Translations under genes and position numbers: made by a program
In this document: one piece after another, positions 1-64,000 of the stretch
Layout: each line of letters opens with the position of its first letter
Position numbering within the stretch: position 1 is the first letter of the stretch
Notes under the pieces: generated by a model
What the model saw: the letters and a program-made list of their open reading frames with translations, nothing else
Told to the model about the DNA's origin: nothing
The model's database searches: none
Origin: a virus
Strand: one strand, 5' to 3'
DNA length: 64,000 nucleotides
IMG/VR virus record: IMGVR_UViG_3300033512_000452
Location: 1 to 64,000 of that record

Positions 1-350
1 CGGATAAACGGAGAGCCTACGCCGTCCCCTTCCCACCAGTTATCACCTTTGACTACGTGGGAGCATTTGATAATATACTCATACCCACCTTTGGCTTTTA
101 TTGCCTCTTCCAAGTGCGGGTGCTGCAATAACTTTGCCTTCAGGATTTTACTCATCAGCATAATTCTATGAGTACCTAAAGGTATTCTGACTTTCAACGA
201 TTGGTATGCAGCCTCGGCATCAACGTATTTCACGCCGTTGATTACAACCGGATACGGTCGTTCAATGTTCCCTTTATGGCGTGCTAATTCAGTTGGATTA
301 GTCAAGGCGCCGTTCAAGCCCTTCTCATTGCTGCTAATATTCAATTTCAT
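1..350 (-). CDS. partial CDS (C-terminus beyond window); NADAR/YbiA-like (DUF1768-like) candidate
   Basis: ATG at 350-348 with GGAGGAGG RBS 6 nt upstream (rc of 357-364). Own translation: MKLNISSNEKGLNGALTNPTELARHKGNIERPYPVVINGVKYVDAEAAYQSLK...ILKAKLLQHPHLEEAI...GDNWWEGDGVG. This resembles the NADAR pattern (DG-x-Y-x-x-x-E-x-x-[FY]-Q ... W-G-D-G-x-G). Confidence 0.5.
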   Translation of the reverse strand, partial: MKLNISSNEKGLNGALTNPTELARHKGNIERPYPVVINGVKYVDAEAAYQSLKVRIPLGTHRIMLMSKILKAKLLQHPHLEEAIKAKGGYEYIIKCSHVVKGDNWWEGDGVGSPFI

Positions 351-404
351 GTCAAACCTCCTCCTTATTTATTATTCAACTGAGGGAAAAGAAATAAAAA
401 CCAA

Positions 405-510
405 ACTCCCTCAAAAACAATCCCCCGACAGGGATCAATAAACAAAACTCCTTATCTGTGTCGACGACGGTAACACGGATTCGCTTACGGTATTTCCGGC
501 GCCGGAAACG
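405..510 (-). repeat. conserved leader repeat, copy A (homologous to 3950-4060)
   Basis: Shares the blocks CTCCCT, CCCCCGAYAGGGATCAAYAAACAA and CACGGATTYGCTTACGG with copy B. Lies 5' of the minus-strand gene that starts at 350. Confidence 0.7.
493..508. repeat. exact copy of 16-bp palindrome TTTCCGGCGCCGGAAA
   Basis: Read directly from the sequence. Intergenic, in the leader of the gene starting at 350. Confidence 0.95.
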
Positions 511-558
511 CAAAACACGGCACTTTTATCTGTACCTGAGTCGATACACCTAAAGCGC

Positions 559-599
559 AAAAAAGCCCGCCAGAATCAATCGTGGAGTCACTGGCGGGC
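559..599 (-). terminator. rho-independent terminator-like hairpin in the leader (minus strand)
   Basis: Stem GCCCGCCAG (565-573) pairs with CTGGCGGGC (591-599). A6 on plus (559-564) gives a U-run after the hairpin on the minus strand. Confidence 0.6.
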
Positions 600-961
600 A
601 ATGGTGCGCCGTTATCAAAATCGCCGCTAAGCATATTCTTCTGTATGTACGAATGCATATAAAACTATGGTTTTCCTCCCTTTCAAGTTAGTTTTGTTTG
701 TGGCAATATCTTTTCTTTTGTGCTAAATAAAACTCCATGCAATATCTATTTTACGACTGTAACGGAAATTTTACAAGAAAATGCAATACTACTTATAGGA
801 TTATTGATCGGGTTGGATAGAGAAAAGAAATCTTTGATTTTCATACAATGTAACTGGGTTATTGCCTGGAGATTTAGAATATCAGTGTCTGTAAGAGGTC
901 TTGTGATGTGGAAGCAACAGTAAAAGAGGTTTTGTGGGTGAAAACATGGAGATATTAGTAC

Positions 962-1176
962 GGATGAGTGATTATGCGAGGAGAATTAAGTTTAGATCGG
1001 ATATCCTGTGGTACAAGAATCTTGATTGGGAAGACTTTATAACGAATGATAGATGATATGATGGATGAGAGATAATGCCTGGAGAGATTGTAGGGGATGA
1101 GAGATAGTGATAGAATGAGTGCTGGTGAGTGGATGAGAGATTGTGATTGGATGAGTACCAGATAGTGGATGAGAGA
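962..1176. repeat. iteron-like array of direct repeats, GGATGAGAGATWRTG
   Basis: Copies start at 962 (GGATGAGTGATTATG), 1063, 1095 and 1131. Partial copies at 1149 and 1167. All in the same orientation in a region with no credible ORF. Confidence 0.75.
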
Positions 1177-1308
1177 GTACCGGTGGATATTAGACGCATT
1201 CGCAATCAAACGTGCACGAAAGCGAATAAATGAGAACGAATGTGAATAAACACGAAAGAAAATGATGTAATAAACATAGTACTTTAGTACCGAAAGTGCG
1301 AAAAAGAC

Positions 1309-1337
1309 TTGACTTTCGTATTTTTATTTGTTACACT
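1309..1337 (+). promoter_or_regulatory. sigma70/sigmaA-like promoter (TTGACT-17 bp-TACACT with TGn)
   Basis: -35 at 1309-1314, -10 at 1332-1337, TG at 1329-1330. No ORF of 60 aa or more downstream until 1955. Confidence 0.45.
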
Positions 1338-1901
1338 TGGTGGAGGGTGGGTGAATACGGAAAGAATATTGTAAACGTTTTGCTCCGAGTGGCTTTGGTA
1401 TGAGAATGAAAGATTCTAAGTTTGATAGAGAAACACTGAGCAACCCGGTTTGAATGTAAGTAAATGTATGTACAAAGCGTGAGTTATTCAATCCATCCTA
1501 TAGAGATAACTTAGTTAGATACAAAGCAACCGTTTCATTTTTATTTGTTGATGGGGGGATTTCTATCTTTTTTTTCCCTCCTAGCTATAACCCCCGCGCC
1601 GAACAGATCTCTCTTTTTTTTATAGACACTCCCTATTTCTTTTGTATATCTTCCGCAAACAAGACTATTCAGACCTGAATTGACTTATACGCCGGACTTT
1701 CCTGAATCCGCGGAGCGTTTATCTGGTTGGCTTTAGTCGTCTGGACTGGACTGGACGCCGTTCGGGTAGTCTTGGGTAAGCGCGTTTGGAGTAGCCGATG
1801 CGCGCGGAGCGTAGCGGAGTGCGCGGTAAATCAAGCAACAACGAACGAGGGAGCGTAGCGACCATCGTGAGTTGTTGCGTTCCATCCTGTAAGCGTGAAA
1901 C

Positions 1902-1942
1902 AAAAAAAAGACCCTATCCTGTATTTCTACAAGATAGAGTCT
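1902..1942 (-). terminator. rho-independent terminator ending the small-ORF operon
   Basis: Stem GACCCTATC (1910-1918) pairs with GATAGAGTC (1933-1941) with one mismatch. A8 on plus gives U8 after the hairpin on minus. Lies just after the stop at 1955. Confidence 0.75.
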
Positions 1943-1954
1943 TTCGGTATTAGG

Positions 1955-2230
1955 TTAGAAACGACAACAATCCTCAACAACAGCGTCTAAGTCCAGGGAC
2001 TTGACACCCAAATTACCACATACCGCCTTGGCTTTGGCCGATAAGTAAGAGGGATCCATGTAAATAGCAATCGCTTTCCGCATGGCGTTGTAGTGAGCGC
2101 GATCCAATGCGTCGGCGAACGTGAGATCACATTCACCGTGGACCGCGGTCCATTGGTTCAGTTCGTCCACCGCGGTTGCGATGTCGAAATACTCCTCGTA
2201 GAGGGATTCAAGTGATTTGTCTGTTACCAT
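1955..2230 (-). CDS. small hypothetical protein (paralog of 2676-2858)
   Basis: ORF track entry; RBS AAUAAGGAG upstream. SLESLYEEYFDIATAVDELNQWTAVHG aligns with SETLYKEHFNISAAMDQLEQWTTVYG in 2676-2858. Confidence 0.7.
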   Translation of the reverse strand: MVTDKSLESLYEEYFDIATAVDELNQWTAVHGECDLTFADALDRAHYNAMRKAIAIYMDPSYLSAKAKAVCGNLGVKSLDLDAVVEDCCRF

Positions 2231-2281
2231 TGTATTGCTCCTTATTGGCGGTCTAACCTCCTACCGCCAGGGCTTTGGGAT
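2231..2281 (-). promoter_or_regulatory. inter-ORF hairpin element B1 (SD-like loop AGGAGGUUAG)
   Basis: Stem GGCGGT (2247-2252) pairs with ACCGCC (2263-2268). Flanks are conserved with B2: CTTATTG...CTAACCNCCT...AGGGCTT. Confidence 0.6.
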
Positions 2282-2479
2282 TTAGAAGCCGTTTGCTTCC
2301 TGTTCTATGTCGAGATACTCTATGTCGTAGGCGTATGATTCCGCCTTGTATTCTGCGTAGCCTGGGTTTGCTAACGCAAAGGCTTTTTCCTGTTCCGCAT
2401 CCACGTCGACTTCCATGTCTACTGTTGCGTCGTACACAAAGCGAATGCGGTCTTCCTCGCCGTAGTTCTCGTAGTACAT
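2282..2479 (-). CDS. small, very acidic hypothetical protein
   Basis: ORF track entry, 65 aa, rich in D/E (MYYENYGEEDRIRFVYDATVDMEVDVDAEQE...). Confidence 0.6.
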   Translation of the reverse strand: MYYENYGEEDRIRFVYDATVDMEVDVDAEQEKAFALANPGYAEYKAESYAYDIEYLDIEQEANGF

Positions 2480-2500
2480 TTGGGTTTCAATGAAGCTGTA

Positions 2501-2578
2501 CTACGCTTCGTCGATGCCGTCAAAGGACTTGATTACGGACACTTCGCCGGTCGGATGCACATAGATTATTGTGAACAT
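2501..2578 (-). CDS. possible 25-aa micro-ORF
   Basis: ATG at 2578 preceded by AAUAAGGAGAAUC. Translation MFTIIYVHPTGEVSVIKSFDGIDEA. The longer track ORF 2501-2761 would read through repeat R1. Confidence 0.35.
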   Translation of the reverse strand: MFTIIYVHPTGEVSVIKSFDGIDEA

Positions 2579-2596
2579 GATTCTCCTTATTCGAAT

Positions 2597-2679
2597 GATT
2601 AGTTGATTGCCGATAGTTCCCTGCCGTGGATTCGGACCACGCCAGCACCCGTCTGTGTGCAGGGAAGTTAGTTGATTAG
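2597..2679 (-). ncRNA. tRNA-like structured repeat R1 (acceptor-like stem + small hairpin + T-arm-like hairpin)
   Basis: Minus-strand RNA: UCCCUGC / ACAC-AGACGG-GUGC / CGUGG-UCCGAAU-CCACG / GCAGGGA. Homologous to R2 and R3. Confidence 0.65.
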
Positions 2680-2858
2680 AAAGAGGGATTCCAGGTAGTG
2701 ATCGACTCCCGTTCAGCGATGCGGTGAGCCAGTTCCACGACATCGGAGTACGTGTAGTCACCGCCGTAGACTGTGGTCCACTGCTCCAGCTGGTCCATTG
2801 CAGCGGAGATATTGAAGTGTTCTTTGTAGAGGGTTTCTGATGAGTATTTGATTTCCAT
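2676..2858 (-). CDS. small hypothetical protein (paralog of 1955-2230)
   Basis: ORF track entry; RBS AAUAAGGAAAC upstream; paralogy as noted for 1955-2230. Confidence 0.7.
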   Translation of the reverse strand: MEIKYSSETLYKEHFNISAAMDQLEQWTTVYGGDYTYSDVVELAHRIAERESITTWNPSF

Positions 2859-2908
2859 GATAGTTTCCTTATTGACAGTCTAACCGCCTACTGACAGGGC
2901 TTATTTGA
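2859..2908 (-). promoter_or_regulatory. inter-ORF hairpin element B2
   Basis: Stem GACAGT (2874-2879) pairs with ACTGAC (2890-2895), 5 of 6 pairs. Loop is AGGCGGUUAG on the RNA. Flanks conserved with B1. Confidence 0.5.
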
Positions 2909-3073
2909 TTAGAAATCGAGTTTTAGTCCGGTGTCGGCGTGCTGAACGACAATTCGAGTTTCTGTGTAAAGAACCACGTTCCAATCGTAGTTGTCGATCA
3001 GGTCGTCGAGGTAGGCGTATTCGCCAAGCAATTCAAGAGACGCATCGTTGCGGACGTAATACATGTTGTACAT
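2909..3073 (-). CDS. small hypothetical protein (54 aa)
   Basis: Start moved to the ATG at 3073 (MYNMYYVRND...), after RBS AAUAAGGAAGGUG. The track start at 3145 lies inside repeat R2. Confidence 0.6.
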   Translation of the reverse strand: MYNMYYVRNDASLELLGEYAYLDDLIDNYDWNVVLYTETRIVVQHADTGLKLDF

Positions 3074-3095
3074 TTCACCTTCCTTATTCAAATGA

Positions 3096-3174
3096 GTGTT
3101 TGATTGTCGGTAGTTCCCTGTCATGGAGTCGAACCATGCTAGCACCCGCCCGTGCCAGGGAAGTTAGTTGTTAG
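3096..3174 (-). ncRNA. tRNA-like structured repeat R2
   Basis: Minus-strand RNA: UCCCUG / GCAC-GGGCGG-GUGC / CAUGG-UUCGACU-CCAUG / CAGGGA. The T-stem covaries with R1 and R3. Confidence 0.65.
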
Positions 3175-3401
3175 TACGCCCGGATCCGCTTGAGATCCTC
3201 GGCTAGTAGCGCCTCTACTCGCTCGAGGTCCGGCGTTTCGTCCAGGAAGCTCTCGGAGCAAACCTTCACGAATCCACCTGGATACTCTACGGTCACTACT
3301 GCGTCCTTGCCGTAGTATTGGAGGTCCCAAGACATGAGACCGTTGAACGGCACTGTGATTGGATCACCGCCGACGGAATACACTAAGTTGTAGTTGAACA
3401 T
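3171..3401 (-). CDS. small hypothetical protein (76 aa)
   Basis: ORF track entry; RBS AAUAAGGAGAGUC upstream of the ATG at 3401. Confidence 0.7.
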   Translation of the reverse strand: MFNYNLVYSVGGDPITVPFNGLMSWDLQYYGKDAVVTVEYPGGFVKVCSESFLDETPDLERVEALLAEDLKRIRAY

Positions 3402-3420
3402 GACTCTCCTTATTGACCTG

Positions 3421-3502
3421 AATGTTTGATTGCCGATAGTCCCCTGCTGCGGAGTCGAACCGCAAGAGCACCCGTCTGTGCACAGGGGAGTTAGTTGATT
3501 AG
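3421..3502 (-). ncRNA. tRNA-like structured repeat R3
   Basis: Minus-strand RNA: CCCCUGU / GCAC-AGACGG-GUGC / UGCGG-UUCGACU-CCGCA / GCAGGGG. This gives a 7-bp acceptor-like stem and a canonical T-loop. Confidence 0.7.
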
Positions 3503-3909
3503 GACCCGTCTACTGCGCTGTCCTGGAGCCATTCCACCATGCACGCATCCAATGGCTCTTGCCACGACTCAGTGCATACAGCATCCCAGATGTCGTCCCA
3601 GGGATTGTCCTCAGTGTTCACTTCCACTGCTGGAGTAACTTCCTTCACCGGAGCGCCCTTCCCGTCCGCTTTGAGCACCACACGCAAGCGAGCCTTTGCT
3701 TCCACACGGCGTGCTGTTTCCTGAGCCTGCGCCAGCGTGACGCCGTGGATCACGATAGACTTGCGGCCTACGGTCCCCGTGGCGGTCTGGGGAATGACAC
3801 CAAGAGACTTCAATTCCGCCACATACGCTACCATCTGGCAGGTGAAGAACGAACGAGTGCCTTTCACAGGAATGAGCACATAGGATCCGACGTTATTATT
3901 TGTTGTCAC
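3499..3909 (-). CDS. hypothetical protein (136 aa), first gene of the small-ORF operon
   Basis: GTG start at 3909 with AAGGAGGAAUAUACC upstream; ORF track entry. Confidence 0.7.
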   Translation of the reverse strand: MTTNNNVGSYVLIPVKGTRSFFTCQMVAYVAELKSLGVIPQTATGTVGRKSIVIHGVTLAQAQETARRVEAKARLRVVLKADGKGAPVKEVTPAVEVNTEDNPWDDIWDAVCTESWQEPLDACMVEWLQDSAVDGS

Positions 3910-3949
3910 GGTATATTCCTCCTTGGAATGAGTATGAGTTAGGAAGAGA

Positions 3950-4060
3950 AAATACCCCTCCCTTCACAAGTCACCCCCCGATAGGGATCAACAAACAACG
4001 CTCAAGTTCCCGCCCACCAGCTAGCCACGGATTTGCTTACGGCGCCACTCGTCCAGACAC
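3950..4060 (-). repeat. conserved leader repeat, copy B (homologous to 405-510)
   Basis: Same conserved blocks as copy A. Lies 5' of the operon that starts at 3909. Confidence 0.7.
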
Positions 4061-4072
4061 CCCTGCCTACCA

Positions 4073-4082
4073 GCCCCCCCCC
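4073..4082. repeat. C10 homopolymer tract
   Basis: Ten consecutive C read in the divergent intergenic region. Confidence 0.9.
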
Positions 4083-4272
4083 GGTATCACCGGAGTTTGT
4101 GCTGTACATCTTTGCTCACCCACCCTGGGGTGCTCACCGCCTGACGTTACACAATAGTGTTAATAGTCCATTACAGAACTAAAGCCCAAATCACGTGGAA
4201 CACCCCTTTATTGTTCCACGAACTACCAAAGATTTTTTGACAGTTCCAACCTATCGATATATTCGATAGGTT

Positions 4273-4288
4273 AAAAAAAGGGGGGGGG
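4273..4288. repeat. A7G9 homopolymer tract
   Basis: AAAAAAAGGGGGGGGG read directly. It follows the 10-bp inverted repeat AACCTATCGA/TCGATAGGTT (about 4243-4272). Confidence 0.9.
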
Positions 4289-4319
4289 AGTCAAATCTCC
4301 TTGATCGGTTATGCGCAGT

Positions 4320-4348
4320 ATGCAAGAAAGTATCACTTGTGGTACAAT
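4320..4348 (+). promoter_or_regulatory. extended -10 promoter candidate (TGG-TACAAT)
   Basis: TACAAT at 4343-4348 with TGG immediately upstream; weak -35 ATGCAA at 4320-4325. The GTGGTACAATA motif recurs at 6873-6883. Confidence 0.5.
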
Positions 4349-4389
4349 ACACACAGGAAAGTTACAAGTAAGTTCCCAAAGGAGGTAAT

Positions 4390-5190
4390 TTGACTGTTAC
4401 TTTACTGGCTTACGGGGATGCGCACAGCGGATCATCGGTAGGGTTGTGTCCCCCGAATATCAAAGAAGATGATGGGCAAAAAATTAAATACTCGATTTCA
4501 CAGAGATGGATCTGGGATAACTGGCTCCGAATGATCGAGAAAGCAAAGTCATTTAACAATGACCTCATATCGTTATCGAATGGTGACTCCCTGGAAGGAA
4601 ACACCAACAACAAATCGTATCAGGTCGTTACGTCAAATCCGGTGACTTTGATCAAGATTGGCGTGGAAAGCCATGGTCTTGTTCGAAGGATATCCAAGCG
4701 GATGTATATGACTCGCGGGACCGGCTTTCATTCCGGGAAGAGCGGGAATCTAGAAGAGCTCCTCGCAACATCCCTGGCGTGTGAAAAGACGGACGAGGGG
4801 ATGTTCTCTGCTTATCAGTGGAATTTGATGGTGGAGGGGGTTACGATTGAAGCCACCCACCACACAACGATGAGTGGAATCCCATGGATGAAAGAAGAAG
4901 CGGCGGATAAGTTGGCGGCAAAGATTATGTTTGCGAATGCAAAAGCAGGAGAAACCCCGCCTGATATCGTAATTCGCAGCCACGTCCACCGTTGGAGTGA
5001 TTCGTATGATAAGTACAAGACCAGGGTGATCATCCTTCCCTGTTGGTGTTTACCTACTGAGCATATCCATAAAGTGGCGCCAAGTTCAATCGCTGAAATT
5101 GGCGCTGTTTTTATTCACATTGACGGAAAGAAATTCGAGGTAGAGAAATTTAAAGTAATCCCAAAGAGGAAGATATGGCGAAAGATATAA
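4390..5190 (+). CDS. calcineurin-like metallophosphoesterase
   Basis: TTG start after AAGGAGGT. Motifs seen: GDAHSG (DxH), NGDSLEG (GD), RGTGFH, and RSHVHRW (GHxH-like). Confidence 0.75.
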   Translation: MTVTLLAYGDAHSGSSVGLCPPNIKEDDGQKIKYSISQRWIWDNWLRMIEKAKSFNNDLISLSNGDSLEGNTNNKSYQVVTSNPVTLIKIGVESHGLVRRISKRMYMTRGTGFHSGKSGNLEELLATSLACEKTDEGMFSAYQWNLMVEGVTIEATHHTTMSGIPWMKEEAADKLAAKIMFANAKAGETPPDIVIRSHVHRWSDSYDKYKTRVIILPCWCLPTEHIHKVAPSSIAEIGAVFIHIDGKKFEVEKFKVIPKRKIWRKI

Positions 5191-5426
5191 CAACAGAACA
5201 GATCCTTTTGGATCTTGAACGGTACATTAAACCTGTGGACAACATCCTTCCCGGCGATATTACTGTAGAAGATATCATGGTTCATTTTAACGTTAGGAAT
5301 AGGGACACCGCCTATAATTACATGAAACAAATTGCTGACAGTGGGTCGTACGATCTCGTTAAGGTTTACCAAAACAGCAGGGTGAAAAACGCCCTCCGAA
5401 AAAACATGAAGGACACCCATGTTTAA
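5175..5426 (+). CDS. small hypothetical protein (83 aa), possibly DNA-binding
   Basis: ORF track entry; overlaps both neighbours, which suggests translational coupling. Confidence 0.6.
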   Translation: MAKDITTEQILLDLERYIKPVDNILPGDITVEDIMVHFNVRNRDTAYNYMKQIADSGSYDLVKVYQNSRVKNALRKNMKDTHV

Positions 5427-6135
5427 ATTGGGCAGACTGGAACCAGAAAACAGAGAATACGAGCAGAAATATGCCCTGCGGAGCATTCTTACCGCAACAG
5501 CCACGACCGTAGAGAAACAGCTTATTTATCCCTACTCTTTGAGATGGTATTACGATCAAGGTGGTCTTGGGGCATGTACGGGGTTTTCAGCAAGTATTAT
5601 GATGAGCATTTACAATCACACACCGCTTCAGAAATACGATGCGGTATGGTTGTACCGCAGAGCCCAAGAACTCGATAACAATCCGTACACAGACCCAAGT
5701 AAAGACACTGGCTCTTACGTCTGGGCTGCTTTTAAAGCCTTACAAACACTTGGGCATAAAAAGGAATCAGAGACAGCGCCAGACATCAAAGATGGCATTG
5801 AGAGTTATTATTGGGGAACTTGCGCCGATGACGCACGCATGGCTATCCGTATTAATCGACCGGTTGTTTTAGGGATTAACTGGTACGAAAGTTTCTTTTA
5901 CCCAAAAACAATCAAAGGGGAGTATTGGATTGGAAACGAGAATAATTGGGGCGCACACGTTGGCGGCCATGCAATTGTGTGTTATCAGGCCAGCGACAAG
6001 CGCCAAGCTGTACGCTTAAACAGTTCATGGGGAGTTACTTACCCGGCTGTGTGGCTGCCGTATAAATCCCTGGACCGGCTGATGAAGGAGAATGGCGAGA
6101 TGTGTGTTGCTGTAGATTTAAGAACAAATACGTAA
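5419..6135 (+). CDS. papain-like (C1 family-like) cysteine peptidase
   Basis: QGGLGACTGFSAS (Gln-x-x-x-x-Cys), GGHAIVCY (His) and NSSWG (Asn-Ser-Trp-Gly-like) occur in the canonical order. Confidence 0.7.
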   Translation: MFKLGRLEPENREYEQKYALRSILTATATTVEKQLIYPYSLRWYYDQGGLGACTGFSASIMMSIYNHTPLQKYDAVWLYRRAQELDNNPYTDPSKDTGSYVWAAFKALQTLGHKKESETAPDIKDGIESYYWGTCADDARMAIRINRPVVLGINWYESFFYPKTIKGEYWIGNENNWGAHVGGHAIVCYQASDKRQAVRLNSSWGVTYPAVWLPYKSLDRLMKENGEMCVAVDLRTNT

Positions 6136-6149
6136 TTTTGTAAAAACAC

Positions 6150-6178
6150 TTGACAAAGTAAAATGCTTGTTGTATTAT
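6150..6178 (+). promoter_or_regulatory. near-consensus promoter TTGACA-17 bp-TATTAT
   Basis: -35 at 6150-6155 and -10 at 6173-6178. Confidence 0.65.
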
Positions 6179-6184
6179 TAATAG

Positions 6185-6278
6185 CAACAAGGATAACAAC
6201 ATGCTCCCAGGAGTATGATCCGTTAGCGGATTACCGAAGCCCATCCTTGCAGTAAAAAGCCCCTAGTGGGGCTTTTTT
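6185..6278 (+). ncRNA. candidate small RNA bounded by its own promoter and terminator
   Basis: No ORF longer than 5 codons. Long-range stem CAAGGAT (6190-6196) pairs with ATCCTTG (6242-6248). Inner hairpin ATCCG-TTAG-CGGAT. Terminator at 6255-6277. Confidence 0.5.
6255..6277. terminator. bidirectional rho-independent terminator
   Basis: AAAAAGCCCC-TAGT-GGGGCTTTTTT. Confidence 0.85.
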
Positions 6279-6302
6279 GTTTTACTTTTGCTAAACCGAG
6301 AC

Positions 6303-6640
6303 TCAGCTAACATCGCGCCTTTTATCAAGAATGAATTGGAGTTCATTGGCTACAATAAGTTGTAATTTGGTTGTAAGAGGCGCATGACGCAGGACTTTAA
6401 TAATCTCCTCGATAATAAGTCTTTCGCTTTCCTGCTCGATGAGATGTTGCTTTAAATAGACCGTTCTATCCAGGTCCTCTTGATACATATCCTTTAAAGC
6501 ATTCCGGCCATTAAAAGGTTGTAAGGGTGTCCCGTACTCTTTGACTCCCCGATCGTTCCGTTCTTGCATGTCCATCATCACTTGGGCCCACACTGGTTTT
6601 TCTTCGTTAACTATTGGGTTGGGTTCTTTGTCGATATCCA
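6303..6640 (-). CDS. hypothetical protein; possibly an all-alpha NTP pyrophosphohydrolase-like fold
   Basis: Start moved to the ATG at 6640 (MDIDKEP...), after AGAGGAGAAAUA. The segment KEYGTPLQPFNGRNALKDMYQEDLDRTVYL is vaguely MazG/dimeric-dUTPase-like; the functional call is weak. Confidence 0.6.
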
Positions 6641-6659
6641 TTATTTCTCCTCTATTGCG

Positions 6660-6675
6660 TTTCCGGCGCCGGAAA
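6660..6675. repeat. exact copy of the 16-bp palindrome
   Basis: 20 nt upstream of the ATG at 6640, abutting its RBS. Confidence 0.95.
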
Positions 6676-6676
6676 T

Positions 6677-6707
6677 AAAAAACACTCACAATAAGTGAGT
6701 GTTTTTT
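6677..6707. terminator. bidirectional terminator-like hairpin
   Basis: AAAAAACACTCAC-AATAA-GTGAGTGTTTTTT. Confidence 0.7.
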
Positions 6708-6766
6708 ACTGGAAGGAACTTAACTTGTTACAATTGTACCACAATTATAGTTTTTGTCAACAAAAG

Positions 6767-6792
6767 AAAAAGTCACCAGAAGGTGACTTTTT
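6767..6792. terminator. bidirectional terminator-like hairpin
   Basis: AAAAAGTCACC-AGAA-GGTGACTTTTT. Confidence 0.75.
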
Positions 6793-6853
6793 CCCAAAGA
6801 GGAAATCCAACAAATAGATCCGATTACTGAAGCAAATTAATTGTATCATATTC

Positions 6854-6882
6854 GGGACAAATATGCAATAGTGTGGTACAAT
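6854..6882 (+). promoter_or_regulatory. extended -10 promoter candidate (GGGACA-17 bp-TGG-TACAAT)
   Basis: TACAAT at 6877-6882 and -35-like GGGACA at 6854-6859. Confidence 0.55.
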
Positions 6883-6917
6883 ATTATCTATCAACTAATT
6901 CATACTGGAGGTATAAC

Positions 6918-7298
6918 ATGATTACTACAACCGGATCTTTGGAAGAGATTATGAGCCAGTTACTCTTGCTGGTTCTGGCTGCTTTGGCCGCTGGGCTTTT
7001 GCGCCTGTTTAAAATCGGCCTAGACAAAGGGATCGCCTATATGGAAGCCAACATGGGCAAATCTCAATTGGATATGGTTTACACTTACGCCGGTGCTGTC
7101 GTGAATGCTCTTGAGCAGACTGATACACTGACTAAGTTGGATGCCAAAGGAAAGAAAGAGCAGGCGATTGCGCAGATCGCTTCGTATGCGCTCAAGCTCG
7201 GGATCGTATTAGATAAAAAAGAAATGGACAACATTATCGAATCTGCTGTATTGAAAATGAAAACAGCGATCTCCGAGAAACTCCCGGCAAAGAAATGA
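6918..7298 (+). CDS. holin, LL-H (Holin_LLH)-like
   Basis: ATG at 6918 after GGAGGT. One N-terminal transmembrane segment (LLLLVLAALAAGLL) followed by a long charged helical tail, as in LL-H type holins. Confidence 0.6.
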   Translation: MITTTGSLEEIMSQLLLLVLAALAAGLLRLFKIGLDKGIAYMEANMGKSQLDMVYTYAGAVVNALEQTDTLTKLDAKGKKEQAIAQIASYALKLGIVLDKKEMDNIIESAVLKMKTAISEKLPAKK

Positions 7299-7534
7299 GC
7301 GACGAAATCGACCCGAATGTTCAACGAAACTTCGAGCAGGCTTTTCAGCACATGAAAAATGGCGGGCTTGCGCGGCTTCCTTATTGGTCGCCTGAGGTTA
7401 ATATCAAGATCCAAGTCCCGGATCGTAACTCAAAAATGACTCATCCATATTTGTATGTCAACTCCAAATACGGGCTTGTACCGTGGACGCCAACGCAAGT
7501 TGAGTTATTCAGTGAACAGTGGGTCTTGATTTAA
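7295..7534 (+). CDS. DUF2829 family protein (Tad2-like fold candidate)
   Basis: FEQAFQHMKNGGLARLPYW...PYLYVNSKYGLVPWTPTQVELFSEQWVLI fits the DUF2829 pattern (A..G....R..W ... P.l......G...PW.....dL.a.DW.i). Confidence 0.65.
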   Translation: MSDEIDPNVQRNFEQAFQHMKNGGLARLPYWSPEVNIKIQVPDRNSKMTHPYLYVNSKYGLVPWTPTQVELFSEQWVLI

Positions 7535-7538
7535 GTAA

Positions 7539-7610
7539 GCCAGGCTAGTTTAGTTGGGAAAACAACAGTCCTGTAAATTGTGGTCGCCGGTTCGAGTCCG
7601 GCGCTTGGCT
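7539..7610 (+). tRNA. tRNA, anticodon TGT (Thr) with unusual C at position 33
   Basis: Manual fold. Acceptor GCCAGGC/GCTTGGC (one G-U pair); D-arm GTTT-AGTTGGGA-AAAC; anticodon arm ACAGT-CCTGTAA-ATTGT; T-arm GCCGG-TTCGAGT-CCGGC; discriminator T. No encoded CCA. Confidence 0.65.
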
Positions 7611-7627
7611 TTTAAAAAGAGGGAAAT

Positions 7628-7939
7628 ATGAAACTTGGAATAAAAGATAAAAACATTATTGATTATGTCCGAGAGGACAGGGATGGATTTATCTGTCTCT
7701 ATGGCCTGGTTCACAAAGACGGATGTAATGGCGGATCAGAAGTGCATCATATTATCAAACGGAGCGCTTTACGCCTCGATGTAGAAATGAACCTGATAAA
7801 CCTGTGTACAAAACATCATCAAATGGCAGAGAATCAAAAAATTAGCCAGGAAGAACTTTTTGAGATTTTAGAGGATTTCTATAAATATGACTACGCTGAA
7901 TTCAGAACCCAATATTCCGCCTTTATTCTCAATCGATAA
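7628..7939 (+). CDS. HNH endonuclease (terminase-associated type)
   Basis: CNGGSEVHHIIKRS ... NLINLCTKHH fits the HNH motif. Located upstream of the terminase. Confidence 0.75.
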   Translation: MKLGIKDKNIIDYVREDRDGFICLYGLVHKDGCNGGSEVHHIIKRSALRLDVEMNLINLCTKHHQMAENQKISQEELFEILEDFYKYDYAEFRTQYSAFILNR

Positions 7940-8306
7940 AGTGCATATCGGGCCTTATGAATACGAACTTCAGTTCGTGCTAGATCTCGTCAAGGACGGA
8001 CATACGCTTTATGGGCACTACGATACTGGTGAAACGCCAGGAATTCAGGTCGACCCAAAGTATCCTCCACGACGAATTGTCGCCGCTCTTGTACATGAAA
8101 TACTTCACTGCGTATCAAACGAGTTTGCAATTAACTTGAACGAGCGCCAGGTTACGGTTATGGCAACTGCTTTAGTAGATACCTATGTGCGAAACCAAAA
8201 CCTATTCGATGAAATGAGAAGTTTCTTGCTCAACCCCCCTGTTAATCTTAAGGAAATTGTATATAATAATTTCACTCAAAATTTACGGGAGGCTGAAAAT
8301 GACTGA
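7887..8306 (+). CDS. putative zinc metallopeptidase (HExxH)
   Basis: ALVHEILHC motif. Start uncertain because the ORF overlaps the HNH gene by 53 nt. Confidence 0.5.
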   Translation: MTTLNSEPNIPPLFSIDKVHIGPYEYELQFVLDLVKDGHTLYGHYDTGETPGIQVDPKYPPRRIVAALVHEILHCVSNEFAINLNERQVTVMATALVDTYVRNQNLFDEMRSFLLNPPVNLKEIVYNNFTQNLREAEND

Positions 8307-9333
8307 TGTTGATTTATCAAAAACGACCCACGGAGAAGAGGAAGCGTTTCTCTTATTTAAACACAAATTCGAACTACTCTCGCCTCCTCCTAAAATACCG
8401 GTTGTCTCTGGCGGCTTGGGTACTCAGTTCTGGATTTACTTTATTGTATCTATGGCGCAGGTTGTTTTGGCAGCGCTGCGCACGGCGGATCAGTTTTATA
8501 AAGCTGCGTTTCTTTCTGGTAATGGAGATATGTTCGCAAAATTTGAAGCAATTATTTCTTTGGTCGCTATCGAAGGCGGCTTGGTCGTTCTTGCTACGCT
8601 TCGCGCTGCAAACAAAAAGCATTACTCAGAGAGATCCAGTGTTATCGGTATGGTTATGATGGCTGCCATCTCAACCCTTGCTGGGTTAGGGCAAAGCATT
8701 AACCTTGTTGAGAATGTTAATCCAGACATCCTGCTTTACCTCCAGTATGTCTTAGCGATCGTGTTAGGTGTCGGCGTGACGATCATAGCGCTGATTGGCG
8801 GAGATGTTTTGGGTGGATTGATTGTAAAGACATCTGAGCGAATCGAAGGCGCAGAAGATAAATACACAGATGACCTTCGTAAATATAACGACGGATTACT
8901 TTCAGCTTGGAATAAATCGGCGGAGCGAAAAATATCCCGCGGAGAGATTACTGGCGCCAGTAGTTCGTTCTCCCGAACGAACGAGCGAACGTCGAATTTG
9001 ATTAACGCCGGGCAATCCGAAAAAAAGGACCGCGTATTAAAGTACGTCGATGAAGTATCAGCCAAAGAAGGTAGAGTTCCTGGCCCAAGCGAAATTTCAA
9101 GGGAAGTCGGTGTAGCGAAATCTTACGCTCACTCGATAATTAGCCATGTTAACAATAACGGCCGCAACAAGGTGACTGTGCCTGATGTTAGAGATATGAC
9201 CCACGAGGAGCGCATGGATATTGCTAAATTGTCTGTGGAGGAAACGATGTCTACGTTTCATGTAACTCAAATCACTGCTGAGAATTGGCGCAAATGGCTT
9301 TACGATAATGGGTATTCAATAAAGTTTTTATAG
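8299..9333 (+). CDS. polytopic membrane protein with C-terminal helix-turn-helix-like region
   Basis: ATG at 8299 after GGGAGG. About four hydrophobic segments, then a charged linker and the HTH-like stretch GPSEISREVGVAKSYAHSIISHV. Confidence 0.6.
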   Translation: MTDVDLSKTTHGEEEAFLLFKHKFELLSPPPKIPVVSGGLGTQFWIYFIVSMAQVVLAALRTADQFYKAAFLSGNGDMFAKFEAIISLVAIEGGLVVLATLRAANKKHYSERSSVIGMVMMAAISTLAGLGQSINLVENVNPDILLYLQYVLAIVLGVGVTIIALIGGDVLGGLIVKTSERIEGAEDKYTDDLRKYNDGLLSAWNKSAERKISRGEITGASSSFSRTNERTSNLINAGQSEKKDRVLKYVDEVSAKEGRVPGPSEISREVGVAKSYAHSIISHVNNNGRNKVTVPDVRDMTHEERMDIAKLSVEETMSTFHVTQITAENWRKWLYDNGYSIKFL

Positions 9334-9344
9334 GAGATTTCTTT

Positions 9345-9620
9345 ATGAAAAAGGTTTACTATGACGTTTCGAATTTATCTGTAGATACAAGCAAGTTTAA
9401 ATTGTTTGCTCCAACTGATACAGTGACAAGCGATTACATCGAATACAATCTAGATGATCTGTGGATCGACCCTGCGACTGATCTTGTAAATGCAAAAGTA
9501 AGCAATGTCGGCGGGGAAGTTTCTGAAAAGATTCCCACAGCGCCAACAGCTGGAGATAAAGTTGCCTTGTTTAACCTCACCAGATATGATGATGCTTGGT
9601 GGGGAGCGTTTGGTGGGTGA
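9345..9620 (+). CDS. hypothetical protein
   Basis: ORF track entry; AGGAG upstream. Confidence 0.6.
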   Translation: MKKVYYDVSNLSVDTSKFKLFAPTDTVTSDYIEYNLDDLWIDPATDLVNAKVSNVGGEVSEKIPTAPTAGDKVALFNLTRYDDAWWGAFGG

Positions 9621-9683
9621 GTTTATTGTTGATCTTACGGTATCTATAGGTAATCTTGATTTAAGCCGAGACTTGGAGTAATT

Positions 9684-9887
9684 ATGGTCTATACATATAC
9701 GACCCGCAAAGAAGTAACTGATGTTTACGACCACGTAATATCTGATCTGGCTAATCGCGCAGAAGGGAATATTTGCTCCAGGATGGTTGGGGTTAATAAA
9801 CTATGGGACGCGTATGAAGCAGCTCTGGATATCGCCGTGTGGTTGCGTAAAACAATCCTAGAGGGGGATCATGGGAATTCTGAATGA
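9684..9887 (+). CDS. hypothetical protein (small terminase role not demonstrable)
   Basis: ORF track entry, immediately upstream of and overlapping terL. Confidence 0.55.
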   Translation: MVYTYTTRKEVTDVYDHVISDLANRAEGNICSRMVGVNKLWDAYEAALDIAVWLRKTILEGDHGNSE

Positions 9888-11406
9888 AGCAGACATGTCT
9901 ATTCTACCTATGATTAATAAGGGAAGATTAGATATTGCGACCTCTTGGTATCTTCAGGGATTTGAACCGCTTTGGTATCAGTTCGCCTGGCATTACGCTC
10001 CTCAAAAAGCGACCTCATTCATCGCCGGAATCGCGGCAGGGAAAACAGCAACCTCAGCGGCGTCAGTGCTGATGCAGTGTTTAGCTATCCCTTATTACCG
10101 CGCCCTCCACACGAGCGTTACAGCAAAACAAGCAGAGTTGGCGTTTGATATGGCAAATGGCTGGATTGAAGATAATCCAAGACTTGTTCATTTGATTAAA
10201 AATATCTCTCTTCGCCCTTACCCTGTTATAGAGTTTCAGAATTATGCGCAGTGGGATTTTCGTACAGCTGGAATTGACGCCAGGTACATCAGGGGGTCCG
10301 AATACGATCGGATCGTTATGGATGAAGCGGGGCTTGACCCTCACGGAGAAGTGATTAAAGTCCTCCGTGGTCGTTTGCGTGGAACTCGTCCATACTCCCC
10401 CACCGGATCCGCCAGAGTCCCGAGGGAAGCGCGGTTGGATGTTATTACGTCCCCAACAGATGCTCCATGGCTGAGTGAGCGGTTTTACAAGGGATGGAAA
10501 GATAATTCCCAAGCCGAATTAGATAAATACTTCTCTATTAGAGCAACGACTTACGACAACACCTACCTTCTACCAGAACAAATCGCCATGATGGAATCTG
10601 AATTAACAGAGGAAGACGTGGCTGTTGAAATGATGGGGGAATTCCCTGATTACGGCATGTCTTTCTTTCCGAAACGTCACTTGGATGCTATCACAGATAC
10701 TGGCAGATACCTTTACGACGAGGTTTATAATGCTGTCAATCCCGAGTCTGGCGCGTCAAAACCAAACTACGATATCACAGAACACCCGCGACATGGGATC
10801 ACTCGTTACGAAAAACCATTCGACCCGAACGCCTATTACATTATGGCTGGCGATCCTGGGCAAGATGATCCACCAAAACGTAATGCTGGTGTGATTTTTG
10901 TGGCCGACATAGCCAAAAAACCATTTGAGATCGTATTCTTCCATTGGGTTTCCGGGCACGGCAAGTACGACCCTTTCCTCACGTCTTATAAATATGCCAT
11001 TGAGAAATATAACCCGAAGTACCGCGGGATTGACTCCACTGCCGGACAAAAAGGTATCCAAGAGCTTGCTTTTGAAAGAAATGACATCGAGACGGACGGA
11101 ATTAGTTTTGGTGGAAAGAAAGACGCCATGCTTAACAGTCTGTCTTTGCTTGTCTCGAATCAAGAAATTGTTTGGCCGCCAATTAAAGGCTTAATAAAAC
11201 AGATGTCTGTGTACACCAAACAAGACGACAGTAAACTAGCTCAAGATATCGTTATGACACTGGCTATGCTTGCATCATTTTGCAGGTATTCTCCAGTAGC
11301 TAACTTCAACAAAGAGCGAGAAGAAATATCTTTTGCTATAGCCCAGAGAATCAGCAGGCGCAATAGGACGTCAAGATTGTCATCGAATAGGAGATTTAAA
11401 CGTTGA
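9871..11406 (+). CDS. terL: terminase large subunit
   Basis: Walker A AGIAAGKT, Walker B RIVMDEAG, C-terminal acidic nuclease-like motifs (GDPGQDD, IDSTAGQKG). Size and position fit. Confidence 0.85.
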   Translation: MGILNEADMSILPMINKGRLDIATSWYLQGFEPLWYQFAWHYAPQKATSFIAGIAAGKTATSAASVLMQCLAIPYYRALHTSVTAKQAELAFDMANGWIEDNPRLVHLIKNISLRPYPVIEFQNYAQWDFRTAGIDARYIRGSEYDRIVMDEAGLDPHGEVIKVLRGRLRGTRPYSPTGSARVPREARLDVITSPTDAPWLSERFYKGWKDNSQAELDKYFSIRATTYDNTYLLPEQIAMMESELTEEDVAVEMMGEFPDYGMSFFPKRHLDAITDTGRYLYDEVYNAVNPESGASKPNYDITEHPRHGITRYEKPFDPNAYYIMAGDPGQDDPPKRNAGVIFVADIAKKPFEIVFFHWVSGHGKYDPFLTSYKYAIEKYNPKYRGIDSTAGQKGIQELAFERNDIETDGISFGGKKDAMLNSLSLLVSNQEIVWPPIKGLIKQMSVYTKQDDSKLAQDIVMTLAMLASFCRYSPVANFNKEREEISFAIAQRISRRNRTSRLSSNRRFKR

Positions 11407-12110
11407 AACTTTTTCACCCAATACAAAAACCCAACATTACCCAATTATTTGGCGAGAACAGAGAATATTACAGTGATCTTTCTCAACACCCCGGGTGGAG
11501 TTTTCCGGGGCATAATGGGTTGGATTACGCCGCTTTTGTCGGCCAGCCTGTTTTTGCCGCAGCAGATGGTATCGCTCACGCCGCGTTTGAGAATGATGGA
11601 TTTGGTAATTATGTTTGGATTCAACACACTGGAACACTCCAAACGTTTTACGGACATCTAATTTACGCAGACATATACAACAATGGGCGTGTTGCTGCTG
11701 GTGATTTAATTGGTTACGCCGGATCAACTGGATGCTCAACTGGACCGCACCTTCATTTCGGATTAAAAGATACATCAAAAAGGAATAATGCGATGAAGGG
11801 CTGGGTTGACCCTATACAATTCTTGCCGAATACCGAAGTGAACAATGATGTTACCGCTCCTATTGTATTGGATCCAATCAGCTACACTTCGAAGGCGGTT
11901 CTTACGGCGTCAATCTTAACACTCAGGTTAGGCAGCAACGTTGAAGCGAAAGAAGTCGGCAAGATTTACGCTGGGATTAAATTGAACATAACAAGCCACA
12001 TCGATATCAGCGACAGAGAATCCTGGGTAAAAACAGACATTGAACACGTCAACGGGAGCGTCTGGTGCGCAGCAAGACATGACGGGTTCGATTACCTCTC
12101 TTTTATTTAA
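11403..12110 (+). CDS. M23 (LytM-type) peptidase with C-terminal SH3-like domain; lysin candidate
   Basis: HNGLDY (HxxxD), GSTGCSTGPHLHF (HxH), and a C-terminal beta-rich segment. TTG start. Confidence 0.8.
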   Translation: MKLFHPIQKPNITQLFGENREYYSDLSQHPGWSFPGHNGLDYAAFVGQPVFAAADGIAHAAFENDGFGNYVWIQHTGTLQTFYGHLIYADIYNNGRVAAGDLIGYAGSTGCSTGPHLHFGLKDTSKRNNAMKGWVDPIQFLPNTEVNNDVTAPIVLDPISYTSKAVLTASILTLRLGSNVEAKEVGKIYAGIKLNITSHIDISDRESWVKTDIEHVNGSVWCAARHDGFDYLSFI

Positions 12111-12175
12111 ACACAGTGTAACAACGTTAAAACAAAAGTAACATTTCATTGACATTTTCAGGAAATTATGTTAGT

Positions 12176-12442
12176 ATGATTAAAATAAGCAAATCCGAAC
12201 ACGAAATACTGGAAACGATTAAGCAGTCGAGGTTTGGCGTATTAAAGGATATCGAACTTCTTGAAGAGGAGGCGGTCATTTCAATCGCATCCTCACTGGT
12301 AGTTGAAAAATTTATAACTCTTCTGCGGGAATACTCTTTCGTTGATGCAATTCGTTACCATGACGGAAATCCGAAAACGATAGAGGTGAGGGAGTCTAAA
12401 GCTCACTTCACAAATATTATTTATGTTCGTGTGGATGTTTAA
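12176..12442 (+). CDS. hypothetical protein
   Basis: In-frame ATG at 12176. The track start, TTG at 12149, coincides with a TTGACA box. Confidence 0.5.
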   Translation: MIKISKSEHEILETIKQSRFGVLKDIELLEEEAVISIASSLVVEKFITLLREYSFVDAIRYHDGNPKTIEVRESKAHFTNIIYVRVDV

Positions 12443-12461
12443 CAATCTTTTTCTACCGTAC

Positions 12462-12495
12462 AAGACGATGAAAGGCATTCATCGTCTTTTTTTTT
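12462..12495 (+). terminator. rho-independent terminator
   Basis: AAGACGATGA-AAGGCAT-TCATCGTCTT followed by a T-run. Confidence 0.85.
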
Positions 12496-12504
12496 AAAGA
12501 GTTT

Positions 12505-14052
12505 ATGGACACTTTTAACTGGACAACACCTTCGATTAACGAACTCCCTGATTGGGCGTCTGATATCAGCCAGGTTAGCGCAGAGATGCGCAATGCTTGG
12601 TTAGCTGAAACGGCAGCCCGCACTCGGTATAACAAGTATTTTACCGGCAAGGTCTTCGAAGAGAAGGTGAATTCAAATGACCCAGAAAACGACACGCTAC
12701 TTTATCCGGTCGGGATGAATTTAGCTAAGATGATCTGTATCACCCTGGCCGATTCGATGTTTGGCGAATGGACGGAAGATATCGTAACTTTTGAGCCCAA
12801 CCAGGACCTTGAAGACATTAACACTGATGATAAAAAAGCATCAAAGTTACTGCAAAACATTATTCGATACAGCAATATCAATTCAAAGTTATGGGAAATT
12901 GAATTAGAAAGAAATATCTACGGTGGCGGGGTGCTCCAGGTATCTCCGTCATTTACAACGCCGGGACATGTCATCTGGTCGCGTGTTGATACTGGATCTT
13001 TCTTCCCCATCTGGTCCCCTGATGATCAAGACGATCTCCTTGAGGTTTACGTTGTCATCCCGATGACACGAGACCAAGCAAGATTGAAGTGGCACATCGA
13101 AACAGACAAAGATGTCATTTATCGCATTGAACACTGGACAAAGGATATCTACGAGAATCACATTAACGGAATTCGCGTTGAGGCCTACTCTGGCGTAAAT
13201 CCGTGGAGAGTTGTTCCTTTTGTTTATATTCCTCGCTTTCGCGTGCATAAATGGTGGGGTGAGAGTGCAATTGATGACGTAATCGCCACTCAAGACGAAC
13301 TCAACATGAGATTAGCTGATGTTGGTGAAGCAGTAAACTACAATACCCACCCGGTTCGCTGGGGTGTGAATCTCCCAAAATCATTCAAGCCAGAAAACTT
13401 CCCGGTCGGTCCGAACGTTTTCTGGGATCTTGGACGCGTTATTGGCGACAGTCCAAAACCTGAATTAGGAATTTTGGAAGCGAAGAACCCCACCCCACAA
13501 GGGACTTTCGATTACATCGAATTCCTCTACAACTGGTCTAGGGTGAGTGCTTTCACTCCTGCTGTTTCTTTAGGGGATGATGATGGCGGCGGACAGAGAT
13601 CTGGAATTACTCTTGAGATTCGAATGGCTCCACTAATTCGGTCTATCCGTCGAAGCCGGTCTTATCTCTCTACTGGGCTGATGAAAGCCGCTCGAATTAC
13701 GGCGGCGATTTTAGAGCAGAAAGAGTTTTCGGATACTCCGAAGCGCGCTTTGCAATCAATTATTGATGGCCGTTTAGTTCCAAAATTCGCAAACATTCTG
13801 CCACGCGATCAGGCTGCGTTAGTTGATGAAGTTACAAAGCGATTCTCCACAACACCCCCGTCGATCAGTCTGGAGACGGCAGTTAATAAGTTGGGTGATG
13901 GGACAAATGAAGTGAATAGGATTGTTGCCATGGTCGGCAATGACAAACTGTACAGAAAGGTCGAACCCGTTTCCGACGCCGGAAATCCCCCTGGTTTAGA
14001 TGGTAAGAATGGTCCGACTATTAATCAAAAAACTGATGAAGGAGAAAAGTAG
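12505..14052 (+). CDS. portal protein (by position and size)
   Basis: 515 aa, the first large ORF after terL. No diagnostic motif recognised by eye. Confidence 0.65.
   Translation: MDTFNWTTPSINELPDWASDISQVSAEMRNAWLAETAARTRYNKYFTGKVFEEKVNSNDPENDTLLYPVGMNLAKMICITLADSMFGEWTEDIVTFEPNQDLEDINTDDKKASKLLQNIIRYSNINSKLWEIELERNIYGGGVLQVSPSFTTPGHVIWSRVDTGSFFPIWSPDDQDDLLEVYVVIPMTRDQARLKWHIETDKDVIYRIEHWTKDIYENHINGIRVEAYSGVNPWRVVPFVYIPRFRVHKWWGESAIDDVIATQDELNMRLADVGEAVNYNTHPVRWGVNLPKSFKPENFPVGPNVFWDLGRVIGDSPKPELGILEAKNPTPQGTFDYIEFLYNWSRVSAFTPAVSLGDDDGGGQRSGITLEIRMAPLIRSIRRSRSYLSTGLMKAARITAAILEQKEFSDTPKRALQSIIDGRLVPKFANILPRDQAALVDEVTKRFSTTPPSISLETAVNKLGDGTNEVNRIVAMVGNDKLYRKVEPVSDAGNPPGLDGKNGPTINQKTDEGEK
13970..13985. 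repeat. one-mismatch palindrome variant TTTCCGACGCCGGAAA
   Basis: Inside the portal ORF, read as SDAGN. Identical to the variant at 45431. Confidence 0.85.
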
Positions 14053-14054
14053 AA

Positions 14055-14633
14055 ATGGCTATCGCTGAATATAGCAAGTCTCGTACTCGACAGCGTATGC
14101 GAGGCAAATATCGTTTCGATGATTTCGATATGATGATGGTAAATCGCTACAAAGTGACCGCTCCGATTGCGATCACAAACACAGGCGTTATGGCTAGTCA
14201 CCTTGCAGACGGATCTCTCATGACAACCGGCTTAAGCAAACCTGACTTTCCGCGCGCTTTGCTTGTGAAAGGTTCCGCTGCTGGCACACTCGGAGATGTG
14301 GTTATCACCGGGACGGACATCAACCGTCATCGGATTACTGAGACAATCGCAGCGAACGGAACGTCCGCTGTAAGTGGTGATAAAGCCTTTGCTACCGTTA
14401 CAAGCGTCCAGCTTCCGACTGGCACTGGCTCCATCTCGATTGGACTTTCCGATAAATTCGGTCTTCCCGAATGTATGGAAGGAAGCGCTGTACTCCGGTC
14501 TCTGGTTGACGGCGCCGTTGATTCAAGTCCTACGGTCGCGTTCGACCCGGACAATGTCAGTAAAAACACAATCATCCCCGGCACCGCCTCGGATGCAACT
14601 CGCGACTTTATTTATTACTTCATCGCGAAGTAA
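14055..14633 (+). CDS. hypothetical head-module protein
   Basis: ORF track entry; lies between portal and scaffold. Confidence 0.6.
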   Translation: MAIAEYSKSRTRQRMRGKYRFDDFDMMMVNRYKVTAPIAITNTGVMASHLADGSLMTTGLSKPDFPRALLVKGSAAGTLGDVVITGTDINRHRITETIAANGTSAVSGDKAFATVTSVQLPTGTGSISIGLSDKFGLPECMEGSAVLRSLVDGAVDSSPTVAFDPDNVSKNTIIPGTASDATRDFIYYFIAK

Positions 14634-14647
14634 TAAGGAGCAATTTT

Positions 14648-15277
14648 ATGTCTGAAGAAAACACTACTCCTGTTGAGCCATCAACTTCTCAGCAGCAAAG
14701 TAGCCAACCCAATACGGATTGGGAAGCTCGATACAAAGGAACTGTACGAAAAATCGAAGAACTCACCCTTGGAAACCGATCGCTCCAAGAGCAGAACACC
14801 ATTCTTTCCTCTGAAAAAGAGCAACTGAATGTGAGACTGTCTCAATTGGAAACAGAAAAAACAGTCGGCAATCAATCGTGGGAACAAAAATATACGGAAA
14901 TTATTGAGAAGAGCACAAAAGCTGCTGAAGAATTGCGCGGACTGCAAACTTGGAAGGTCAAATACGACGTTGCAAGAGAAGTTGATCCTCGCTTACTCCC
15001 CGTTCTCGACACGCTCCCAAATATTGAGGATCGTGACACCCTTAAGAACATTATGTCTGGTCTTACTGGCTGGGCGGATGGTTTAGTTAAGGATCGTGAA
15101 AAGCAAATTCTTTCTGGGGTTACACCGCCTTTGGGTGGTTCTCCTGCAATTGACACAGGTCCAAAAACGAGAGATGACTGGAAAAAACACATCGACAGTC
15201 TCCCGCCCGGGTCTAAAGAACGAACTATAGCGATGAACAAAATGTGGGACTTCTTCAATGCTGGCGGCGCTCTCTAA
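14648..15277 (+). CDS. scaffolding protein candidate
   Basis: Q/E/K-rich coiled-coil-like sequence immediately upstream of the capsid gene. Confidence 0.6.
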   Translation: MSEENTTPVEPSTSQQQSSQPNTDWEARYKGTVRKIEELTLGNRSLQEQNTILSSEKEQLNVRLSQLETEKTVGNQSWEQKYTEIIEKSTKAAEELRGLQTWKVKYDVAREVDPRLLPVLDTLPNIEDRDTLKNIMSGLTGWADGLVKDREKQILSGVTPPLGGSPAIDTGPKTRDDWKKHIDSLPPGSKERTIAMNKMWDFFNAGGAL

Positions 15278-15287
15278 GGAGTAAAAC

Positions 15288-16592
15288 ATGGGTACTATTG
15301 AAGATTATGCTGGAAGAACAGTATACGGAACCGTAGACGGGACTCCCCCTACGTCCGCAACCGCACAGACGCTCCCTGATTGGAAGCGTGACTGGTATGA
15401 ATCCGCAATCCTTGAAACGATTCGGATGAAATCCATCCTCGTTCCGTTTTGCACGGTCAAAGAGGATTTCGCGTCTAAAGCCGCAGGGCGAATGACCTAC
15501 ACTGAGATCTTTGATCTGGAGTCCAACTGGAATCCCACGACTGAAGATGAAATTTGGTTTAAAGGTGGTTCTCTCGACTCTCGTTCCGTAACGATTGACC
15601 TTGAGATGTACCACAACGTTGTGAAATTCTCTCAGTACATGCCTCTCACGATGTACATCAACGGTGGTGACATGCGCGGTCTTGTGACTGAAAAGATCGG
15701 TGTTGACGTCGCAAACACCATGGACATCCTGGCGCGCAACGCTTTCCTCACGCATCCGAACCCAAAATATGCTGGAACAGCGACTTCCCGGGCAACACTT
15801 GACGCTGCTGACGTATTCGATCCCATGATTGGCGAATTGGTTCGGACTGAACTGGAAGAAGATGAAATCCCTGGTATCACTTCCGTTGAAGACGGCGGTG
15901 GCGCAACAGTGTTGTGTGTAACAACTCCTCGTGTCATCCATGATATTCGCACCACAGCTGGCAACGAATGGATTGACGCTCAGAACTACGCTGGCGCCGC
16001 GAAGCGGTTCACTAGTGAAGTTGGGACGTTCGGCGGGGTTCGCTATATTAAGACAAATCGCCTTCGCCTGCGTAACGCTGGCGCTACGATCGCCCAGACC
16101 ACATTGGACGGCGCGGTTGTTCCTGGGCAGGGCGCTGCCGCAACCGTGGACAGCGTTTATAAACCCGGCCAGACAGGTTCCACTCGCTACGTGACAGTTG
16201 CGGCTGTGACTGATTTCGCCGTTGGTCAGTACGTTACCGTTCATCACGCAAGTCTCGGTACCGCCGTTTTGGACACTGATGGTTCTCAGGAAGTTCGCCG
16301 CATCGTAAGCATCGACTCTGGAAATAAACGGTTGTCGTTTGACAAGCCGTTCTTGAAAGACCACGCCTCCGGCGCTTATGTGACCCACGGGCAGAACGTT
16401 CATGCGAGTCTGTTTGTTGGCGGACCTTCCATTGTGTGTGGTATCGCGGAACGTCCTACCATCCTGATCCCCCCTGTGATCGACGATGCCCAAATGATTA
16501 ACCGTATCTCCTGGCGCGCTTACATGAACTTCCAATTGTTCCGCCCTGAGTTCTACCAGTTGGTTTATTCGTCTGGCTCTGACAACGAATAA
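15288..16592 (+). CDS. major capsid protein (by position and size)
   Basis: 434 aa; follows the scaffold candidate; strong RBS. Confidence 0.7.
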   Translation: MGTIEDYAGRTVYGTVDGTPPTSATAQTLPDWKRDWYESAILETIRMKSILVPFCTVKEDFASKAAGRMTYTEIFDLESNWNPTTEDEIWFKGGSLDSRSVTIDLEMYHNVVKFSQYMPLTMYINGGDMRGLVTEKIGVDVANTMDILARNAFLTHPNPKYAGTATSRATLDAADVFDPMIGELVRTELEEDEIPGITSVEDGGGATVLCVTTPRVIHDIRTTAGNEWIDAQNYAGAAKRFTSEVGTFGGVRYIKTNRLRLRNAGATIAQTTLDGAVVPGQGAAATVDSVYKPGQTGSTRYVTVAAVTDFAVGQYVTVHHASLGTAVLDTDGSQEVRRIVSIDSGNKRLSFDKPFLKDHASGAYVTHGQNVHASLFVGGPSIVCGIAERPTILIPPVIDDAQMINRISWRAYMNFQLFRPEFYQLVYSSGSDNE

Positions 16593-16602
16593 GGAGTAAA
16601 AG

Positions 16603-16716
16603 ATGGCTTTCAAGAAAGCGGATCCTAAGGATGAAGAAAAAGGAAAGCCTTTCCCCAAAAAAGGGAAAGGCAAAGTGCCTCCAAAAAAAGGCAAGGTACC
16701 CCCGAAAGGGAAATAA
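16603..16716 (+). CDS. 37-aa lysine/proline-rich peptide
   Basis: ATG at 16603 after AAGGAG. Own translation MAFKKADPKDEEKGKPFPKKGKGKVPPKKGKVPPKGK. Below the ORF-track length cutoff. Confidence 0.45.
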   Translation: MAFKKADPKDEEKGKPFPKKGKGKVPPKKGKVPPKGK

Positions 16717-16719
16717 CTT

Positions 16720-17361
16720 ATGAACTGGAATGAATTCCTGGCGCACGTTCGGATTGATTTACAAGATGACAGCACAACGCCCCGATGGAGCGACAAGCTG
16801 CTCTGGATGTATACCTGTGACGCTATTCGTGATTACTCTGGGTGGTTTTCTAAACGTATCGACAGCGTTCCTCTTGTGGAAGTAGATGGGAGTTACAGAC
16901 TGCCCTCCGATTTTGTCGATGAAATTGCTGTTGAGAATCCGTTGGGTGTCTATTTAAAACGTCGCCAGGAGTTTCCAGGATTTAGATTGCTCCAGAGGAG
17001 CAAAACGTACCATATTGAAGGGGAAAGAATATCTCTCGATTACCCTTCTGATGGTCAGGTTTACTTGACCTACTATGCCGTACACGACCTTCCTGTGTCT
17101 GAGGAAGATGTAAATTTTGTTTTTACCGTCCCGATGAGGGACATGGAATTATTGCGGATTTATGTGAAAGCCCGCGTTCACGAACAAATGAGAGGGAAAA
17201 CGGCGCGACTAGACCGGTTTAAATCCGGTTCTGGTAATCGCGATGACAATCCTTTGACTCCCGAGTTTAAGGATTTAATGTTGGAATACCAAGAGAAACT
17301 AGCAGAGAGATGTGCCGGTAGAACGGTTAGTCTTTATAGGGTGGGACGTTATGGCAATTAA
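16720..17361 (+). CDS. head-tail connector/adaptor candidate
   Basis: Position after the capsid gene; 213 aa. Confidence 0.45.
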   Translation: MNWNEFLAHVRIDLQDDSTTPRWSDKLLWMYTCDAIRDYSGWFSKRIDSVPLVEVDGSYRLPSDFVDEIAVENPLGVYLKRRQEFPGFRLLQRSKTYHIEGERISLDYPSDGQVYLTYYAVHDLPVSEEDVNFVFTVPMRDMELLRIYVKARVHEQMRGKTARLDRFKSGSGNRDDNPLTPEFKDLMLEYQEKLAERCAGRTVSLYRVGRYGN

Positions 17362-19171
17362 GAAAATTTCACAGCTCGACGAAGCATTAACTGTAAACGA
17401 CGATGATTATTTGTTGATTAGTCGCGGTGGTACCTCGAATTACAAAGTTAAAACAGAAACAATTGCCGCGAAATTAGCAGAAAGTACAGATCTTGATGAA
17501 GTTAACGACGTTGTTATAACGACAGCGGAAGATAAAGATATTCTTTCTTGTTTCGTGTCTGGCGGTGTGACGACATGGATAAATAAGAAATTATCCGACA
17601 TTTCACTTGGCGATTTTGGCGGTAAAACAAATTTAAAACTAGACGATCTTGGTATCCCTGACGACAACACTGATCTCAATGCGACAACATCGCAGCATGG
17701 GTTGTTGTCGAAATTGCCAGGCGGGACAAATATCTCATTAAGGGGTGATGGTACATTTGGTGCGTCTAGTCAAAAGTTGGACGATTTTGGCGCCCCTGAC
17801 GATAACACAGACCTTAACGCAACGACGTTGCGGCATGGGTTATTGCCAAAGTTGTCCGGCGATGGTTCGAATGTATTCAGGGGGGATGGGTCTTTTTCTG
17901 ACTTGCAATTATCTGAATTATCTGGAGTTTCGTTGACCACGCCGGAAACAGATCAGGTGCTTGCTTATAATGGCGCCAATTGGATTAACAAGTATGCTGA
18001 GAGCGGCGTTGGTGGTGGGCATACTATTCAAAATTCCGGTACAAACCTTGAAACTAAAACAGTATTGAATTTCAAGAATGGTCTTGTAGCGGCGGTGAAT
18101 GGCCAATCTATTGATATCGAATGCAGTTTGCGTGAAAACGCCATCATCGGTGGTGGGTTTGACTTCTTCCAACGGACCGCTCCTGCAACGTGGACGTCTG
18201 TTTTCGAGCGCGTGTCGGGAGCGTACCCAGTAACACGAAAGTTCGGGCCCGATCGATGGGCAGTGCAGTGCAACGAGACGGCAACCGACGGGACGAAAGT
18301 TGAGGTACGACGATACAACGCTGCCCTGACCGGAGATACTGCAGGTACAAAGGTGGCTGCATTTCGACGATCAGCTGTCGGGAAGATTGCTGCGTACCAG
18401 ATTATCGAAGCGTCAACTTCGATGGCGTTGATTCCCAAAACGGTGTCGTTTCAAGTGTCCCTACGTGCCGGTGGAAATGCTCAGTCAGTCAGAGTTGGGA
18501 TCGCGAAGTGGACTGGAACAGCAAACGCTCCTTCAGTCCGCCCGATTGCGGCGTCGACTACATGGACAGCCGATCCTGCACTCGCGGCAAGCTTCACATG
18601 GTTGGCTAATTCTGCAAGTATCACCGTTCCTACAGCCTCTTTTGTGACCTCTAAAGTAAATGTCGATTTATCAACGCACACGACGCTTACAAATCTGATC
18701 GTGTTCATCTACAATGACGAAAACACGACAGCCGCTAATGATGTGCTGTATGTAAAGAACGCCGGTTTATACCCAGACAAAACACAGACTCAAGTGTGGC
18801 TACCTCGCCCATTGGAGTTAGAACTGGTTTTATGTCAGTCATATTTCTGGAAGAATTACCTAATCGATAGTGCACCTGGGTCAAGTGGCACGCCAGCTTA
18901 TGTATTTTTCGAAACATCAGTTGGGGCGGAGTGGTACTTAACTGTCGTGTTCGGTGTGACAATGAGAGTTAATCCTACAATAACATTCTTATCGAAAAAT
19001 GGATTAACTGCACGTGCGAGTAATTTTGGAGGCACAGATTATGGTCTAGACTCTGCAAAATTTGCGGTGGGCAACACTAAACAAGTAAGTGTCTATAATA
19101 ATTCAGGTTCATTAATGACTATTGGTGGTAACTTTGTTTACTTGGGTATAACGGCTGACTCTGAAATATAA
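17351..19171 (+). CDS. fiber / receptor-binding-type protein
   Basis: N-terminus MAIKKISQLDEA... is typical of fibers. Internal duplication KLDD(L/F)G(I/A)PDDNTDLNATT..HGLL.KL.G......RGDG(T/S)F. Confidence 0.6.
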   Translation: MAIKKISQLDEALTVNDDDYLLISRGGTSNYKVKTETIAAKLAESTDLDEVNDVVITTAEDKDILSCFVSGGVTTWINKKLSDISLGDFGGKTNLKLDDLGIPDDNTDLNATTSQHGLLSKLPGGTNISLRGDGTFGASSQKLDDFGAPDDNTDLNATTLRHGLLPKLSGDGSNVFRGDGSFSDLQLSELSGVSLTTPETDQVLAYNGANWINKYAESGVGGGHTIQNSGTNLETKTVLNFKNGLVAAVNGQSIDIECSLRENAIIGGGFDFFQRTAPATWTSVFERVSGAYPVTRKFGPDRWAVQCNETATDGTKVEVRRYNAALTGDTAGTKVAAFRRSAVGKIAAYQIIEASTSMALIPKTVSFQVSLRAGGNAQSVRVGIAKWTGTANAPSVRPIAASTTWTADPALAASFTWLANSASITVPTASFVTSKVNVDLSTHTTLTNLIVFIYNDENTTAANDVLYVKNAGLYPDKTQTQVWLPRPLELELVLCQSYFWKNYLIDSAPGSSGTPAYVFFETSVGAEWYLTVVFGVTMRVNPTITFLSKNGLTARASNFGGTDYGLDSAKFAVGNTKQVSVYNNSGSLMTIGGNFVYLGITADSEI

Positions 19172-19180
19172 AAGGAAACA

Positions 19181-19432
19181 ATGATGTATAAAATTGCTTA
19201 CGACTTATTTTCCGGCAATGTTATCGGAGTTGTTGATGAACAAGGTACAACGATTCCGATTGATATCCAAAACAGAGATTTTAGAGTATTTCTGGAGTGG
19301 AACCTTTCACAAGCCACTCCGCTCGATTACACAACGCCTGCCTCTGTAACACCACCCGTAGATGCAATTGGCATAGATCAACGATTAGTGGCTCTTGAAG
19401 ATGCTGTTTTGGCAATTTTAATTGGGAGTTAG
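19181..19432 (+). CDS. hypothetical protein
   Basis: ORF track entry. Confidence 0.55.
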   Translation: MMYKIAYDLFSGNVIGVVDEQGTTIPIDIQNRDFRVFLEWNLSQATPLDYTTPASVTPPVDAIGIDQRLVALEDAVLAILIGS

Positions 19433-19434
19433 TT

Positions 19435-19587
19435 ATGATTGAAATTTGGAGACGACTTATGTTTTACGCTTTTTTACTTAACATGTGGAAGTTGAATCGC
19501 TTAACCGAAGCTCAAGTTGATATAGCTGTGGTATCTAATAAAATCACAGCAAACGAAGGTGTCGCTATCAAGGCTACTGAACGATAA
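19435..19587 (+). CDS. XkdX-like small protein
   Basis: Own translation MIEIWRRLMFYAFLLNMWKLNRLTEAQVDIAVVSNKITANEGVAIKATER. The L-T-x-x-Q-V...ITxxE pattern resembles the XkdX family. Confidence 0.5.
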   Translation: MIEIWRRLMFYAFLLNMWKLNRLTEAQVDIAVVSNKITANEGVAIKATER

Positions 19588-19700
19588 TGAAAAAGTACAA
19601 CCAAGATTGGGAATTATTATCCATCGTCATCGCTTTTGCGCTCATCTTTGCGATGCAACTCGGATTATGGTGGCAGATGCTGATTGGAGAATCGAAATGA
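19587..19700 (+). CDS. 37-aa single-transmembrane peptide
   Basis: Own translation MKKYNQDWELLSIVIAFALIFAMQLGLWWQMLIGESK. ATGA overlaps with both neighbours. Confidence 0.45.
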   Translation: MKKYNQDWELLSIVIAFALIFAMQLGLWWQMLIGESK

Positions 19701-19999
19701 ATTTCATTGGACCAGTTGAACAGATTATGCTCGTTTCTCTCTGTCTGTCTGTAGTCACAATTTTGGCTACGTTGATCTACACCTTTTGCTGCGGGATGAT
19801 GCGGAATAAACTCGAGGTAAATGCTCATCGCTTTATTTGGCTGAGTCATGTTGTCTTGTTTTATTCGTACATTTTATGGCTGGATGATTTATTTCCGGCG
19901 CCGGAAATGGTAGTTATGACGTGGGGCGCTTCCTTGGTTTTGCATGGCGTATTAACAATGGCTGCGACACAAGTTATAAGGATTTTTAGATTTGAGTAG
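19697..19999 (+). CDS. multi-pass membrane protein (holin-like)
   Basis: Start at the internal ATG at 19697 (MNFIGPVEQIMLVSLCL...). About three hydrophobic segments. Confidence 0.5.
   Translation: MNFIGPVEQIMLVSLCLSVVTILATLIYTFCCGMMRNKLEVNAHRFIWLSHVVLFYSYILWLDDLFPAPEMVVMTWGASLVLHGVLTMAATQVIRIFRFE
19892..19907. repeat. exact copy of the 16-bp palindrome
   Basis: Inside the membrane-protein ORF, read as FPAPE. Confidence 0.95.
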
Positions 20000-20390
20000 T
20001 GAAGCCGTTCTCGCGATTATTATAGCCTGTATTGGCGCTGGTGCTGGTATATTACCTTTACTCAAGCCTCGGCCTGACACAAGTGGAGAGATCGTAAAAG
20101 CTGCCGAGTCTCTGATAAAACCACTACGAGAAGAGCTTGAATGCGTTCGAAAAGAGAATGCTGATTTATCAAAACAGGTGGAAATATTGATGCAAAAAAA
20201 TATTTACACAGCCGATCTCGAAGGTGTGCGCGATGAATTACAAGAGAAAGTAACCTCTATGCAAGGTCGAATTGAAACATTGGAGCGCATGAATAAACAC
20301 TTAATTGAGGCTTTTAGGGAATATATATCTAACCCTGTAGATAAAACCAAGTTTTCATCTATGTTAGATGATATGGAACGTCAGATATAA
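19992..20390 (+). CDS. N-terminal transmembrane + coiled-coil protein
   Basis: AVLAIIIACIGAGAGILPLL followed by a heptad-like charged region. TTG start. Confidence 0.5.
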   Translation: MSSEAVLAIIIACIGAGAGILPLLKPRPDTSGEIVKAAESLIKPLREELECVRKENADLSKQVEILMQKNIYTADLEGVRDELQEKVTSMQGRIETLERMNKHLIEAFREYISNPVDKTKFSSMLDDMERQI

Positions 20391-20400
20391 CGGTGTAGTA

Positions 20401-20949
20401 ATGACAGGAATACACGAAGAAATCATTAACAGACTTCGAGATCGGATGCAAGTAGTGATGATAGACAACTTGGACGAGAAAGATGACACGCGTGCAGGTG
20501 TTGTTGTGATTGGCCCTCTGCAAGGAGATCCAGATCCAGACGAAGCTCGGATAAGCATATCAATTCACGAAAACGACCCCGATGCGTTTATTTCTGGTGC
20601 GCCAACAACTCAAGATCGCCGTTGGTGGGACGACGATGTAATAGATTTAGAAATAGGCGGCGTTATAACTAAAACGCGTCGCTTTGTAATTAAGGCGAGA
20701 TGCTTACTGGAGAGGACGAGAGAAAACCTCGTAGACGCCAGGAGGATTGCATCGACGGTAAGAACTAGAATAGAACACTCACTAGCCAGTGTTGATTTTT
20801 CAGGAATTGACGCTGATGGTGAATATGTATCCAGAGGCATTGCGTCAAAGGATATATATAGTGAAATGCTTCAAGGCGGCGGACCCCCGGACAGCTTTGA
20901 ATTTATAATTAAAGTACAGATATCTGTGCTTACGACGACAAAACCATAA
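20401..20949 (+). CDS. tail-module hypothetical protein
   Basis: ATG at 20401 (MTGIHEEI...); lies upstream of the major tail gene. Confidence 0.55.
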   Translation: MTGIHEEIINRLRDRMQVVMIDNLDEKDDTRAGVVVIGPLQGDPDPDEARISISIHENDPDAFISGAPTTQDRRWWDDDVIDLEIGGVITKTRRFVIKARCLLERTRENLVDARRIASTVRTRIEHSLASVDFSGIDADGEYVSRGIASKDIYSEMLQGGGPPDSFEFIIKVQISVLTTTKP

Positions 20950-20961
20950 AGGAGATAAATT

Positions 20962-22374
20962 ATGACTGCTGCTGAAGGATCATTCCTCGGTATTGCGAAA
21001 CAGAGCGCATTCAAAACACCTGTCACTACAGATGCGGATTTTACGTATCTTTTGTTCCGGCAGGGTTCTATTGCTGCGAATAATATTATTTTACCGCTCG
21101 ACCCCGAAGTCGGCGGAGGCGCGCTTAATCCGCGTGCTGTTGTTAAGGCTGGCGTCAACTCTGGCGGTATGTTGGATATCGTTTTCCGCCCTGAAACACT
21201 CGGTTGGTTCCTGCTTGGAATGACCGGGTCTGTAACATCGAAAGCGAACCATGCCCCAGAAGGTGTTGTTGCATACGACGATACGACTCCAATTTTGTCG
21301 TCAAGCGGCACCGACGACGTAACATTGTCTGGCGAAGTTCAGCTTTTCGTATACGCCAACGCTGCTGCAACGTTTTCTGATGCGACGCCAAATGTCGTTA
21401 CCGTTACTGGAAAGGACGCTGCGGTCGCCACTGTCACTGAGACTTTCACGCTTGATACAACGTCCACTGGAACAGACCAGGATGGCATTCGGTATTGGGT
21501 TGGCGATGCTGGTGTCTCCAAGAAATTCAAGGTTATCGAGGAGATCACCTTCACTGAAGGTCCGATCTCCGGATCTGGCGGAAAAATCGCCGTTGGGTTT
21601 AAAGACGGATCTTATTCCCACGTGTTCAAACTCGGGTCTGATCATTTCGACGCGCCCTACTACACTCTGCGCTATGCGCCGGGAAACATGTGGGGCGAGC
21701 AGTTTCAGGACTGCCGTGTGTCTGCTTTGGCGATTAACTTCGCTGGCGCTCGGTTCGTCGATGGCGCACTTCAATTTGTTGGTCGAACGCCGAGTCGCAT
21801 TTCCACAACAGGTTGGGATGCAATCAACCACCTTGATGTTGGTCCTCAGTTCTTGGCTTCTACGCCTGACTGCGCAATGGAGCTTCCGCTCGGGGACAGC
21901 GCCGCTGTTCTTTCTGGGTCTTTTGTGGCATCTTCGCAGATCCCCCTGGACGAGCAGTTTGTGGTTGGTTCTTACGAACCCGAAGGTGTTGATATCGTAT
22001 CGCGGTCGTTCGCTGTACAGATGAATATCAAAGTGACCGACGCCGACCTGTACGCAAAAATGCAGTACGACGCCGAAGGCGGTAACGCTTGGGTTGCCAA
22101 TATTTACAAAGAAGGCAACTTTAAACTCAAACTCGCATCCGGCGAGGAAGCGGCTCTGGTGAAAAAGGCAAATACGTATGGACGTAAGTATCACATTCAG
22201 ATCGCCGGTAACGGTCAGTCTAATGAGAATGCAAACGTATCCTGGACAGCGCAACCTATCGCTCTGCGCGCAGGTCGCCAGATCGTTATGCAGGTAAGCG
22301 GGACGTTCCACCCGGCGCCTGGGTTCGATCCGATCTCGATCACATTGGTCAATCGGGTAGAATCTTACGCCTAG
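20962..22374 (+). CDS. major tail protein candidate
   Basis: 470 aa, directly upstream of the chaperone/frameshift/tape-measure arrangement. Confidence 0.6.
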   Translation: MTAAEGSFLGIAKQSAFKTPVTTDADFTYLLFRQGSIAANNIILPLDPEVGGGALNPRAVVKAGVNSGGMLDIVFRPETLGWFLLGMTGSVTSKANHAPEGVVAYDDTTPILSSSGTDDVTLSGEVQLFVYANAAATFSDATPNVVTVTGKDAAVATVTETFTLDTTSTGTDQDGIRYWVGDAGVSKKFKVIEEITFTEGPISGSGGKIAVGFKDGSYSHVFKLGSDHFDAPYYTLRYAPGNMWGEQFQDCRVSALAINFAGARFVDGALQFVGRTPSRISTTGWDAINHLDVGPQFLASTPDCAMELPLGDSAAVLSGSFVASSQIPLDEQFVVGSYEPEGVDIVSRSFAVQMNIKVTDADLYAKMQYDAEGGNAWVANIYKEGNFKLKLASGEEAALVKKANTYGRKYHIQIAGNGQSNENANVSWTAQPIALRAGRQIVMQVSGTFHPAPGFDPISITLVNRVESYA

Positions 22375-22436
22375 TAAGTAACATTAGTGTGGCAGTCGTA
22401 ATGCGACTGCCACTTAAATAATTTCATGGAGGCAAA

Positions 22437-22877
22437 ATGGTAAAAAGTGAAATCGAAAAAACAGAGGATAAAAGTAAACTAAACGGAAAGATGGCGTTTG
22501 GTAAATACGCAATTCTTTCGTCGGTTACTTATCAACTCAAAAAAGAGCCTGATTGGTATTGGGTAATCAAACCTTTGACAGTTGATACAGACATTAGAAT
22601 CCAGCAGTTGCTGATTGCGAATCAGCGATTTGTTACGGGCGCGGATGGCGATCCTATTCGGGTGCCTGCTGCGGAGTTGGAAGTTGGCGTGTATCAGGTC
22701 GCGGCAACTTTCGAAGAAACGAACATTCCAGATCCGGAAAATCCAGAAAAACCAATCATTGAAAAAGGAGCGAGTATGACTTCTGCTATCGCGAAGTTAA
22801 AAACTTTCCCCTACGAACTCTTAATGGAGCTCTGGAATGCTGTTATTGAGGCAAACCCTCCTTCGGATCTGGAATAA
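22437..22877 (+). CDS. tail assembly chaperone (G-like)
   Basis: 146 aa, immediately before the tape-measure-position ORF. An open -1 frame follows its end. Confidence 0.7.
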   Translation: MVKSEIEKTEDKSKLNGKMAFGKYAILSSVTYQLKKEPDWYWVIKPLTVDTDIRIQQLLIANQRFVTGADGDPIRVPAAELEVGVYQVAATFEETNIPDPENPEKPIIEKGASMTSAIAKLKTFPYELLMELWNAVIEANPPSDLE

Positions 22878-23107
22878 TTAGTGACCTGAACGAGCTCGAG
22901 GATTATGTACGAGATTACTGCCTTGAGGAAAAAGCAGATGACATGATCTTAAATATGTACATCGGGTTAGCGAGTAAAGAAAGAAACGGCCATCATTTGT
23001 TTTCGCCCCTTGAAGAACCGTGGTTCTGGGCAAACTTTGTCAAAACATGGATACAAATGGGGATCGATGAGCGAGATCGCATGAAGGTCGGTGCGTTAAA
23101 GATATAA
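22437..23107 (+). CDS. chaperone -1 frameshift extension product (GT-like)
   Basis: The -1 frame is open from 22850 to the TAA at 23105-23107. It encodes ...SDLNELEDYVRDYCLEEKADDMILNMYIGLASKERNGHHLFSPLEEPWFWANFVKTWIQMGIDERDRMKVGALKI. Confidence 0.6.
22853..22859 (+). promoter_or_regulatory. candidate slippery heptamer A_AAC_CCT
   Basis: The only X_XXY_YYZ-type site inside the 22850-22877 overlap window. Codons are GCA AAC CCT in the zero frame. Confidence 0.45.
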
Positions 23108-23130
23108 AAAGGTCGCGCGACTGGCCTCCA

Positions 23131-23163
23131 AGCCCCCAGGTTTTCCTCTACCTGGGGGCTTTT
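23131..23163 (+). terminator. strong hairpin with short T-tract upstream of the giant ORF
   Basis: AGCCCCCAGG-10 nt-CCTGGGGGCT followed by TTT. Confidence 0.5.
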
Positions 23164-23176
23164 CGAAGGAGAATGT

Positions 23177-26100
23177 ATGAGTAAAGCAACAAGGGCTATT
23201 TTAAGAAGATACGAAGAACGCAAAAACCTTGCCGGATTACGTCCGAACGCTAAAGGGTACGAAATGCCAAACATCGAAAGCGACGATGACTTTGAGCAAT
23301 ACAACCTAGAGCAACGAGCGAAAGAGTTTTGGTCTAGTCTTCACCCTGAGTTATCTTCTCCTATCCCTTTAACAAATCCAGCGGCTGGATATGAAGATAT
23401 TCGAACCTTATACGCAAACCTTCCGCCAGCGCAGCCTACAACAAGAATGTCAACCAAAGAGGATTGGAATGCAAGTCTTTTATCCAGCGCCAGCAGAGAT
23501 CTTGATGAATACGAGGTTATGTCTGGTTTTAGCCAACCTAAGAGAAAACCTCAAACTCCTACGCCGTTAGGTTTGCCTACATCTAGATCCTTTAGGTCTA
23601 TGATGGCATCGACGATAGCCAAAGAGATAACAATTCAACCTACTGAGTCTGAAAATGCCTTAATTTACGCAAGAGAAAATCCGACAGTTAACACGTTAAT
23701 GCGGGCTTACGATCCATCTCTAGCAAGAAATACAGTTAATCTTGGTCAATATGATTCAAGAAGCAATGAAACTATCTTCGAAATGAGCAACAGGCAACGA
23801 GCGCGAGAAACGAAAGGCGGATCATCTTTCGTAATTAACACGCTTGGTGTTGCATTTAACCGGCAGGTACATTCATCTCTTAAGAATCAACTTGGATTCG
23901 TTCCATTAATGGAAAATCTTACTCTTGCGCAAGAAAAAGATATCATGCTGATTCCAGGATACTCGCCGGAAGTTGACGAAATCAGGAATTCCGACTCCTT
24001 TAAGCAAGCTATGTTAGAAAGAGGGGGATCAGAGAGAGAAGCTCTCCTTGAAGCTATCGGCGGGTTGAATGTTCCTTTTGTGAAATTATCCCCAGACGCT
24101 AAACCTACCAGATATCAACGCGGAGGGAAAGATAACAACAAATTCCTTCCTACTGAAACTGGCGGGTATGTGTTTGATTCCAGCACAGATAGATTTGTTC
24201 CATATAATCCTAAGAACGCGTACTCATTAAGCGACGATATGCTTGAGAAGATCAAGGGCGTGCTTGGTGGAACACACGTTGATTTTATGCGCAAAGAACA
24301 GCGCGACGCTATGACAGGAATTGTTCGCGACACAAGAAACGCCGCGCCTGAAGTTGATTTCTCAACAATTGCTATTGAATACTTCCAGGGAATGCTTCAA
24401 TATGCCGTTGGTAATGTTGATAAAAGAATTGAGATTGAAACAAAAAAGGCTGGTGGAGCCTTGCATAACCCGGATGGCTTAAGGGACAATATTAAAACTC
24501 AGATTGCAAGGATGTTTTCTGCTTCTACTGAAATTTATAATTTCTTTAACGCCCAATATGCCCACGGTGTAGACCCCGACGCGAATAAAGAACCGGATCA
24601 CGAATCTGCTAAAAGATCCCTTAGTGACTTCAATAACGCATATGCTCTTGCTGCATATCCAAAAATGAAAGACACTAGCTTCTTGTCTTTTTCTGATATC
24701 TCTACGTTTTTTAATTTAGGAAAGACAGTCCCTTCCGTCAATGAAAATGGTAATGTATTTCTAAAAAATAAAAGAAAAAAAATAGAGATAAAAAACGAGT
24801 TAGTAGAGGTCAACAACTTCCCGAGAAATCTTCAAGTAACTCAAACAGTATCGAGGTCAATGTTGTCTTTCGGGACACTTACTGGCGCACACTTGGAGCT
24901 TGACGGGCGAGATTCAATAGAGACGATGCAGGCCGCTGATGCTGATGTCTTTGAAAGTTTGATCGCATTTAAGGGTGGGTACAAACAAGATAATTTGTTC
25001 GCGTATCTATTCGGTAAAGTTATATTCAATACATTTAAAAAGACAGATCAAAAGCAAAGTCAAGCGCTCGCACAGTATACCCTCGCTAATAGTAATCCTC
25101 AATTCGGGGAGAGAGTTGCTCTTCAAAACTCTGCCGTAACCGATTACGACAAAAGAAGATATCAAATCGGAAGTTTTATGAAAAGACTGGGCGTGCAGAG
25201 CATTCCAGTTCCAGGCTTCTTTTCGAAAAACGGAGAGCTAAATGATGGTCAAGGCTTAATTAACCTTGATGATATTCGCGTTACAGACCCCAAAAAGGTT
25301 AAAGAGTATTGGCGTCAAAAACTTATTAACCAAGAGAACGCCAGACACGAATCAAGTATGGCGGCTTATAAATCTGCGTATACAACTGAAACCAACTTTA
25401 ACGCAGAAGAAAGAATATCCAAACTTAGAGAGCAACAAGAAATTGTAGATCAATATGCTTTTCGCAGAATCGATATAGACGATGTTTTTGAAACTTACGC
25501 GGATTTTGACCGTCGGATAAAGGAAACAAAAAACTTACCAATGCCGATAGGTAATCGGGTAAATAATCTCTCTGTGCTTTCAGAGATCCACGCAAAAAAC
25601 ATATCAGAAATCGATAAATTTAAAGCCGCTAATGCCGCTAAAAAATTTGGTTATTTTTATGATTACAAAAGAGTCCCAGAAGGTTACGCCCCTTTAGTTC
25701 TCAATAGTGACGATTCTGGGATTGTCCGAGATATGGTATTGCCAAATCCAGGACTAAAACAAGGGGACTACCCTGCATCAATCAAGAAAATGATGAATGC
25801 CATCGTAATGATGTACTCTGCTGAAGGCATTGGGGTAATGGGAGAGACAAAACAAGAAGCAGATATGTCTGAATTGGGTGATGCTCTTGATCGCAGTGAG
25901 ATGGTTGTGTTTGGCGGTCGCTTGATTAATAGAGTTTCCATGGACAAAGAGTTCCCTGGTGGTGCATCGGAGTTGTGGGGCGTTAATTCAAATGAAACAG
26001 AAGAGGATTCTGATTTCGCTAATACAGCGCCTGGGTACAGCAAGGATGGGACATCGGAATTTAATACAGCATTGTCTCGTGAGAGAAGTGCGTTAATTCT

Positions 26101-29100
26101 TATGGCTAAAGATGCCGCAAAACGTCTTGGTAAATCAGTGAAAATAACAAAAGATACAACCATTGAGAAATTACGAGAGATTGTTTACAGCGAATCTAAT
26201 TGGATGAAGACGATGGTCGACGACGCGATAACAAATGGCGGAAAAGGTGGTTTTAATCCATACAATTTTGATCCTAGTTATAAAACAGCCAGCATAGCGA
26301 TAAGTAAAGCGACAAGATTAAACACTAGCACTATGGAACGCGTTGGCGATGGATGGAAGGTTCCGGCGCAACCAATTAATGCTTTATTGGCCGCTGTTGA
26401 CAATGCGTTCTCGAGATTTACTAGAAATAGTCCGGTTTCCGGCGCCGGAAATAATCCCTTGACTGTTCCAGAAAAACAAGGTCCAGTAAAAGCTAATGTA
26501 CCTTACACGTTGAAAGGTCAGACTGGCGAGAGATTACCTACACCTGATGAACTCAATGAATTAGGCGTTGATTTAGAGGAGTACAAAAAAATAATGAATA
26601 AAAAAGGCGGATCCGGTGCTTATATACATCTTGAGGCGAGGATAGGTGAATCTCTTAATAATCAGAGCGATCGAATGGAATCTATTCGATATGGTTTAAG
26701 TAAAATTGGCGTACCAATAGGTCGCAAAAAAGCAGAGGCTCCAGAAAATCGCCCAGCACTTCCTGCTGGAAACTTTGCCAGTAACGTGTGGGGAAGATTT
26801 AGAGCAGAGGCTCCAGAGAAATATGGACCAGAGAGCGAGGTTTTGGCTCCCTACTTCAGCGAGATGAATGGTATTTCAAGAAAAGAGTTAGATAATCGTG
26901 CAATGACGGCATCTAAGATTATTCAAGATCGCCGGTCTGGACTTGAAAATCCGATAACTTCTTACGGTAATATCTTGGATGATTATCTTGACAATTATTA
27001 CGGTCGAGGGATAGAAAACAAAGAGGCTTTTGAGACTTGGGTTAGTGATCGTGGAAGTTCAGATCCTGTTGAGTTTGGTAAATTTATGTCTCAAGTCTTT
27101 GTGCCCCTTATTGGACAGCATACGTATATCAAACAAAGCAACCGCGGGGAATACGATCATGCCGGAACTGTTTACAATGAATTAAGTCGTATCATCCCCA
27201 AAGCGTCAGAGATGCTCCCGAAGATGTCAGAGGTACTCGCTGCAGGGGAGCCCAACGATGTTGTTGGCGATCAAACGAATGTCTCAAGTACCTTGAATGA
27301 CGTTCTTTACCCTCGATATTCAGATAAAATTAATGGAATTTTATCAAGGGTAAACGATTCTATATCATCTGGGCGCAACTTCCTTTTGGGCAGCCCTCCA
27401 GGATCGCAGAAGACTTCTGCCATTTATCAGGCTGTAAGTGCACGCCCGGGGTTGGGGATTATTACTACGCCGTTGAGCAGCTTGAGTCGTGGGCACGAAT
27501 CAAGATTTAGAAAAGGCTTGGCCGAAAACGGTATTTACGACGTCCCTAGCACTTTCTTTTTAGGTGGGCATCCCGGGGAATTTGATCCTGACAGAATGGA
27601 CCAGGCAGAGTACGACAAAGACGTTGCTGAGTACAATAATTCGCATTACGAATTCCTAAGAGCCGTAATGGAGAAATCAGGCGTGGATGCGGTCTTTCGC
27701 GGTGTTGACGAGTCTGGCGAGTATACGACACGAAAATACTCTATTGATGAAGCAAGAGGGCCTAATTTTAGGAATTTCATTGGACGAGGAACTCATCCAT
27801 GGAGCGCTTTTGTCGATTTATATGGAACGCCGAAATTCAAAAGAAGTGTCATTAATGAGAATACGTCGGAAGACAATCGTGTTGTTGCGATTATGTCGCC
27901 GGAAAAGCTCTCTCATCTACAGGGAGAGAATGGCGAAAATCCAAGTAAACTTGGCAGGATAATAAACTATTTAAAGAATGAAGACCAGATTGGAGCAATT
28001 GCGATTGATGAGGTCCAGAAGGGATTTACAGACGCAAACGTTTCCAGGCCTGATTTACTTGATCAAATCAGAGTTGCGAGAGATGAATATCCTCGCGTTC
28101 CAGTGATGATGGCAGGTGGTTCGTTGGATCCTGATGATGTTGACATGATCAAAGATTTCTTCTCCGAGCAAGGGATTGATTCCCATTACGAAAGAACGAA
28201 CATGAGTAAATATATTGACCCTGATGTTATTCTTGCAAAAAGAGATCAGTGGGGGAAGATTGCAGCCGAAAGAATGAATCAAGATCCAAATTTGCTTACA
28301 TACGTTGATTCAACATCAAGGGCAAACGAGATTTACGGTATTGTTTCAGCAGGTGGTCAAGACGCTCATATCCAGCACAAAGGAACTGGTGACAAAAGAT
28401 TTCCTGGCGCGGTTTCAAGGGAAATGAACGAGGATGTCTCTAGGCATATCTCAGACAGAACCAACATGCCGAGAACAGTCGCAACCGGCGCAATGGGGGA
28501 AGGTATTGATATGCCTTGGGTTAAAAACACCCAACTTATTGGTATCCCGAATAATACTGACGAAATAATGCAAAGAGCTATGCGAGCACGCGAATCGAAT
28601 ATGGGCCCAGGAGAACGTTCTACTGTAACAATGATCACAGACCTCGATGAAATCCAAAAACGAGCAAATGGAATCAAGGAAACGGCAGCGAGTGTTACTC
28701 CAAATTCGATTCTTGCCGCTTTCAGAAGAGTTCAGGGTTTCTTGACCAATGGTGACGCTTCTCCGAATTGGAAGATAAGCGGAAAGCAAATAGAAGACGT
28801 AATCGGTGATACGCTTTATGCTTCGACAAATAATCACACGTCTCGTCTTCACGCTGGAATGGTTAAAGGAATCATGGCAACATCTGGTCTTCTCGCTATG
28901 GATGGCGATGATGGGTTTAATTACACAATTCACAATGATGTCTCTGAATTGAGTGACGACGATATCAAAAAGAAATTAAACGATGGCGTATACAAAGACC
29001 CAGAGACACTCGTTGATAACCCATTAACTATGCAGGAGTATGTCAATAAGTCAGCGAACTACAGAAAAACATTAATGATGAGTGCTTATCATAGTATCCG

Positions 29101-32100
29101 CCACCAACATATTCGCCAAAGTTTAGCAAAAATTACAGCAGAGGCGCCAGACAATAAGCCAAACTTTATGGTTCCTGGCCAAGAAAACCTATTCTTGAAA
29201 ATTAAAACAGAAAACGGAATGGAATATCAGAAAGCAACTGGCGGTAGTGGCCCTGATTTTTCAGAGATCAGCGAGTTAGATATTGTCACAGCTCAACAAC
29301 GCGGAGAGATTGTTGGTACGATCCATGATCATATTTCTGCTCATGGTCGATCTGGTTTTTCGAGTTCTGATAAAGAATTATCCGCTCTTGGGAGCGTTGA
29401 AGTTGTCGAGTCAACAGGTTTGAAGAGATTTGAAGCTAACGCTAAAGGAGACAATTTCGTCAGCGATAGTTCTCCTAGTTTTGACCTCAAAGCAATAGAA
29501 AGTGCATTTGCCAAAGTTGTTAAATCCTTGAATAACTTTGGTGGGCGCATGGAAGAAATAAACGAAGCCATGGCTGATGGTACATCTAGCCTTAGCAAAA
29601 ACATGGTTGCGTTTAATTCTGTGATAAAAGATTTAACACCAGACGAAAGATCTGGCGTGTCAAATATCGCAAAACAACAGCAAGGGCTTTATTCGGCGGC
29701 GGGAAATGATCTCCTGGCTGGTTTCGTTGCCCAAAAATTAGATCCTTTATATCAACCACGCTCTAATTCCCAATCATTTGACTTCTATCAACCTTCTACC
29801 GGAAAAACATTTGATCCCATTCAAGCAGCGAGAGCTGCGCAAGCGGAGCAAAGAAGTGCTTTAGTTGAATCTAGTAGGAAGGACTTCTTCGCCAGAAGTG
29901 GTGTTTCCTCAAACGAAATCGCCAAAAGATATGGTGTTAGTAAAGAAACGCTCGTAGGCAGAATGAGGCAGGACGCTTTTCGTGGTTTTTCTGATACAGA
30001 TGGTTCCCCGAGAGGCGTTGGAGAAAGAGCCAAAATTGACGGAGTTTCAGTATCTGAGCAGATTGGAAATATCCTTATTGAGAGAGAAGAAGGCAGAAAG
30101 AAAACACTGTCAATCTATGGGAGTGATATATCTCGCGGCACAGTCAATAAAGCTCTCGCAAAAAGAGGTATGCTTTTTGATGAAGCAAGTATCGGCGATG
30201 TAAATGACATTATTTCCGAAAGCGAAGCTCAAAATGCGACATCCGTTGAACGCAAAAGATCTATTCGCAGATTTGAGATATCTACTGGCGGACAATCTTC
30301 TAAGGCGCTTACTCATTTCTCTGGTGGAATGACAGATACTGAAATATCAGAAATGCCTGAGCAGGAGTATCAACAGTTAACCGAAAGAGTTACGGAAACA
30401 ATAGAGTCAGTCAGGGGTCGCGTTGAAGGAATTAAGCAACTTGGCAACATGGCCGGAAAAGTCCTCAAACAGGCAGCCGATATCCAAGGAAGAGATTTAT
30501 TATCTAGAGATGAAGACACATTAGTTACGCGCGGAAAACAAGGATTATCTCCTGTAAGTGATGACGAGTTATCCGGGATGATAGGGAGAGCCAATTCTTG
30601 GGAGGATATGTTCTCGGGTCTTGCTGGCGGTAGGTACGGAAGAAAGCTAGGCATATTTAGAGGGAAGCAAATTAATGAACGTAAAGCCAACCGCTCATTA
30701 AGTGAACTGATTGGGTCAGATGAGATCGATGAAGATATCTTTTCAATGGATCCTGATGAGTTAGTTGATCGTCCTGGTATGTTTGGTGGATTAAAAGACA
30801 GACTTCGCGGAAGGCAAACGAGAAAGGATCACGTTGCTGAACAGATTCACGAACAACAGGATATCCAGGATAATCAATCTGTTTTCAAACGACCAATGAT
30901 CCAAGCAGCATTCGCTGGATACATTGTCGGTAACGCCTTTTCTCAAATAGCTGGCAGCTCTCTTCAAAATGCTTATCAATATACAGCGCAGAATCCATAT
31001 ATGCAATCTTCTGGGTTCTCACCGTTCTCAGGGACTGGTTCTGGGTTTGCTTTACGCCAAAAAGTAAACGAAGAGGAGTTGGGCAAGAGTTTCCAGGAAT
31101 CTCACGGTATATCTATGAGCTTGGGGTATATGAATCTTGGATTCGGGAAAGCTTTACAGAGCGCTCAATACGGAGTTGGGATCATGGCCGCAGGCGTATC
31201 TGCGGCGGAGTCTGTTTCAAGTATTGCATTTCAGCAGTCCATGATGGGCACAACCCCTAAAGCAATGAAGGCGTTAGGTAAAGCTGCTGGGATTGGTGGG
31301 GCAATTGCCGCTACAGTCGGTACACTTACTTCAGTTTTTGATGTCGCAAACGAGCCATTAGCTGATTATATTTTTGACAAAGAGAAACTTGGCGAAAGAA
31401 GCTACACAATTGGAACAGGACCAGATTCCTTCATTGCTAATAACGCGTTATTGGATACGTTGTCAAAAGAAACAAAACTTGATTTTTGGGATGATCCTAT
31501 AACGCGAATCGGTACGAATATCAATTCTTTTATCCCTGGTATGGGTACCGCTGTATTTGAAGCCAACAAACAATACGCAAATTCATTAGGATTATCTAAC
31601 GAAGAAATCCTCAAAGCGATGCCTAAGAGAGTCGCTGACGTATTAGCTCCGCTTGTTGAGTCGGAAGAACACAAAAAAGCGTCTGATTTAAACGATCGGG
31701 CTATTGAAAATCTCCAGAGAGCAGGTCTTGGCGTTACTAGAGAGCAGGCTTCGCCAATAACCGACGGCGCTATGGACGTTTTTGGTAACAACGCCTCTGT
31801 CACCTACTCTGAAATAATGGGTGACTACTATGAGCAATATGGAATCAAAGCAAGCGTAACCGATTCTATGTTAAAAAACACAGCGACCGCAAGTGGTTAC
31901 AGAAGAGACAGCAGGGAGATGTATGACTTGTTGGCGGATTTCTCTTCTGCTGGTTCAGAGAGTGGAGCTTATAACACCTTCGAGAGAAAGAGTCAGACGT
32001 TTTCTGCGACAGCTAATACGACTGGATTAATTTCTGCTTTAAATCCAGGAATCGACACGAGTGTTGATAGGGCACGTGTGCATGATTGGTATGAATCGTC

Positions 32101-33970
32101 TACATCAAACGCTATTACAAAAAGCACAGTCATGGACCTATACAACCAAGTGGCGCCGACAGTTAAAGGCTACGGTCAAAATACTGGAATTGATTTGCTA
32201 AGCCTGATGGATAAAGCTTTCGCTGGATACAACGAAGACACTGTGAATTTAATGAGTCAGTCCATCCAGGGGGATGTTAATGCTCAGTCATGGCTTGCGA
32301 ATACAAACCCAGAAGCGCTGAAGGCTGCTGGCGGCGATCCGGATTCAATGCGTTGGTTTGATACAAAAGGAGATAATTTATTCCAATCAAACCCGATTGA
32401 AGCTTCACGTCAATTCTTAAATCTGTCCAGAACTAACACCGCTGGCGGAATCGAAGCTCGGAGACAAATTAGTAAATACGGGATTAGTCGCTCAGAATCT
32501 AACGCAATGTCTGGCTCTCAATTATTAACAAAGATGGGTGTGGACTCCGGCATTGTTAATACGTTAGAAAAAACTGGTTGGGGTTTTGAAGATCTTGGCA
32601 ATCCGAGTTTAACAAAAACAGTTGACGGTGTTACGTACAGCACGCCAGCTTACAATATAAATAAACTTCAAGATCAATCTTTTGGGCTTCAATATGCTGG
32701 CGTTGCAGCTCAGCAAGAATACAACGCGGCATCTCGTCCGATTCAAGATGAAATAAATAGGATACAACATAAATCACAACTGAGGTCATTCAAGCAACAA
32801 AGGTCTAATATCGAAACCAATAGATCTTTTGAGTTACAACAAAACGCAATATCATATGACCGCATGACAACGGGTCACGAGTACCAGCGTTGGCAGACCG
32901 AGTTTAACCGAGAGGCTCAATTACAAGAAAGGGGTTGGACCAGGGAAGATTGGGGTTATCAGGATTGGCAGAGTGGTTTCCAGCGCGAGACAAGTTTGCT
33001 TCAGCGCGATTGGAGTAGATCTGATAATAAATACTCAGCGACACAACGCGCATCCTCTCGCTCTCTTGATTTAAGCCAAAGACAGTGGGCCGTTGAAGAT
33101 CAACAATTTAACCGCCAAGTATCCGGTTTGCAGTTTAGTTGGTCAATGGAAGATTTCGATGAAAATATTAGATTCTCATCTGGCAGGGAAAGGAAAAATT
33201 TAATCAAGCAGCGTGACCGCGCTGTAACCACCCAGAACCTCGAAGAAGGTCAGACTGAAAAACAAAACTCTCGTCAAGCTAAAGTGTGGGCGAAACAAGA
33301 TGAAATGTGGACGAAAGAGTCTGATCATATTTCGGAGATCAATAAAAGACAAGAAGATCTTTGGGCACGCGAAGATGAAATGTGGACGAAAGAGAAATCC
33401 CACATTGAAACTATTCGCAATCGGCAGGAAGAGGTCTGGAAAAAAGAAGATAAGCAATATACCAAACAAAAAGAGTATTCCGAAAAACTTATGGCTCTCG
33501 ATTTGTTGCAGTACAACTTAACAGTTGCTCAGCAAACAGCATCTTACAATATGCAAAAAGAAAATCTTATAAATCAAGAAAAAGATTATAAGAAGTTATA
33601 CAAACTCCAAAAGGACCAAATTGATCTGCAAAGGAGTTACGAAGACAAGCAGATTGCCCTCCAACTCGCAAGTATCGCCAACTCTCAAGCACAGTTAGCT
33701 GAGCAAAGAAAAATGACTGTTGGAATTAAGGATTTCGGCCAAGCCGCAAGTGCCGCTTTGGACGCTTCAACCTTGAGGGCTAAAATGGCACCGTTGGCAA
33801 CTGCCATTGAATACATAAGCAATATGGTGGATAACATAAACAATCTTGATACGAATAAAACAAATGCACTTGAGTGGACTATTGATACGTTGGATGGTCT
33901 TGACACTTACAGACTTCAACAACTTCGTAATTTTATTTACGATATCAACAACTCAAACCCACCGGACTAA
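23177..33970 (+). CDS. giant 3597-aa tail protein: tape-measure-like C-terminal third fused to a long N-terminal region with an SF2 helicase-like core (polyvalent-protein type)
   Basis: Uninterrupted ORF in the tape-measure position. The C-terminal part has hydrophobic Gly/Ala-rich segments (GVGIMAAGVSAAE, AAGIGGAIAATVGTL) and periodic Trp repeats (RWQTEF, EDWGYQDWQ, RDWSRSD, KVWAKQDEMWTKE, DLWAREDEMWTKE, EVWKKED). Confidence 0.8.
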   Translation: MSKATRAILRRYEERKNLAGLRPNAKGYEMPNIESDDDFEQYNLEQRAKEFWSSLHPELSSPIPLTNPAAGYEDIRTLYANLPPAQPTTRMSTKEDWNASLLSSASRDLDEYEVMSGFSQPKRKPQTPTPLGLPTSRSFRSMMASTIAKEITIQPTESENALIYARENPTVNTLMRAYDPSLARNTVNLGQYDSRSNETIFEMSNRQRARETKGGSSFVINTLGVAFNRQVHSSLKNQLGFVPLMENLTLAQEKDIMLIPGYSPEVDEIRNSDSFKQAMLERGGSEREALLEAIGGLNVPFVKLSPDAKPTRYQRGGKDNNKFLPTETGGYVFDSSTDRFVPYNPKNAYSLSDDMLEKIKGVLGGTHVDFMRKEQRDAMTGIVRDTRNAAPEVDFSTIAIEYFQGMLQYAVGNVDKRIEIETKKAGGALHNPDGLRDNIKTQIARMFSASTEIYNFFNAQYAHGVDPDANKEPDHESAKRSLSDFNNAYALAAYPKMKDTSFLSFSDISTFFNLGKTVPSVNENGNVFLKNKRKKIEIKNELVEVNNFPRNLQVTQTVSRSMLSFGTLTGAHLELDGRDSIETMQAADADVFESLIAFKGGYKQDNLFAYLFGKVIFNTFKKTDQKQSQALAQYTLANSNPQFGERVALQNSAVTDYDKRRYQIGSFMKRLGVQSIPVPGFFSKNGELNDGQGLINLDDIRVTDPKKVKEYWRQKLINQENARHESSMAAYKSAYTTETNFNAEERISKLREQQEIVDQYAFRRIDIDDVFETYADFDRRIKETKNLPMPIGNRVNNLSVLSEIHAKNISEIDKFKAANAAKKFGYFYDYKRVPEGYAPLVLNSDDSGIVRDMVLPNPGLKQGDYPASIKKMMNAIVMMYSAEGIGVMGETKQEADMSELGDALDRSEMVVFGGRLINRVSMDKEFPGGASELWGVNSNETEEDSDFANTAPGYSKDGTSEFNTALSRERSALILMAKDAAKRLGKSVKITKDTTIEKLREIVYSESNWMKTMVDDAITNGGKGGFNPYNFDPSYKTASIAISKATRLNTSTMERVGDGWKVPAQPINALLAAVDNAFSRFTRNSPVSGAGNNPLTVPEKQGPVKANVPYTLKGQTGERLPTPDELNELGVDLEEYKKIMNKKGGSGAYIHLEARIGESLNNQSDRMESIRYGLSKIGVPIGRKKAEAPENRPALPAGNFASNVWGRFRAEAPEKYGPESEVLAPYFSEMNGISRKELDNRAMTASKIIQDRRSGLENPITSYGNILDDYLDNYYGRGIENKEAFETWVSDRGSSDPVEFGKFMSQVFVPLIGQHTYIKQSNRGEYDHAGTVYNELSRIIPKASEMLPKMSEVLAAGEPNDVVGDQTNVSSTLNDVLYPRYSDKINGILSRVNDSISSGRNFLLGSPPGSQKTSAIYQAVSARPGLGIITTPLSSLSRGHESRFRKGLAENGIYDVPSTFFLGGHPGEFDPDRMDQAEYDKDVAEYNNSHYEFLRAVMEKSGVDAVFRGVDESGEYTTRKYSIDEARGPNFRNFIGRGTHPWSAFVDLYGTPKFKRSVINENTSEDNRVVAIMSPEKLSHLQGENGENPSKLGRIINYLKNEDQIGAIAIDEVQKGFTDANVSRPDLLDQIRVARDEYPRVPVMMAGGSLDPDDVDMIKDFFSEQGIDSHYERTNMSKYIDPDVILAKRDQWGKIAAERMNQDPNLLTYVDSTSRANEIYGIVSAGGQDAHIQHKGTGDKRFPGAVSREMNEDVSRHISDRTNMPRTVATGAMGEGIDMPWVKNTQLIGIPNNTDEIMQRAMRARESNMGPGERSTVTMITDLDEIQKRANGIKETAASVTPNSILAAFRRVQGFLTNGDASPNWKISGKQIEDVIGDTLYASTNNHTSRLHAGMVKGIMATSGLLAMDGDDGFNYTIHNDVSELSDDDIKKKLNDGVYKDPETLVDNPLTMQEYVNKSANYRKTLMMSAYHSIRHQHIRQSLAKITAEAPDNKPNFMVPGQENLFLKIKTENGMEYQKATGGSGPDFSEISELDIVTAQQRGEIVGTIHDHISAHGRSGFSSSDKELSALGSVEVVESTGLKRFEANAKGDNFVSDSSPSFDLKAIESAFAKVVKSLNNFGGRMEEINEAMADGTSSLSKNMVAFNSVIKDLTPDERSGVSNIAKQQQGLYSAAGNDLLAGFVAQKLDPLYQPRSNSQSFDFYQPSTGKTFDPIQAARAAQAEQRSALVESSRKDFFARSGVSSNEIAKRYGVSKETLVGRMRQDAFRGFSDTDGSPRGVGERAKIDGVSVSEQIGNILIEREEGRKKTLSIYGSDISRGTVNKALAKRGMLFDEASIGDVNDIISESEAQNATSVERKRSIRRFEISTGGQSSKALTHFSGGMTDTEISEMPEQEYQQLTERVTETIESVRGRVEGIKQLGNMAGKVLKQAADIQGRDLLSRDEDTLVTRGKQGLSPVSDDELSGMIGRANSWEDMFSGLAGGRYGRKLGIFRGKQINERKANRSLSELIGSDEIDEDIFSMDPDELVDRPGMFGGLKDRLRGRQTRKDHVAEQIHEQQDIQDNQSVFKRPMIQAAFAGYIVGNAFSQIAGSSLQNAYQYTAQNPYMQSSGFSPFSGTGSGFALRQKVNEEELGKSFQESHGISMSLGYMNLGFGKALQSAQYGVGIMAAGVSAAESVSSIAFQQSMMGTTPKAMKALGKAAGIGGAIAATVGTLTSVFDVANEPLADYIFDKEKLGERSYTIGTGPDSFIANNALLDTLSKETKLDFWDDPITRIGTNINSFIPGMGTAVFEANKQYANSLGLSNEEILKAMPKRVADVLAPLVESEEHKKASDLNDRAIENLQRAGLGVTREQASPITDGAMDVFGNNASVTYSEIMGDYYEQYGIKASVTDSMLKNTATASGYRRDSREMYDLLADFSSAGSESGAYNTFERKSQTFSATANTTGLISALNPGIDTSVDRARVHDWYESSTSNAITKSTVMDLYNQVAPTVKGYGQNTGIDLLSLMDKAFAGYNEDTVNLMSQSIQGDVNAQSWLANTNPEALKAAGGDPDSMRWFDTKGDNLFQSNPIEASRQFLNLSRTNTAGGIEARRQISKYGISRSESNAMSGSQLLTKMGVDSGIVNTLEKTGWGFEDLGNPSLTKTVDGVTYSTPAYNINKLQDQSFGLQYAGVAAQQEYNAASRPIQDEINRIQHKSQLRSFKQQRSNIETNRSFELQQNAISYDRMTTGHEYQRWQTEFNREAQLQERGWTREDWGYQDWQSGFQRETSLLQRDWSRSDNKYSATQRASSRSLDLSQRQWAVEDQQFNRQVSGLQFSWSMEDFDENIRFSSGRERKNLIKQRDRAVTTQNLEEGQTEKQNSRQAKVWAKQDEMWTKESDHISEINKRQEDLWAREDEMWTKEKSHIETIRNRQEEVWKKEDKQYTKQKEYSEKLMALDLLQYNLTVAQQTASYNMQKENLINQEKDYKKLYKLQKDQIDLQRSYEDKQIALQLASIANSQAQLAEQRKMTVGIKDFGQAASAALDASTLRAKMAPLATAIEYISNMVDNINNLDTNKTNALEWTIDTLDGLDTYRLQQLRNFIYDINNSNPPD
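26436..26451. repeat. exact copy of the 16-bp palindrome
   Basis: Inside the giant ORF, read as SGAGN. Confidence 0.95.
27360..28610 (+). other. SF2 helicase/ATPase-like core inside the giant ORF
   Basis: Motif I-like LGSPPGSQKTS (about 27388), motif II AIDEVQ (about 28006), motif V-like TVATGAMGEGIDMP (about 28474), motif VI-like MQRAMRAR (about 28566). Gln replaces the usual Gly in motif I and the usual His in motif II. Confidence 0.6.
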
Positions 33971-34049
33971 ATCTAACGTTTTATTTTTTTGCAGAATTCG
34001 TTTTGCGTACTTACTTACGTGGAACAATTGCGTTACAATTGAGGTTAAC

Positions 34050-34505
34050 ATGAACAGTTATATTTCGCTTGATCACGGAGCTGGTTATATAGGAATGGAA
34101 GATGATAGTATTGTTTCTTTAGAAGATGAAACAATGCTTGTTTCGCAGGATTATTCTCTTGGCTTTTTTTCAACGCCAATGAAAAATTGGGATCCAATAA
34201 TTGTGCGCCCTGCGTCAGTTAAATACACACTCAATGGAGAAGCCTATTCTGTGTATGGGTATGGAAGCAATAAGGAATGGGATGGCTTTATTATTGCTGG
34301 TGTAGCTGAAACAGACGAGCTTTCAAGTGTGGACACTTTACGCGAATTACTTTCCGTTAATGATAATATTCGTTTTACTGACCATTACGGAAACGAGTAT
34401 ACCGTTGTTTCTATTGGGCCATTTCAAGAAAAGCATCTACTGTCTGATTGGGAAAATAAAAATAATCGCGTCTTTATCAAAACAAGACTTGTTGAGGTTA
34501 AATAA
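34050..34505 (+). CDS. distal tail protein candidate
   Basis: ATG at 34050 after GAGGT. 151 aa directly after the tape-measure-position ORF. Confidence 0.5.
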   Translation: MNSYISLDHGAGYIGMEDDSIVSLEDETMLVSQDYSLGFFSTPMKNWDPIIVRPASVKYTLNGEAYSVYGYGSNKEWDGFIIAGVAETDELSSVDTLRELLSVNDNIRFTDHYGNEYTVVSIGPFQEKHLLSDWENKNNRVFIKTRLVEVK

Positions 34506-37500
34506 TGAGGAACTCTTCGTATAAATTCAGTAAAAGTCAGAAGACGAAAAGCAAGATAACAATCGACGATCCACTTCTTCGGTTTTCTGGGTTTTCAATA
34601 AATGACTATGTCGTTTCAAATGACGGGTATTATGGATATGACTCGTCGAGTTTTGATGATACCTTATTGAGGATAGCTACGGTCAATTCTTGTACAACAA
34701 GGCAATTGTTTTATTCGTATTGCGACAATTTGCCAGGCTTGAGTCCGTGGGTAAATTCGGATATTACCGTTTCTTTTAATTCAATCCCTGGATTATTTGG
34801 GAATAGAATTTTCTGGCAAACAGCAGACGGGAAAGTTCACTCCGCAATTATCACAGAAAGTGGGATTACGGATCAGGTAGAGATTTTTACGCAATCTCAA
34901 GAATTAGCCATTGCCCCAATATCTGAAACGGAATTTTATGCGCAATACGTAACCGGCGTATCTAAGCGTGTTTTTTATTACAATACAGCGACAGACGTTA
35001 AACATGAATGGTGCGGTTCTCTTTTTGCGGAAAAACACAGTATTAAATCTTTCGACGCTGAGCGCGTAAATGATATTGATTATGTCTTCACGACAGACGC
35101 TAATGGAAACAGGGCTGTTTGTTTGGAAGTGGACGTTGCTGGTTTTTCTACACCTGAATGGGCTGAGCAGTATTACGTTATTCCAATCGACGTTGTTGAT
35201 GTCGACTCTTTTTTCAATCCGCATTTTGCGAGCGTTCTAAACGGTAACTTATTTCTAACTGGACATCTTGCTCGTCCAGCATCAAAAGGCATGTTGATTT
35301 ACACCAAGGGACCAACATGGTCCCTTGGAAAAGAAATGTTTATTGGCTTCCCTGCAAATACTTATCAAACAGGAAAGTTACATATAATTGGGGATGAGGT
35401 TTGGTATCTTGGTGTTGATTTGCTTTACAAAGCGACTGCTACGTCTTATGTTGGTGTAGATAAATCGTTTGAGATTGATGATTTTTATGATGTTAGAATA
35501 TCAAAATCAGCAAACACAGCGGATACGATTTCTCTTATTGTGAAAAACGCTGATAATATTCGCCCTGGAATGACGTTGAAGTTTGATGGAGTTATAAACG
35601 ACAAAGAGTACAATTACGGCATTTTTGACATAGACAGTATAAATAAGCAAACAAACAGAGATGGACAAGAAATTGTTTTATACGGAAGATCCTTTCCACA
35701 CAAACGGCTCTCGCAGTGGGTGAGTGACAGTAGCCTTGATTACTGGTCACAAACAAAACACAACGCTATGGCTACCGACATCTCTAAAAGCATTAGAAAA
35801 GCAGGTGAATGGGTAACATATGACTCTGGTACAGACAACGAAAATTTGCGCTTAAGATCTATTGGCGATTCAATTATGTATGTCTCAGCAAAATCAAGCA
35901 AAAATTCAACGATGGCTGCTAAATTCAAAAAGCTATCTACTACCGCGACTGATTACGATGGAGTCAGTTATGGTGTTGGTGTAAATTATTACGAAGAAAC
36001 TGTTCTTGACGCAGCGGAACGTCTCGATCGTGAAATTGAAGACGTAGACGAAGATGATCAAAAGTATTACGGGATACTTGCGCTTTGGGGCGTGAAAGAG
36101 CACAATGGATCTGAAGGGATTTCTGTCTATCTTGTAAAAAAAGATGCCCAAACATATATAACATCAGTAGCTTTAAGTGTACCAAATCAAACAGATCACT
36201 GGATTAGTATAAAATGGATCGACGGGCACATTTTCGTTTACTATCGGTTAGATAGCTCAGAAGAGTGGTTGTCTATAATTGATTATCTTTACGATTTAGA
36301 GGAATCGCCATATATAACAGACACAGATCAGTCAGGGCGAGGTTTTGTGTTCGGACGTGTGTCTGAACAATCTGTCTCGACTACATTGTTTCAAGACATT
36401 ACATTTGACGCATCTACAATCCCGGTTACATCACATCAAAACTTCCCAGATACAGGTACGATTAAGATTGATGACGAATCGATTCCTTACACATCCAAAG
36501 GAACACTAACGGAAACAACAACAAAGTACCTGAGCCCGGCGATTATTTACAGGCCAGACTTGGCTCCAACGACAACTCAATGGATTTGGAATAAAAGCGA
36601 TACTGCCAATGTCACTTATACAACACACCGTGTAACACCGGACTTAACAGCTAACAACAGTGTTCTTTATGGTGGAATAAATTACTATAAAACAAAAATC
36701 ACATACCCATTTGATTACTCTGGAAAAAATCTCAACGTATCTATCTATCTCTCTAAACTAAGCAACGTTGGTAGCAACTTACTATTTAGCGCTCAAGATG
36801 ATTCTGGAAACATATTAGCTAATGGGTCCGCGAAGTATGTAATAACAACAAGTATAATCTCTGCTATTCATCCGTCATACAGTTGGGTTAATTTTAAAAT
36901 CCCAGGGTTTACATCCGATAGTGCATGGTTTTCTGTCTCCAACACTGAAATAAGTATACCTTACGTTGCTGGTTCTCCAACTATATATTACTTTATTTCT
37001 ACCGTTAATTTATCAGGAAATGCGCCATACACTTATGGCGGACCTACGTACTATCGGTATTATGCCGACACCCCAGGCACGAATAGAGTATTATCAAATA
37101 CTGCTATCAATTTTAAGATAGAGCTTCCCACACCAGGCACTCAGTATTATCGTCTGTACCTAGGAAATGGCTATACTAGCGTTAATTATATGAATGATAA
37201 CTTAGTCGTAACGTCTGGGACTGGAATTGGTAGAGTTTTCACAAACGTTGGTTCTGGGTATAATTACGTCCTTGTTTTAGAGGATACATCAACAATTGAC
37301 AACACTTCCAGTTTGAAATTCTTTTCGCAAACAACTCGAAGTTTAAATGTTTTTTATGTTAATCGTCAAAGTAATTCGTCAATTCATTTAGCTGGGGCGA
37401 GCGTTTCTTTGGTAGAGAATTTAACTGTTGAATCTTGCCCATTCTCTGTAACGGACACCAGGTATTACTCAAGTGAAAAAGATATAACTGTATCAGATAT

Positions 37501-39040
37501 GATAATAGAGCTTTGTGCCAAAGCTGGCGTTTCGTGCAGTTCGAAGAAATTAATAAACAAATCCGTATTGATAGGGACGCCGTGGGATATTTACATTCCA
37601 GAAAGCTCTGTTTTTTGCAATTACGAATCATTCAACGCTGACGATAATATTATTGTCGTTGATGATTACTCTGATCTCCCTTCGTCTGGGGTTGCGGAGA
37701 TAGATGACGAGAATATTTATTACGGACAAAAATCAACACAAGAAAGGACTTTGTTCGAATCTTTTTTTGTTGAAAGTATTGGTGATATAGCATCTGGCAA
37801 TTTATCCTTAACAGGCCGACGTGTTTACTTAAAAGATTTTGACGCTGCGTCCGTAACTGTTTCACTGAAAGTTATTGTTGTGTCTGGAAAGGGATCTGGG
37901 CGCTCGTTTAATGTGTCTAATATTCCAGACACGTCAACTGATTCGTTTATTGAATTTAACGAAAACACGTCAAGTATACTCGATACAACCTCTAAAATAT
38001 CATTCGTGGTCACTGATAACACATTGGTAAATATCATTAGAGGCTACCAGGGCACTCGCCCAGCCACACACGAGAGTGGTACTATGTATATTCAGGTGAG
38101 CGAAAGTGGTCTTGTTAATGATGTTACAATTCGCAACAAGCGTAATTTTATAGTTGATTTAGAATACTTATTTGTTGGAGAGGAGGAGGTTGGTGTCTAT
38201 GGTTTGTCTTATGGAGATCAAGCTGTCATACTCACAGTGAACAGCAGTGGGGTTAGGTATTATAGCTACATTAACGGCGAAAAAACACTTATCGAACAAT
38301 TTCCATATCCATCTTCTGGCGGAAAAATAAAGATATCTTTATTTGAGGATACAATATCTATTTGGGTGAATAAGAAATTCGTTCATTCGTTTTATGTATC
38401 AGATAATCACTACACAGAGGTAAAGGAAAACGAATACTGCATGGGTCTAATTTCATCAGAGTCTGTTTCTGTTTTTTACTCTATTGACGAAATCAGCAAC
38501 AGGGTCGATAACTGCATTCTTGATATTGGACAGACCGGGGATCAAATTCTTACGTCTATTATTGGAGAGAAAAAAGTTTACACAAAAACAGCAGAAAATG
38601 GAGCTCTTGAAGTGTTTTTATCCAGAGACGAGATTGCTGAGGAGATAGAGGGATCTTTTGAGTTTGCTGAATCGTGGTCTGACGCTAACAGTTTCTCTCG
38701 TTTACGCGTTGAAGGGATTTCCTTTTGCGAGCGTTATGATGAATTTTTAATGCGTAATTACGGGAACACTTTTAGATTATTAAACTCCAACGAATCAAAC
38801 GAAGAGTACGAGATAATTAGTTTTGCTGATTTAGAGTTAAATGATATTGGTTCGAATGTTAAACTTGTGCGAATGCTTGGGTTTGCCGATCCAAGAGTTG
38901 AAGTGCACGATAAAATAAACACAACTAAAGGCCAAATACTTGTTGATTCAATTTCTTACTCATTTAACACAACGGAGCAAGATGTAACATTTGAATTTGA
39001 TATATCCGGCAGGGTTCCGAGAGAAAACATAGGTGAATAA
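34505..39040 (+). CDS. large tail tip / host-recognition protein (1511 aa)
   Basis: Position after the Dit-like gene; size fits. No motif recognised. Confidence 0.6.
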   Translation: MRNSSYKFSKSQKTKSKITIDDPLLRFSGFSINDYVVSNDGYYGYDSSSFDDTLLRIATVNSCTTRQLFYSYCDNLPGLSPWVNSDITVSFNSIPGLFGNRIFWQTADGKVHSAIITESGITDQVEIFTQSQELAIAPISETEFYAQYVTGVSKRVFYYNTATDVKHEWCGSLFAEKHSIKSFDAERVNDIDYVFTTDANGNRAVCLEVDVAGFSTPEWAEQYYVIPIDVVDVDSFFNPHFASVLNGNLFLTGHLARPASKGMLIYTKGPTWSLGKEMFIGFPANTYQTGKLHIIGDEVWYLGVDLLYKATATSYVGVDKSFEIDDFYDVRISKSANTADTISLIVKNADNIRPGMTLKFDGVINDKEYNYGIFDIDSINKQTNRDGQEIVLYGRSFPHKRLSQWVSDSSLDYWSQTKHNAMATDISKSIRKAGEWVTYDSGTDNENLRLRSIGDSIMYVSAKSSKNSTMAAKFKKLSTTATDYDGVSYGVGVNYYEETVLDAAERLDREIEDVDEDDQKYYGILALWGVKEHNGSEGISVYLVKKDAQTYITSVALSVPNQTDHWISIKWIDGHIFVYYRLDSSEEWLSIIDYLYDLEESPYITDTDQSGRGFVFGRVSEQSVSTTLFQDITFDASTIPVTSHQNFPDTGTIKIDDESIPYTSKGTLTETTTKYLSPAIIYRPDLAPTTTQWIWNKSDTANVTYTTHRVTPDLTANNSVLYGGINYYKTKITYPFDYSGKNLNVSIYLSKLSNVGSNLLFSAQDDSGNILANGSAKYVITTSIISAIHPSYSWVNFKIPGFTSDSAWFSVSNTEISIPYVAGSPTIYYFISTVNLSGNAPYTYGGPTYYRYYADTPGTNRVLSNTAINFKIELPTPGTQYYRLYLGNGYTSVNYMNDNLVVTSGTGIGRVFTNVGSGYNYVLVLEDTSTIDNTSSLKFFSQTTRSLNVFYVNRQSNSSIHLAGASVSLVENLTVESCPFSVTDTRYYSSEKDITVSDMIIELCAKAGVSCSSKKLINKSVLIGTPWDIYIPESSVFCNYESFNADDNIIVVDDYSDLPSSGVAEIDDENIYYGQKSTQERTLFESFFVESIGDIASGNLSLTGRRVYLKDFDAASVTVSLKVIVVSGKGSGRSFNVSNIPDTSTDSFIEFNENTSSILDTTSKISFVVTDNTLVNIIRGYQGTRPATHESGTMYIQVSESGLVNDVTIRNKRNFIVDLEYLFVGEEEVGVYGLSYGDQAVILTVNSSGVRYYSYINGEKTLIEQFPYPSSGGKIKISLFEDTISIWVNKKFVHSFYVSDNHYTEVKENEYCMGLISSESVSVFYSIDEISNRVDNCILDIGQTGDQILTSIIGEKKVYTKTAENGALEVFLSRDEIAEEIEGSFEFAESWSDANSFSRLRVEGISFCERYDEFLMRNYGNTFRLLNSNESNEEYEIISFADLELNDIGSNVKLVRMLGFADPRVEVHDKINTTKGQILVDSISYSFNTTEQDVTFEFDISGRVPRENIGE

Positions 39041-39261
39041 TGAAAGTTAGGCGCGGAAAAACATTAAAAAATTCCAGGACGAGATCAAACATTGTTGCTA
39101 GTGTTTACAAAATAAATGGTAACACACTTGATATTCGTGTTTCTGGATCCCCCTCAACACTTAAGCATGTCTTCTTAAGCGGCGACATGTCTAGTGTGTC
39201 CGTTGGTGATTCTGTTTTAATTACTTGGGTAAACAGCAGACCTGTCGCTCTGCTCATGTAA
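39040..39261 (+). CDS. hypothetical protein
   Basis: TAATG overlap with the upstream gene. Last gene of the plus-strand module. Confidence 0.55.
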   Translation: MKVRRGKTLKNSRTRSNIVASVYKINGNTLDIRVSGSPSTLKHVFLSGDMSSVSVGDSVLITWVNSRPVALLM

Positions 39262-39264
39262 TAA

Positions 39265-39298
39265 TACAAAAGGGATGCCTTCAAGCACCCCTTTTGTA
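39265..39298. terminator. bidirectional terminator between the convergent modules
   Basis: TACAAAAGGG-14 nt-CCCTTTTGTA. Confidence 0.75.
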
Positions 39299-39323
39299 TT
39301 ACTCTAATCATAGTACCTGATGA

Positions 39324-39530
39324 TCAAAGGGAGTATTGGCACATCCCGCTATCGTTGTGACCAATCAATTTAATCGTTCCGTTTCGATAAAGATTATCGA
39401 GTTGATTTGAGTATTTATGCCAATCTTCCGGCGTGTCTCCAATCTCACGTTTGAACCAACTTGCTTTAATTGCGTCTGTTGGACCGGCGTCTAACGCTGC
39501 TTTTGTTCGTTCCTCAACTGTCATTGTCAT
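39324..39530 (-). CDS. hypothetical protein
   Basis: ORF track entry. Confidence 0.6.
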   Translation of the reverse strand: MTMTVEERTKAALDAGPTDAIKASWFKREIGDTPEDWHKYSNQLDNLYRNGTIKLIGHNDSGMCQYSL

Positions 39531-39532
39531 CC

Positions 39533-39775
39533 TTACACCCCATATTGCTCGGCGATATCTTCTTCGTTTAATTTTTTAACCCATCGCTGAACCAGTGTAT
39601 AAAACCTCTGTGTTCCGACAAATATCTGTTTACCATTCTCTACAAACCAATCCACACCATCACCCAGGCAGACTTCTGCCTGGGTTTCTGTGTTGGCGAG
39701 ATAGAAGGCGGAAGATCCTTCGTAGACAATAAATCTTCCGTTTTTAGCAAGTACCTTTGAGGCTGTTGCTTCCAT
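39533..39775 (-). CDS. hypothetical protein
   Basis: ORF track entry. Confidence 0.6.
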   Translation of the reverse strand: MEATASKVLAKNGRFIVYEGSSAFYLANTETQAEVCLGDGVDWFVENGKQIFVGTQRFYTLVQRWVKKLNEEDIAEQYGV

Positions 39776-39781
39776 GTTTCT

Positions 39782-41608
39782 TTACATTTCTCCTTCCAAT
39801 TTATGGAATTCGCAAATAATGTTTGCGATTTCATTCCCGGGATAACCTTCATCATCAACGCTCACCGTCATGGAGTTCTTCCCTCCAGTCGGCTTACTGA
39901 AGATGTGGTGGCGATCTTTCGCTTCATATCTGTATCCTCCGACAATCATTGGCTGGAAAAGCGCCGTTCGCTTCCCTTCCGTGCCGGATACAAGGTGAAT
40001 GATCTCGTCAAATCCTTTCGGGAAGGTGTCTTTAAACCCACCTTGCAACGAGAACGTTTTGTATCCAGGTTTTGTATCATCGCCTTCTGTCTGTTTGATG
40101 TGGGAGATGACAACGACATGCACTGGCAGCGCCATCCATTGCAGAACGATTGGATAGACGACATTAAAGAGATCTCCCCATTCCTGGACCGTCATGCGGG
40201 TTTTCCCTTTTAGGACCCCATAGAACTTCTCATTCTCTTGGAATTGGTCAATACTGTCGATGATGACAGTTTTTACGGGGATAACCTTCTTTTCACCCTT
40301 GTAGTCGATGTGGTACATCAAAGACCCGTTCTCGAGTTTGGAGTTGTTCAACTCGGCTAACTTTTGGCTGAGAACACTCTTGGTGTTTGCTGAAGGTTCG
40401 ATTGTGATCCGGTTTGCCCTAGCCGATCCCGATCCTTTTTCGAGATCTAAAAAGAGCGGATCTGGCATCGTAGCAGAGAGCCGAGTGTTGTGCGTTACGA
40501 TATAGTTGTCTGTAACATATAACTGGTTTTCAGAATCCAGCATGATGCACTGCGCCTCTTTTTGGCCTATCTTTTCTATTGATTTGATGTAACGATATGG
40601 AGGATATTTTGATCCAGGGTTGTATTTGTCAGCTTTTCTCTGGAGCCTGAACGGGCTCACATCTCTAGGCAAGGATACAGTGATTCTATAAGACTCCCTG
40701 CAAGGAATTCTTATGCTATTTTTTATATAACTAGAAGATCTTTTTACAACCTTTGCCACTCCTCCAATTGACTGAATCAACTCAATAACATCTTCGGAAA
40801 GCAACCTAGACGAAGTTGAAAATTCAACGTTTGCTTTTGATGGATACCCATCTGTGTCAAATAAGCCCTGTAGAATCGCCACTCGGTTGTTAAATGTTGA
40901 GTATTTATATTTATGAGGAATGAATTTTTCGTGACTGTATAATCCCCACAAACTCAAATCCTCCAGCATCACCTTGACTGGATTTGGATGCGATGTTCTG
41001 TTCTCTTTTCTAATCGAAAAGTTGCAACCTTGAATATTTTTAACAATTATTCCATCTGGGACGTTACGTCGCAAATGATCGATTAATTCAGTATCCGATT
41101 TACTAAACATTGGCGTATTACGTGTAAATCCACCATCCCCAAGCAAAAGACCGAGTGTGTACGGATCAATATCCAATGTTTCTTGTTGGTCGAAGTCGAA
41201 TTTTTTTATCATCGGGACGAATTGAAATCTATTCCTAGATAAAGTATCCATTTTTGAAAGAATCTCCGACGTGCTCCTTACAGACCATCCTCTCTTATTT
41301 TGTCGTTGGTCGTGATGTTGAACAGTCCATAAGTGTTCTGCGCAAGCCTCTGTGCTAAACCGATCATTGAAGTTGATCTTATAAATTTCCTTCTTCCCCT
41401 GCGGGAATACTCCAACAATAGTTGCTTTACCTCCGTCTGGATTAATTACTTTATCTCCTACTTTCGCATCTCCCATTCTCATCCAACCATCAGGGGTAAG
41501 AATTTTTGATTCAAGGCTTTGAGCCTTACCGGCGCCAGGTGCGCCAAGTATGCAAATTCTAGCCGGTCCATAATTCGGCTTTTCTGCGTCTGGAAAATAA
41601 AAAGTCAT
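39782..41608 (-). CDS. Sak4-like (AAA_24/RecA-fold) recombination ATPase interrupted by an intein
   Basis: Joining the exteins gives ICILGAPGAGK|TRLSATMPDPLFLDLEKG, which restores the Walker A GxxGxGKT. VIIDSIDQF is Walker B-like. Confidence 0.8.
   Translation of the reverse strand: MTFYFPDAEKPNYGPARICILGAPGAGKAQSLESKILTPDGWMRMGDAKVGDKVINPDGGKATIVGVFPQGKKEIYKINFNDRFSTEACAEHLWTVQHHDQRQNKRGWSVRSTSEILSKMDTLSRNRFQFVPMIKKFDFDQQETLDIDPYTLGLLLGDGGFTRNTPMFSKSDTELIDHLRRNVPDGIIVKNIQGCNFSIRKENRTSHPNPVKVMLEDLSLWGLYSHEKFIPHKYKYSTFNNRVAILQGLFDTDGYPSKANVEFSTSSRLLSEDVIELIQSIGGVAKVVKRSSSYIKNSIRIPCRESYRITVSLPRDVSPFRLQRKADKYNPGSKYPPYRYIKSIEKIGQKEAQCIMLDSENQLYVTDNYIVTHNTRLSATMPDPLFLDLEKGSGSARANRITIEPSANTKSVLSQKLAELNNSKLENGSLMYHIDYKGEKKVIPVKTVIIDSIDQFQENEKFYGVLKGKTRMTVQEWGDLFNVVYPIVLQWMALPVHVVVISHIKQTEGDDTKPGYKTFSLQGGFKDTFPKGFDEIIHLVSGTEGKRTALFQPMIVGGYRYEAKDRHHIFSKPTGGKNSMTVSVDDEGYPGNEIANIICEFHKLEGEM
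40487..41524 (-). mobile_element. intein (346 aa) with LAGLIDADG homing-endonuclease domain; class-3-like (WCT) features
   Basis: Starts AQSLESKILTPDGW and ends YIVTHN, followed by Thr as the +1 residue. Two LAGLIDADG motifs (LGLLLGDGGF, LQGLFDTDGY). Block B EHLW, block F Cys (AQCIMLD), and Thr before HN. Confidence 0.8.
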
Positions 41609-41949
41609 ATAGGTTCTCCTTCAAACACGAATTCAATTGGTGTTGGATCTTCGATCCAGTTTGCTGGGAGATTGTCTTCAACGAAGTAAGCGAACTTACT
41701 GGCTCCCAAAGCGCTTTCGTTGTAAGAAATAACAACTTCCATGTACGATCCGAATTCATGGCGAAATGTCCTGGTGCAGAAATAAACAAGACCCTTGATG
41801 GTTTCCGGCACCGGAAATGTTTTTTCGAGTTGATCCCTGTACCGATTGCACTCTGCTTGCATTTCGGAAAAGTAGTCCCTTTTGGAGATCACTTGCACAC
41901 AACTTTCGTCACATGGCGTACTTCCTAATTCCAAATAATCGTACATCAC
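41605..41949 (-). CDS. hypothetical protein
   Basis: ORF track entry. Confidence 0.6.
   Translation of the reverse strand: MMYDYLELGSTPCDESCVQVISKRDYFSEMQAECNRYRDQLEKTFPVPETIKGLVYFCTRTFRHEFGSYMEVVISYNESALGASKFAYFVEDNLPANWIEDPTPIEFVFEGEPI
41802..41817. repeat. one-mismatch palindrome variant TTTCCGGCACCGGAAA
   Basis: Inside the ORF at 41605-41949, read as FPVPE on the minus strand. Confidence 0.85.
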
Positions 41950-42722
41950 ACAGCCTCCTTGACTGTTGCAAACTCACAGTCTTGAACAGAACAATAACGG
42001 CAGAGCCAGCTATCTTCCGGCGCCGGTGGGCAATTCGTCTCAATCGCAGTTTTTAACGTGTGGCTTCTTTCGCTCAAATCGGCATCGATGTCAATATGAG
42101 GTACCTTCATCTGAACTGCTCCAAGATGTCCGTTTGGATATTGCCTAAAACAAGTAGGGCAAGTCGTAACACCGTCAATAATCCGAAGTGTGTTCTTGCA
42201 TTTTGAGCACTTGGTCGGGCCGCTCATGTCGATATATTGGATAAACATATCCTTTACGTTTCCGCCATCACCCTCGAGGAGCTTACGGTAATAATTAACC
42301 TGCCCTTCATGGGACCCATACGGCAAGTTATCCTTCGATAACCAGCGGGTTGTCTTCCAATCAATCAGAGTTTCGCCGTCAAAGTAATCCACCTTGCCGA
42401 CAATGTCTCCGTTTGATACGGGGATTTCAGAGGATTCGTTCGTGTCCTCGATGTATTTATGGACAGCGTTTCCGATAAATAACACCAGAAGATCGTGGAT
42501 ATAAGGCGGTTCTGGGTTGACCTTAGAAAAGTAAGATTTTCTTAAACAGGACGTGATATCCGTAACATGGATCTCACCGGTGCGATCCTCGCTGCCAGCA
42601 AGCATCGCTTTTAATAGGGGGTACGAATACCCACATGGGGGCGTTTTGCTCGTTACAGCGCATTCTAGGCACGTTTTAGAGTCAATTACACCGTACTTGT
42701 CGCCGCTACATTTGATATTCAT
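41946..42722 (-). CDS. PD-(D/E)xK nuclease, Cas4/RecB-like, with Cys cluster and inserted zinc ribbon
   Basis: GNAVHKYIE; VDYF...LIDWKTT (D...DxK); QVNYY (QxxxY). N-terminal Cys residues plus C-terminal CRYCSVQDC. Insert CSKCKN...CPTC. Confidence 0.7.
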   Translation of the reverse strand: MNIKCSGDKYGVIDSKTCLECAVTSKTPPCGYSYPLLKAMLAGSEDRTGEIHVTDITSCLRKSYFSKVNPEPPYIHDLLVLFIGNAVHKYIEDTNESSEIPVSNGDIVGKVDYFDGETLIDWKTTRWLSKDNLPYGSHEGQVNYYRKLLEGDGGNVKDMFIQYIDMSGPTKCSKCKNTLRIIDGVTTCPTCFRQYPNGHLGAVQMKVPHIDIDADLSERSHTLKTAIETNCPPAPEDSWLCRYCSVQDCEFATVKEAV

Positions 42723-42723
42723 T

Positions 42724-42993
42724 TTACTTATTCACTAATGCTGTTCCGCTTGGCGCTTCGATATGAACGAATGGATATCTCTCCATCAAGAGAAGCGCAA
42801 ACCAGGGCGTTTCGATTGCGAGGATCCCAGGGTGGGCGTTGAAGTTTACCAGCGATTGGTAGACCGGTTCAATGTTCAACTGCGCGCCGGGAACAATATT
42901 GATGCCTTTCAGTAAACTGAAATAGCGATTTTCCATCTTGAAGATGAAACCTTTAATTTCTCCAACCTGATCGTCTTTTAAATATATTTTCAA
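42724..42993 (-). CDS. hypothetical protein
   Basis: ORF track entry. Confidence 0.6.
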   Translation of the reverse strand: MKIYLKDDQVGEIKGFIFKMENRYFSLLKGINIVPGAQLNIEPVYQSLVNFNAHPGILAIETPWFALLLMERYPFVHIEAPSGTALVNK

Positions 42994-43002
42994 TGTGTTC
43001 TC

Positions 43003-44391
43003 CTAGAATTCGATTTCACGGTATGAGTTGATACGCCGCCATTCACGAGGTAGCGTTTTAAAATCATTAGTATGCTTGTGGTAAGCAACCTCTTCTGTAT
43101 CCCCTGTCTTTCCAATTGAGTTTTTAAGTACAGCAAACTTGATCACGTCTACGACGATCTTATCCATGCCCACAAAAGCGCCGCCTTTATCGACGTTTTC
43201 AGGGAACTTCATCAAGTCAGATTCCGTCGCTTCTTGGGAGTATGGCGCTACGATCTTCTTCGCTGCCTGCTCCCCGGCGTAGAGGATATCTGCCATCGTT
43301 GGACGCTTTCCTCTCGGGGCGCTTTGGTTGTACCCTTCCCGTTTTAATTGACTGGTCACAATGACCGGGATCCCCGTTTCCTGTGCGATTGAGCGTAACT
43401 GCTGAGCGGCCTGCAAGACCACTTCGTATTTGCCGCTGTCTGCGCCGCGGATAAGCTGGAGGTAATCCAGTTGGATTATTTTGATATCTTCGTGCCTTGC
43501 TAACTCCGAGCGAATGAACATGGTAACTTCGTCAATCGTTTCGATCCCCATGTCTTTGATGTAAAGAGGTAGGTTGATAATCTTCCCTCTCGCTTCCGCC
43601 ACGGCTTCCAGTTCCTGCTCGGAGAGATTTCTTGGGTCGCGGATCTTTGCGTTGTTAATCCCTGTAAGCATGGCGAGCGAGTTGATCATAAAATAGTCAT
43701 GCGGGTTTTCGAAATTAAGCACCAGTACGCCATTTCCGTCCATAGCTGTGTGCAGAGCTTCGTAGCGCAGGATGGTAGATTTGCCGCCGCCGGGACGAGA
43801 CGGGATAATCACAAAATCCCCCTGGTCCACAAAGTCAACAATTTTCTGGATGGCTTGGATTCGAAAATACCACGGCACCTTTGTCATGTTTCCCTGGCGC
43901 AGCCCTTCAAATCGCTCGTCGAACTCCGGCAGCATTTCTCCGATAGCCATTGCGTTCTCATGCTTGCGGCGCCGCAAAGAGATCAACTTCTGAGTGTACA
44001 GAGCTATGATCTCTTCTGGTTTCTTCCCGTTCTTCGTGTCAGCACTCATCAAAGCGGCGTAATGTCCGATCTGGCGTTTTAAAGAGAGCTCCTCTACTTT
44101 GTCAGCAGAAGTGATAATTGACAGCGGATCTGCACGTCCCTTTAGATATTCCAGGTACGCTTCTCCGCGGTTCTTGATACTTCCAATCGTATCTAGCGTT
44201 CCATTTTCTCGCATAGTTTCTGTAACAGTGCGCATGGTTACAATCCCTGATTTTTGCACCTCAAGGATTGTCTTCCATATTTCTTTGTTCGATTCGACAA
44301 CAAAGTCACCCGGCGATAGGTGACTTGTTTCTGGGATACAACCATGGTCGACCAATACTGATCCAATAACCGTCTCTTCCCATTCACTCAT
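43003..44391 (-). CDS. dnaB: replicative DNA helicase, DnaB family
   Basis: Walker A PSRPGGGKST, QLDYLQLI, and VTSQLKREG (SQLxR-like). 462 aa. Confidence 0.85.
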   Translation of the reverse strand: MSEWEETVIGSVLVDHGCIPETSHLSPGDFVVESNKEIWKTILEVQKSGIVTMRTVTETMRENGTLDTIGSIKNRGEAYLEYLKGRADPLSIITSADKVEELSLKRQIGHYAALMSADTKNGKKPEEIIALYTQKLISLRRRKHENAMAIGEMLPEFDERFEGLRQGNMTKVPWYFRIQAIQKIVDFVDQGDFVIIPSRPGGGKSTILRYEALHTAMDGNGVLVLNFENPHDYFMINSLAMLTGINNAKIRDPRNLSEQELEAVAEARGKIINLPLYIKDMGIETIDEVTMFIRSELARHEDIKIIQLDYLQLIRGADSGKYEVVLQAAQQLRSIAQETGIPVIVTSQLKREGYNQSAPRGKRPTMADILYAGEQAAKKIVAPYSQEATESDLMKFPENVDKGGAFVGMDKIVVDVIKFAVLKNSIGKTGDTEEVAYHKHTNDFKTLPREWRRINSYREIEF

Positions 44392-44407
44392 TGACTTCTC
44401 CTTATTT

Positions 44408-45214
44408 TTAAATAAATTCAGTTACTTCCTCGATAAATCCTGCCGGAATGTCGGATGGAGATATGTCGAAGTGTTTTCCAATAATTCGCTGAAACATAAT
44501 CCACTGGTCCTCGTCAAGTTTGGCGATAACGTAGTGATAATCATCGCTCACAAATGTAATTGCATCGATATTTGGCGTTCTCTCTGGATTGAGATGCTGT
44601 CGTACCATGCGATTTGTTCCTGTCGATGCGATCTCCATAATCCTTTCAACTGCGGACTTTACACGATCGTCGCCCCCAATCTCATCAACCTCTTCGAGGA
44701 TCTTGCTTACAGAATCCCGAACGGAGCTTGATTTGCTGTCCTCTCCGGAAATCAACATACGAAGGTGAGGAAGTACCTCACTCATGTTTGCTCTGCTGAT
44801 TTGCCAGATTTCATCAGCGCTCATGCTCAAAGACGATTGTAGATAAGGGAAGACGTATCCATATAATGCCGTAATGTTGGATAGCTGAGTTATAGATATC
44901 CCGACGTCCTGAGCCATCTCTTCCAACGTGCGATACTTATTTGGGTGCACAGAGTAGAGCCCGAGCCGGTCAATTCCCTCAATGATTTTTCCTCTCAGAA
45001 GTGTGTTTGAGAACTCTATCCTCGATGTTGCTTTGAGTTTTTCCACTTGAATAATGGCCTTCTGTTCAAGTTCTGAAAAACCATCCAAATCATCAAGGCG
45101 CCCCAACACCCAATTCTCAATTGCAATTTCTGATTTTGCGATATCCGCTAAAACTGACGAGTCACTAATTACCATGTCCAAGATGAGCCTCCATAATTCT
45201 TGAATATCCGTCAC
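44408..45214 (-). CDS. hypothetical protein (replication-module; start uncertain)
   Basis: ORF track entry. GTG at 45214 lacks an RBS; the alternative ATG at 45175 has GGAGG 12 nt upstream. Confidence 0.55.
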   Translation of the reverse strand: MTDIQELWRLILDMVISDSSVLADIAKSEIAIENWVLGRLDDLDGFSELEQKAIIQVEKLKATSRIEFSNTLLRGKIIEGIDRLGLYSVHPNKYRTLEEMAQDVGISITQLSNITALYGYVFPYLQSSLSMSADEIWQISRANMSEVLPHLRMLISGEDSKSSSVRDSVSKILEEVDEIGGDDRVKSAVERIMEIASTGTNRMVRQHLNPERTPNIDAITFVSDDYHYVIAKLDEDQWIMFQRIIGKHFDISPSDIPAGFIEEVTEFI

Positions 45215-45638
45215 GATCGACTACAAGTACCGAAGTGTCAACTTTAGTGCCTGGGCGATGAAGAACAATAGCTGTGATGCCGTCAGGCACATATATCTTC
45301 GTCCACTCTTCCATATGGTAGAAATAGTCGTCGACAATTACCGATGATTTCGTTGGCTTTATTCCATGCGGGAAATTGTTCTCTTTGAGAACCTGTAATT
45401 TGATCCCGAAGAGATGTTCGTTGGTGACGATTTCCGACGCCGGAAACAAATACCAACATTTTGGGATTTCCTTTCGAGACTTCACGTCAACGACGAGTTT
45501 AAATTCGTTTACGTCAATGTCAGGTCCAGCCCTACCGAGTATCGGAATACGTTTTACTTCCGGGTACCCTCTTTGTCCAAACCACAAAGACAGGTGCTCC
45601 GCTACCTTGCGTTCTATCGAGCGAGGTCTTGATAACAT
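45165..45638 (-). CDS. PD-(D/E)xK endonuclease, Hjc/resolvase-like candidate
   Basis: ERKVAEHL...GPDIDV...LVVDVKSRK fits the E...D...(D/E)xK arrangement. Confidence 0.5.
   Translation of the reverse strand: MLSRPRSIERKVAEHLSLWFGQRGYPEVKRIPILGRAGPDIDVNEFKLVVDVKSRKEIPKCWYLFPASEIVTNEHLFGIKLQVLKENNFPHGIKPTKSSVIVDDYFYHMEEWTKIYVPDGITAIVLHRPGTKVDTSVLVVDRDGYSRIMEAHLGHGN
45431..45446. repeat. one-mismatch palindrome variant TTTCCGACGCCGGAAA
   Basis: Inside the ORF at 45165-45638. Confidence 0.85.
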
Positions 45639-45717
45639 AACTTTTTCCTTATTTTATTGCAATAAAAATGAAATTTTGTTGCACATCGTTGCAATACTAG
45701 CGGAATTTCAAAACCCA

Positions 45718-45746
45718 TTGACATATTGTTATTAACACGATACAAT
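45718..45746 (+). promoter_or_regulatory. consensus promoter TTGACA-17 bp-TACAAT
   Basis: -35 at 45718-45723 and -10 at 45741-45746. Flanked by GTTGCAC (about 45686) and its inverse GTGCAAC (about 45774). Confidence 0.7.
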
Positions 45747-45902
45747 TGGCTCGTTAAGTTTAATTAGTAAGCTAGTGCAACATTGTTACTATTGTATCAC
45801 TATAATTACATTTCTGCATTAGCACGATATTAATAAAACGTTAACGTTACTTTCGCGTCGCGGGTGTTACTATACTACTATACAAAAGGAGGAAACAACA
45901 AC

Positions 45903-46268
45903 ATGGGAGATCTGTTACTTAACTTAACGAAAAGAAAAATGGACGAAGAACACCTATCACTTCGAAGAGCTTCTGATCAGATTGGAATCTCGCACATGGC
46001 ATTAAAGCGATTCGTCAGTAAAGATGGTGGTGTTGGGATCGACAAAATTATCTTGATTTCGAATTGGGTTGGCATAGAACCCGCTGTTGCACTTGAGTTG
46101 CGTCGAGATGAAATCGACTCTATATCTACGGTTTTGCGTAGGTACCCAGAACTGACAGAAGTGTTTAGTGATCTACTTAAGCAAGTAGAGTGCGGAGCGT
46201 TGGATCCCAGAATTATTGAGGACTTAGCATCTTACACTAAATTTAAAATTAATAATATGAAAAAATAG
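45903..46268 (+). CDS. HTH transcriptional regulator (Cro/CI-type)
   Basis: ATG at 45903 after GGAGG. LSLRRASDQIGISHMALKRFV is an HTH. Opposite strand to its neighbours. Confidence 0.65.
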   Translation: MGDLLLNLTKRKMDEEHLSLRRASDQIGISHMALKRFVSKDGGVGIDKIILISNWVGIEPAVALELRRDEIDSISTVLRRYPELTEVFSDLLKQVECGALDPRIIEDLASYTKFKINNMKK

Positions 46269-46275
46269 GAGTTTT

Positions 46276-46446
46276 ATGCAGGCACCAAACTTTATTACCG
46301 ACAATATCGAGTGGTACAGGAGGATCGATGATGTTTTTGATAAAGAATTGAAAAATAAATCTGAATCATTTGTTTTTAAAAATAACGAGCCGGACGGCGA
46401 AGGCGGAAATATCAGTGAAGGTGTGGAAAAAGATATCTCTATGTAA
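46276..46446 (+). CDS. possible 56-aa protein
   Basis: ATG at 46276 after TAGGAG. Own translation MQAPNFITDNIEWYRRIDDVFDKELKNK... Confidence 0.4.
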   Translation: MQAPNFITDNIEWYRRIDDVFDKELKNKSESFVFKNNEPDGEGGNISEGVEKDISM

Positions 46447-46463
46447 AATAAAAAATAATACCC

Positions 46464-46502
46464 AAAAAAAAGCAAATCCCTGGGGGCGGTTTGCTTTTTT
46501 TT
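46464..46502. terminator. bidirectional terminator
   Basis: AAAAAAAAGCAAA...TTTGCTTTTTTTT. Confidence 0.7.
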
Positions 46503-46509
46503 GTTTTGA

Positions 46510-46800
46510 TTACTTCAAAAGGCGTTTGTTGAATGGTGGTATGTTTGGCCGTTCTTGTGTGTAACTTTTTCCATCTAAGGCGTAAGTGATCCACTGTTCG
46601 CCTTCGAAATCACCACCAAGTTCGAATAACACTCCGGGATGTTTCGCGCTGAATGACGCCATGGATACTTCTTCGTCACTGAAATGCTCTTCGCAGCAGC
46701 CGATAAGCGCTCCAACTGAGATGTATTTTTCGACTTCTTCGTTTTCGTCAACCGTTCCGTTGTTTTCAAATTTTAAATAATAATAAGGTCTTGAGCTCAA
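46510..46800 (-). CDS. hypothetical protein
   Basis: ORF track entry. Confidence 0.6.
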   Translation of the reverse strand: MSSRPYYYLKFENNGTVDENEEVEKYISVGALIGCCEEHFSDEEVSMASFSAKHPGVLFELGGDFEGEQWITYALDGKSYTQERPNIPPFNKRLLK

Positions 46801-47381
46801 TTTATCCCTTCCTTTTCTTTGATTTTGTTGATTTTATCCTGGTAGCGCCAAAACCACTTCTCTCGAAATGCGCTTGGGATCATGTAGGCTGGGAAGTCGT
46901 CTTTGGTGTATTGTCCATTGTAGCGATCTTGAGCGTCCAGCATATCGGTTGCGTGAAACCCAAACTGAGCAAAAGTATTTCCGATCGTAAGGCTTGCCGC
47001 ATAACTCGTAAATGCGCTAAGTTCTCCAGTCCAGTGATTAACATACCCGACGTCCCCTAAACCGGCGCATTTACACACACCGATTCCCATTCGCCCAATC
47101 GTACTGCGGGCTTTCATTTCCGCAACGACGCCGTTCACGCAGCCGATAATTTCCTTCGTCACGCAAAGCATGGTTGAATTTGGCGAGATAGAAACATCCT
47201 CTCCGTCCTTGTAATACTCCGGCTCCGAGTAGGTTAACTTTCCATCATGCCAACAAACGCCGACAAACCAATTCCCCAGGCGAACATCGTAACTGTTCGG
47301 GTTGAGTTGTTCTTCATTGAATGGCTCAATAACGATCAATCCTTTTTTTATGTACTCTCTGATACTTGTTTTCCCTAACAT
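46797..47381 (-). CDS. dcd: dCTP deaminase family protein
   Basis: Start at the ATG at 47381 after AGGAGA. MLGKTSIREYIKKGLIVIEPFNEEQLNPNSYDVRLG is a classic Dcd N-terminus. AEMKARSTIGRMGI also present. Confidence 0.8.
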   Translation of the reverse strand: MLGKTSIREYIKKGLIVIEPFNEEQLNPNSYDVRLGNWFVGVCWHDGKLTYSEPEYYKDGEDVSISPNSTMLCVTKEIIGCVNGVVAEMKARSTIGRMGIGVCKCAGLGDVGYVNHWTGELSAFTSYAASLTIGNTFAQFGFHATDMLDAQDRYNGQYTKDDFPAYMIPSAFREKWFWRYQDKINKIKEKEGIN

Positions 47382-47481
47382 AGATCTCCTTGAAAATGTA
47401 ATAAAAATTGCCAGTAACAATCACCTTATTTATTGTATCACGTTAGTTACTTTTTAACGAACAGGCGAATCTTAAAACTTT

Positions 47482-47755
47482 TGAGTGTGATTTGAGTGTG
47501 AATTGGTATAAAACGTATGCGAAACGTGTGTTTTGTAGACGATTAAGCACAAGATATTGTGCTGTAACACGTTTGGGACACCATATATGGGGTACTAACG
47601 AATTTCCGTTAGACTGTGGATCAAGTGGTTGCGGGTTCGATCCCCGTCATCCACCCCAAATATGGGGGTATAATTGAAGAAAGTGACCTGTATATAGGAT
47701 TTTGGGGTAAAATAGAAAGGATGTTCTACGGTTTGAGTGTGAATTGAGTGTGAAT
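47482..47755 (+). other. candidate attP: arm-type 11-mer repeats flanking a tRNA-His 3' half
   Basis: TGAGTGTGATT and TGAGTGTGAAT at 47482-47503; TGAGTGTGAAT twice at 47734-47755, in the same orientation. The tRNA-like core lies between them. ATATGGGG(G)TA direct repeats at 47585 and 47660. Confidence 0.6.
47609..47658 (+). other. 3' half of a tRNA-His-like sequence (anticodon arm to CCA); not a complete tRNA
   Basis: TTAGA-CTGTGGA-TCAAG (anticodon GTG, G37); variable TGGTT; T-arm GCGGG-TTCGATC-CCCGT; acceptor 3' strand CATCCAC; discriminator C; encoded CCA. No matching 5' acceptor strand or D-arm upstream. Confidence 0.65.
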
Positions 47756-47799
47756 TGAAAAAACACCTTTCAAACTTCCCCCGCTTTCTTAAATGCCAT

Positions 47800-48063
47800 T
47801 TAAGGATCATTTCTAAAATACCCCAAAAATGCAAAGGTTATTGCGCCGATAAGTTGCCCATAGATGTTGACAGTCCTTTTAAAGTCCGGCGGTGTGCCAT
47901 CGGCGTGAACGTACTGGATTCTGTAACCCTGTTTAACCGCCTCCTTTTCAAGGCTCGCTAAATCCTCTTTGGTATCCCCTTCGCCGAGGAATTTTCCGTA
48001 GGGATCATCGTCCGTGTATCCATACAGCGCCCAGGACGGTTTAAATTGGTTATTCATATTCAC
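47800..48063 (-). CDS. hypothetical protein with C-terminal hydrophobic segment
   Basis: ORF track entry. Confidence 0.6.
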   Translation of the reverse strand: MNMNNQFKPSWALYGYTDDDPYGKFLGEGDTKEDLASLEKEAVKQGYRIQYVHADGTPPDFKRTVNIYGQLIGAITFAFLGYFRNDP

Positions 48064-48073
48064 TCCTCCTTTT

Positions 48074-48385
48074 TTATCTCATCGAAAGTTCTTCGACGAT
48101 ATACCCGTCTACGACTGCTCCGAAATCGTAGACGGGATTTTCGGTTAACTGGTCAACCCAGATCGTATCGTTGTCCAGACGCACTATGGCGCCGCCGTGG
48201 TCTTTGCAGATCCACATCTGTTTCCCGATCCATATTTTTGTTTCGAATGGAATGTCCTGCGGGCAGGCGATTGCTCTGTCAACCCATTCCTGCCAGCGCT
48301 CCCCGTTGCTCATCCTGGAGATACATTCTCCGTTCACAAAGTTGGAGCAATTCGTTCCACCGAGCCACGGTTCGTAGTGCGACAC
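48074..48385 (-). CDS. hypothetical protein; possible 3D/DPBB-like (cell-wall-active) fold
   Basis: The segment AIACPQDIPFETKIWIGKQMWICKDHGGAIV...IWVD is weakly reminiscent of 3D-domain proteins. Confidence 0.5.
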   Translation of the reverse strand: MSHYEPWLGGTNCSNFVNGECISRMSNGERWQEWVDRAIACPQDIPFETKIWIGKQMWICKDHGGAIVRLDNDTIWVDQLTENPVYDFGAVVDGYIVEELSMR

Positions 48386-48426
48386 TTTTACTTTGACGGT
48401 CTGGACAAGACGCAGTTTAGCCCTAT

Positions 48427-48660
48427 CTAGTTCTGGGTCAATTCCTGAGAGGGCGGCTGAGGGAAATTATTGGACCCATCATTCATTACAACAGTGGCGT
48501 TCAGAATGAGATCCACTGCCCCATCCCCGTTAATGTCGGCGAATACGTTCTGCACGCTTTCACGCTCCGGTGTGGCCACGTAGAAGATCGATGCGGTGAC
48601 GGTGACGATGAGGATGACAACTGCGATCATAACAATTAAACTCTTTTTTTCTTTAGACAT
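48427..48660 (-). CDS. signal-anchored small protein with DxNxDGxxD calcium-binding-like motif
   Basis: Start at the ATG at 48660 after AAGGAG. MSKEKKSLIVMIAVVILIVTVTASIF...ADINGDGAVDLI. Confidence 0.55.
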   Translation of the reverse strand: MSKEKKSLIVMIAVVILIVTVTASIFYVATPERESVQNVFADINGDGAVDLILNATVVMNDGSNNFPQPPSQELTQN

Positions 48661-48676
48661 TTTTTGCTCCTTTAAA

Positions 48677-48903
48677 TTATATGATTCCATCGAAGGGGAC
48701 GAGTCCGCACCCTTCGCCGTACATGTAGATCTGTGGGTCTGTTCCACCTCTACCGTTACTGAATTGGTAGAAGTCGGTTGTTCCATCGTTGTGGTGCCAG
48801 ACAGCGTCAGTGTCTATGCTGTGGTTGACGATGCCCCAAGAAACCGCCCCTGGGCTGTCCTCTTTGAAAGTGGCTGCGCTTGCCGCAGTTATTGGTATGA
48901 CCA
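48677..48903 (-). CDS. hypothetical protein (75 aa)
   Basis: Start at the ATG at 48903 after AAGGAGGAAUAAAAC. Confidence 0.55.
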
Positions 48904-48935
48904 TTGTTTTATTCCTCCTTGTTAATGTTTTATTT

Positions 48936-48980
48936 AAAAAGGCGCGGCGGGACTCGAACCCGCCTGCTGCCATCTCGCCT
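48936..48980 (-). terminator. tRNA-like minihelix (acceptor-like stem + T-arm) followed by a U-run
   Basis: Minus-strand RNA: AGGCGAG-AUGGCAGCAG-GCGGG-UUCGAGU-CCCGC-CGCGCCU-UUUUU. Confidence 0.55.
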
Positions 48981-48984
48981 ATTT

Positions 48985-49872
48985 TTATCCTGTACCTGAT
49001 CCAATCATTCCCTTGTTAACCAGACGTTCTTCCTGGCGTGAAACGTAGTCAGCAACGTAATCGTTAAACTCGTTGGATACTACCGCTGGATTCGTTGCGG
49101 GTTTGTAGTAGAACTTTTTAGGGAATTTATCCTTCTTGCCTTTCTTCCCGTAAGTGAGGTAGTTAAACGATAAATCCTCAATGACCCCAAGATCGTCCTG
49201 GAAATCGTAGCGTTCAGCGTTTTTCAAAGATAGGATCTTATCTACTTTCTCTATCGTCTTACTGAGTTCTTCTGTTTTGATGTATTCTTGGCAGGTGTGC
49301 TCATTGTAATAACCCACTGAGAGGTTCACGGAAGCAAGATCGAATGCTGGTGACAATATGGATATGTCTGAAAACGTTCCGTGATTTAATTTAAATCCGT
49401 TGCCGAGAATGAAGTCTTGAAACTCTTTATTTCCGCAATCGTAGAACACAGCGTCGTCTTTTCCGTGCCGGTCCAACTGGATCATATAGTTCACCGTTGG
49501 GCCTCCTGGGAAATCAGCGACAAACGCAGACGCTCCATAACCTCCGCTTTCTTCGTAGTCCGTGAAAAGAATGTGCGGTCGGTGTTTCTTGAGCAACTTC
49601 AGGATTGCGTAAACACCGCACCTGTCATCGCCGCCAATTCCCTCCGGGGACCAAAGCACGCCCTCTTCCTGGTCGTGATAGATCTTTTCCGGTTTGGTGT
49701 CGTGGACAGTATCCACGTGAGCCACCAGCATGACTGGCAGCGTTCCTGGGGCGTACACATAATCCTCGAAGTTGTATACGGTCTTGTATCCGTAGGTCAC
49801 TTCGAGTGTTTTCGCCAAAGTGTTTTTAAGATGAAACTCGTTCATCATCAGCATTTCTTTGAATACCTTCAT
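48985..49872 (-). CDS. zinc metallopeptidase, M20/M28/M42-like
   Basis: Start at the ATG at 49872. VAHVDTVH, GGDDRCGV, DYEESGG, TFSDIS and YNEHT occur in the order of co-catalytic zinc peptidases. Confidence 0.65.
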   Translation of the reverse strand: MKVFKEMLMMNEFHLKNTLAKTLEVTYGYKTVYNFEDYVYAPGTLPVMLVAHVDTVHDTKPEKIYHDQEEGVLWSPEGIGGDDRCGVYAILKLLKKHRPHILFTDYEESGGYGASAFVADFPGGPTVNYMIQLDRHGKDDAVFYDCGNKEFQDFILGNGFKLNHGTFSDISILSPAFDLASVNLSVGYYNEHTCQEYIKTEELSKTIEKVDKILSLKNAERYDFQDDLGVIEDLSFNYLTYGKKGKKDKFPKKFYYKPATNPAVVSNEFNDYVADYVSRQEERLVNKGMIGSGTG

Positions 49873-49873
49873 G

Positions 49874-51274
49874 TTAATAGTCACAATCATCACCCTCTTC
49901 CTCTTTCTCTCTGCAATACTTACACAGAAACGAATCATCATTCTCGTTGATATCATCACCGCATTTTAAGCAAGTGATGTCATCGCCGACCATGAATTTA
50001 TTGTCATCTGTTTTGAAATTCTTGTTCACAATTAAATGATGGTCGTAACCTTCATTGCAATCATGGTATAAACAAGTGGAATACGCCTCGTATCCATCGA
50101 CAGGGTCTGTACCACTCGACACTACCCATTTGTTTTGTACACCGGCGTACTCGGAAACCCTCTCTTCGAGCATCTCCCTGGCGACTCTTGATACGTTATC
50201 AATTTTAGTTGGATACTGCCGACTGAAAATCGCAGCCGATGTGTTTTTATCGAAGTAAACGCACTGCCGCCAGCTCTTGCTGTTCCCGCTGAACTTCACG
50301 TTTTTATCGTGATAATCAACGTCATTCGCACCGCTCTTGAAGGCGATTAAGGTAGCGTCGTCAACCATCGCAGATAACGCCCCCGTGGCGTAGCAGCCTT
50401 CTCCGATTTTGTGGCAGGATGACCAGTCGTAAGCGTTGTACGACATCGTCAGGTAATCGTAAGGGTCAATCGAGATGGAAACATTAGCGTTGACACTCCT
50501 GTTTGATAAAGTCAACGAAACAGCGTCATCAAAGGCTTTGTCGTTTAACAGGTTAGACAAGAACTTGCTCAACTTCATTTCTCTGTTGAACATCGCGCCG
50601 CAAAATTTCTCAAAATGAGAGTTCGAAAAGCACTGATTTAATTGCCAGCTTTCAGTAGTGAACGCTGTAATAATGGTGGAGTATTGCGGGAACAGATAGC
50701 ATAACTCGATAATTTTTGTTCGCATTGAGGTTCCGTCTATTGCAATATCAACGCCTTTTCTGATTGATAACTCTTTCCCGAACATGAGATAAAACTCGTA
50801 CTTCGAGCGCGCCCATCTCGTTAGGTATCTGTCAACTACGTTATTACTGAGATCCTTCATTCCGAAACCATCGTAATTAGCGCCGATAACCATGAGCTTT
50901 TTAAGTCGAGTTTTATCGACTCTGGAGATCATTTCATCTAAGAGGCCCTCGTTTGCTGACGCATTTATCGAAAGGTATTCCATGACACCGTCATCTTCTG
51001 GTGTAATTTCCGTTTGAGCGTTGGCAAATTCCAGCATATCCAACGAGATGTTGTAGTATTCTTTGTTGAATATACATTCATAGCCTACGTTAATTCTGTC
51101 CATCATGCTTTCGTCAACGACTACGGTATCGCCACAGAATTGCTCCATTGAATCAGACCATCCGCAGCGGACTGAACTGTGGCGCAGTACGTAAGGGTTG
51201 CGAAACCTGAGGACGTCTCCGATCTTAATGCCCTCAAGGCGATGTGGGATGCCAGTAGATGAATTATTTTCCAT
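49874..51274 (-). CDS. hypothetical 466-aa protein with C-terminal zinc ribbon
   Basis: Start at the ATG at 51274 after AGGAGGAAAC. CLKCGDD...CKYC. Its stop abuts the peptidase start (TAACATG). Confidence 0.65.
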   Translation of the reverse strand: MENNSSTGIPHRLEGIKIGDVLRFRNPYVLRHSSVRCGWSDSMEQFCGDTVVVDESMMDRINVGYECIFNKEYYNISLDMLEFANAQTEITPEDDGVMEYLSINASANEGLLDEMISRVDKTRLKKLMVIGANYDGFGMKDLSNNVVDRYLTRWARSKYEFYLMFGKELSIRKGVDIAIDGTSMRTKIIELCYLFPQYSTIITAFTTESWQLNQCFSNSHFEKFCGAMFNREMKLSKFLSNLLNDKAFDDAVSLTLSNRSVNANVSISIDPYDYLTMSYNAYDWSSCHKIGEGCYATGALSAMVDDATLIAFKSGANDVDYHDKNVKFSGNSKSWRQCVYFDKNTSAAIFSRQYPTKIDNVSRVAREMLEERVSEYAGVQNKWVVSSGTDPVDGYEAYSTCLYHDCNEGYDHHLIVNKNFKTDDNKFMVGDDITCLKCGDDINENDDSFLCKYCREKEEEGDDCDY

Positions 51275-51314
51275 ATTCGTTTCCTCCTGATTATTTTTAA
51301 TAATTACATTCTTG

Positions 51315-51330
51315 TTTCCGGCGCCGGAAA
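51315..51330. repeat. exact copy of the 16-bp palindrome
   Basis: Lies between the int terminator and the gene starting at 51274. Confidence 0.95.
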
Positions 51331-51354
51331 TCATTCCTCACGGCTCCTCAAATA

Positions 51355-51380
51355 AAAAGACCGCTTGGAAGCGGTCTTTT
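51355..51380 (-). terminator. rho-independent terminator after int
   Basis: AAAAGACCGC-TTGGAA-GCGGTCTTTT. Confidence 0.8.
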
Positions 51381-51385
51381 CCAGG

Positions 51386-52516
51386 TTACTCAACAGGTAT
51401 TCTTTTTAGGAATTCGAATTCAACAGGCGTGACCAATTCAGTCATCTTGCGAGTTAAATCGTCCTGTCCTGTGGCGATCAGATGACCATAGATGTCCATT
51501 GTGATACTTGGCTTTGAGTGTCCAAGCGTTCTGGAGATCGTGGTAATTGATGCGCCGGTATTGATCATGTGAGACGCTGCGGTATGGCGAAGATCATGGA
51601 AGCGGATCTTCTTAACCATCGCTGTTTTTAATTCTTCCTTGAATTCAGCAAGCAGAGCGGAGTGGTCCATTGGCGTTCCGATCGTTGTGCAGAACACCAA
51701 ACCAAAATCTTTCCACCTGTTTGCAAAGAAAGCCTTTTCGTAATTCTGGCGTTCTTTATGCTCCCTTAGGATTTGAATCGTCTGCTCCAGTATCCTTATG
51801 GTTCTGATTCCAGATTTTGTTTTCGGCGCCACGAAGGATTGCAATCCATGTTCTAATTGGCGCTGAATTAAAATCGTCCCTCTCTTGAAGTTGATATCAG
51901 TCCACATCAGACCTAACAACTCACCCTGCCTCATACCGGTTAATATCGCCAGGTGATAAAGCGCCTTGTTGCGAGATTCTTTGGTTGAGATAAGGAATTG
52001 CATAATCTCATCTTCTTCGAGGATGTTCATTTCGCCGTGCTCGTAAGAGGGCTTATCCACGTAATTTGTTGGATTAATAGGAATAAGCCCTCTTTTCGTG
52101 GCGTCCTCCAGGCAGATATGCAGAACTTGATGGATATACTTTCTCGTGCGAGCTCCGACTTCCAGTGAGTCGTAATAATCTGATATTGTGTCTATTTTCA
52201 ATTCAGACAGTTTGTAACCACCGATATCCGGCACGATATAATCATCGACGTAATGCTGGTATGATTTTGCTGTGCTTTCTCTGATCGCCTGCCTGTGGGC
52301 TTTCATCCATGACGCGGCGAATTCAGCTAAGGTAATCTTTGACGTATTAAAGGTTAATCCTCTGACCTGCTGCCCTTTAATTTCTTTGAGCCAATTGCGA
52401 GCGTCCGTTCTCGTCTCGAAAACCTTCGTTATCCTTGCGCCGTCAATGTATATCTGTGCCCTGAACATATCGCGCTGTTTGAAAATTGATCCTTCCCCTT
52501 CGTTCTTCTGTCTCAT
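51386..52516 (-). CDS. int: tyrosine recombinase / phage integrase
   Basis: C-terminal RFHDLRHTAASHMI...LGHSKPSITMDIYGHL gives R, HxxR, H and Y. N-terminal SAM-like domain. Confidence 0.9.
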   Translation of the reverse strand: MRQKNEGEGSIFKQRDMFRAQIYIDGARITKVFETRTDARNWLKEIKGQQVRGLTFNTSKITLAEFAASWMKAHRQAIRESTAKSYQHYVDDYIVPDIGGYKLSELKIDTISDYYDSLEVGARTRKYIHQVLHICLEDATKRGLIPINPTNYVDKPSYEHGEMNILEEDEIMQFLISTKESRNKALYHLAILTGMRQGELLGLMWTDINFKRGTILIQRQLEHGLQSFVAPKTKSGIRTIRILEQTIQILREHKERQNYEKAFFANRWKDFGLVFCTTIGTPMDHSALLAEFKEELKTAMVKKIRFHDLRHTAASHMINTGASITTISRTLGHSKPSITMDIYGHLIATGQDDLTRKMTELVTPVEFEFLKRIPVE

Positions 52517-52704
52517 TGGGCAAGCTGGTCTTCAAGATACTTCTTGAAAGTGTAATCCGGGACCCGGATTGCAACGCCCAACTTCACACAGGGAAGTTCT
52601 CCGCTTCTGATGATCTTGTAGATCATTGCTTCCGATGCGTTCAGTATCTTAGCGATCTCCTGGACGGTCAGGAATTTTGGATATTCGGTGGTTGCTTCAG
52701 TCAT
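52513..52704 (-). CDS. xis: excisionase-type HTH protein
   Basis: LTVQEIAKILNASEAMIYKIIRSGELPCVKLG fits the MerR/excisionase HTH_17 pattern. Overlaps int. Confidence 0.75.
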   Translation of the reverse strand: MTEATTEYPKFLTVQEIAKILNASEAMIYKIIRSGELPCVKLGVAIRVPDYTFKKYLEDQLAQ

Positions 52705-52985
52705 TTTTGCTCCTTCGGTTTGTACTTGAGTTTAATATTGAATTCTTCGCCGTTAAATTCAATTAATGTTTTATCCCATTTGTCGATATCATACAACATA
52801 TCTTTTGATTTTTCAAGCACAATTTGATACGCCGCCAAGATGACCATATTTCCTATTGCCTTCTTGGGGATCGTATAAACTCGTCCGTCTCTTCCAATCC
52901 TGATATTTATCTGTGCGGCAAGGATTTCTTGGGCGCTCAGTGTAACTACAATTTCCCCTGGCGCATCCTTTTTAATTCTTCCCAC
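52701..52985 (-). CDS. hypothetical protein
   Basis: GTG at 52985 after AAGGAG. The track start at 53063 would overlap ardA. Confidence 0.5.
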   Translation of the reverse strand: MGRIKKDAPGEIVVTLSAQEILAAQINIRIGRDGRVYTIPKKAIGNMVILAAYQIVLEKSKDMLYDIDKWDKTLIEFNGEEFNIKLKYKPKEQK

Positions 52986-52993
52986 GGCGCTCC

Positions 52994-53503
52994 TTAATTG
53001 TCGAACACAAAGACGGTATGCTCGGAGCTGTGAACAAAAGTGACATCGCCGTTGTATTCCCAATCACTCGCCATCTTATCGTAGTCGATGTAGTCTTCGA
53101 GGTGTTTTGGGATTTCATCGCCAGTCTCTTTGGTGAATTCTTCCGCGTAGTCCTCTTTTGAAGGATACTCTCCACGATAAGAATCGTCGAAACCATCCAG
53201 CGTGGCGTAATGATCACCAACAACTCCTACGTAAGTGGCGAAGGCTTCTTCGTGTTTATTTATTCCAGCCGTAAGCATAGCGAGATGCTCAATGTCGATG
53301 TACTGATCAATCTTGAGATCGTAGTATCCTTCCGTGTCGCCGACGTAATACTCTTCGTTTTCGGGGAGCAATACAGATTTGATTGCCTCTTGTATTTCAT
53401 CGATCAGATCATCTTCGGATTCGCCGTCGAACTCGAACCATTCTCCAGTGAGGTTGCCGGAATTGTATTCAGCAAGATCTCCGATCCAAACTTTTGTTGT
53501 CAT
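52994..53503 (-). CDS. ardA: antirestriction protein ArdA
   Basis: MTTKVWIGDLAEYNSGNLTGEWFEF and LEDYIDYDKMASDW...VFVF match the conserved N- and C-terminal ArdA signatures. Very acidic. Confidence 0.85.
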   Translation of the reverse strand: MTTKVWIGDLAEYNSGNLTGEWFEFDGESEDDLIDEIQEAIKSVLLPENEEYYVGDTEGYYDLKIDQYIDIEHLAMLTAGINKHEEAFATYVGVVGDHYATLDGFDDSYRGEYPSKEDYAEEFTKETGDEIPKHLEDYIDYDKMASDWEYNGDVTFVHSSEHTVFVFDN

Positions 53504-53805
53504 TGATCCTCTTCCTCCCAATAGAATTTGATATCGTCAAGAAGTTTTGGTTTCTCATTCTTGACTTTGTGGATATGGATTTTCACTAGAATCTCTCTGC
53601 AAGCCGCTTCCCCGATAGAGAGTCTCTTCGGGAGATAACCGTGTTTCTTTATAAGCCGGTTATTCATGTTCGTGATCAGCGCTTTTGTTTGACTGTCAAT
53701 TTGCTTCTTCTCATCATCTGGAAGGTTTTTGTACGTTTCCTCGATGGATTTATTGAGAAGTTTTGCTTGCTCAGGGTTGGACGGCTGGTAGATTTTTCTT
53801 CTCAT
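53500..53805 (-). CDS. hypothetical protein
   Basis: ORF track entry. Confidence 0.6.
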   Translation of the reverse strand: MRRKIYQPSNPEQAKLLNKSIEETYKNLPDDEKKQIDSQTKALITNMNNRLIKKHGYLPKRLSIGEAACREILVKIHIHKVKNEKPKLLDDIKFYWEEEDQ

Positions 53806-54122
53806 TCTATTCTTGAGTCCCCTTTCAGTGTGCCCTTTATTGCTCTGGCGTTGAGTTTATCGAGGTTCTGTGTGGCAACTTCGTTTAGGGTAATATTGAG
53901 GACAGTGGCGATTGCTGCTGCGTACCAGAGAACATCGCCGAGTTCGTCGACCATCTTGTTCCAGCGTTCTGTACGGACTTCATTATCATCGTCCCGTATG
54001 ACTTTCTTGGCTTGATTGCAAAGCTCCCCCGCTTCCCCGGCTAAACCGAGAAAGCAGTAGGAGAAATTATTGCCATAGATGGCGGTTGTGTGAGCGAGTT
54101 TTTGGTAGGCATTCATATCCAT
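53802..54122 (-). CDS. mazG: MazG-like nucleotide pyrophosphohydrolase
   Basis: GLAGEAGELCNQAKK...ELGDVLWYAAAIA...NLDKLNAR. Confidence 0.8.
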   Translation of the reverse strand: MDMNAYQKLAHTTAIYGNNFSYCFLGLAGEAGELCNQAKKVIRDDDNEVRTERWNKMVDELGDVLWYAAAIATVLNITLNEVATQNLDKLNARAIKGTLKGDSRIE

Positions 54123-54124
54123 AG

Positions 54125-54331
54125 TTAATCCCCCAAAAACACATTCATAAAATCGACAGCAGTTTGCTTCTCGAATTTAATCTCCGGGGTGTCAATTTTG
54201 GGTGTCAGCGCAACGTGAACGTCGCCTTCATGCGTGAGAACGCCATGGATCAGGTTCTCGTTGAGAACGATCTTGTCGTGGTTGTCTTCGTTTTCGATGA
54301 TGATAAAGTTTCTTTTCCGATATACAATCAT
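54125..54331 (-). CDS. hypothetical protein
   Basis: ORF track entry. Confidence 0.55.
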   Translation of the reverse strand: MIVYRKRNFIIIENEDNHDKIVLNENLIHGVLTHEGDVHVALTPKIDTPEIKFEKQTAVDFMNVFLGD

Positions 54332-54335
54332 AAAT

Positions 54336-54569
54336 TTACTCCTTACTTACAATGTTCCAATTAAATTTGATTTCACCCGGCGCTGTCCCGGTGAATACGG
54401 AAGTCATTTGCGGTGCTGCCATCTTCTCCAGAGATGAAGCAATTGAGATCAGCGCCTTTGCTGATGAGAGATCTACTAGGAATTTCGCATCCTCAAATAA
54501 CCCATCTTGATAACAGATCTTGGCGGTTTTTAAAATCGCATCCAGATCGCTGATTTTTTCTATTTCCAT
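54336..54569 (-). CDS. hypothetical protein
   Basis: ORF track entry. Confidence 0.55.
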   Translation of the reverse strand: MEIEKISDLDAILKTAKICYQDGLFEDAKFLVDLSSAKALISIASSLEKMAAPQMTSVFTGTAPGEIKFNWNIVSKE

Positions 54570-54645
54570 GTCCTCTTCTCTAATGATACGATTGTAACAG
54601 AGTTGTTACTCAATTAAGATTAAGATAAGATGAGAGTGCCGACAG

Positions 54646-54674
54646 GCAAAATAACTCACCGACTTGTGAGTTAT
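54646..54674 (-). terminator. rho-independent terminator within the early region
   Basis: ATAACTCAC-6 nt-GTGAGTTAT followed by UUUUG on the minus strand. Overlaps the stop of 54671-54940. Confidence 0.65.
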
Positions 54675-54940
54675 CTCACTTCTCCTGCGAAATCTTTACC
54701 TTCCTCCAGGTAGGCTTTGATCACCTCTTGATTTCCTTCGAGGTAAACGTCAATACTCCCTTTACCGGTTAAGATGACCGCGTCAGGCTCTCTCCAGTCT
54801 TCTTCAAGCGGGCAATCTGGATCGATCCCACTCCAACCGATACTTAGCGCTGTCAATGCGCATGATAAATCGTAGGTTGTTCCATTCTTGCGGCGCCAGG
54901 GACAGGCTTTACATTCATTAACGACAATCTTTTTGCTCAT
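54671..54940 (-). CDS. hypothetical Cys-rich protein
   Basis: ORF track entry. Confidence 0.55.
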   Translation of the reverse strand: MSKKIVVNECKACPWRRKNGTTYDLSCALTALSIGWSGIDPDCPLEEDWREPDAVILTGKGSIDVYLEGNQEVIKAYLEEGKDFAGEVR

Positions 54941-55578
54941 GGTTTGTCCTTGATAATAAATTCTGGGTGTTTAACGAATGTCTGGATAGCAGATACGAAC
55001 GCTTTCCACTCGTTCATCTTGTGGTGCTCTCGCTGTTTTACGATGTTTTGTAGGGCGAGATAAGAAAGTTTTAATACTCGAGTTTGCAGGAAGGATTCTG
55101 GAAGATCTTTTTTCAGCCGCTTTAGAATATCATCTCGATCTATTTGATCTTCTAATTGACTTGCTGCCGTAATCAGATCATTGAGGTATTCAAGGTATGA
55201 CTCCCGCACTGGAATTGCAAAGTCACTCTGGGTCAGTGTTGACTTGAGGATCGTGTGCATCGTGGATTCCGAGAGCATAGGGGCGTCATCTACGTCCACG
55301 ACGCCGACATGATAGGTATTGAACTGCTGCCATGCGTCTCGAGAGACGGTAATTTCCCACCAGGTGTCAATGAGTTTGAGGAACCCGTTGTGCCCCAGAC
55401 CGGCGTGAGCGAGTTTGCGCGCCCTGGCGACCATGGCTGCGTAATGCGGCTCCTCTCCAAACCTGCTCCAACTGAATCGATCTGTTATTGAAAAGGATTT
55501 GCTGATCCCGTAGAGCGCCTGATCATATCCTGCTTCTCCGATAAACTCGAAAACGTATTTTGGTTGATAACTAATCAT
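54937..55578 (-). CDS. ThyX-like (flavin-dependent thymidylate synthase fold) protein with non-canonical motifs
   Basis: GHNGFLKLIDTWWEITVSRDAWQQFNTYHVG...SESTMH parallels the ThyX segment GHE..FEH..F.F.......RQ..RHR....E.S.RY. The RHR and SxRY motifs are substituted. Confidence 0.5.
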   Translation of the reverse strand: MISYQPKYVFEFIGEAGYDQALYGISKSFSITDRFSWSRFGEEPHYAAMVARARKLAHAGLGHNGFLKLIDTWWEITVSRDAWQQFNTYHVGVVDVDDAPMLSESTMHTILKSTLTQSDFAIPVRESYLEYLNDLITAASQLEDQIDRDDILKRLKKDLPESFLQTRVLKLSYLALQNIVKQREHHKMNEWKAFVSAIQTFVKHPEFIIKDKP

Positions 55579-55762
55579 GTTTCTCCATCCTGTCTTCCCA
55601 CCAGCTAAAACTTGCGATAAATCCGCAATGAGGACAAATCAATCCTTCGCCCGTTTCATCATCCTGAAGGATCTTTCCGCCATCTGGGATATCCTTGCGG
55701 CAGACACATTTCTCATTATGGCAGGCGTAATAAACCTGATTATGGCATTTCGGGCAGTTCAT
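55571..55762 (-). CDS. zinc-ribbon protein
   Basis: Start at the ATG at 55762 after GAGGAG. CPKCH...C..C...CPHCG. Confidence 0.5.
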   Translation of the reverse strand: MNCPKCHNQVYYACHNEKCVCRKDIPDGGKILQDDETGEGLICPHCGFIASFSWWEDRMEKHD

Positions 55763-56006
55763 ATACTCCTCTGTTTTCTTCTTGTTTGACAAATTCATCC
55801 CAAGCTCTTTCCATGGACGGTTGGATGGATGCGTACTCTGTCCTTGCGTCCTCATCCTCTAATGGGCACTCTTCTGGAATGTCTTTGATCGTGAAGAGTT
55901 CTATGTCTTCATTGAGATCGCAACGCCCGGCGTATAAATGCGGACAGTCGTAACAACCATGAACGTTGTAGTGAAAGGCTGTCCCTGTTTGGTTAATTCG
56001 TTTCAT
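55740..56006 (-). CDS. hypothetical protein
   Basis: ORF track entry; GGAGGAGCAAGUAAAC upstream. Confidence 0.55.
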   Translation of the reverse strand: MKRINQTGTAFHYNVHGCYDCPHLYAGRCDLNEDIELFTIKDIPEECPLEDEDARTEYASIQPSMERAWDEFVKQEENRGVYELPEMP

Positions 56007-56009
56007 TGT

Positions 56010-56090
56010 TTACTTGCTCCTCCACATCAAGATTAAAGCTACGATGATTGCAATGTACTCGGCGATTTTTACGATTGATTGTTCACTCAT
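56010..56090 (-). CDS. 26-aa hydrophobic peptide
   Basis: Own translation MSEQSIVKIAEYIAIIVALILMWRSK. ATGA overlap with the upstream gene. Confidence 0.35.
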   Translation of the reverse strand: MSEQSIVKIAEYIAIIVALILMWRSK

Positions 56091-56401
56091 TCCGTGTCTG
56101 GGTCATCTAACCAATACTTCACTTGATAACGCGAGTCGTAATCGCTGCGATTAAAAAACATGCCATCATCATCCAGAAACCAGAATCCTTTCTCAAAGAG
56201 GTCTATGGCTTTTTTGTTATCTTCTGTGTAAATGTAATAAAAACCATCATTCACTGGCTTCCGTTCGCTTACTGGTATCCAATCGGGTTTGTGGTGCCCA
56301 ACGATATGCTTTTTTTCGTTGGGCAATTCACCACAACACAGCGAGCAGATATGCCTATTTCCTGGACCGGCAGAACCACAATCGGCGCAAGTGTCTGTCA
56401 T
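56087..56401 (-). CDS. zinc-ribbon + DUF551-like protein (paralog of 56398-56754)
   Basis: Start at the ATG at 56401 after AAGGAG. WIPVSERKPVNDGFYYI...VKYWLDDP. Confidence 0.55.
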   Translation of the reverse strand: MTDTCADCGSAGPGNRHICSLCCGELPNEKKHIVGHHKPDWIPVSERKPVNDGFYYIYTEDNKKAIDLFEKGFWFLDDDGMFFNRSDYDSRYQVKYWLDDPDTE

Positions 56402-56754
56402 ACTTGCTCCTTGTCTAACGTGAGATCTTCTAACCAATACTTAACTCTTTCAGAGTCGCAATCAACGCATTCGGCAAAGCGACCAAAGTCCCATATCCAC
56501 CACAATCTATTAGAGAATTGATTTACGCTTCTTGTATCGTCCGTTGAGAGGGTAAAATACAAGCCCTCTTTCTTTGGCTGTCGTTCGCTAACCGGAACCC
56601 AGCGCGGGCCGACGCGGCGGTTGATAAATTTGACGAGGATCATTGTTTCACAATTCCTGCATTCGTAATGATCTAATATGAATTCCTCAACCCCGTATTG
56701 TTCCTTCCAATCATTTGCCCCGCACACAGGGCAGCACGATTTCAGTTTGCTCAT
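56398..56754 (-). CDS. zinc-ribbon + DUF551-like protein
   Basis: CPVCG...CRNC; WVPVSERQPKKEGLYF...VKYWLEDL. Confidence 0.55.
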   Translation of the reverse strand: MSKLKSCCPVCGANDWKEQYGVEEFILDHYECRNCETMILVKFINRRVGPRWVPVSERQPKKEGLYFTLSTDDTRSVNQFSNRLWWIWDFGRFAECVDCDSERVKYWLEDLTLDKEQV

Positions 56755-56755
56755 C

Positions 56756-56950
56756 TCACACTTCCTCTCTTACAAACATTCCGAATAACTCGGCTAAATT
56801 GCGTTCGTTTTCTGTGACTGGCATGTTTCGGCTTTTTGAGGCGATATCCTTTGCCACTAAAAAAGCCAGATCGCGGGTGTCTTTCAGGAACTGAACGTCT
56901 CGCCCATCAACGGCGTCCTCTTTGAGAACGTGACTGTATGTACTCATCAT
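56756..56950 (-). CDS. hypothetical protein
   Basis: ORF track entry; RBS GGAGU upstream. Confidence 0.55.
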   Translation of the reverse strand: MMSTYSHVLKEDAVDGRDVQFLKDTRDLAFLVAKDIASKSRNMPVTENERNLAELFGMFVREEV

Positions 56951-56955
56951 TACTC

Positions 56956-56971
56956 CTTTCCGGCGCCGGAA
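56956..56971. repeat. exact copy of the 16-bp palindrome
   Basis: Abuts the RBS of the gene starting at 56950. Lies just after the stop of 56974-57231. Confidence 0.95.
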
Positions 56972-56973
56972 AT

Positions 56974-57231
56974 CTACCAGCTAATCCTTGTCGATCCACC
57001 AAGATATATCACTGTGAATTTCTTTCGGCGAAGATACTCTGCCGCCTCCAGGTCGATTTCTTTTTGAATGATTACGCACACCTTGGCTTCCTGGGATAAT
57101 TTTGTGATTTCTTTTTCAATGTCTTTGATAAAATCGGAGTTTTCTATTTTCGCATCTAACTCTTTTATTTTTTCGTAACTAGCGTCATTAACAATTGAAC
57201 GAGCCGTACCTGCATCAATCATATTTCCCAT
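56974..57231 (-). CDS. hypothetical protein
   Basis: ORF track entry. Confidence 0.55.
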   Translation of the reverse strand: MGNMIDAGTARSIVNDASYEKIKELDAKIENSDFIKDIEKEITKLSQEAKVCVIIQKEIDLEAAEYLRRKKFTVIYLGGSTRISW

Positions 57232-57234
57232 CCC

Positions 57235-57274
57235 TGCCGTACCCTCACTGTTAAACCTCAGTGAGGGTACGGCA
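57235..57274 (-). promoter_or_regulatory. 16-bp perfect hairpin immediately 5' of a start codon
   Basis: TGCCGTACCCTCACTG-8 nt-CAGTGAGGGTACGGCA. Ends 4 nt before the ATG at 57231. No U-tract. Confidence 0.7.
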
Positions 57275-57343
57275 ATACCCTAACGGATAATCACCCTGTG
57301 AGAACTGCCATTACAACAGGGCAATCATTTAATAACGTGTAAA

Positions 57344-57961
57344 TTAAACGGCGTAAAAGGCTTCTTTTACGGATTTAAATGCGTTACCAAGAATGATCTC
57401 CGGGTCGCCGGTTTTAAATTCATTCTTGAAAATCAAGGTAGTCGGGAGCCTTTCGACGTTAAAATCAACCGGCTCTTTCTCGACGTCAACATACTCAAAC
57501 GGAACGCCCTCTTTCTCCATGGCCGCCTTGAGCGTATTGCAGGGAGAACAGGCTTTTGTGCCATATACAATCACTTTCTTCATAAATTCTATTTCCTTTA
57601 AACTTTGATGTTTTGGATTTTTCGTAAACGGTGAAGGAGATTGCTCCCCAACAACGATGTAATTCCTTCCGTTGCCATTCAGGACAGTTCCCTCTGAAAA
57701 GGACGCATACTTGAGCATAAAAGTTATGTCTGATGAGTAGAACTCGCTGCAATCCCCCCAATCGTCCGAGGAAGAAACGATTCGATACGATTCCTCCGAC
57801 GAGTTTGGTGTGTCTTTCCATTCTGCGAACTCCTCTTTTCGAGTCTTGTTGTAAGCTCTGAGTTGGTTTTGTCTGTGAACAACAAAGCAATCTCCGTCGT
57901 GGGCAGATTGCCTTCTTCTTGGGTTTTCGATTTCTTTACCACAAATTACGCACAGCGTCAT
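57344..57961 (-). CDS. zinc-finger N-terminal region fused (or coupled) to an NrdH/glutaredoxin-like domain
   Basis: C-terminal MKKVIVYGTKACSPCNTLKAAMEKEGVPFEYVDV carries a CxxC. The internal ATG near 57583 has AAGGA upstream, so it could be a separate start. Confidence 0.6.
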   Translation of the reverse strand: MTLCVICGKEIENPRRRQSAHDGDCFVVHRQNQLRAYNKTRKEEFAEWKDTPNSSEESYRIVSSSDDWGDCSEFYSSDITFMLKYASFSEGTVLNGNGRNYIVVGEQSPSPFTKNPKHQSLKEIEFMKKVIVYGTKACSPCNTLKAAMEKEGVPFEYVDVEKEPVDFNVERLPTTLIFKNEFKTGDPEIILGNAFKSVKEAFYAV

Positions 57962-58862
57962 TTAACTCGTCCTTTGCTGATGGTCTGGCGAGCAGCCATT
58001 CATCAACGTCTTTGAATTCTTTTGGCGGAAAGATCACCTTTGCTCTTAAAATCTTCCCGCGCTGTATTGCTGATCTGGTTCCAACCTCATCGTTGTCGCC
58101 GATGACGACGTTCTTAGAGAACTCCAATGCGTTCGTGACAAGGTAATCCAAATTACCTGCTTCTCCGTTCGTTGGCGCACAGGTAAGCATCCCTGTAAAT
58201 CCCTCTACAACCATCGCGGCGATCTCACCTTTGCAGATGATGACCGTATCTGTGGTGTGATAAACCTCATCATGGTTGAATAAAGATGACCTGGAGCCCT
58301 GCACGGACCAGTATCGAAATCTCTTTCCGTTCGATTTCAGATTTCGCAACTTAATTGTCATAAGACTTCCGCAAGTGAAGGCTGGCAAACTCAATAAATA
58401 TTCATTCCCTTCTTTCTGTGGTTTGTTTTCCAGCATCCTCGAGCAGGATCCTAATTTGTATTTATCGATCAGACTGTCTGTGATTCCCCGTGAGTGGCAA
58501 TACTCTCGGATGTTGTCTGTCATTGGTGTAAAGTCTGACCATGCGTAATCAGATAATTTCGGAGTCTTCGGTATGTCGACAATCGGGTTGACTTCGATAC
58601 TGCTGTTCCAACTAAGATTCTCGGCGGCTTGCTTTCTGTGCCCTCTGCCGTTATACCCAGGTATGGTTTGATATCCAACTAAATCGATTACGTCCCCCTG
58701 AATATTGCAAACGTGGCAGCGCCACTTCTGAATACCATCTTTCATGTAAATTGACAGGGACGGATGACTGTCTTCGTGAAAAGGGCATCGTGCCATCTTC
58801 CCTTTTTCAAGGTGAAGCACATCCTCTATCCGGTATAGTCTGCGTATATCTTCGACGTCCAT
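57936..58862 (-). CDS. dnaG: DNA primase, DnaG-like
   Basis: Start at the ATG at 58862 after GGAG. CHC2 zinc finger CPFHEDSHPSLS...CHVC. TOPRIM-like VIICKGEIAA...VIGDNDEVG. Confidence 0.8.
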   Translation of the reverse strand: MDVEDIRRLYRIEDVLHLEKGKMARCPFHEDSHPSLSIYMKDGIQKWRCHVCNIQGDVIDLVGYQTIPGYNGRGHRKQAAENLSWNSSIEVNPIVDIPKTPKLSDYAWSDFTPMTDNIREYCHSRGITDSLIDKYKLGSCSRMLENKPQKEGNEYLLSLPAFTCGSLMTIKLRNLKSNGKRFRYWSVQGSRSSLFNHDEVYHTTDTVIICKGEIAAMVVEGFTGMLTCAPTNGEAGNLDYLVTNALEFSKNVVIGDNDEVGTRSAIQRGKILRAKVIFPPKEFKDVDEWLLARPSAKDELNDAVRNLW

Positions 58863-58931
58863 ATAACTCCGCGGGAGGGCAGTGAGAAGCTGCCCTCCCA
58901 AGCAAATAAGGAGAGAAATGAATAAGACCAA

Positions 58932-58960
58932 ATTGTAACATTGTTGATACCCTCTGTCAA
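58932..58960 (-). promoter_or_regulatory. consensus promoter TTGACA-17 bp-TACAAT (leftward)
   Basis: -35 is the reverse complement of 58955-58960; -10 is the reverse complement of 58932-58937, with TGn upstream. Confidence 0.7.
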
Positions 58961-58964
58961 TCGT

Positions 58965-58994
58965 TTGACACAAACGTATAAAGTGTGTTACAAT
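58965..58994 (+). promoter_or_regulatory. consensus promoter TTGACA-18 bp-TACAAT (rightward), probably giving a leaderless mRNA
   Basis: -35 at 58965-58970 and -10 at 58989-58994 with TGT upstream. The ATG at 59002 is 8 nt after the -10 and has no SD. Confidence 0.7.
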
Positions 58995-59001
58995 ACCCTC
59001 T

Positions 59002-59775
59002 ATGGGAAGAAAAGGAAACAGGATTAACCCCGACGCAAAAGTACAGCTCGATGGATTAGACAATCCATACGTTGAGCGTGTTGACTCCAGCGGTGGTCAC
59101 AGGCTTGAATTTAACAACCGAGAAAGGTATCTCGTAAAGGTTCAGAAAGCCCTCGGCTTATTCGTTGAACAGGCTCTATCACTCCCCGACGCCGTCAGGC
59201 AAACTGACCCCAACATGAAGTTGAGCGATGTGTTGAATTTCGTTGAACGTGAAGGGTTGACCGGTGAGATTTACGATCGAATCGTCTCGCTCATGCTGGA
59301 CGTTGATCATTCTCATCGTGTTGCGGATATCGCCAAAGAAGTCGGTATGAGTATCCCTGTACTTAAGCGGCTCATTGCCACGAAAGACTTTCAGGAGTCA
59401 TACAATCGTTTCTTCTTCTCGACCGTTTCCGACCCGCGCATCAAAGCCTTGCAGGAAGGGCTCTCCGATATGACCCCGGAGATCTGGAGAACGTACAAGG
59501 ATTGTCTGTCTCCTGATGCGCCTTACAGCGTGCGGGCTAAGATGGCGATGTATCTGGGTGAAATGATCGGCGTGCGCCCACAGAAAGCAACCGAGTCCAA
59601 CTCCGCTGAACTTGCTGAGTTCCTGGCGCGCAAAGGAATCTCCGCTGATAATCTTCAAATCATCCAGAACCAGAACATTGTTAATATCCCCGAAGGGTAT
59701 GCGAAAGCCCTTCAGGGATTTAAAGAAGAGATTGAGATTATCGAGGTGGTTGAGCCAAAGGCAGATCAAACCTAG
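59002..59775 (+). CDS. DNA-binding regulator candidate (possible lysogeny repressor)
   Basis: HTH-like VADIAKEVGMSIPVLKRLIA. Divergent from the primase operon. The leaderless arrangement resembles lambda cI/PRM. Confidence 0.5.
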   Translation: MGRKGNRINPDAKVQLDGLDNPYVERVDSSGGHRLEFNNRERYLVKVQKALGLFVEQALSLPDAVRQTDPNMKLSDVLNFVEREGLTGEIYDRIVSLMLDVDHSHRVADIAKEVGMSIPVLKRLIATKDFQESYNRFFFSTVSDPRIKALQEGLSDMTPEIWRTYKDCLSPDAPYSVRAKMAMYLGEMIGVRPQKATESNSAELAEFLARKGISADNLQIIQNQNIVNIPEGYAKALQGFKEEIEIIEVVEPKADQT

Positions 59776-60166
59776 CGCCGCACTTGTCGCATTCAAGATC
59801 CCCGCCACCATCTCTGACATGGTGGTTTTTGTTATTGCAGACCGGGCAGGTCCAATGCGCCATTAATTTGAATGACGGCGTGTTGATGATCTCCACCTTT
59901 ACCTTTAGGTTCTTTGGCTGAAGGTATTGCAGTTTTACACAGAAGGCGCCGTTGGAGAAATCCGTGATCTTGCCTTCCGGTTCCAGTTTTCCCTCTTTGA
60001 CGTAGCGATTGAAATCATCCGAAAACTCCGTGTAGGATTTGGCTTTATCGATGATAGATCGTTCGATCCCTGGGATTTCATTTGCGTCAATCATGGTTTC
60101 GAAGACGATCATGTTTTCACGCAGTGATGAATGCGCAGTTAAATTTACTGAGGGGTTTGAACTCAT
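59738..60166 (-). CDS. hypothetical protein with C-terminal zinc ribbon
   Basis: CPVCNN...CDKCG. RBS AAGGAGAG upstream. Confidence 0.6.
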   Translation of the reverse strand: MSSNPSVNLTAHSSLRENMIVFETMIDANEIPGIERSIIDKAKSYTEFSDDFNRYVKEGKLEPEGKITDFSNGAFCVKLQYLQPKNLKVKVEIINTPSFKLMAHWTCPVCNNKNHHVRDGGGDLECDKCGARFDLPLAQPPR

Positions 60167-60512
60167 GGTTGCACTCTCCTTTTACGATTAGTTCCAGGGC
60201 GATTTTAGCCGCCCGGACTGGCAGGTCGTTGATGTAAACCGGCGCTCCCAGCGACGAGTCGATGTAAGACCAGACATATTTTATATCGGGGTATTGCTTA
60301 CTGAACTCAACCGGTACAGCAAAGTCAATTTTTCCATTTGCATAACTGTCCCAAAGATCTCCTCCAACGAATTTCAGAAGATCAATCCATGTGAGACTGC
60401 CGGTGTAAAACCAAAGCCCGCCAACAACAACACACTGAGATTTGTAGTGATCCGGTGTTTCCGCTTCAGTCATTACGTCAATACAGACGTTGTTGTGTTT
60501 AACGGCTATCAT
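60117..60512 (-). CDS. hypothetical protein
   Basis: ORF track entry. Confidence 0.55.
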   Translation of the reverse strand: MIAVKHNNVCIDVMTEAETPDHYKSQCVVVGGLWFYTGSLTWIDLLKFVGGDLWDSYANGKIDFAVPVEFSKQYPDIKYVWSYIDSSLGAPVYINDLPVRAAKIALELIVKGECNHEFKPLSKFNCAFITA

Positions 60513-60932
60513 TTACCCTCCTGCGAGTGCCGGTTTCCGGTGTCGGAAATCGAATTTGTTGCGGGTTTTTCGTTTAACGATCTCGAGTTGCTCTGGCGTG
60601 AGCGTGATTTTCAACCCTGTTGCGTCAACATCAATCACGATTGATTGAATGAGTTCCTTGTGTAATGCCCGGCGTAATTCTGCGTTTCGTGTTCGATGAG
60701 CCATCAGGAAGAGATTTTCCATCTCCCCTTTATTTTCCCATCGCAAAGCGTGGCGCAACTCCGGCGTTATGTCGTAGAGGTTGCTGAGGTTAGACTCAAT
60801 GGCGTGTTCAGGATCAATACCCCACTCTTCCGCTTTATCAGCAGCGGCCAGCAGCCACTTTTTGTAAGAAAGGAACACGTCGTCCTTTCTAGTTACGTTT
60901 TCGATTTTTTCTCTGAATTTATCCCAAGTCAT
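60513..60932 (-). CDS. hypothetical protein
   Basis: Start at the ATG at 60932 after GGGAGGAAGC. Confidence 0.55.
   Translation of the reverse strand: MTWDKFREKIENVTRKDDVFLSYKKWLLAAADKAEEWGIDPEHAIESNLSNLYDITPELRHALRWENKGEMENLFLMAHRTRNAELRRALHKELIQSIVIDVDATGLKITLTPEQLEIVKRKTRNKFDFRHRKPALAGG
60534..60549. repeat. two-mismatch palindrome variant TTTCCGGTGTCGGAAA
   Basis: Near the 3' end of the ORF at 60513-60932. Confidence 0.6.
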
Positions 60933-61240
60933 GCTTCCTCCCATTTTTCATCCGGGGCAATTCCGCATTTCAAGCACTTGCCGCCGGAGATTTTTACGTA
61001 TCCGCTGTCGAAGTCGTCGCGCCAGTAACTTAACTCACTGTTTTTGATTTTCGGCGCGAATTTATTCAGCGTCTCAAACATATCGTCGGTACTACGGAAA
61101 TACCCATCGAAATAAACCTTATTCTCCTCGGTGTCGAGGTATCCAATCGCCATTTCGTCTTCAAGTTCAGCAGTGAAATCAATCGCATCCTGATTGTCAA
61201 TGAACATGAAATCCAGCTCAACAGAACAGTCATTTGTCAT
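60929..61240 (-). CDS. hypothetical acidic protein
   Basis: ORF track entry. Confidence 0.55.
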   Translation of the reverse strand: MTNDCSVELDFMFIDNQDAIDFTAELEDEMAIGYLDTEENKVYFDGYFRSTDDMFETLNKFAPKIKNSELSYWRDDFDSGYVKISGGKCLKCGIAPDEKWEEA

Positions 61241-61294
61241 GCGAATTCCTCCTTTTTAAAATGAAGAGAGAAGCCCTATTTCCAGGGCTCATCT

Positions 61295-61540
61295 TTACTT
61301 GAACAGCACGCTGAACCCTTCGGCGACCCCTAATGCGGTGTCCGCACTGTAGCGGTGGTCTTTCCCTTTTGCCCGTAGGAACATATAGAGGGAAACGATG
61401 ATTGCCTTCTCGGCGATCTTGCGGATCGAGTCCTCTGCGAACTTCACCTTTGCTGCGGACTCTGCCGCCGCTTTTTCGTAAGCGTCGCAGAGGTGGGGCG
61501 TCGGCATGGACAACAGATACAAAACTTCAATTACAGTCAT
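61295..61540 (-). CDS. hypothetical protein
   Basis: ORF track entry. Confidence 0.55.
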   Translation of the reverse strand: MTVIEVLYLLSMPTPHLCDAYEKAAAESAAKVKFAEDSIRKIAEKAIIVSLYMFLRAKGKDHRYSADTALGVAEGFSVLFK

Positions 61541-61575
61541 TTTTTAACTCCTATTTAAATAAGTTGATTTAATAA

Positions 61576-62007
61576 TTAAATGGACACATGCCCTCGCTCG
61601 TAATTGTTTAGCGTGGCCTTAACATCTTTTATAGAAAAGTTATAAGTGTAGACTTCAGAGTTCACATCGTCGAAGTAGGCGCCAACAGAGAAAGTTTTAT
61701 TTCTTGGATGAACCCTTAACCAGTCACATTCGGTTTTAAACTCATTATTATCGGGCCAGTCCTCGAGTTCGATTATGCCGAGAGTGCGAGTTTTATCCCA
61801 GGTGACATCATCCTCAACGAAATCACTTTCATCAACGACAGAAATACTCCATAGCCAGGATATGTATTCTGGTTTATCTTCCGGTATTGTAATCTCCATG
61901 CGCCGCCGAAGAGTCTCTATTGTATCCTCGTCCAGCAAGAACACAACCCACCGAGGGGCAAGGTATTCATCGTTTGTAACTGCGTCCGCAACAATAAATT
62001 TCACCAC
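61576..62007 (-). CDS. hypothetical protein
   Basis: ORF track entry; AGGAGGAG upstream; GTG start. Confidence 0.55.
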   Translation of the reverse strand: MVKFIVADAVTNDEYLAPRWVVFLLDEDTIETLRRRMEITIPEDKPEYISWLWSISVVDESDFVEDDVTWDKTRTLGIIELEDWPDNNEFKTECDWLRVHPRNKTFSVGAYFDDVNSEVYTYNFSIKDVKATLNNYERGHVSI

Positions 62008-62417
62008 TCCTCCTGTTTGTCGTACAATATTTTCATTACATCGACTTCCCCGAGATCGTCCGATGGATCTTGGGACACGAACAATTTATCCTGAATGATT
62101 CTCCAAAGGATATCTTTTAAGTAGGTATCCTGTTCTAGGTCGGCGCTGATATCCAGGCGGTTGAGCATGACGTTCTCGACGTAGTAACTCTCGTCCTGTT
62201 TGATAATTTTCGCCGTGAAGCTGATGTTCTTTGCGCACTTCCCATCTGACACACGGTAGTAATTTTCAGCGAACACAACGTCATCCCTGTAAGCGAAGGA
62301 CCAGTCGCCGTCAAAACCATTTTTGTGAGGCAACTTAGATACAAGATTGGCGATGATTGGGTCCATCTCTTGATAGGAACGCATTGTGTGATAAGTGCAC
62401 CACTGTTTACTGACCAT
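62001..62417 (-). CDS. hypothetical protein
   Basis: Start moved to the ATG at 62417 (MVSKQW...), after GGGAG. Confidence 0.5.
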   Translation of the reverse strand: MVSKQWCTYHTMRSYQEMDPIIANLVSKLPHKNGFDGDWSFAYRDDVVFAENYYRVSDGKCAKNISFTAKIIKQDESYYVENVMLNRLDISADLEQDTYLKDILWRIIQDKLFVSQDPSDDLGEVDVMKILYDKQEEW

Positions 62418-62459
62418 ATACACACTCCCTGCCGTTAGGCACATTAACTTCGGCGGCGA

Positions 62460-63059
62460 TCAACCGGCCATCGCCGCTTCGCACTCGCTGAACTTTTCCC
62501 ACTTCTCTTCGACTTCCTTTTTTTCGCGGTAATCAATAACTCTTTTTGCCTCATCGATTGTCTCATTTAAGCTGTAGTACCCGTAGCACGAATCGATATC
62601 TTCAGTGTCTTTTGATATCAAATAACCAAAAACCTCACCGCGAAGGTAAGCGTCGTAAATCTTCACCTCGGCTTTTAAGAGCCGTTCTGCTCTGACCATG
62701 ATATCCTCATCAGTCTTGGTGAAAGATTCTTGAATGTCTTTTTTCGTGGCGAAAGTGAAGCCAACCGGTCCAGAGTCCCACTTATCCATAAACGGTGTTG
62801 TGCTGATTGAAATACCGCTGTGGTCGATAAGATACAGCGGGAGAATAACTGCCGCTTTCTCGTTTTTCACAATTGCTTTTTTGAGTTCCGCCCACCCACT
62901 ATAATGATCGCTTTTGTAGTCATGCTTATCTCCGAGGCTGTAGTTCCCGTGAAAGCAGATCATCTTCCCGAAGTTGTCCCACTCACGCGGGTTTTCTGGA
63001 CATTCATCGTACTTAATGACGATTTTGTGATTCTTGTACTCAAGTTCTTCTACATTCAT
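62460..63059 (-). CDS. conserved-looking hypothetical protein (ENPREWDN...GD motif)
   Basis: Start at the ATG at 63059. I recognise the sequence style from phage/plasmid hypothetical proteins but cannot name a family. Confidence 0.55.
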   Translation of the reverse strand: MNVEELEYKNHKIVIKYDECPENPREWDNFGKMICFHGNYSLGDKHDYKSDHYSGWAELKKAIVKNEKAAVILPLYLIDHSGISISTTPFMDKWDSGPVGFTFATKKDIQESFTKTDEDIMVRAERLLKAEVKIYDAYLRGEVFGYLISKDTEDIDSCYGYYSLNETIDEAKRVIDYREKKEVEEKWEKFSECEAAMAG

Positions 63060-63241
63060 GGTCCAATCTCCCATCTTTCGTAAAGATAAACATTCACCCA
63101 TTGACAGTAAGCATAAGCAGTGTGCACCCACAACCAGTAGGAAAAATCGTTAGATTGGCCTTTAATAACCAACCTATCCAAAATCCAATGACTCATGTTG
63201 TTGTCGATCCAAACAAGGATGTTCCAGATCTTTCTCTTCAC
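63056..63241 (-). CDS. hypothetical Trp-rich small protein
   Basis: ORF track entry. Confidence 0.45.
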   Translation of the reverse strand: MKRKIWNILVWIDNNMSHWILDRLVIKGQSNDFSYWLWVHTAYAYCQWVNVYLYERWEIGP

Positions 63242-63253
63242 GATATATCTCCT

Positions 63254-64000
63254 TTAAATCACCATCCCGAGAATGTCTTTGTGGTAGGCGTTGATCTTGA
63301 CGTTGTTTTCGTTGCGCACTTCTTCGATTTTGTAACCTAACTTACGGGACAGGCTTGCACACGCTCGGCCAAGAATTTGCGCTTTTGCCGTGTCTATTTC
63401 TTTGTTGTTTACACTCGCATACATTGTGACGGTCATGTAATTTGATTTTTGTGCAGGTAAAGCTAAAGATACAGATCTGTTGATGAATTCAAAAAATCCA
63501 GATTCATCAAAAGATTCAACGGCTTTGATTTTGCCAATTGACGTGATAGCTTCGATTCGATTCAAACGGTGTTCGATTTGCTCGTATTTTGTTTCATTCT
63601 CGCCAACATAATCACGAATTGAGCTAACCAACGCTTCCGCTTGCGTAACTAAAGGGTTAGATGACGATTGGTTGATTGAATACTTGCCGGTTCTACTAAT
63701 GCTAGGTAGTACATCGTGCGTGATCCAGCGTTTGAACGTCTTTATCTTTTTAATTCGCTCGATGATAAGGGGCGCGTTTGGTGACACCCCATCGTACCGA
63801 GCCATTTCTGGTTCGAAAGCGAACAACAATGAATATAACCCGGACGTATTGATCGCTGTAGCTTGTTGCTTCCGGCCAAGAGAGTCGATAACCTCGACCA
63901 TTGTTTTTTCGTCATCATCTATCCGCGACAACGAACGTTTGTGGTTTGTGTCTCCAAAGTAAGAACACACATCTTTCCCCACCAACCAGGGTTCCTGCTT
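63254..64000 (-). CDS. Bro-N domain (antirepressor-type) protein; N-terminus beyond window
   Basis: ...PWLVGKDVCSYFG...INTSGLYSLLF...FKRWITHDVLPSISRTGKY matches the Bro-N pattern. The reading frame stays open to the window edge. Confidence 0.7.
   Translation of the reverse strand, partial: KQEPWLVGKDVCSYFGDTNHKRSLSRIDDDEKTMVEVIDSLGRKQQATAINTSGLYSLLFAFEPEMARYDGVSPNAPLIIERIKKIKTFKRWITHDVLPSISRTGKYSINQSSSNPLVTQAEALVSSIRDYVGENETKYEQIEHRLNRIEAITSIGKIKAVESFDESGFFEFINRSVSLALPAQKSNYMTVTMYASVNNKEIDTAKAQILGRACASLSRKLGYKIEEVRNENNVKINAYHKDILGMVI

What the first reader, a model, noticed from the sequence alone, without database searches (positions are those of the whole stretch)
47482..47755. Candidate attP: tRNA-His 3' half flanked by two tandem pairs of an 11-bp arm-type repeat
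47609-47658 reproduces a tRNA-His from the anticodon arm to the 3' end. It has anticodon GUG, G37, a canonical T-arm, the discriminator C73 typical of tRNA-His, and an encoded CCA. It lacks any 5' acceptor strand or D-arm.

TGAGTGTGA(A/T)T occurs twice at 47482-47503 and twice at 47734-47755, all in the same orientation. The left pair ends about 105 bp before the fragment and the right pair begins about 75 bp after it. ATATGGGG(G)TA direct repeats at 47585 and 47660 bracket the fragment.

This is the classic architecture of an attP that integrates into, and regenerates, the 3' end of a tRNA gene. The site is about 3.7 kb from int rather than adjacent, with cargo genes between them.
Basis: partly seen in the sequence, partly recalled or inferred. 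Interest (0 to 1): 0.7.

Follow-up and report, generated by a model that had tools for sequence, protein, structure and literature searches.

The report
Phage attP targeting host tRNA-His
This 380-bp gap between genes is almost certainly the site an uncultured phage uses to insert itself into the histidine-tRNA gene of a Chloroflexota bacterium; it is a standard design, useful mainly because it names the host.

Summary

- **The site.** 47612-47658 is the 3' part of a tRNA-His gene. It runs from the last two bases of the 5' anticodon stem to CCA. No 5' half is present. Four exact copies of TGAGTGTGA(A/T)T flank it, as one tandem pair on each side.
- **The host.** The fragment is 40-45/47 identical to tRNA-His genes of nine Chloroflexota MAGs. 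Those genes are 39-45/47 identical to each other. They carry the CTTGA/TCAAG anticodon stem that the fragment requires. No 47/47 host was found.
- **The enzymes.** A complete tyrosine integrase with an arm-binding-type N-terminal domain lies at 51386-52516 (-). An HTH_17 excisionase-type gene lies at 52513-52704 (-).
- **The relatives.** Elements whose integrases are 38-48% identical (57% over a partial one) have the same layout around tRNA-Leu, Val, Arg or Lys. The order is tRNA part, a CCATATATGG-type palindrome, then tandem arm repeats. In four relatives the tRNA is a complete gene, the predicted attL form.
- **The geometry.** The arms start 78-80 nt after the discriminator base in 7 of 9 sites, 78 nt here.
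- **What differs.** In most relatives the arms abut the int stop codon. Here 3.6 kb of cargo genes separates them.

This is a new member of a known kind. No lysogen junction was found.

The parts
47482..47503 (+). P-arm: tandem pair of 11-bp arm-type repeats (TGAGTGTGATT TGAGTGTGAAT)
   Evidence: Exact copies exist only here and at 47734-47755 in the 64-kb window. Homologous tandem pairs flank the tRNA fragments in L121 and L122.
47578..47594 (.). Imperfect palindrome ACACCATATATGGGGTA, the upstream copy of the family's CCATATATGG-type motif. Role unknown.
   Evidence: (I6, D6). The motif is found only in the att region of the window.
47612..47658 (+). Common core: 3' part of tRNA-His(GUG), from the last 2 nt of the 5' anticodon stem through the anticodon loop, variable loop, T arm, acceptor strand, C73 and CCA
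   Evidence: A 35-nt stretch is identical to many complete tRNA-His genes. Identity is 45/47 to the best genes and 40-45/47 to nine Chloroflexota tRNA-His genes. Every base of the core is seen in at least one of the nine. Chimeras with a host 5' half fold as tRNA-His.
47614..47620 (+). Anticodon loop CTGTGGA: the inferred strand-exchange (overlap) region
   Evidence: This is an inference. Identity to real tRNA-His begins at 47612, just 5' of the loop. tRNA-His fragments in two unrelated elements (L055, L085) start at the same place. Anticodon-centred att sites are the commonest class in Islander (PMC4383910). Not tested directly.
47653..47670 (.). Imperfect palindrome ACCCCAAATATGGGGGTA. Its left half is the tRNA 3' end. 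Family-conserved motif, role unknown.
   Evidence: A motif of this type lies 0-40 nt 3' of the tRNA part in the family sites read for it. It follows only 1 of 130 ordinary tRNA-His genes.
47734..47755 (+). P'-arm: tandem pair of 11-bp arm-type repeats (TGAGTGTGAAT x2)
   Evidence: The pair starts 78 nt after the discriminator base. The same distance is 78-80 nt in six of eight relatives.
47800..51334 (-). Cargo between attP and int: five ORFs (87, 103, 119, 324 and 486 aa). The 324-aa product is M28 peptidase-like and the 486-aa product matches phrog_18912. These genes would lie at the attL end of the prophage.
   Evidence: In most relatives the arm repeats abut the int stop codon instead.
51386..52516 (-). 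Tyrosine integrase, 376 aa, heterobivalent type
   Evidence: PF00589 E = 8.7e-28 and PF14659. R196, K232, H307, R310, H333 and Y343 are invariant in the family alignment. The N-terminal region folds as three strands plus a helix. PF14657 matches 15 of 45 family members. Foldseek finds Tn1549 Int and full-length lambda Int.
52513..52704 (-). Excisionase-type (recombination directionality factor) gene, 63 aa, overlapping the int start
   Evidence: PF12728 HTH_17, E = 9.5e-12. The same HTH_17-int gene pair occurs in L135, L136, L138, L140 and L142.

Best explanation
47482-47755 is the attP of a temperate tailed phage of a Chloroflexota host.

- **Binding.** The phage integrase (51386-52516, -) is a lambda-type tyrosine recombinase. 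Its N-terminal domain binds the four TGAGTGTGA(A/T)T arm sites. Its core-binding and catalytic domains bind the core at 47612-47658.
- **Recombination.** The folded attP complex pairs with the host tRNA-His gene. The strands are exchanged at or next to the anticodon loop (CTGTGGA).
- **Products.** At attL, the phage copy of the tRNA 3' part replaces the host's, so an intact tRNA-His gene is regenerated. The palindrome, the P' arm pair, the 3.6-kb cargo, int and xis then follow it. At attR, the displaced host 3' part sits next to the P arm pair and the dCTP-deaminase/replication genes.
- **Excision.** Excision would need the HTH_17 protein encoded at 52513-52704.

Shown here: the sequence features, their match to real tRNA-His genes, the integrase type, and the conservation of the layout in relatives, including integrated ones.

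Inferred: integrase binding to the arm sites, the exact crossover position, the identity of the host species, and present-day activity.
For: 1. **Arm repeats.** Four exact arm repeats occur only here.
2. **The fragment is tRNA-His.**
   - 35 nt are identical to many complete tRNA-His genes, and 45/47 to the best ones.
   - The phage fragment is as close to nine Chloroflexota tRNA-His genes (40-45/47) as they are to each other (39-45/47).
3. **A prediction was met.**
   - The phage 3' stem strand TCAAG demands a host 5' strand CTTGA.
   - A GTDB scan that specified the anticodon loop, TCAAG, the T loop and the acceptor strand, but not the 5' stem strand, returned nine genes. All nine carry CTTGA and all are Chloroflexota.
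   - The named integrase homologues are also Chloroflexota/Anaerolineales.
4. **Chimeras fold.** A host 5' half plus the phage 3' part gives a canonical tRNA-His. The phage DNA alone gives none.
5. **The integrase is complete.** It has all catalytic residues and an arm-binding-type N-terminal domain, and an HTH_17 gene sits beside it.
6. **Comparative evidence.**
   - L121 (Leu-UAG) and L122 (Val-UAC) have an arm pair, a tRNA 3' fragment starting at the anticodon arm, and a second arm pair.
   - L123 and L135 have a tRNA-Arg 3' part followed by an arm pair.
   - L136 and L138 (tRNA-Arg) and L140 and L142 (tRNA-Lys) are integrated forms. Each has a complete tRNA gene, then a palindrome, then 2-4 tandem arm repeats, then the int stop codon.
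   - The distance from discriminator to first arm is 78-80 nt in 7 of 9 sites, 78 nt here.
   - The arm sequences are related: GAGTGTGAAT, GTGAGTGAAT, GAGTGCAATT, GGTGCAATT, GCGAGCAATT.
7. **Orientation.** The tRNA part and int converge, as in every relative.
8. **The design is textbook.** A 30-45 bp common core covering the tRNA 3' half, flanked by pairs of arm-type sites, is described for mycobacteriophages (PMC10865867).
Against: - **No exact host.** No host tRNA-His with a 47/47 match was found. A 40-nt exact pattern gave 0 hits in GTDB species representatives and in IMG/VR.
- **No junctions.** No lysogen or attL/attR junction of this phage is known. The closest other integrase is only 48% identical over its full length.
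- **Unusual position of int.** int is 3.6 kb from attP, whereas the arms abut int in most relatives.
- **No binding data.** Integrase binding to the repeats is not demonstrated. N-terminal-domain similarity did not track arm similarity in a six-member comparison (inconclusive).
- **Weak symmetry at the core.** The 5' flank of the core (TTAGA) is only weakly symmetric with TCAAG.
- **An unexplained motif.** The conserved palindromes are not accounted for by the simple model.
Confidence: 0.88

Rival explanations
1. It is an attP of this family, but strand exchange occurs at the palindrome that overlaps the tRNA 3' end (ACCCCA-AATA-TGGGGGT, 47653-47670), not in the anticodon loop. The two inverted half-sites would serve as the core-type integrase sites.
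For: - A CCATATATGG-type inverted repeat sits at or just after the tRNA 3' end in the family sites read for it, whatever the tRNA.
- It has the shape of a tyrosine-recombinase core: inverted half-sites around a 4-6 bp A/T spacer.
- In L123 and the window the right half is complementary to the tRNA's own 3' end.
- One ordinary-looking tRNA-His locus (L131) carries the palindrome.
Against: - A crossover at the 3' end would leave no selection for the element to carry the 45 nt of tRNA upstream of it. Yet the attP forms in the window, L121 and L122 all keep an undecayed tRNA part that starts at the anticodon arm.
- The position of the palindrome varies from 0 to about 35 nt after the tRNA.
- The window and L138 each have two copies.
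Confidence: 0.07
2. It is a replication origin or a regulatory region. The 11-bp repeats would be iterons or operator sites for a replication or repressor protein, and the tRNA-like piece would be a decayed phage tRNA gene or a relic of past recombination.
For: - The site lies among replication and nucleotide-metabolism genes: dCTP deaminase 46797-47420, DnaB 43003-44391, primase 57936-59063.
- The region is A+T-rich, 30-39% G+C over much of 47300-47800.
- The phage does encode one tRNA, tRNA-Thr at 7538.
- int is not adjacent to the site.
Against: - The same repeat/tRNA-part/repeat layout, with related repeat sequences, is tied to the integrase gene in relatives. Several of these are non-phage integrative elements with different replication genes or none.
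- The fixed 78-80 nt distance to a tRNA end makes no sense for an origin.
- The fragment shows no decay relative to real Chloroflexota tRNA-His genes.
Confidence: 0.03
3. It is a relic attP that no longer works, stranded when 3.6 kb of cargo was inserted between it and int.
For: Separation of int from the P' arm is the exception in this family. No lysogen is known.
Against: - The four arm repeats are identical except for one A/T position.
- The core shows no decay.
- int keeps all catalytic residues and xis is intact.
- Distance between int and attP has no known effect on a trans-acting recombinase (established knowledge of lambda-type systems).
Confidence: 0.05

Closest known systems
Mycobacteriophage tyrosine-integrase attP sites (L5 type; Boilgate, Omega and others in PMC10865867)
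   Same: [quoted passage not shown] Pairs of arm-type sites flank the core. The integrase has an N-terminal arm-binding domain (PMC10865867). The window has a 47-bp core and one tandem pair on each side.
   Different: The host phylum is Chloroflexota, not Actinomycetota. There is no detectable sequence relationship beyond the superfamily. int lies 3.6 kb from attP. A conserved CCATATATGG-type palindrome is present, which I do not know from the mycobacteriophage sites. Nothing has been tested experimentally here.
Phage lambda attP (P-C-O-C'-P') and lambda Int
   Same: The integrase is heterobivalent. The model aligns with full-length lambda Int over about 360 columns (1z1b, 1z1g). Tandem arm-type sites lie on the int-proximal P' side. 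The gene order is xis then int.
   Different: Lambda's attB is not a tRNA gene and its core is 15 bp. Lambda's arm sites are arranged P1, P2 | P'1-P'3 with mapped IHF, Xis and Fis sites. No IHF-consensus site was identified here.
Tn916/Tn1549 integrase (PDB 6EMY/6EMZ/6EN0)
   Same: This is the closest solved structure by sequence (E = 1.8e-12) and by fold (E about 1e-13). It also has an N-terminal arm-binding domain and an HTH-type Xis partner (from my knowledge of Tn916).
   Different: Tn916-type elements insert into A/T-rich targets with heteroduplex coupling sequences, not into tRNA genes with a long common core.
Anticodon-centred tDNA islands (Williams 2002 classification; Islander database, PMC4383910)
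   Same: The identity block runs from the anticodon loop to the tRNA 3' end. The regenerated gene and its displaced fragment mark the island ends. 2083 of 3919 Islander islands are anticodon-centred. Within one integrase subfamily several tRNA identities are used, and that is seen here: His, Leu, Val, Arg and Lys.
   Different: For this phage only the attP form is available, so the sublocation is inferred rather than mapped.

Membership tests
attP of a lambda-type (heterobivalent) tyrosine integrase | A tyrosine recombinase with the complete catalytic set (R, K, H-x-x-R, H/W, Y) encoded by the same element | tested here: met
   PF00589 E = 8.7e-28. R196, K232, H307, R310, H333 and Y343 are invariant in a 45-member alignment and align with the Tn1549 Int active-site motifs.
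attP of a lambda-type (heterobivalent) tyrosine integrase | An N-terminal arm-binding domain on the integrase | tested here: met
   The AF2 model has three beta-strands (residues 10-33) plus a helix (36-51), with pLDDT about 80-87. PF14657 Arm-DNA-bind_4 matches 15 of 45 family members, best E = 7.3e-6. The window protein itself matches only at E = 0.098, below the cut-off. Full-length lambda Int aligns over about 360 columns.
attP of a lambda-type (heterobivalent) tyrosine integrase | Repeated arm-type sites on both sides of the core, distinct from the core sequence | tested here: met
   There are 2 + 2 exact 11-bp repeats, present only here in the window. Homologous tandem repeats sit at equivalent positions in nine relatives.
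attP of a lambda-type (heterobivalent) tyrosine integrase | The integrase actually binds the arm and core sites | not testable with these tools
   This needs EMSA or footprinting. A test for covariation between the N-terminal domain and the arm sequence on six members was inconclusive.
attP of a lambda-type (heterobivalent) tyrosine integrase | Inverted core-type sites flanking a 6-8 bp overlap | tested here: inconclusive
   The anticodon loop (7 nt) is flanked by TTAGA and TCAAG, with only 3 of 5 positions symmetric. In the host gene the stem is perfectly symmetric, CTTGA/TCAAG. The cleavage sites are unknown.
attP of a lambda-type (heterobivalent) tyrosine integrase | A recombination directionality factor (Xis) gene | tested here: met
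   A 63-aa HTH_17 protein (PF12728, E = 9.5e-12) overlaps the int start. The same gene pair occurs in five relatives. Its function was not tested.
tRNA-gene-targeting att site that regenerates the tRNA 3' end | The element carries a copy of the 3' part of a tRNA gene without the 5' part | tested here: met
   ARAGORN finds no tRNA at the site. 47612-47658 matches real tRNA-His genes at 45/47, with 35 nt exact.
tRNA-gene-targeting att site that regenerates the tRNA 3' end | The host 5' half joined to the element's 3' part forms a functional-looking tRNA | tested here: met
   Three chimeras are called tRNA-His(GTG) by ARAGORN with canonical arms. The acceptor stem is perfect with a GTGGATG host and has one G-T pair with a GTGGGTG host.
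tRNA-gene-targeting att site that regenerates the tRNA 3' end | A host genome carries a tRNA gene identical to the core, at least across the overlap region | tested here: inconclusive
   Nine Chloroflexota tRNA-His genes are identical across 47612-47625, which covers the loop and the 3' stem. Over the whole core the best is 45/47. No 47/47 match exists in GTDB representatives. The metagenome scan was truncated.
tRNA-gene-targeting att site that regenerates the tRNA 3' end | attL and attR junctions are observed in a lysogen | not testable with these tools
   The databases hold no close relative of this phage; the best other integrase is 48% identical over its full length. attL-type junctions were seen only for distant family members: L136, L138, L140 and L142.

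The most novel reading that the evidence does not exclude
The CCATATATGG-type palindrome, with half-sites ACCCC(C)A and TGGGG(G)T, may be a previously undescribed cis element of this Chloroflexota integrase family.

It lies at or just after the tRNA 3' end in the family att sites read for it, whichever tRNA is targeted and whichever arm sequence is used. It could be the binding site of a conserved accessory protein, either the HTH_17 Xis or a host bending factor. In that case it would be the functional analogue of lambda's H' site. Alternatively it could be a second recombination or processing signal.

Its presence after one otherwise ordinary tRNA-His gene (L131) would then be the footprint of a past integration.
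Probability: 0.3. Interest if true: 0.45.

Novelty: new member of a known kind. Interest (0 to 1): 0.3.

Why it matters
- **Host assignment.** The site assigns an uncultured phage on a 75-kb metagenomic contig, which has no close relatives in the phage collections searched, to Chloroflexota, probably an Anaerolineae-like lineage. As far as I know this phylum has very few characterised phages.
- **Lifestyle.** It marks the phage as temperate and predicts the exact prophage ends. The 47800-51334 cargo would sit next to the regenerated tRNA-His.
- **A family of integrases.** The comparison defines an integrase family in Chloroflexota mobile elements that switches among tRNA-His, Leu, Val, Arg and Lys targets. 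It keeps a fixed geometry throughout: about 79 nt from the tRNA end to the tandem arm sites, plus a conserved palindrome. This could help map islands in Chloroflexota MAGs, and it could supply integration tools for a phylum in which, as far as I know, genetic tools are scarce.
- **Mechanism.** Nothing here departs from the known lambda/L5 paradigm.

Tried and rejected
- **Close relatives in phage GenBank records.** Megablast of 46800-48400 found nothing. A portal-protein tblastn found only a 24%-identity hit to a Streptomyces phage.
- **Exact-match scans with the core.** The 40-nt pattern gave 0 hits in IMG/VR and in GTDB. A 22-nt pattern gave 0 hits in IMG/VR.
- **Metagenome scan.**
It therefore could not show whether an exactly matching host exists.
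  - None of those tRNA-His loci encodes a relative of this integrase.
  - The GTDB tRNA-His loci do not either.
- **Exact-protein look-up of the integrase.** It found no contig. The cluster look-up gave no accession or sample name.
- **Search for attR.** I looked for the displaced tRNA fragment in the 10 kb upstream of int in L136 and L138. None was found, so those elements are longer than the fetched flank.
- **Covariation test.** I asked whether similarity of integrase N-terminal domains tracks similarity of arm repeats. No clear pattern emerged with six members.
- **The alternative site at 48936-48980.**
  - It is a T-arm-like GC hairpin followed by a T-run on the minus strand, downstream of the peptidase-like gene.
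  - No tandem repeats lie nearby, and there were no matches in IMG/VR.
  - I rejected it as an attP of this integrase.
- **Small ORFs across the att region.** 47595-47834 (-) and 47492-47677 (+) have no Pfam match. I treated the region as non-coding.
- **Williams 2002 (PMC100330).** It could not be read. It is cited from the Islander reference list and from memory.
Full report
**1. What is in the sequence**

The finding lies in a 380-bp gap between two minus-strand genes. One is a dCTP deaminase (46797-47420; PF22769, E = 1.8e-28). The other is a small ORF at 47800-48063. The gap contains these features:

- Two tandem copies of TGAGTGTGA(A/T)T at 47482-47503.
- An imperfect palindrome, ACACCATATATGGGGTA, at 47578-47594.
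- A tRNA-like stretch ending in CCA at 47658.
- A second palindrome, ACCCCAAATATGGGGGTA, at 47653-47670. Its left half is the tRNA 3' end.
- Two more tandem copies of TGAGTGTGAAT at 47734-47755.

The four 11-mers are the only exact copies in the 64-kb window. I estimate about 0.06 would be expected by chance. ARAGORN finds no tRNA here. Rfam recognises only the T arm. Both results are expected for a fragment without a D arm and 5' acceptor strand.

**2. The fragment is a real tRNA-His 3' part**

A metagenome scan used the T arm plus acceptor strand as the pattern. Nearly all hits are complete tRNA-His genes with the G-1 / C73 signature.

- The commonest hit is identical to the phage over 47624-47658 (35 nt).
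- The same gene matches 47612-47658 at 45/47.
- The two differences, at positions 38 and 41, include one side of an anticodon-stem pair.

The phage 3' stem strand TCAAG would need a host 5' strand CTTGA. I therefore predicted a host anticodon arm CTTGA-CTGTGGA-TCAAG. A GTDB scan specified the anticodon loop, TCAAG, the T loop and the acceptor strand, and left the T stem and variable loop free. The 5' stem strand was not part of the pattern. The scan gave nine hits.

- All nine are complete tRNA-His genes.
- All nine carry CTTGA.
- All nine come from Chloroflexota MAGs: Anaerolineaceae, Anaerolineae, Anaerolineales, 'Chloroflexia' and Ca. Aquidulcis.

The phage core is 40-45/47 identical to these genes. 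They are 39-45/47 identical to each other. Every phage base occurs in at least one of them. The fragment therefore looks like the tRNA-His 3' part of a Chloroflexota species that has not been sampled.

Identity to real genes begins at 47612 (GA + loop). The three preceding bases are phage-specific. Joining a real host 5' half to the phage 3' part gives a sequence that ARAGORN calls a canonical tRNA-His.

No 47/47 host was found. The 40-nt exact pattern had no hit in GTDB representatives or in IMG/VR.

**3. The recombinase**

The window is a tailed phage. It encodes a terminase, a portal and a major head protein on the plus strand, followed by a long minus-strand array of replication and accessory genes.

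The only integrase is at 51386-52516 (-).

- It matches PF00589 (E = 8.7e-28) and PF14659.
- R196, K232, H307, R310, H333 and Y343 are invariant in a 45-member alignment. They align with the Tn1549 Int active-site motifs.
- The AlphaFold model (pLDDT 84) has an N-terminal three-stranded sheet plus a helix at residues 10-51.
- Fifteen of 45 family members match Pfam's Arm-DNA-bind_4. The window protein itself reaches only E = 0.098.
- Foldseek returns Tn1549 Int and full-length lambda Int.

A 63-aa HTH_17 (excisionase-type) gene at 52513-52704 overlaps the int start.

The integrase has no close relative. The best other full-length protein among 5.8 billion is 48% identical. The named homologues are from Chloroflexota/Anaerolineales. 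This agrees with the tRNA evidence.

**4. Comparative evidence (the strongest line)**

I read the DNA next to the integrase genes of distant relatives. These integrases are 38-48% identical to the window's over their full length. One further relative, L123, is partial and is 57% identical over 93 residues.

*Unintegrated (attP) forms, both viral contigs:*

- L121 has GGTGCAATCT x2, then a tRNA-Leu(UAG) 3' part starting at the anticodon stem, then CCCATATATGG, then GGGTGCAAT(T/C) x2.
- L122 has GTGAGTG-type x2, then a tRNA-Val(UAC) 3' part starting in the anticodon loop, then GACCCCCATATATGGGGGTC, then GTGAGTGA(T/A)T x2.

*Partial sites:*

- L123 and L135 show a tRNA-Arg 3' part, a palindrome-like motif and an arm pair.

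*Integrated forms in Chloroflexota MAGs:*

| Locus | Complete tRNA gene |
|---|---|
| L136 | tRNA-Arg |
| L138 | tRNA-Arg |
| L140 | tRNA-Lys |
| L142 | tRNA-Lys |

- In each, the tRNA gene sits where the fragment sits in the attP forms.
- After the tRNA gene come the palindrome, usually a terminator hairpin, 2-4 tandem arm repeats and the int stop codon.
- An HTH_17 gene lies upstream of int.
- Host genes lie beyond the tRNA.
- This is the predicted attL.

*Shared geometry and sequence:*

- The number of bases between the discriminator and the first arm repeat is 78 in the window. It is 78, 79, 80, 79, 79 and 79 in L123, L135, L136, L138, L140 and L142. It is 73 in L121 and 101 in L122.
- The arm sequences are visibly related: GAGTGTGAAT, GTGAGTGAAT, GAGTGCAATT, GGTGCAATT, GCGAGCAATT.
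- The tRNA part and int converge in every case, including the window.

A layout this constant, tied to the integrase gene across phages and non-phage integrative elements, cannot be a replication origin or a chance relic.

**5. Mechanism**

The site fits the standard model for heterobivalent tyrosine integrases.

- The N-terminal domains bind the arm pairs, which have an 11-bp period and so lie on the same face of the helix.
- The core-binding and catalytic domains bind the core.
- The attP complex captures the host tRNA-His gene.
- Strands are exchanged across a 6-8 bp overlap.

I place the overlap in or next to the anticodon loop (47614-47620) for four reasons:

- Identity to real genes starts just 5' of the loop.
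- The attP forms of L121 and L122 also start at the anticodon arm.
- Two unrelated tRNA-His att fragments (L055, L085) start at the same GACTGTGG.
- Anticodon-centred sites are the commonest class in Islander, 2083 of 3919 islands (PMC4383910).

This step is inferred, not shown.

After integration the phage-supplied 3' part completes the tRNA at attL. The 47800-51334 cargo, int and xis follow it. The displaced host 3' part lies at attR next to the P arm and the dCTP deaminase gene.

**6. Comparison with known systems**

The design is that of mycobacteriophage L5-type attP sites. Those have a 30-45 bp common core covering the tRNA 3' half, so that the tRNA is rebuilt at attL. Pairs of arm-type sites flank the core, and the integrase has an N-terminal arm-binding domain (PMC10865867). 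More generally it is the lambda paradigm.

Use of several tRNA identities within one integrase subfamily is also a known pattern. It is described by Williams 2002, which is cited in PMC4383910. I could not read that paper itself.

This is a new member of a known kind.

**7. What is not ordinary**

*(a) The gap between int and attP.* int and attP are 3,630 bp apart, with five ORFs between them. These include an M28-peptidase-like protein and a phrog_18912 protein. In seven relatives the arm repeats lie within about 35 bp of, or overlap, the end of the int gene. In L121 they are about 300 bp away. Cargo appears to have been inserted at the position that becomes the prophage end.

*(b) The CCATATATGG-type palindrome.*

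- Half-sites ACCCC(C)A / TGGGG(G)T accompany the tRNA end in the family sites I read for it. The tRNA identity and the arm sequence both vary among those sites.
- The window has two copies, and further TGGGGTA half-sites at 47703 (+) and 47819 (-).
- Among 130 ordinary tRNA-His loci, only L131 (Ca. Aquidulcis) has the motif downstream.
- Its role is unknown. It could be an accessory-factor or Xis site (the analogue of lambda's H'), a structural hairpin, or, less likely, the crossover site itself.

**8. Limits**

- No lysogen of this phage was found, and no exactly matching host tRNA-His.
- No binding or recombination data exist.
The absence of a perfect host match is therefore weak evidence.

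**Verdict**

My confidence that this is a functional attP for a Chloroflexota tRNA-His gene is about 0.88. Interest is low to moderate, because the mechanism is textbook. The value lies in the host assignment and in the description of a Chloroflexota integrase family.

Noticed in passing
window 48936-48980 (hairpin 48946-48964, minus strand): A tRNA T-arm look-alike (GGCGGGTTCGAGTCCCGCC, then GCGCC and TTTTT) lies downstream of the peptidase-like gene. It scores as an intrinsic terminator. No arm repeats are nearby and it has no match in IMG/VR. It may be a plain terminator or a relic of another tRNA-derived site.
   Followed up: partly
window 23177-33970 (+) and 34505-39040 (+): A 3,597-aa ORF follows the head and tail genes, and a 1,511-aa ORF follows it. 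Neither has any Pfam or PHROG match. If the first is a tape-measure protein it is exceptionally long.
   Followed up: partly
window 39782-41608 (-): A 608-aa protein has a Sak4-like/AAA_24 ATPase part at residues 375-566. It also carries a LAGLIDADG homing-endonuclease segment (PF14528 at residues 243-292; Hom_end at 230-312). PHROG hits over residues 17-380 go to unrelated proteins (terminases, primase, a helicase loader). This pattern suggests an intein.
   Followed up: no
window 47700-47722 and 47806-47828: A 23-nt inverted repeat (83% complementary) brackets the P' arm pair and the stop codon of ORF 47800-48063. Each arm contains a TTTTGGGGTA half-site of the family palindrome (I1).
   Followed up: no
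L131 4140-4170 (Ca. Aquidulcis MAG, DYIZ01000024.1): An apparently ordinary tRNA-His gene is followed after 8 nt by a perfect CCCCCATATATGGGGG palindrome and then a terminator hairpin. No arm repeats or integrase lie within 4 kb, and a PqqD-like gene follows. This may be the footprint of a former element of this integrase family.
   Followed up: partly
L140 4191-5750 (5.4-Mb Chloroflexota contig): Two integrase genes with the same Pfam domains (PF14659 + PF00589) face each other across one tRNA-Lys(CTT) gene. Each has its own tandem repeats next to it (GGGTGCAACC x2 and TACCGTAGCA(G/A)T x2). A CCCCCATATATGGGGG palindrome lies on the 5' side of the tRNA as well. These may be two elements sharing one target.
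   Followed up: no
L123 280-1000: A second tyrosine-recombinase gene ends about 60 bp before a tRNA-Arg 3' fragment that starts only at the variable loop. This may be a hybrid or tandem att site.
   Followed up: no
L055 and L085 (soil metagenome contigs): These carry tRNA-His 3' fragments starting at GACTGTGG, with non-tRNA sequence on the 5' side, in high-G+C contexts. No relative of this integrase is present (L085 has what looks like the 3' end of a different integrase gene upstream). tRNA-His from the anticodon loop onward is therefore used as a target by unrelated elements too.
   Followed up: partly
window 7538-7611 (+); 52994-53521 (-); 53802-54122 (-): The phage encodes a tRNA-Thr(UGU), an ArdA anti-restriction protein and a MazG-like pyrophosphatase. 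The phage tRNA is not tRNA-His, so the tRNA-dependent lysogeny scheme of PMC10865867 does not apply.
   Followed up: no
window 2001-4000: G+C content is 51%, against 38-48% in the rest of the window. I did not examine this.
   Followed up: no

What the first reader, a model, noticed from the sequence alone, without database searches (positions are those of the whole stretch)
47800..51334. Cargo (moron-like) block between the putative attP and int, including a coupled 466-aa unknown + M20/M28-like peptidase pair
Six minus-strand genes occupy the classic lysogenic-conversion or defense slot:
- four small secreted or membrane-type proteins, one with a DxNxDGxxD motif and one possibly 3D/DPBB-like
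- after a tRNA-like terminator, a 466-aa protein with a C-terminal zinc ribbon whose stop abuts the start of a co-catalytic zinc-peptidase-like protein (TAACATG)

The pair is preceded by an exact palindrome copy. I do not recognise this two-gene architecture as a described defense or conversion system. The segment ISIDPYDYLTMS...WSSCH reminds me vaguely of PcfJ-like proteins, with low confidence.
Basis: inference. Interest (0 to 1): 0.65.

Follow-up and report, generated by a model that had tools for sequence, protein, structure and literature searches.

The report
Conserved phage unknown-protein plus zinc-peptidase pair
The two large genes next to the integrase are a tightly coupled pair, a new-fold protein and a stripped-down zinc peptidase, that recurs in many phages including strictly lytic ones, so it is a widespread phage module of untested function and not prophage-specific cargo.

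Summary
Six minus-strand genes lie between a well-formed attP and a tyrosine integrase. A 466-aa protein (g1) ends one base before the start of a 295-aa M28-type peptidase (g2).

- g1 and g2 form their own terminator-bracketed unit, so the layout is moron-like.
- The pair is not specific to prophage cargo slots. All 80 IMG/VR loci fetched with the peptidase carry a g1-family gene on the same strand, and 76 have it within 100 bp.
- Virulent 138-142 kb Enterococcus phages carry g1-g2-g1.
- Integrases are almost never nearby.
- No PADLOC, Pfam or NCBIfam family matches g1.
- The PcfJ idea fails every test, although true PcfJ proteins sit beside the cassette in two loci.

g1 belongs to a large family (4,312 representatives at 50% identity). 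Its confident AlphaFold model has no PDB neighbour. g2 keeps all di-zinc ligands but lacks the PepT lid domain.

Best guess: a cytoplasmic two-protein exopeptidase in which g1 supplies the targeting, used during infection for host takeover or counter-defence. This is inferred, not shown. The four small genes are lineage-specific extras.

The parts
49874..51274 (-). g1: 466-aa phage-specific protein. It has a small N-terminal beta domain, a helical domain, an alpha/beta core carrying the SIDPYDYLT...W-S-C-H, GNSKSWRQ and SRQYP motifs, and a C-terminal zinc ribbon.
   Evidence: ORF and RBS. Matches phrog_18912, unknown function, 1.1e-18. No Pfam, PADLOC or NCBIfam hit. 4,312 representatives at E<=1e-3. 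AlphaFold2 pLDDT 91.1. No PDB neighbour.
48985..49872 (-). g2: 295-aa single-domain MH-clan (M28-type) di-zinc peptidase. Its start codon lies 1 nt after the g1 stop.
   Evidence: Peptidase_M28 5.6e-5, above the gathering score. phrog_34186 5.9e-50. Invariant H52, D54, D82/D83, E107/E108, D134 and H192. Nearest solved relative is the PepT-like 3rza at 6e-17, but the roughly 150-aa lid domain is missing.
51315..51330 (.). 16-bp perfect palindrome TTTCCGGCGCCGGAAA between the int terminator and the g1 RBS. It is one copy of a genome-wide dispersed motif and a possible operator.
   Evidence: 6 exact and 4 near copies against 0.02 expected. Only the core is conserved.
51351..51380 (-). Intrinsic-terminator-like hairpin plus T-run after int. 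It separates int from the g1-g2 unit.
   Evidence: Read from the sequence aaaagaccgcttccaagcggtcttttt. The same hairpin aligns to the terminator stem of Rfam's Trp_leader model, below threshold.
48946..48964 (-). T-arm-like terminator hairpin (GGCGGG TTCGAGT CCCGCC plus GCGCCTTTTT) that ends the g1-g2 unit.
   Evidence: Terminator scan.
47800..48904 (-). Four small lineage-specific genes. g3 is 75 aa. g4 is 77 aa with a TM helix and DINGDGAVD. g5 is about 79-103 aa with an uncertain start. g6 is 85 aa with a C-terminal hydrophobic tail. They are not part of the conserved pair.
   Evidence: ORFs and RBSs. No homologues in 57 related loci at E<=1e-3. No confident family hits.
47481..47757 (+). 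attP. It has a tRNA-His-like 3' part (about 47608-47659, anticodon loop to CCA) flanked by two direct 25-bp doublets that look like arm-type integrase sites.
   Evidence: Sequence. Repeats. The doublets occur only twice in the window, against 0 expected.
51386..52516 (-). Tyrosine integrase. It is context for the finding, not part of the conserved pair.
   Evidence: Phage_integrase 8.7e-28 and phrog_1 1.1e-73.

Best explanation
g1 and g2 form a self-contained two-gene phage operon that recurs across many tailed phages.

g2 is a catalytically intact cytoplasmic di-zinc exopeptidase of the M28/M20 clan. It has been reduced to the bare catalytic domain and has no lid or dimerisation domain.

g1 is a phage-only protein with a previously unseen fold and a C-terminal zinc ribbon. 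It is made in step with g2 by translational coupling. It most likely binds g2 and supplies the substrate recognition that the missing lid would otherwise give. The extra g1 paralogues seen in many phages would then be alternative adaptors for one catalytic subunit.

The module most likely acts inside the infected cell during the lytic programme, on a host protein or peptide, for host takeover or counter-defence. It is unlikely to be a lysogenic-conversion or defence gene.

In this phage the pair has landed in the int-attP accessory slot together with four unrelated small genes.

What is shown:
- the conserved pairing
- the intact metal site
- the missing lid
- the new fold
- the presence in virulent phages

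What is inferred:
- complex formation
- the adaptor role
- the cellular target
- the timing of expression
For: **Pairing**
- 50 of 57 loci fetched with g1 carry a g2 homologue on the same strand within 6 kb.
- All 80 loci fetched with g2 carry a g1-family ORF on the same strand. 76 have it within 100 bp. 45 have one copy, 33 have two and 2 have three.
- These loci span 68 peptidase clusters at 70% identity.
- The g1 stop and g2 start overlap in 29 of 77 pairs. They lie 40 nt or less apart in 21 more. In the window the gap is 1 nt.

**Not tied to lysogeny**
- The virulent Enterococcus phages VRE9_3 and EF1 carry phrog_18912, phrog_34186, phrog_18912 in that order, near the anaerobic ribonucleotide reductase.
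- 40-kb temperate siphophage contigs also carry the pair, placed after the lysis genes.

**g2 looks active**
- All metal ligands and the catalytic Glu are invariant.
- The lid domain is absent.
- Neither protein has a signal peptide or TM segment.

**g1 is new**
- The model is confident with no PDB neighbour. The best hit has E 0.19 and probability <=0.06.
- Its only structural relatives are uncharacterised phage proteins.

**Neighbourhoods look like accessory or anti-defence regions**
- An ArdA-like protein lies in the window at 52994-53521.
- Related loci carry DUF932 and DNA methylases.
- Others carry PcfJ, Thg1, RlaP and a sigma factor.
Against: - No experiment, expression data or complex prediction supports a g1-g2 interaction.
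- No g1-g2 fusion was found in 80 loci.
- Some g1 homologues lack an adjacent close g2. In L054 the 2.2 kb downstream of g1 has no g2. In L003-L005 and L007 there is only a distant 30% relative, 2-4 kb upstream.
- More distant peptidase relatives in Bacillus, Lactococcus and Thermus phages have no detectable g1 neighbour.
- g1 carries invariant polar residues (K158, S268, D273, S286, C287, N331, K333, R336, D405). This pattern would also suit an enzyme better than a passive adaptor.
- The neighbouring genes vary widely: 426 clusters among 567 neighbours. The anti-defence context is therefore only suggestive.
- The only public run holding this sequence is a DNA metagenome, so expression is unknown.
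Confidence: 0.4

Rival explanations
1. Two-step enzymatic pathway on a non-protein substrate. g1 would be a new transferase, ligase or hydrolase. g2 would be an M20-style amidohydrolase that removes or trims an amino-acid or acyl group on a nucleotide, tRNA, DNA base or cell-envelope precursor.
For: - g1 has a cluster of invariant charged and polar residues and an invariant Cys, which is typical of an active site.
- The M20 clan includes many deacylases. Weak NCBIfam hits go to the dapE/LysW-type deacetylases.
- Neighbours in various loci include Thg1, RlaP, RNA ligase, thymidylate synthase, a ThyX-like protein, a THF dehydrogenase and an S51 dipeptidase.
- The window phage has a dCTP deaminase and a ThyX-like gene nearby.
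Against: - g1 shows no similarity in sequence or fold to any known transferase or ligase.
- The neighbouring nucleotide and RNA genes are not consistently linked to the pair.
- The best sequence relatives of g2 are tripeptidases, not deacylases.
Confidence: 0.2
2. Peptide-salvage auxiliary gene. g2 would simply raise intracellular peptidase capacity to free amino acids for virion synthesis. g1 would be an unrelated or regulatory co-transcribed gene.
For: - g2 is closest to PepT-like tripeptidases.
- One clade of related phages also encodes an S51 (dipeptidase E / cyanophycinase-type) peptidase about 1 kb away.
Against: - It does not explain the near-obligate, translationally coupled pairing with g1.
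- It does not explain the g1 paralogue expansion.
- It does not explain the loss of the lid domain that confers small-peptide specificity.
- Hosts already encode abundant peptidases.
Confidence: 0.13
3. One reading: a prophage-expressed lysogenic-conversion or anti-phage defence pair sitting in the int-attP cargo slot.
For: - The pair lies between int and attP and has its own terminators, with a palindromic possible operator upstream.
- One 40-kb relative has the pair next to a serine recombinase.
- An ArdA-like gene and an excisionase-like gene are close by.
Against: - The pair is present in virulent Enterococcus phages.
- Most of the 137 related loci show no integrase nearby.
- There is no PADLOC hit.
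- The GC content of the pair (0.44-0.45) matches the rest of the window.
Confidence: 0.12
4. g1 is a divergent PcfJ-family protein.
For: - The motif order looks loosely similar: a strand, then x-C-x, then several strands. In g1 this is SIDPYD...SCH. In pCF10 PcfJ it is LRHCVG.
- Genuine PcfJ proteins neighbour the cassette in L079 and L089.
Against: - No PF14284 hit in any of 42 family members at E<=1, nor in 10 longer members.
- hhalign of the family profile against pCF10 PcfJ gives probability 0.08%.
- The g1 HMM does not hit the true PcfJ neighbours.
- The two families occur side by side as separate genes.
Confidence: 0.04

Closest known systems
PHROG families phrog_18912 (g1) and phrog_34186 / phrog_4191 (g2), as annotated in Enterococcus phages VRE9_3, EF1 and EF5
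   Same: These are direct homologues (1.1e-18 and 5.9e-50). They lie in the same order and on the same strand, with an extra g1 paralogue.
   Different: The families are only catalogued as 'unknown function' or 'peptidase'. The literature searches found no description of the pairing, the fold or any function. The window proteins are only 27% and 41% identical to the Enterococcus phage ones.
PepT-like tripeptidases (M20B, PDB 3rza, 3gb0, 1fno) and single-domain M28 aminopeptidases (Vibrio/Aeromonas aminopeptidase, 1amp)
   Same: g2 has the same co-catalytic site: the His-x-Asp motif, a bridging Asp, the Glu-Glu pair, an Asp and a C-terminal His. The Pfam M28 hit is above threshold.
   Different: g2 lacks the roughly 150-aa lid/dimerisation domain of PepT. 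Unlike the secreted M28 aminopeptidases it has no signal peptide. It carries a poorly conserved basic tail of about 65 aa, and it is always encoded next to g1.
The 577-aa unknown protein plus 'putative peptidase' pair of KP34/PhiM1-type Autographiviridae (PhiM1_09 / PhiM1_10)
   Same: The layout matches: a large unknown protein whose gene overlaps the start of an MH-clan peptidase gene, placed in the early region before the primase. The peptidase is a detectable homologue of g2. One BFVD protein, A0A823AEG0, is a structural neighbour of both the g1 model (1.4e-5) and the PhiM1_09-type model (1.9e-6).
   Different: No sequence homology to g1 is detectable. The g1 HMMs miss it and hhalign gives probability 0.26%. 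The structural bridge rests on one protein and low TM-scores.
PcfJ (PF14284) of pCF10 and conjugative elements
   Same: Its function is likewise unknown. It sits in accessory or anti-defence neighbourhoods, next to an AcrIIA9-family gene on pCF10. It occurs beside the cassette in two phage loci.
   Different: It is a different family by every test run.
ArdC-type anti-restriction proteins (binding domain plus metalloprotease). This comparison rests on established knowledge, not on a test here.
   Same: The concept is similar: a metallopeptidase activity is joined to a separate recognition module and encoded in a mobile-element accessory region. pCF10 carries an ArdC-like gene.
   Different: ArdC is a single fused polypeptide with a different protease fold. 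No sequence or fold similarity was found, so this is an analogy only.

Membership tests
MH-clan co-catalytic metallopeptidase (M28/M20/M42), for g2 | Significant match to a family profile | tested here: met
   Peptidase_M28 scores 23.4 bits against a gathering score of 21.3, E 5.6e-5. The family profile hits the PepT-like 3rza at 6.1e-17.
MH-clan co-catalytic metallopeptidase (M28/M20/M42), for g2 | Five metal ligands (His, bridging Asp, Glu, Asp, His) plus a catalytic Glu | tested here: met
   H52(/D54), D82/D83, E107/E108, D134 and H192 are invariant in 34 sequences that include distant phage homologues. The assignment of each residue to a ligand role is by analogy.
M20 subfamily (PepT, DapE, CPG2), for g2 | Lid/dimerisation domain inserted between the Glu-Glu motif and the last His | tested here: not met
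   Profile positions 133 to 167 correspond to chain residues 185 to 340 of 3rza, so about 150 residues are absent. The architecture is single-domain and M28-like.
MH-clan peptidase, for g2 | Peptidase or amidohydrolase activity | not testable with these tools
   This needs an enzyme assay.
PcfJ-like (PF14284), for g1 | Match to the Pfam PcfJ profile | tested here: not met
   No hit at E<=1 in 42 family members, in g1 itself or in 10 longer members. The same library did find PcfJ in a neighbouring gene at 1.3e-27.
PcfJ-like (PF14284), for g1 | Profile similarity to pCF10 PcfJ | tested here: not met
   hhalign probability 0.08%. The g1 HMM against true PcfJ neighbours gives E 0.064 and 2.
Known anti-phage defence systems (PADLOC-DB v2) | Any component model matching any of the six proteins | tested here: not met
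   No family at E<=0.1 for all six proteins.
Moron (autonomous accessory transcription unit in a prophage) | Own terminator and a separate unit between neighbouring genes | tested here: met
   An int terminator lies upstream and a hairpin plus T-run at 48964-48946 lies downstream. No promoter was predicted by the sigma-70 scan.
Moron (autonomous accessory transcription unit in a prophage) | Base composition different from the surrounding genome | tested here: not met
   The GC content of the g1-g2 region is 0.44-0.45, against a mean of about 0.44 over the 64 one-kb bins. Only the small-gene kilobase is higher, at 0.49.
Moron (autonomous accessory transcription unit in a prophage) | Expressed from the repressed prophage | not testable with these tools
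   Only one DNA metagenome run holds the sequence.
Tyrosine-integrase / tRNA attP integration module (context) | A Tyr recombinase plus an attP with a tRNA 3' fragment and arm-type repeats | tested here: met
   Phage_integrase 8.7e-28. A tRNA-like 3' part ends in CCA. Flanking 25-bp doublets are unique to this site. ARAGORN calls no full tRNA here, as expected for a fragment.
3D / DPBB domain (PF06725), for g5 | Match to the family profile | tested here: not met
   No Pfam or NCBIfam hit at E<=0.1. The only hit is phrog_6631, unknown function, 4.4e-5. The resemblance of 'KDHGGAIV...WVD' to the 3D motif is from memory only.
FG-GAP / calcium-binding loop, for g4 | The DxNxDGxxD loop and a profile match | tested here: inconclusive
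   The motif DINGDGAVD is present. FG-GAP_3 scores E 0.0073 and 17.3 bits, below the 26.9 cut-off.

The most novel reading that the evidence does not exclude
g1 and its structural relatives, including the KP34/PhiM1-type early proteins, would form a large, undescribed phage-specific superfamily with a new fold. Its members would work as interchangeable targeting subunits for a lid-less di-zinc peptidase. Together they would form a new class of phage-encoded two-component protease that disables specific host proteins, for example immune sensors or effectors, early in infection.
Probability: 0.2. Interest if true: 0.85.

Novelty: new variant of a known kind. Interest (0 to 1): 0.55.

Why it matters
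The g1 family is large. It has 4,312 representatives at 50% identity, and 2,212 of them score below 1e-30. It has no Pfam, NCBIfam or PDB counterpart, it gives a confident new-fold model, and its closest peptidase relatives are nearly always encoded directly beside it. Such pairs are good entry points into the unannotated majority of phage genes.

If g1 directs a minimal aminopeptidase to particular host targets, that would be a new way for phages to take over or disarm cells. The g1 paralogues would then form a natural library of specificities.

The cassette occurs in cultured, virulent Enterococcus phages, so the question can be tested directly in the laboratory.

For genome annotation, the result warns against reading genes in the int-attP slot as lysogeny functions without checking where their relatives sit.

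Tried and rejected
1. **PcfJ membership of g1.** Rejected by Pfam, by hhalign against pCF10 PcfJ and by HMM against true PcfJ neighbours.
2. **Known defence system.** PADLOC was negative for all six proteins.
3. **Sequence link to solved structures for g1.** phmmer and a profile search of PDB gave only noise, with a best E of 0.026 and 0.46.
4. **Fold link to PDB.**
   - Nothing scored below E 0.19.
   - Several peptide-deformylase chains appear at E 2-4 with probability <=0.02 and rmsd of 9-11 Å.
   - I considered a deformylase plus aminopeptidase N-terminal-processing idea. I dropped it as unsupported.
5. **Sequence homology between g1 and the KP34/PhiM1 upstream protein.**
   - It was not detected.
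   - Only a one-protein structural bridge exists.
   - The 1,112-aa neighbour of a peptidase homologue in L061 is also unrelated by hhalign.
6. **g1-g2 fusions.** None in 80 loci.
7. **Near-identical phage genomes.** megablast of 47400-52600 against 50,697 phage records found nothing. The plasmid collection gave one weak hit.
8. **Expression data.** Only one DNA metagenome run, from a microbial mat, holds the sequence.
9. **Rfam scan of 47300-51500.** Only sub-threshold chance matches. The tRNA fragment is too short to score.
10. **Literature.** Searches for M28 with anti-defence, for PcfJ-like, for the KP34 peptidase and for phage aminopeptidases found no functional study.
11. **Conserved neighbours c2-c5 of the gut-phage clades.** No Pfam, PHROG or NCBIfam annotation.

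Full report
**1. What is in the window**

The window is a tailed-phage genome segment.
- Plus-strand structural genes run from about 9.8 to 39 kb and include ORFs of 3,597 and 1,511 aa.
- A minus-strand block from about 39.7 to 64 kb carries replication and accessory genes: a DnaB-like helicase, a primase, an ArdA-like anti-restriction protein and an excisionase-like HTH protein.
- A tyrosine integrase lies at 52516..51386.
- One public run, a microbial-mat DNA metagenome, holds the sequence.
- The peptidase is on record on a 75,232-bp contig.

In the flagged interval the six minus-strand ORFs exist as described.

| Gene | Coordinates | Length | Notes |
|---|---|---|---|
| g1 | 51274..49874 | 466 aa | AGGAGG RBS; homologues start at the same Met |
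| g2 | 49872..48985 | 295 aa | starts 1 nt after the g1 stop |
| g3 | 48904..48677 | 75 aa | |
| g4 | 48660..48427 | 77 aa | TM helix and DINGDGAVD |
| g5 | 48385..48074 | 103 aa | GTG start with no RBS, so the start is uncertain |
| g6 | 48057..47800 | 85 aa | |

The g1/g2 junction reads TAA-C-ATG.

In the direction of transcription the order is as follows:
1. int
2. a terminator hairpin at about 51380-51351
3. the 16-bp palindrome at 51330-51315
4. g1 and g2
5. the T-arm-like terminator at 48964-48946
6. g3 to g6
7. attP

The attP call is well supported.
- A tRNA-like 3' part at about 47608-47659 runs from the anticodon loop to CCA, with anticodon GTG.
- Two direct copies of a 25-bp doublet flank it. 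These doublets occur nowhere else in the window.

One correction: the 'tRNA-like terminator' closes the g1-g2 unit and does not precede it.

**2. The pair is a conserved phage cassette and is not slot-specific cargo**

Starting from g1:
- A word-indexed search found 45 unnamed metagenomic homologues.
- An exhaustive profile search found 4,312 representatives (one per cluster at 50% identity) at E<=1e-3, and 2,212 at E<=1e-30.
- 57 loci were fetched with g1. They come from IMG/VR contigs of 13-402 kb, four MAG contigs and two metagenome contigs.
- 50 of the 57 encode a g2 homologue on the same strand within 6 kb, often with two or three g1 paralogues.

Starting from g2:
- All 80 IMG/VR loci fetched with the peptidase alignment (39-56% identity to g2) carry a g1-family ORF on the same strand.
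- In 76 of them it lies within 100 bp. Copy number is one in 45 loci, two in 33 and three in 2.
- The loci span 68 peptidase clusters at 70% identity.
- The g1 stop and g2 start overlap in 29 of 77 pairs, and lie 40 nt or less apart in another 21.
- No fusion protein was found.

Phage lifestyle:
- The cassette is present in cultured virulent Enterococcus phages of 134-142 kb (VRE9_1-4, EF1, EF5, H1).
- There it reads phrog_18912, phrog_34186, phrog_18912, with a further distant paralogue upstream, near the anaerobic ribonucleotide reductase.
- It also occurs in 40-kb temperate siphophage contigs after the lysis genes, once beside a serine recombinase.

Integrase linkage:
- No homologue of the window's integrase lies within 6 kb of g1 in any of the first 57 loci.
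- Only one of 75 neighbour proteins scanned against Pfam is an integrase.

But the distribution contradicts a lysogeny-specific role. The four small genes have no homologues in the related loci. They appear to be lineage-specific.

**3. What the two proteins are**

g2:
- It matches Peptidase_M28 above Pfam's gathering score.
- As a family profile it matches PepT-like tripeptidases best: 3rza at 6.1e-17 and 3gb0 at 7e-15.
- In an alignment that includes distant homologues from Enterococcus, Pectobacterium, Thermus, Lactococcus and Bacillus phages, H52, D54, D82, D83, E107, E108, D134 and H192 are invariant. This is the complete co-catalytic metal-site signature.
- The roughly 150-residue lid/dimerisation domain of PepT is absent.
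- g2 is therefore a bare catalytic domain with an open active site. It has no signal peptide and a poorly conserved basic C-terminal tail.

g1:
- It has no hit in Pfam, in any of 42 members or 10 longer members.
- It has no hit in NCBIfam or PADLOC.
- It has no hit among PDB sequences.
- Its AlphaFold2 model is confident, with pLDDT 91.1 and pTM 0.74.
- The model shows a small N-terminal beta domain, a helical domain, an alpha/beta core and a zinc ribbon.
- It has no PDB structural neighbour. The best hit has E 0.19 and probability <=0.06.
- In BFVD it matches only uncharacterised phage proteins, such as Enterococcus phage paralogues at 8e-15 and Dickeya jumbo phage JA29 at 8e-5.
- The invariant residues are K158, S268, D273, T276, W284, S286, C287, N331, K333, R336, Y354, P355 and D405.

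**4. The PcfJ idea**

It fails each test.
- No PF14284 hit.
- hhalign against pCF10 PcfJ gives probability 0.08%.
- The g1 HMM does not score true PcfJ proteins.

True PcfJ-domain proteins are, however, encoded directly beside the cassette in two loci: L079 upstream and L089 downstream (PF14284 at 1.3e-27 and phmmer at about 1e-22). On pCF10, PcfJ sits next to an AcrIIA9-family gene. It does point to the same type of accessory neighbourhood.

**5. A possibly wider pattern**

- In KP34/PhiM1-type Autographiviridae, a 577-aa unknown protein overlaps the start of a g2-related 'putative peptidase' in the early region before the primase.
- That protein is not detectably homologous to g1 by HMM or hhalign.
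- One BFVD protein, A0A823AEG0, is a significant structural neighbour of both models: 1.4e-5 and 1.9e-6. I treat this as a lead only.
- More distant peptidase relatives in Bacillus (Tsamsa-like), Lactococcus (P087) and Thermus (P23-45) phages sit in early or accessory regions. In Tsamsa this is near an ocr-like gene. In P087 it is near a methyltransferase and an RNA ligase.
- None of these has a detectable g1 neighbour.

**6. Most likely mechanism**

Five facts are shown:
- The two genes are tightly coupled and their order is conserved.
- The hydrolase is intact but has no lid.
- The partner is found only in phages and has its own conserved surface or site.
- Many phages carry several partner paralogues for one peptidase.
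- The pair occurs in both virulent and temperate phages, in variable accessory regions.

The explanation that fits these best is a cytoplasmic two-protein exopeptidase. g1 would bind g2 and provide substrate selection. The module would be used during infection against a host protein or peptide, for takeover or counter-defence. The interaction, the target and the timing are all inferred. I give this reading 0.4.

The rivals are:

| Rival | Confidence |
|---|---|
| A two-enzyme pathway on a non-protein substrate, suggested by the invariant polar residues of g1 and the deacylase members of the M20 clan | 0.2 |
| Simple peptide salvage | 0.13 |
| PcfJ membership | 0.04 |

**7. Novelty and verdict**

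Both families are already catalogued in PHROGs, as 'unknown function' and 'peptidase'. The sequences themselves are therefore not new. I found no description of the obligate pairing, the lid-less peptidase, the size of the family or the apparently new fold of g1.

I rate the finding a new variant of a known kind: a phage accessory peptidase module. It keeps a 0.2 chance of being a truly new type of phage effector system. My interest score is 0.55. It is still worthwhile, because the cassette is widespread, cleanly defined and testable in cultured Enterococcus phages.

Noticed in passing
window 493, 6660, 13970, 19892, 26436, 41802, 45431, 51315, 56957, 60534 (16 bp each): The perfect palindrome TTTCCGGCGCCGGAAA occurs 6 times exactly and 4 times with 1-2 mismatches, against 0.02 expected. 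Most neighbouring copies are 3.6-7.3 kb apart, with one 15.4-kb gap. Copies lie both inside ORFs and between genes, and only the core (plus a flanking T) is conserved. It looks like a dispersed protein-binding site and not a promoter element specific to g1.
   Followed up: partly
window 47481-47505 and 47733-47757, flanking 47608-47659: Two direct copies of a 25-bp doublet (TTGAGTGTGAWTTGAGTGTGAATTG) flank a tRNA-His-like 3' fragment. This is a textbook attP with arm-type sites and suggests integration into a host tRNA-His gene.
   Followed up: partly
window 48946-48964 (- strand): The g2 terminator hairpin has the form of a tRNA T-arm (GGCGGG TTCGAGT CCCGCC). It could be a relic of a tRNA 3' end, for example an old attachment site, or it could be coincidence.
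   Followed up: no
window 52994-53521 (-) and 52513-52704 (-): An ArdA-like anti-restriction protein (phrog_2059, 2.3e-28) and an excisionase-like HTH protein lie just upstream of int. The int region is therefore an accessory or anti-defence hotspot.
   Followed up: partly
window 54937-55578 (-) and 46797-47420 (-): A divergent ThyX-like protein (phrog_6721; a homologue in L018 hits Pfam Thy1 weakly at 4.8e-4) and a dCTP deaminase are present. Together they hint at altered pyrimidine metabolism or DNA modification in this phage. phrog_6721 homologues also recur near the cassette in the gut-phage clade L012-L023.
   Followed up: no
window 23177-33970 (+) and 34505-39040 (+): There are giant ORFs of 3,597 and 1,511 aa in the structural module. 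These are unusually large for a genome of at least 75 kb and are probably tail, fibre or ejection proteins.
   Followed up: no
L079 4523-6532 and L089 9339-11462: Bona fide PcfJ-domain proteins of 669 and 707 aa are encoded immediately next to the g1-g2 cassette in two unrelated IMG/VR phage contigs.
   Followed up: yes
L012-L023 (e.g. L021 9602-10273): One clade of 54-120 kb phage contigs also encodes an S51 (dipeptidase E / cyanophycinase-type) peptidase about 1 kb downstream of the M28-like peptidase, plus a second g1 paralogue.
   Followed up: partly
L061 8001-12078: A close g2 homologue (the 251-aa P0133, 50% identity) lies on a bacterial-looking contig that also carries SUF and Rrf2 genes. 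It is followed by an overlapping 1,112-aa unknown protein that is not related to g1 by HMM or hhalign. This may be a non-phage version of 'peptidase plus large partner'.
   Followed up: partly
window 39782-41608 (-): A 608-aa protein has mixed PHROG hits (large terminase, DnaC-like loader, primase, Sak4-like). It is probably a P-loop ATPase fusion at the start of the replication block.
   Followed up: no
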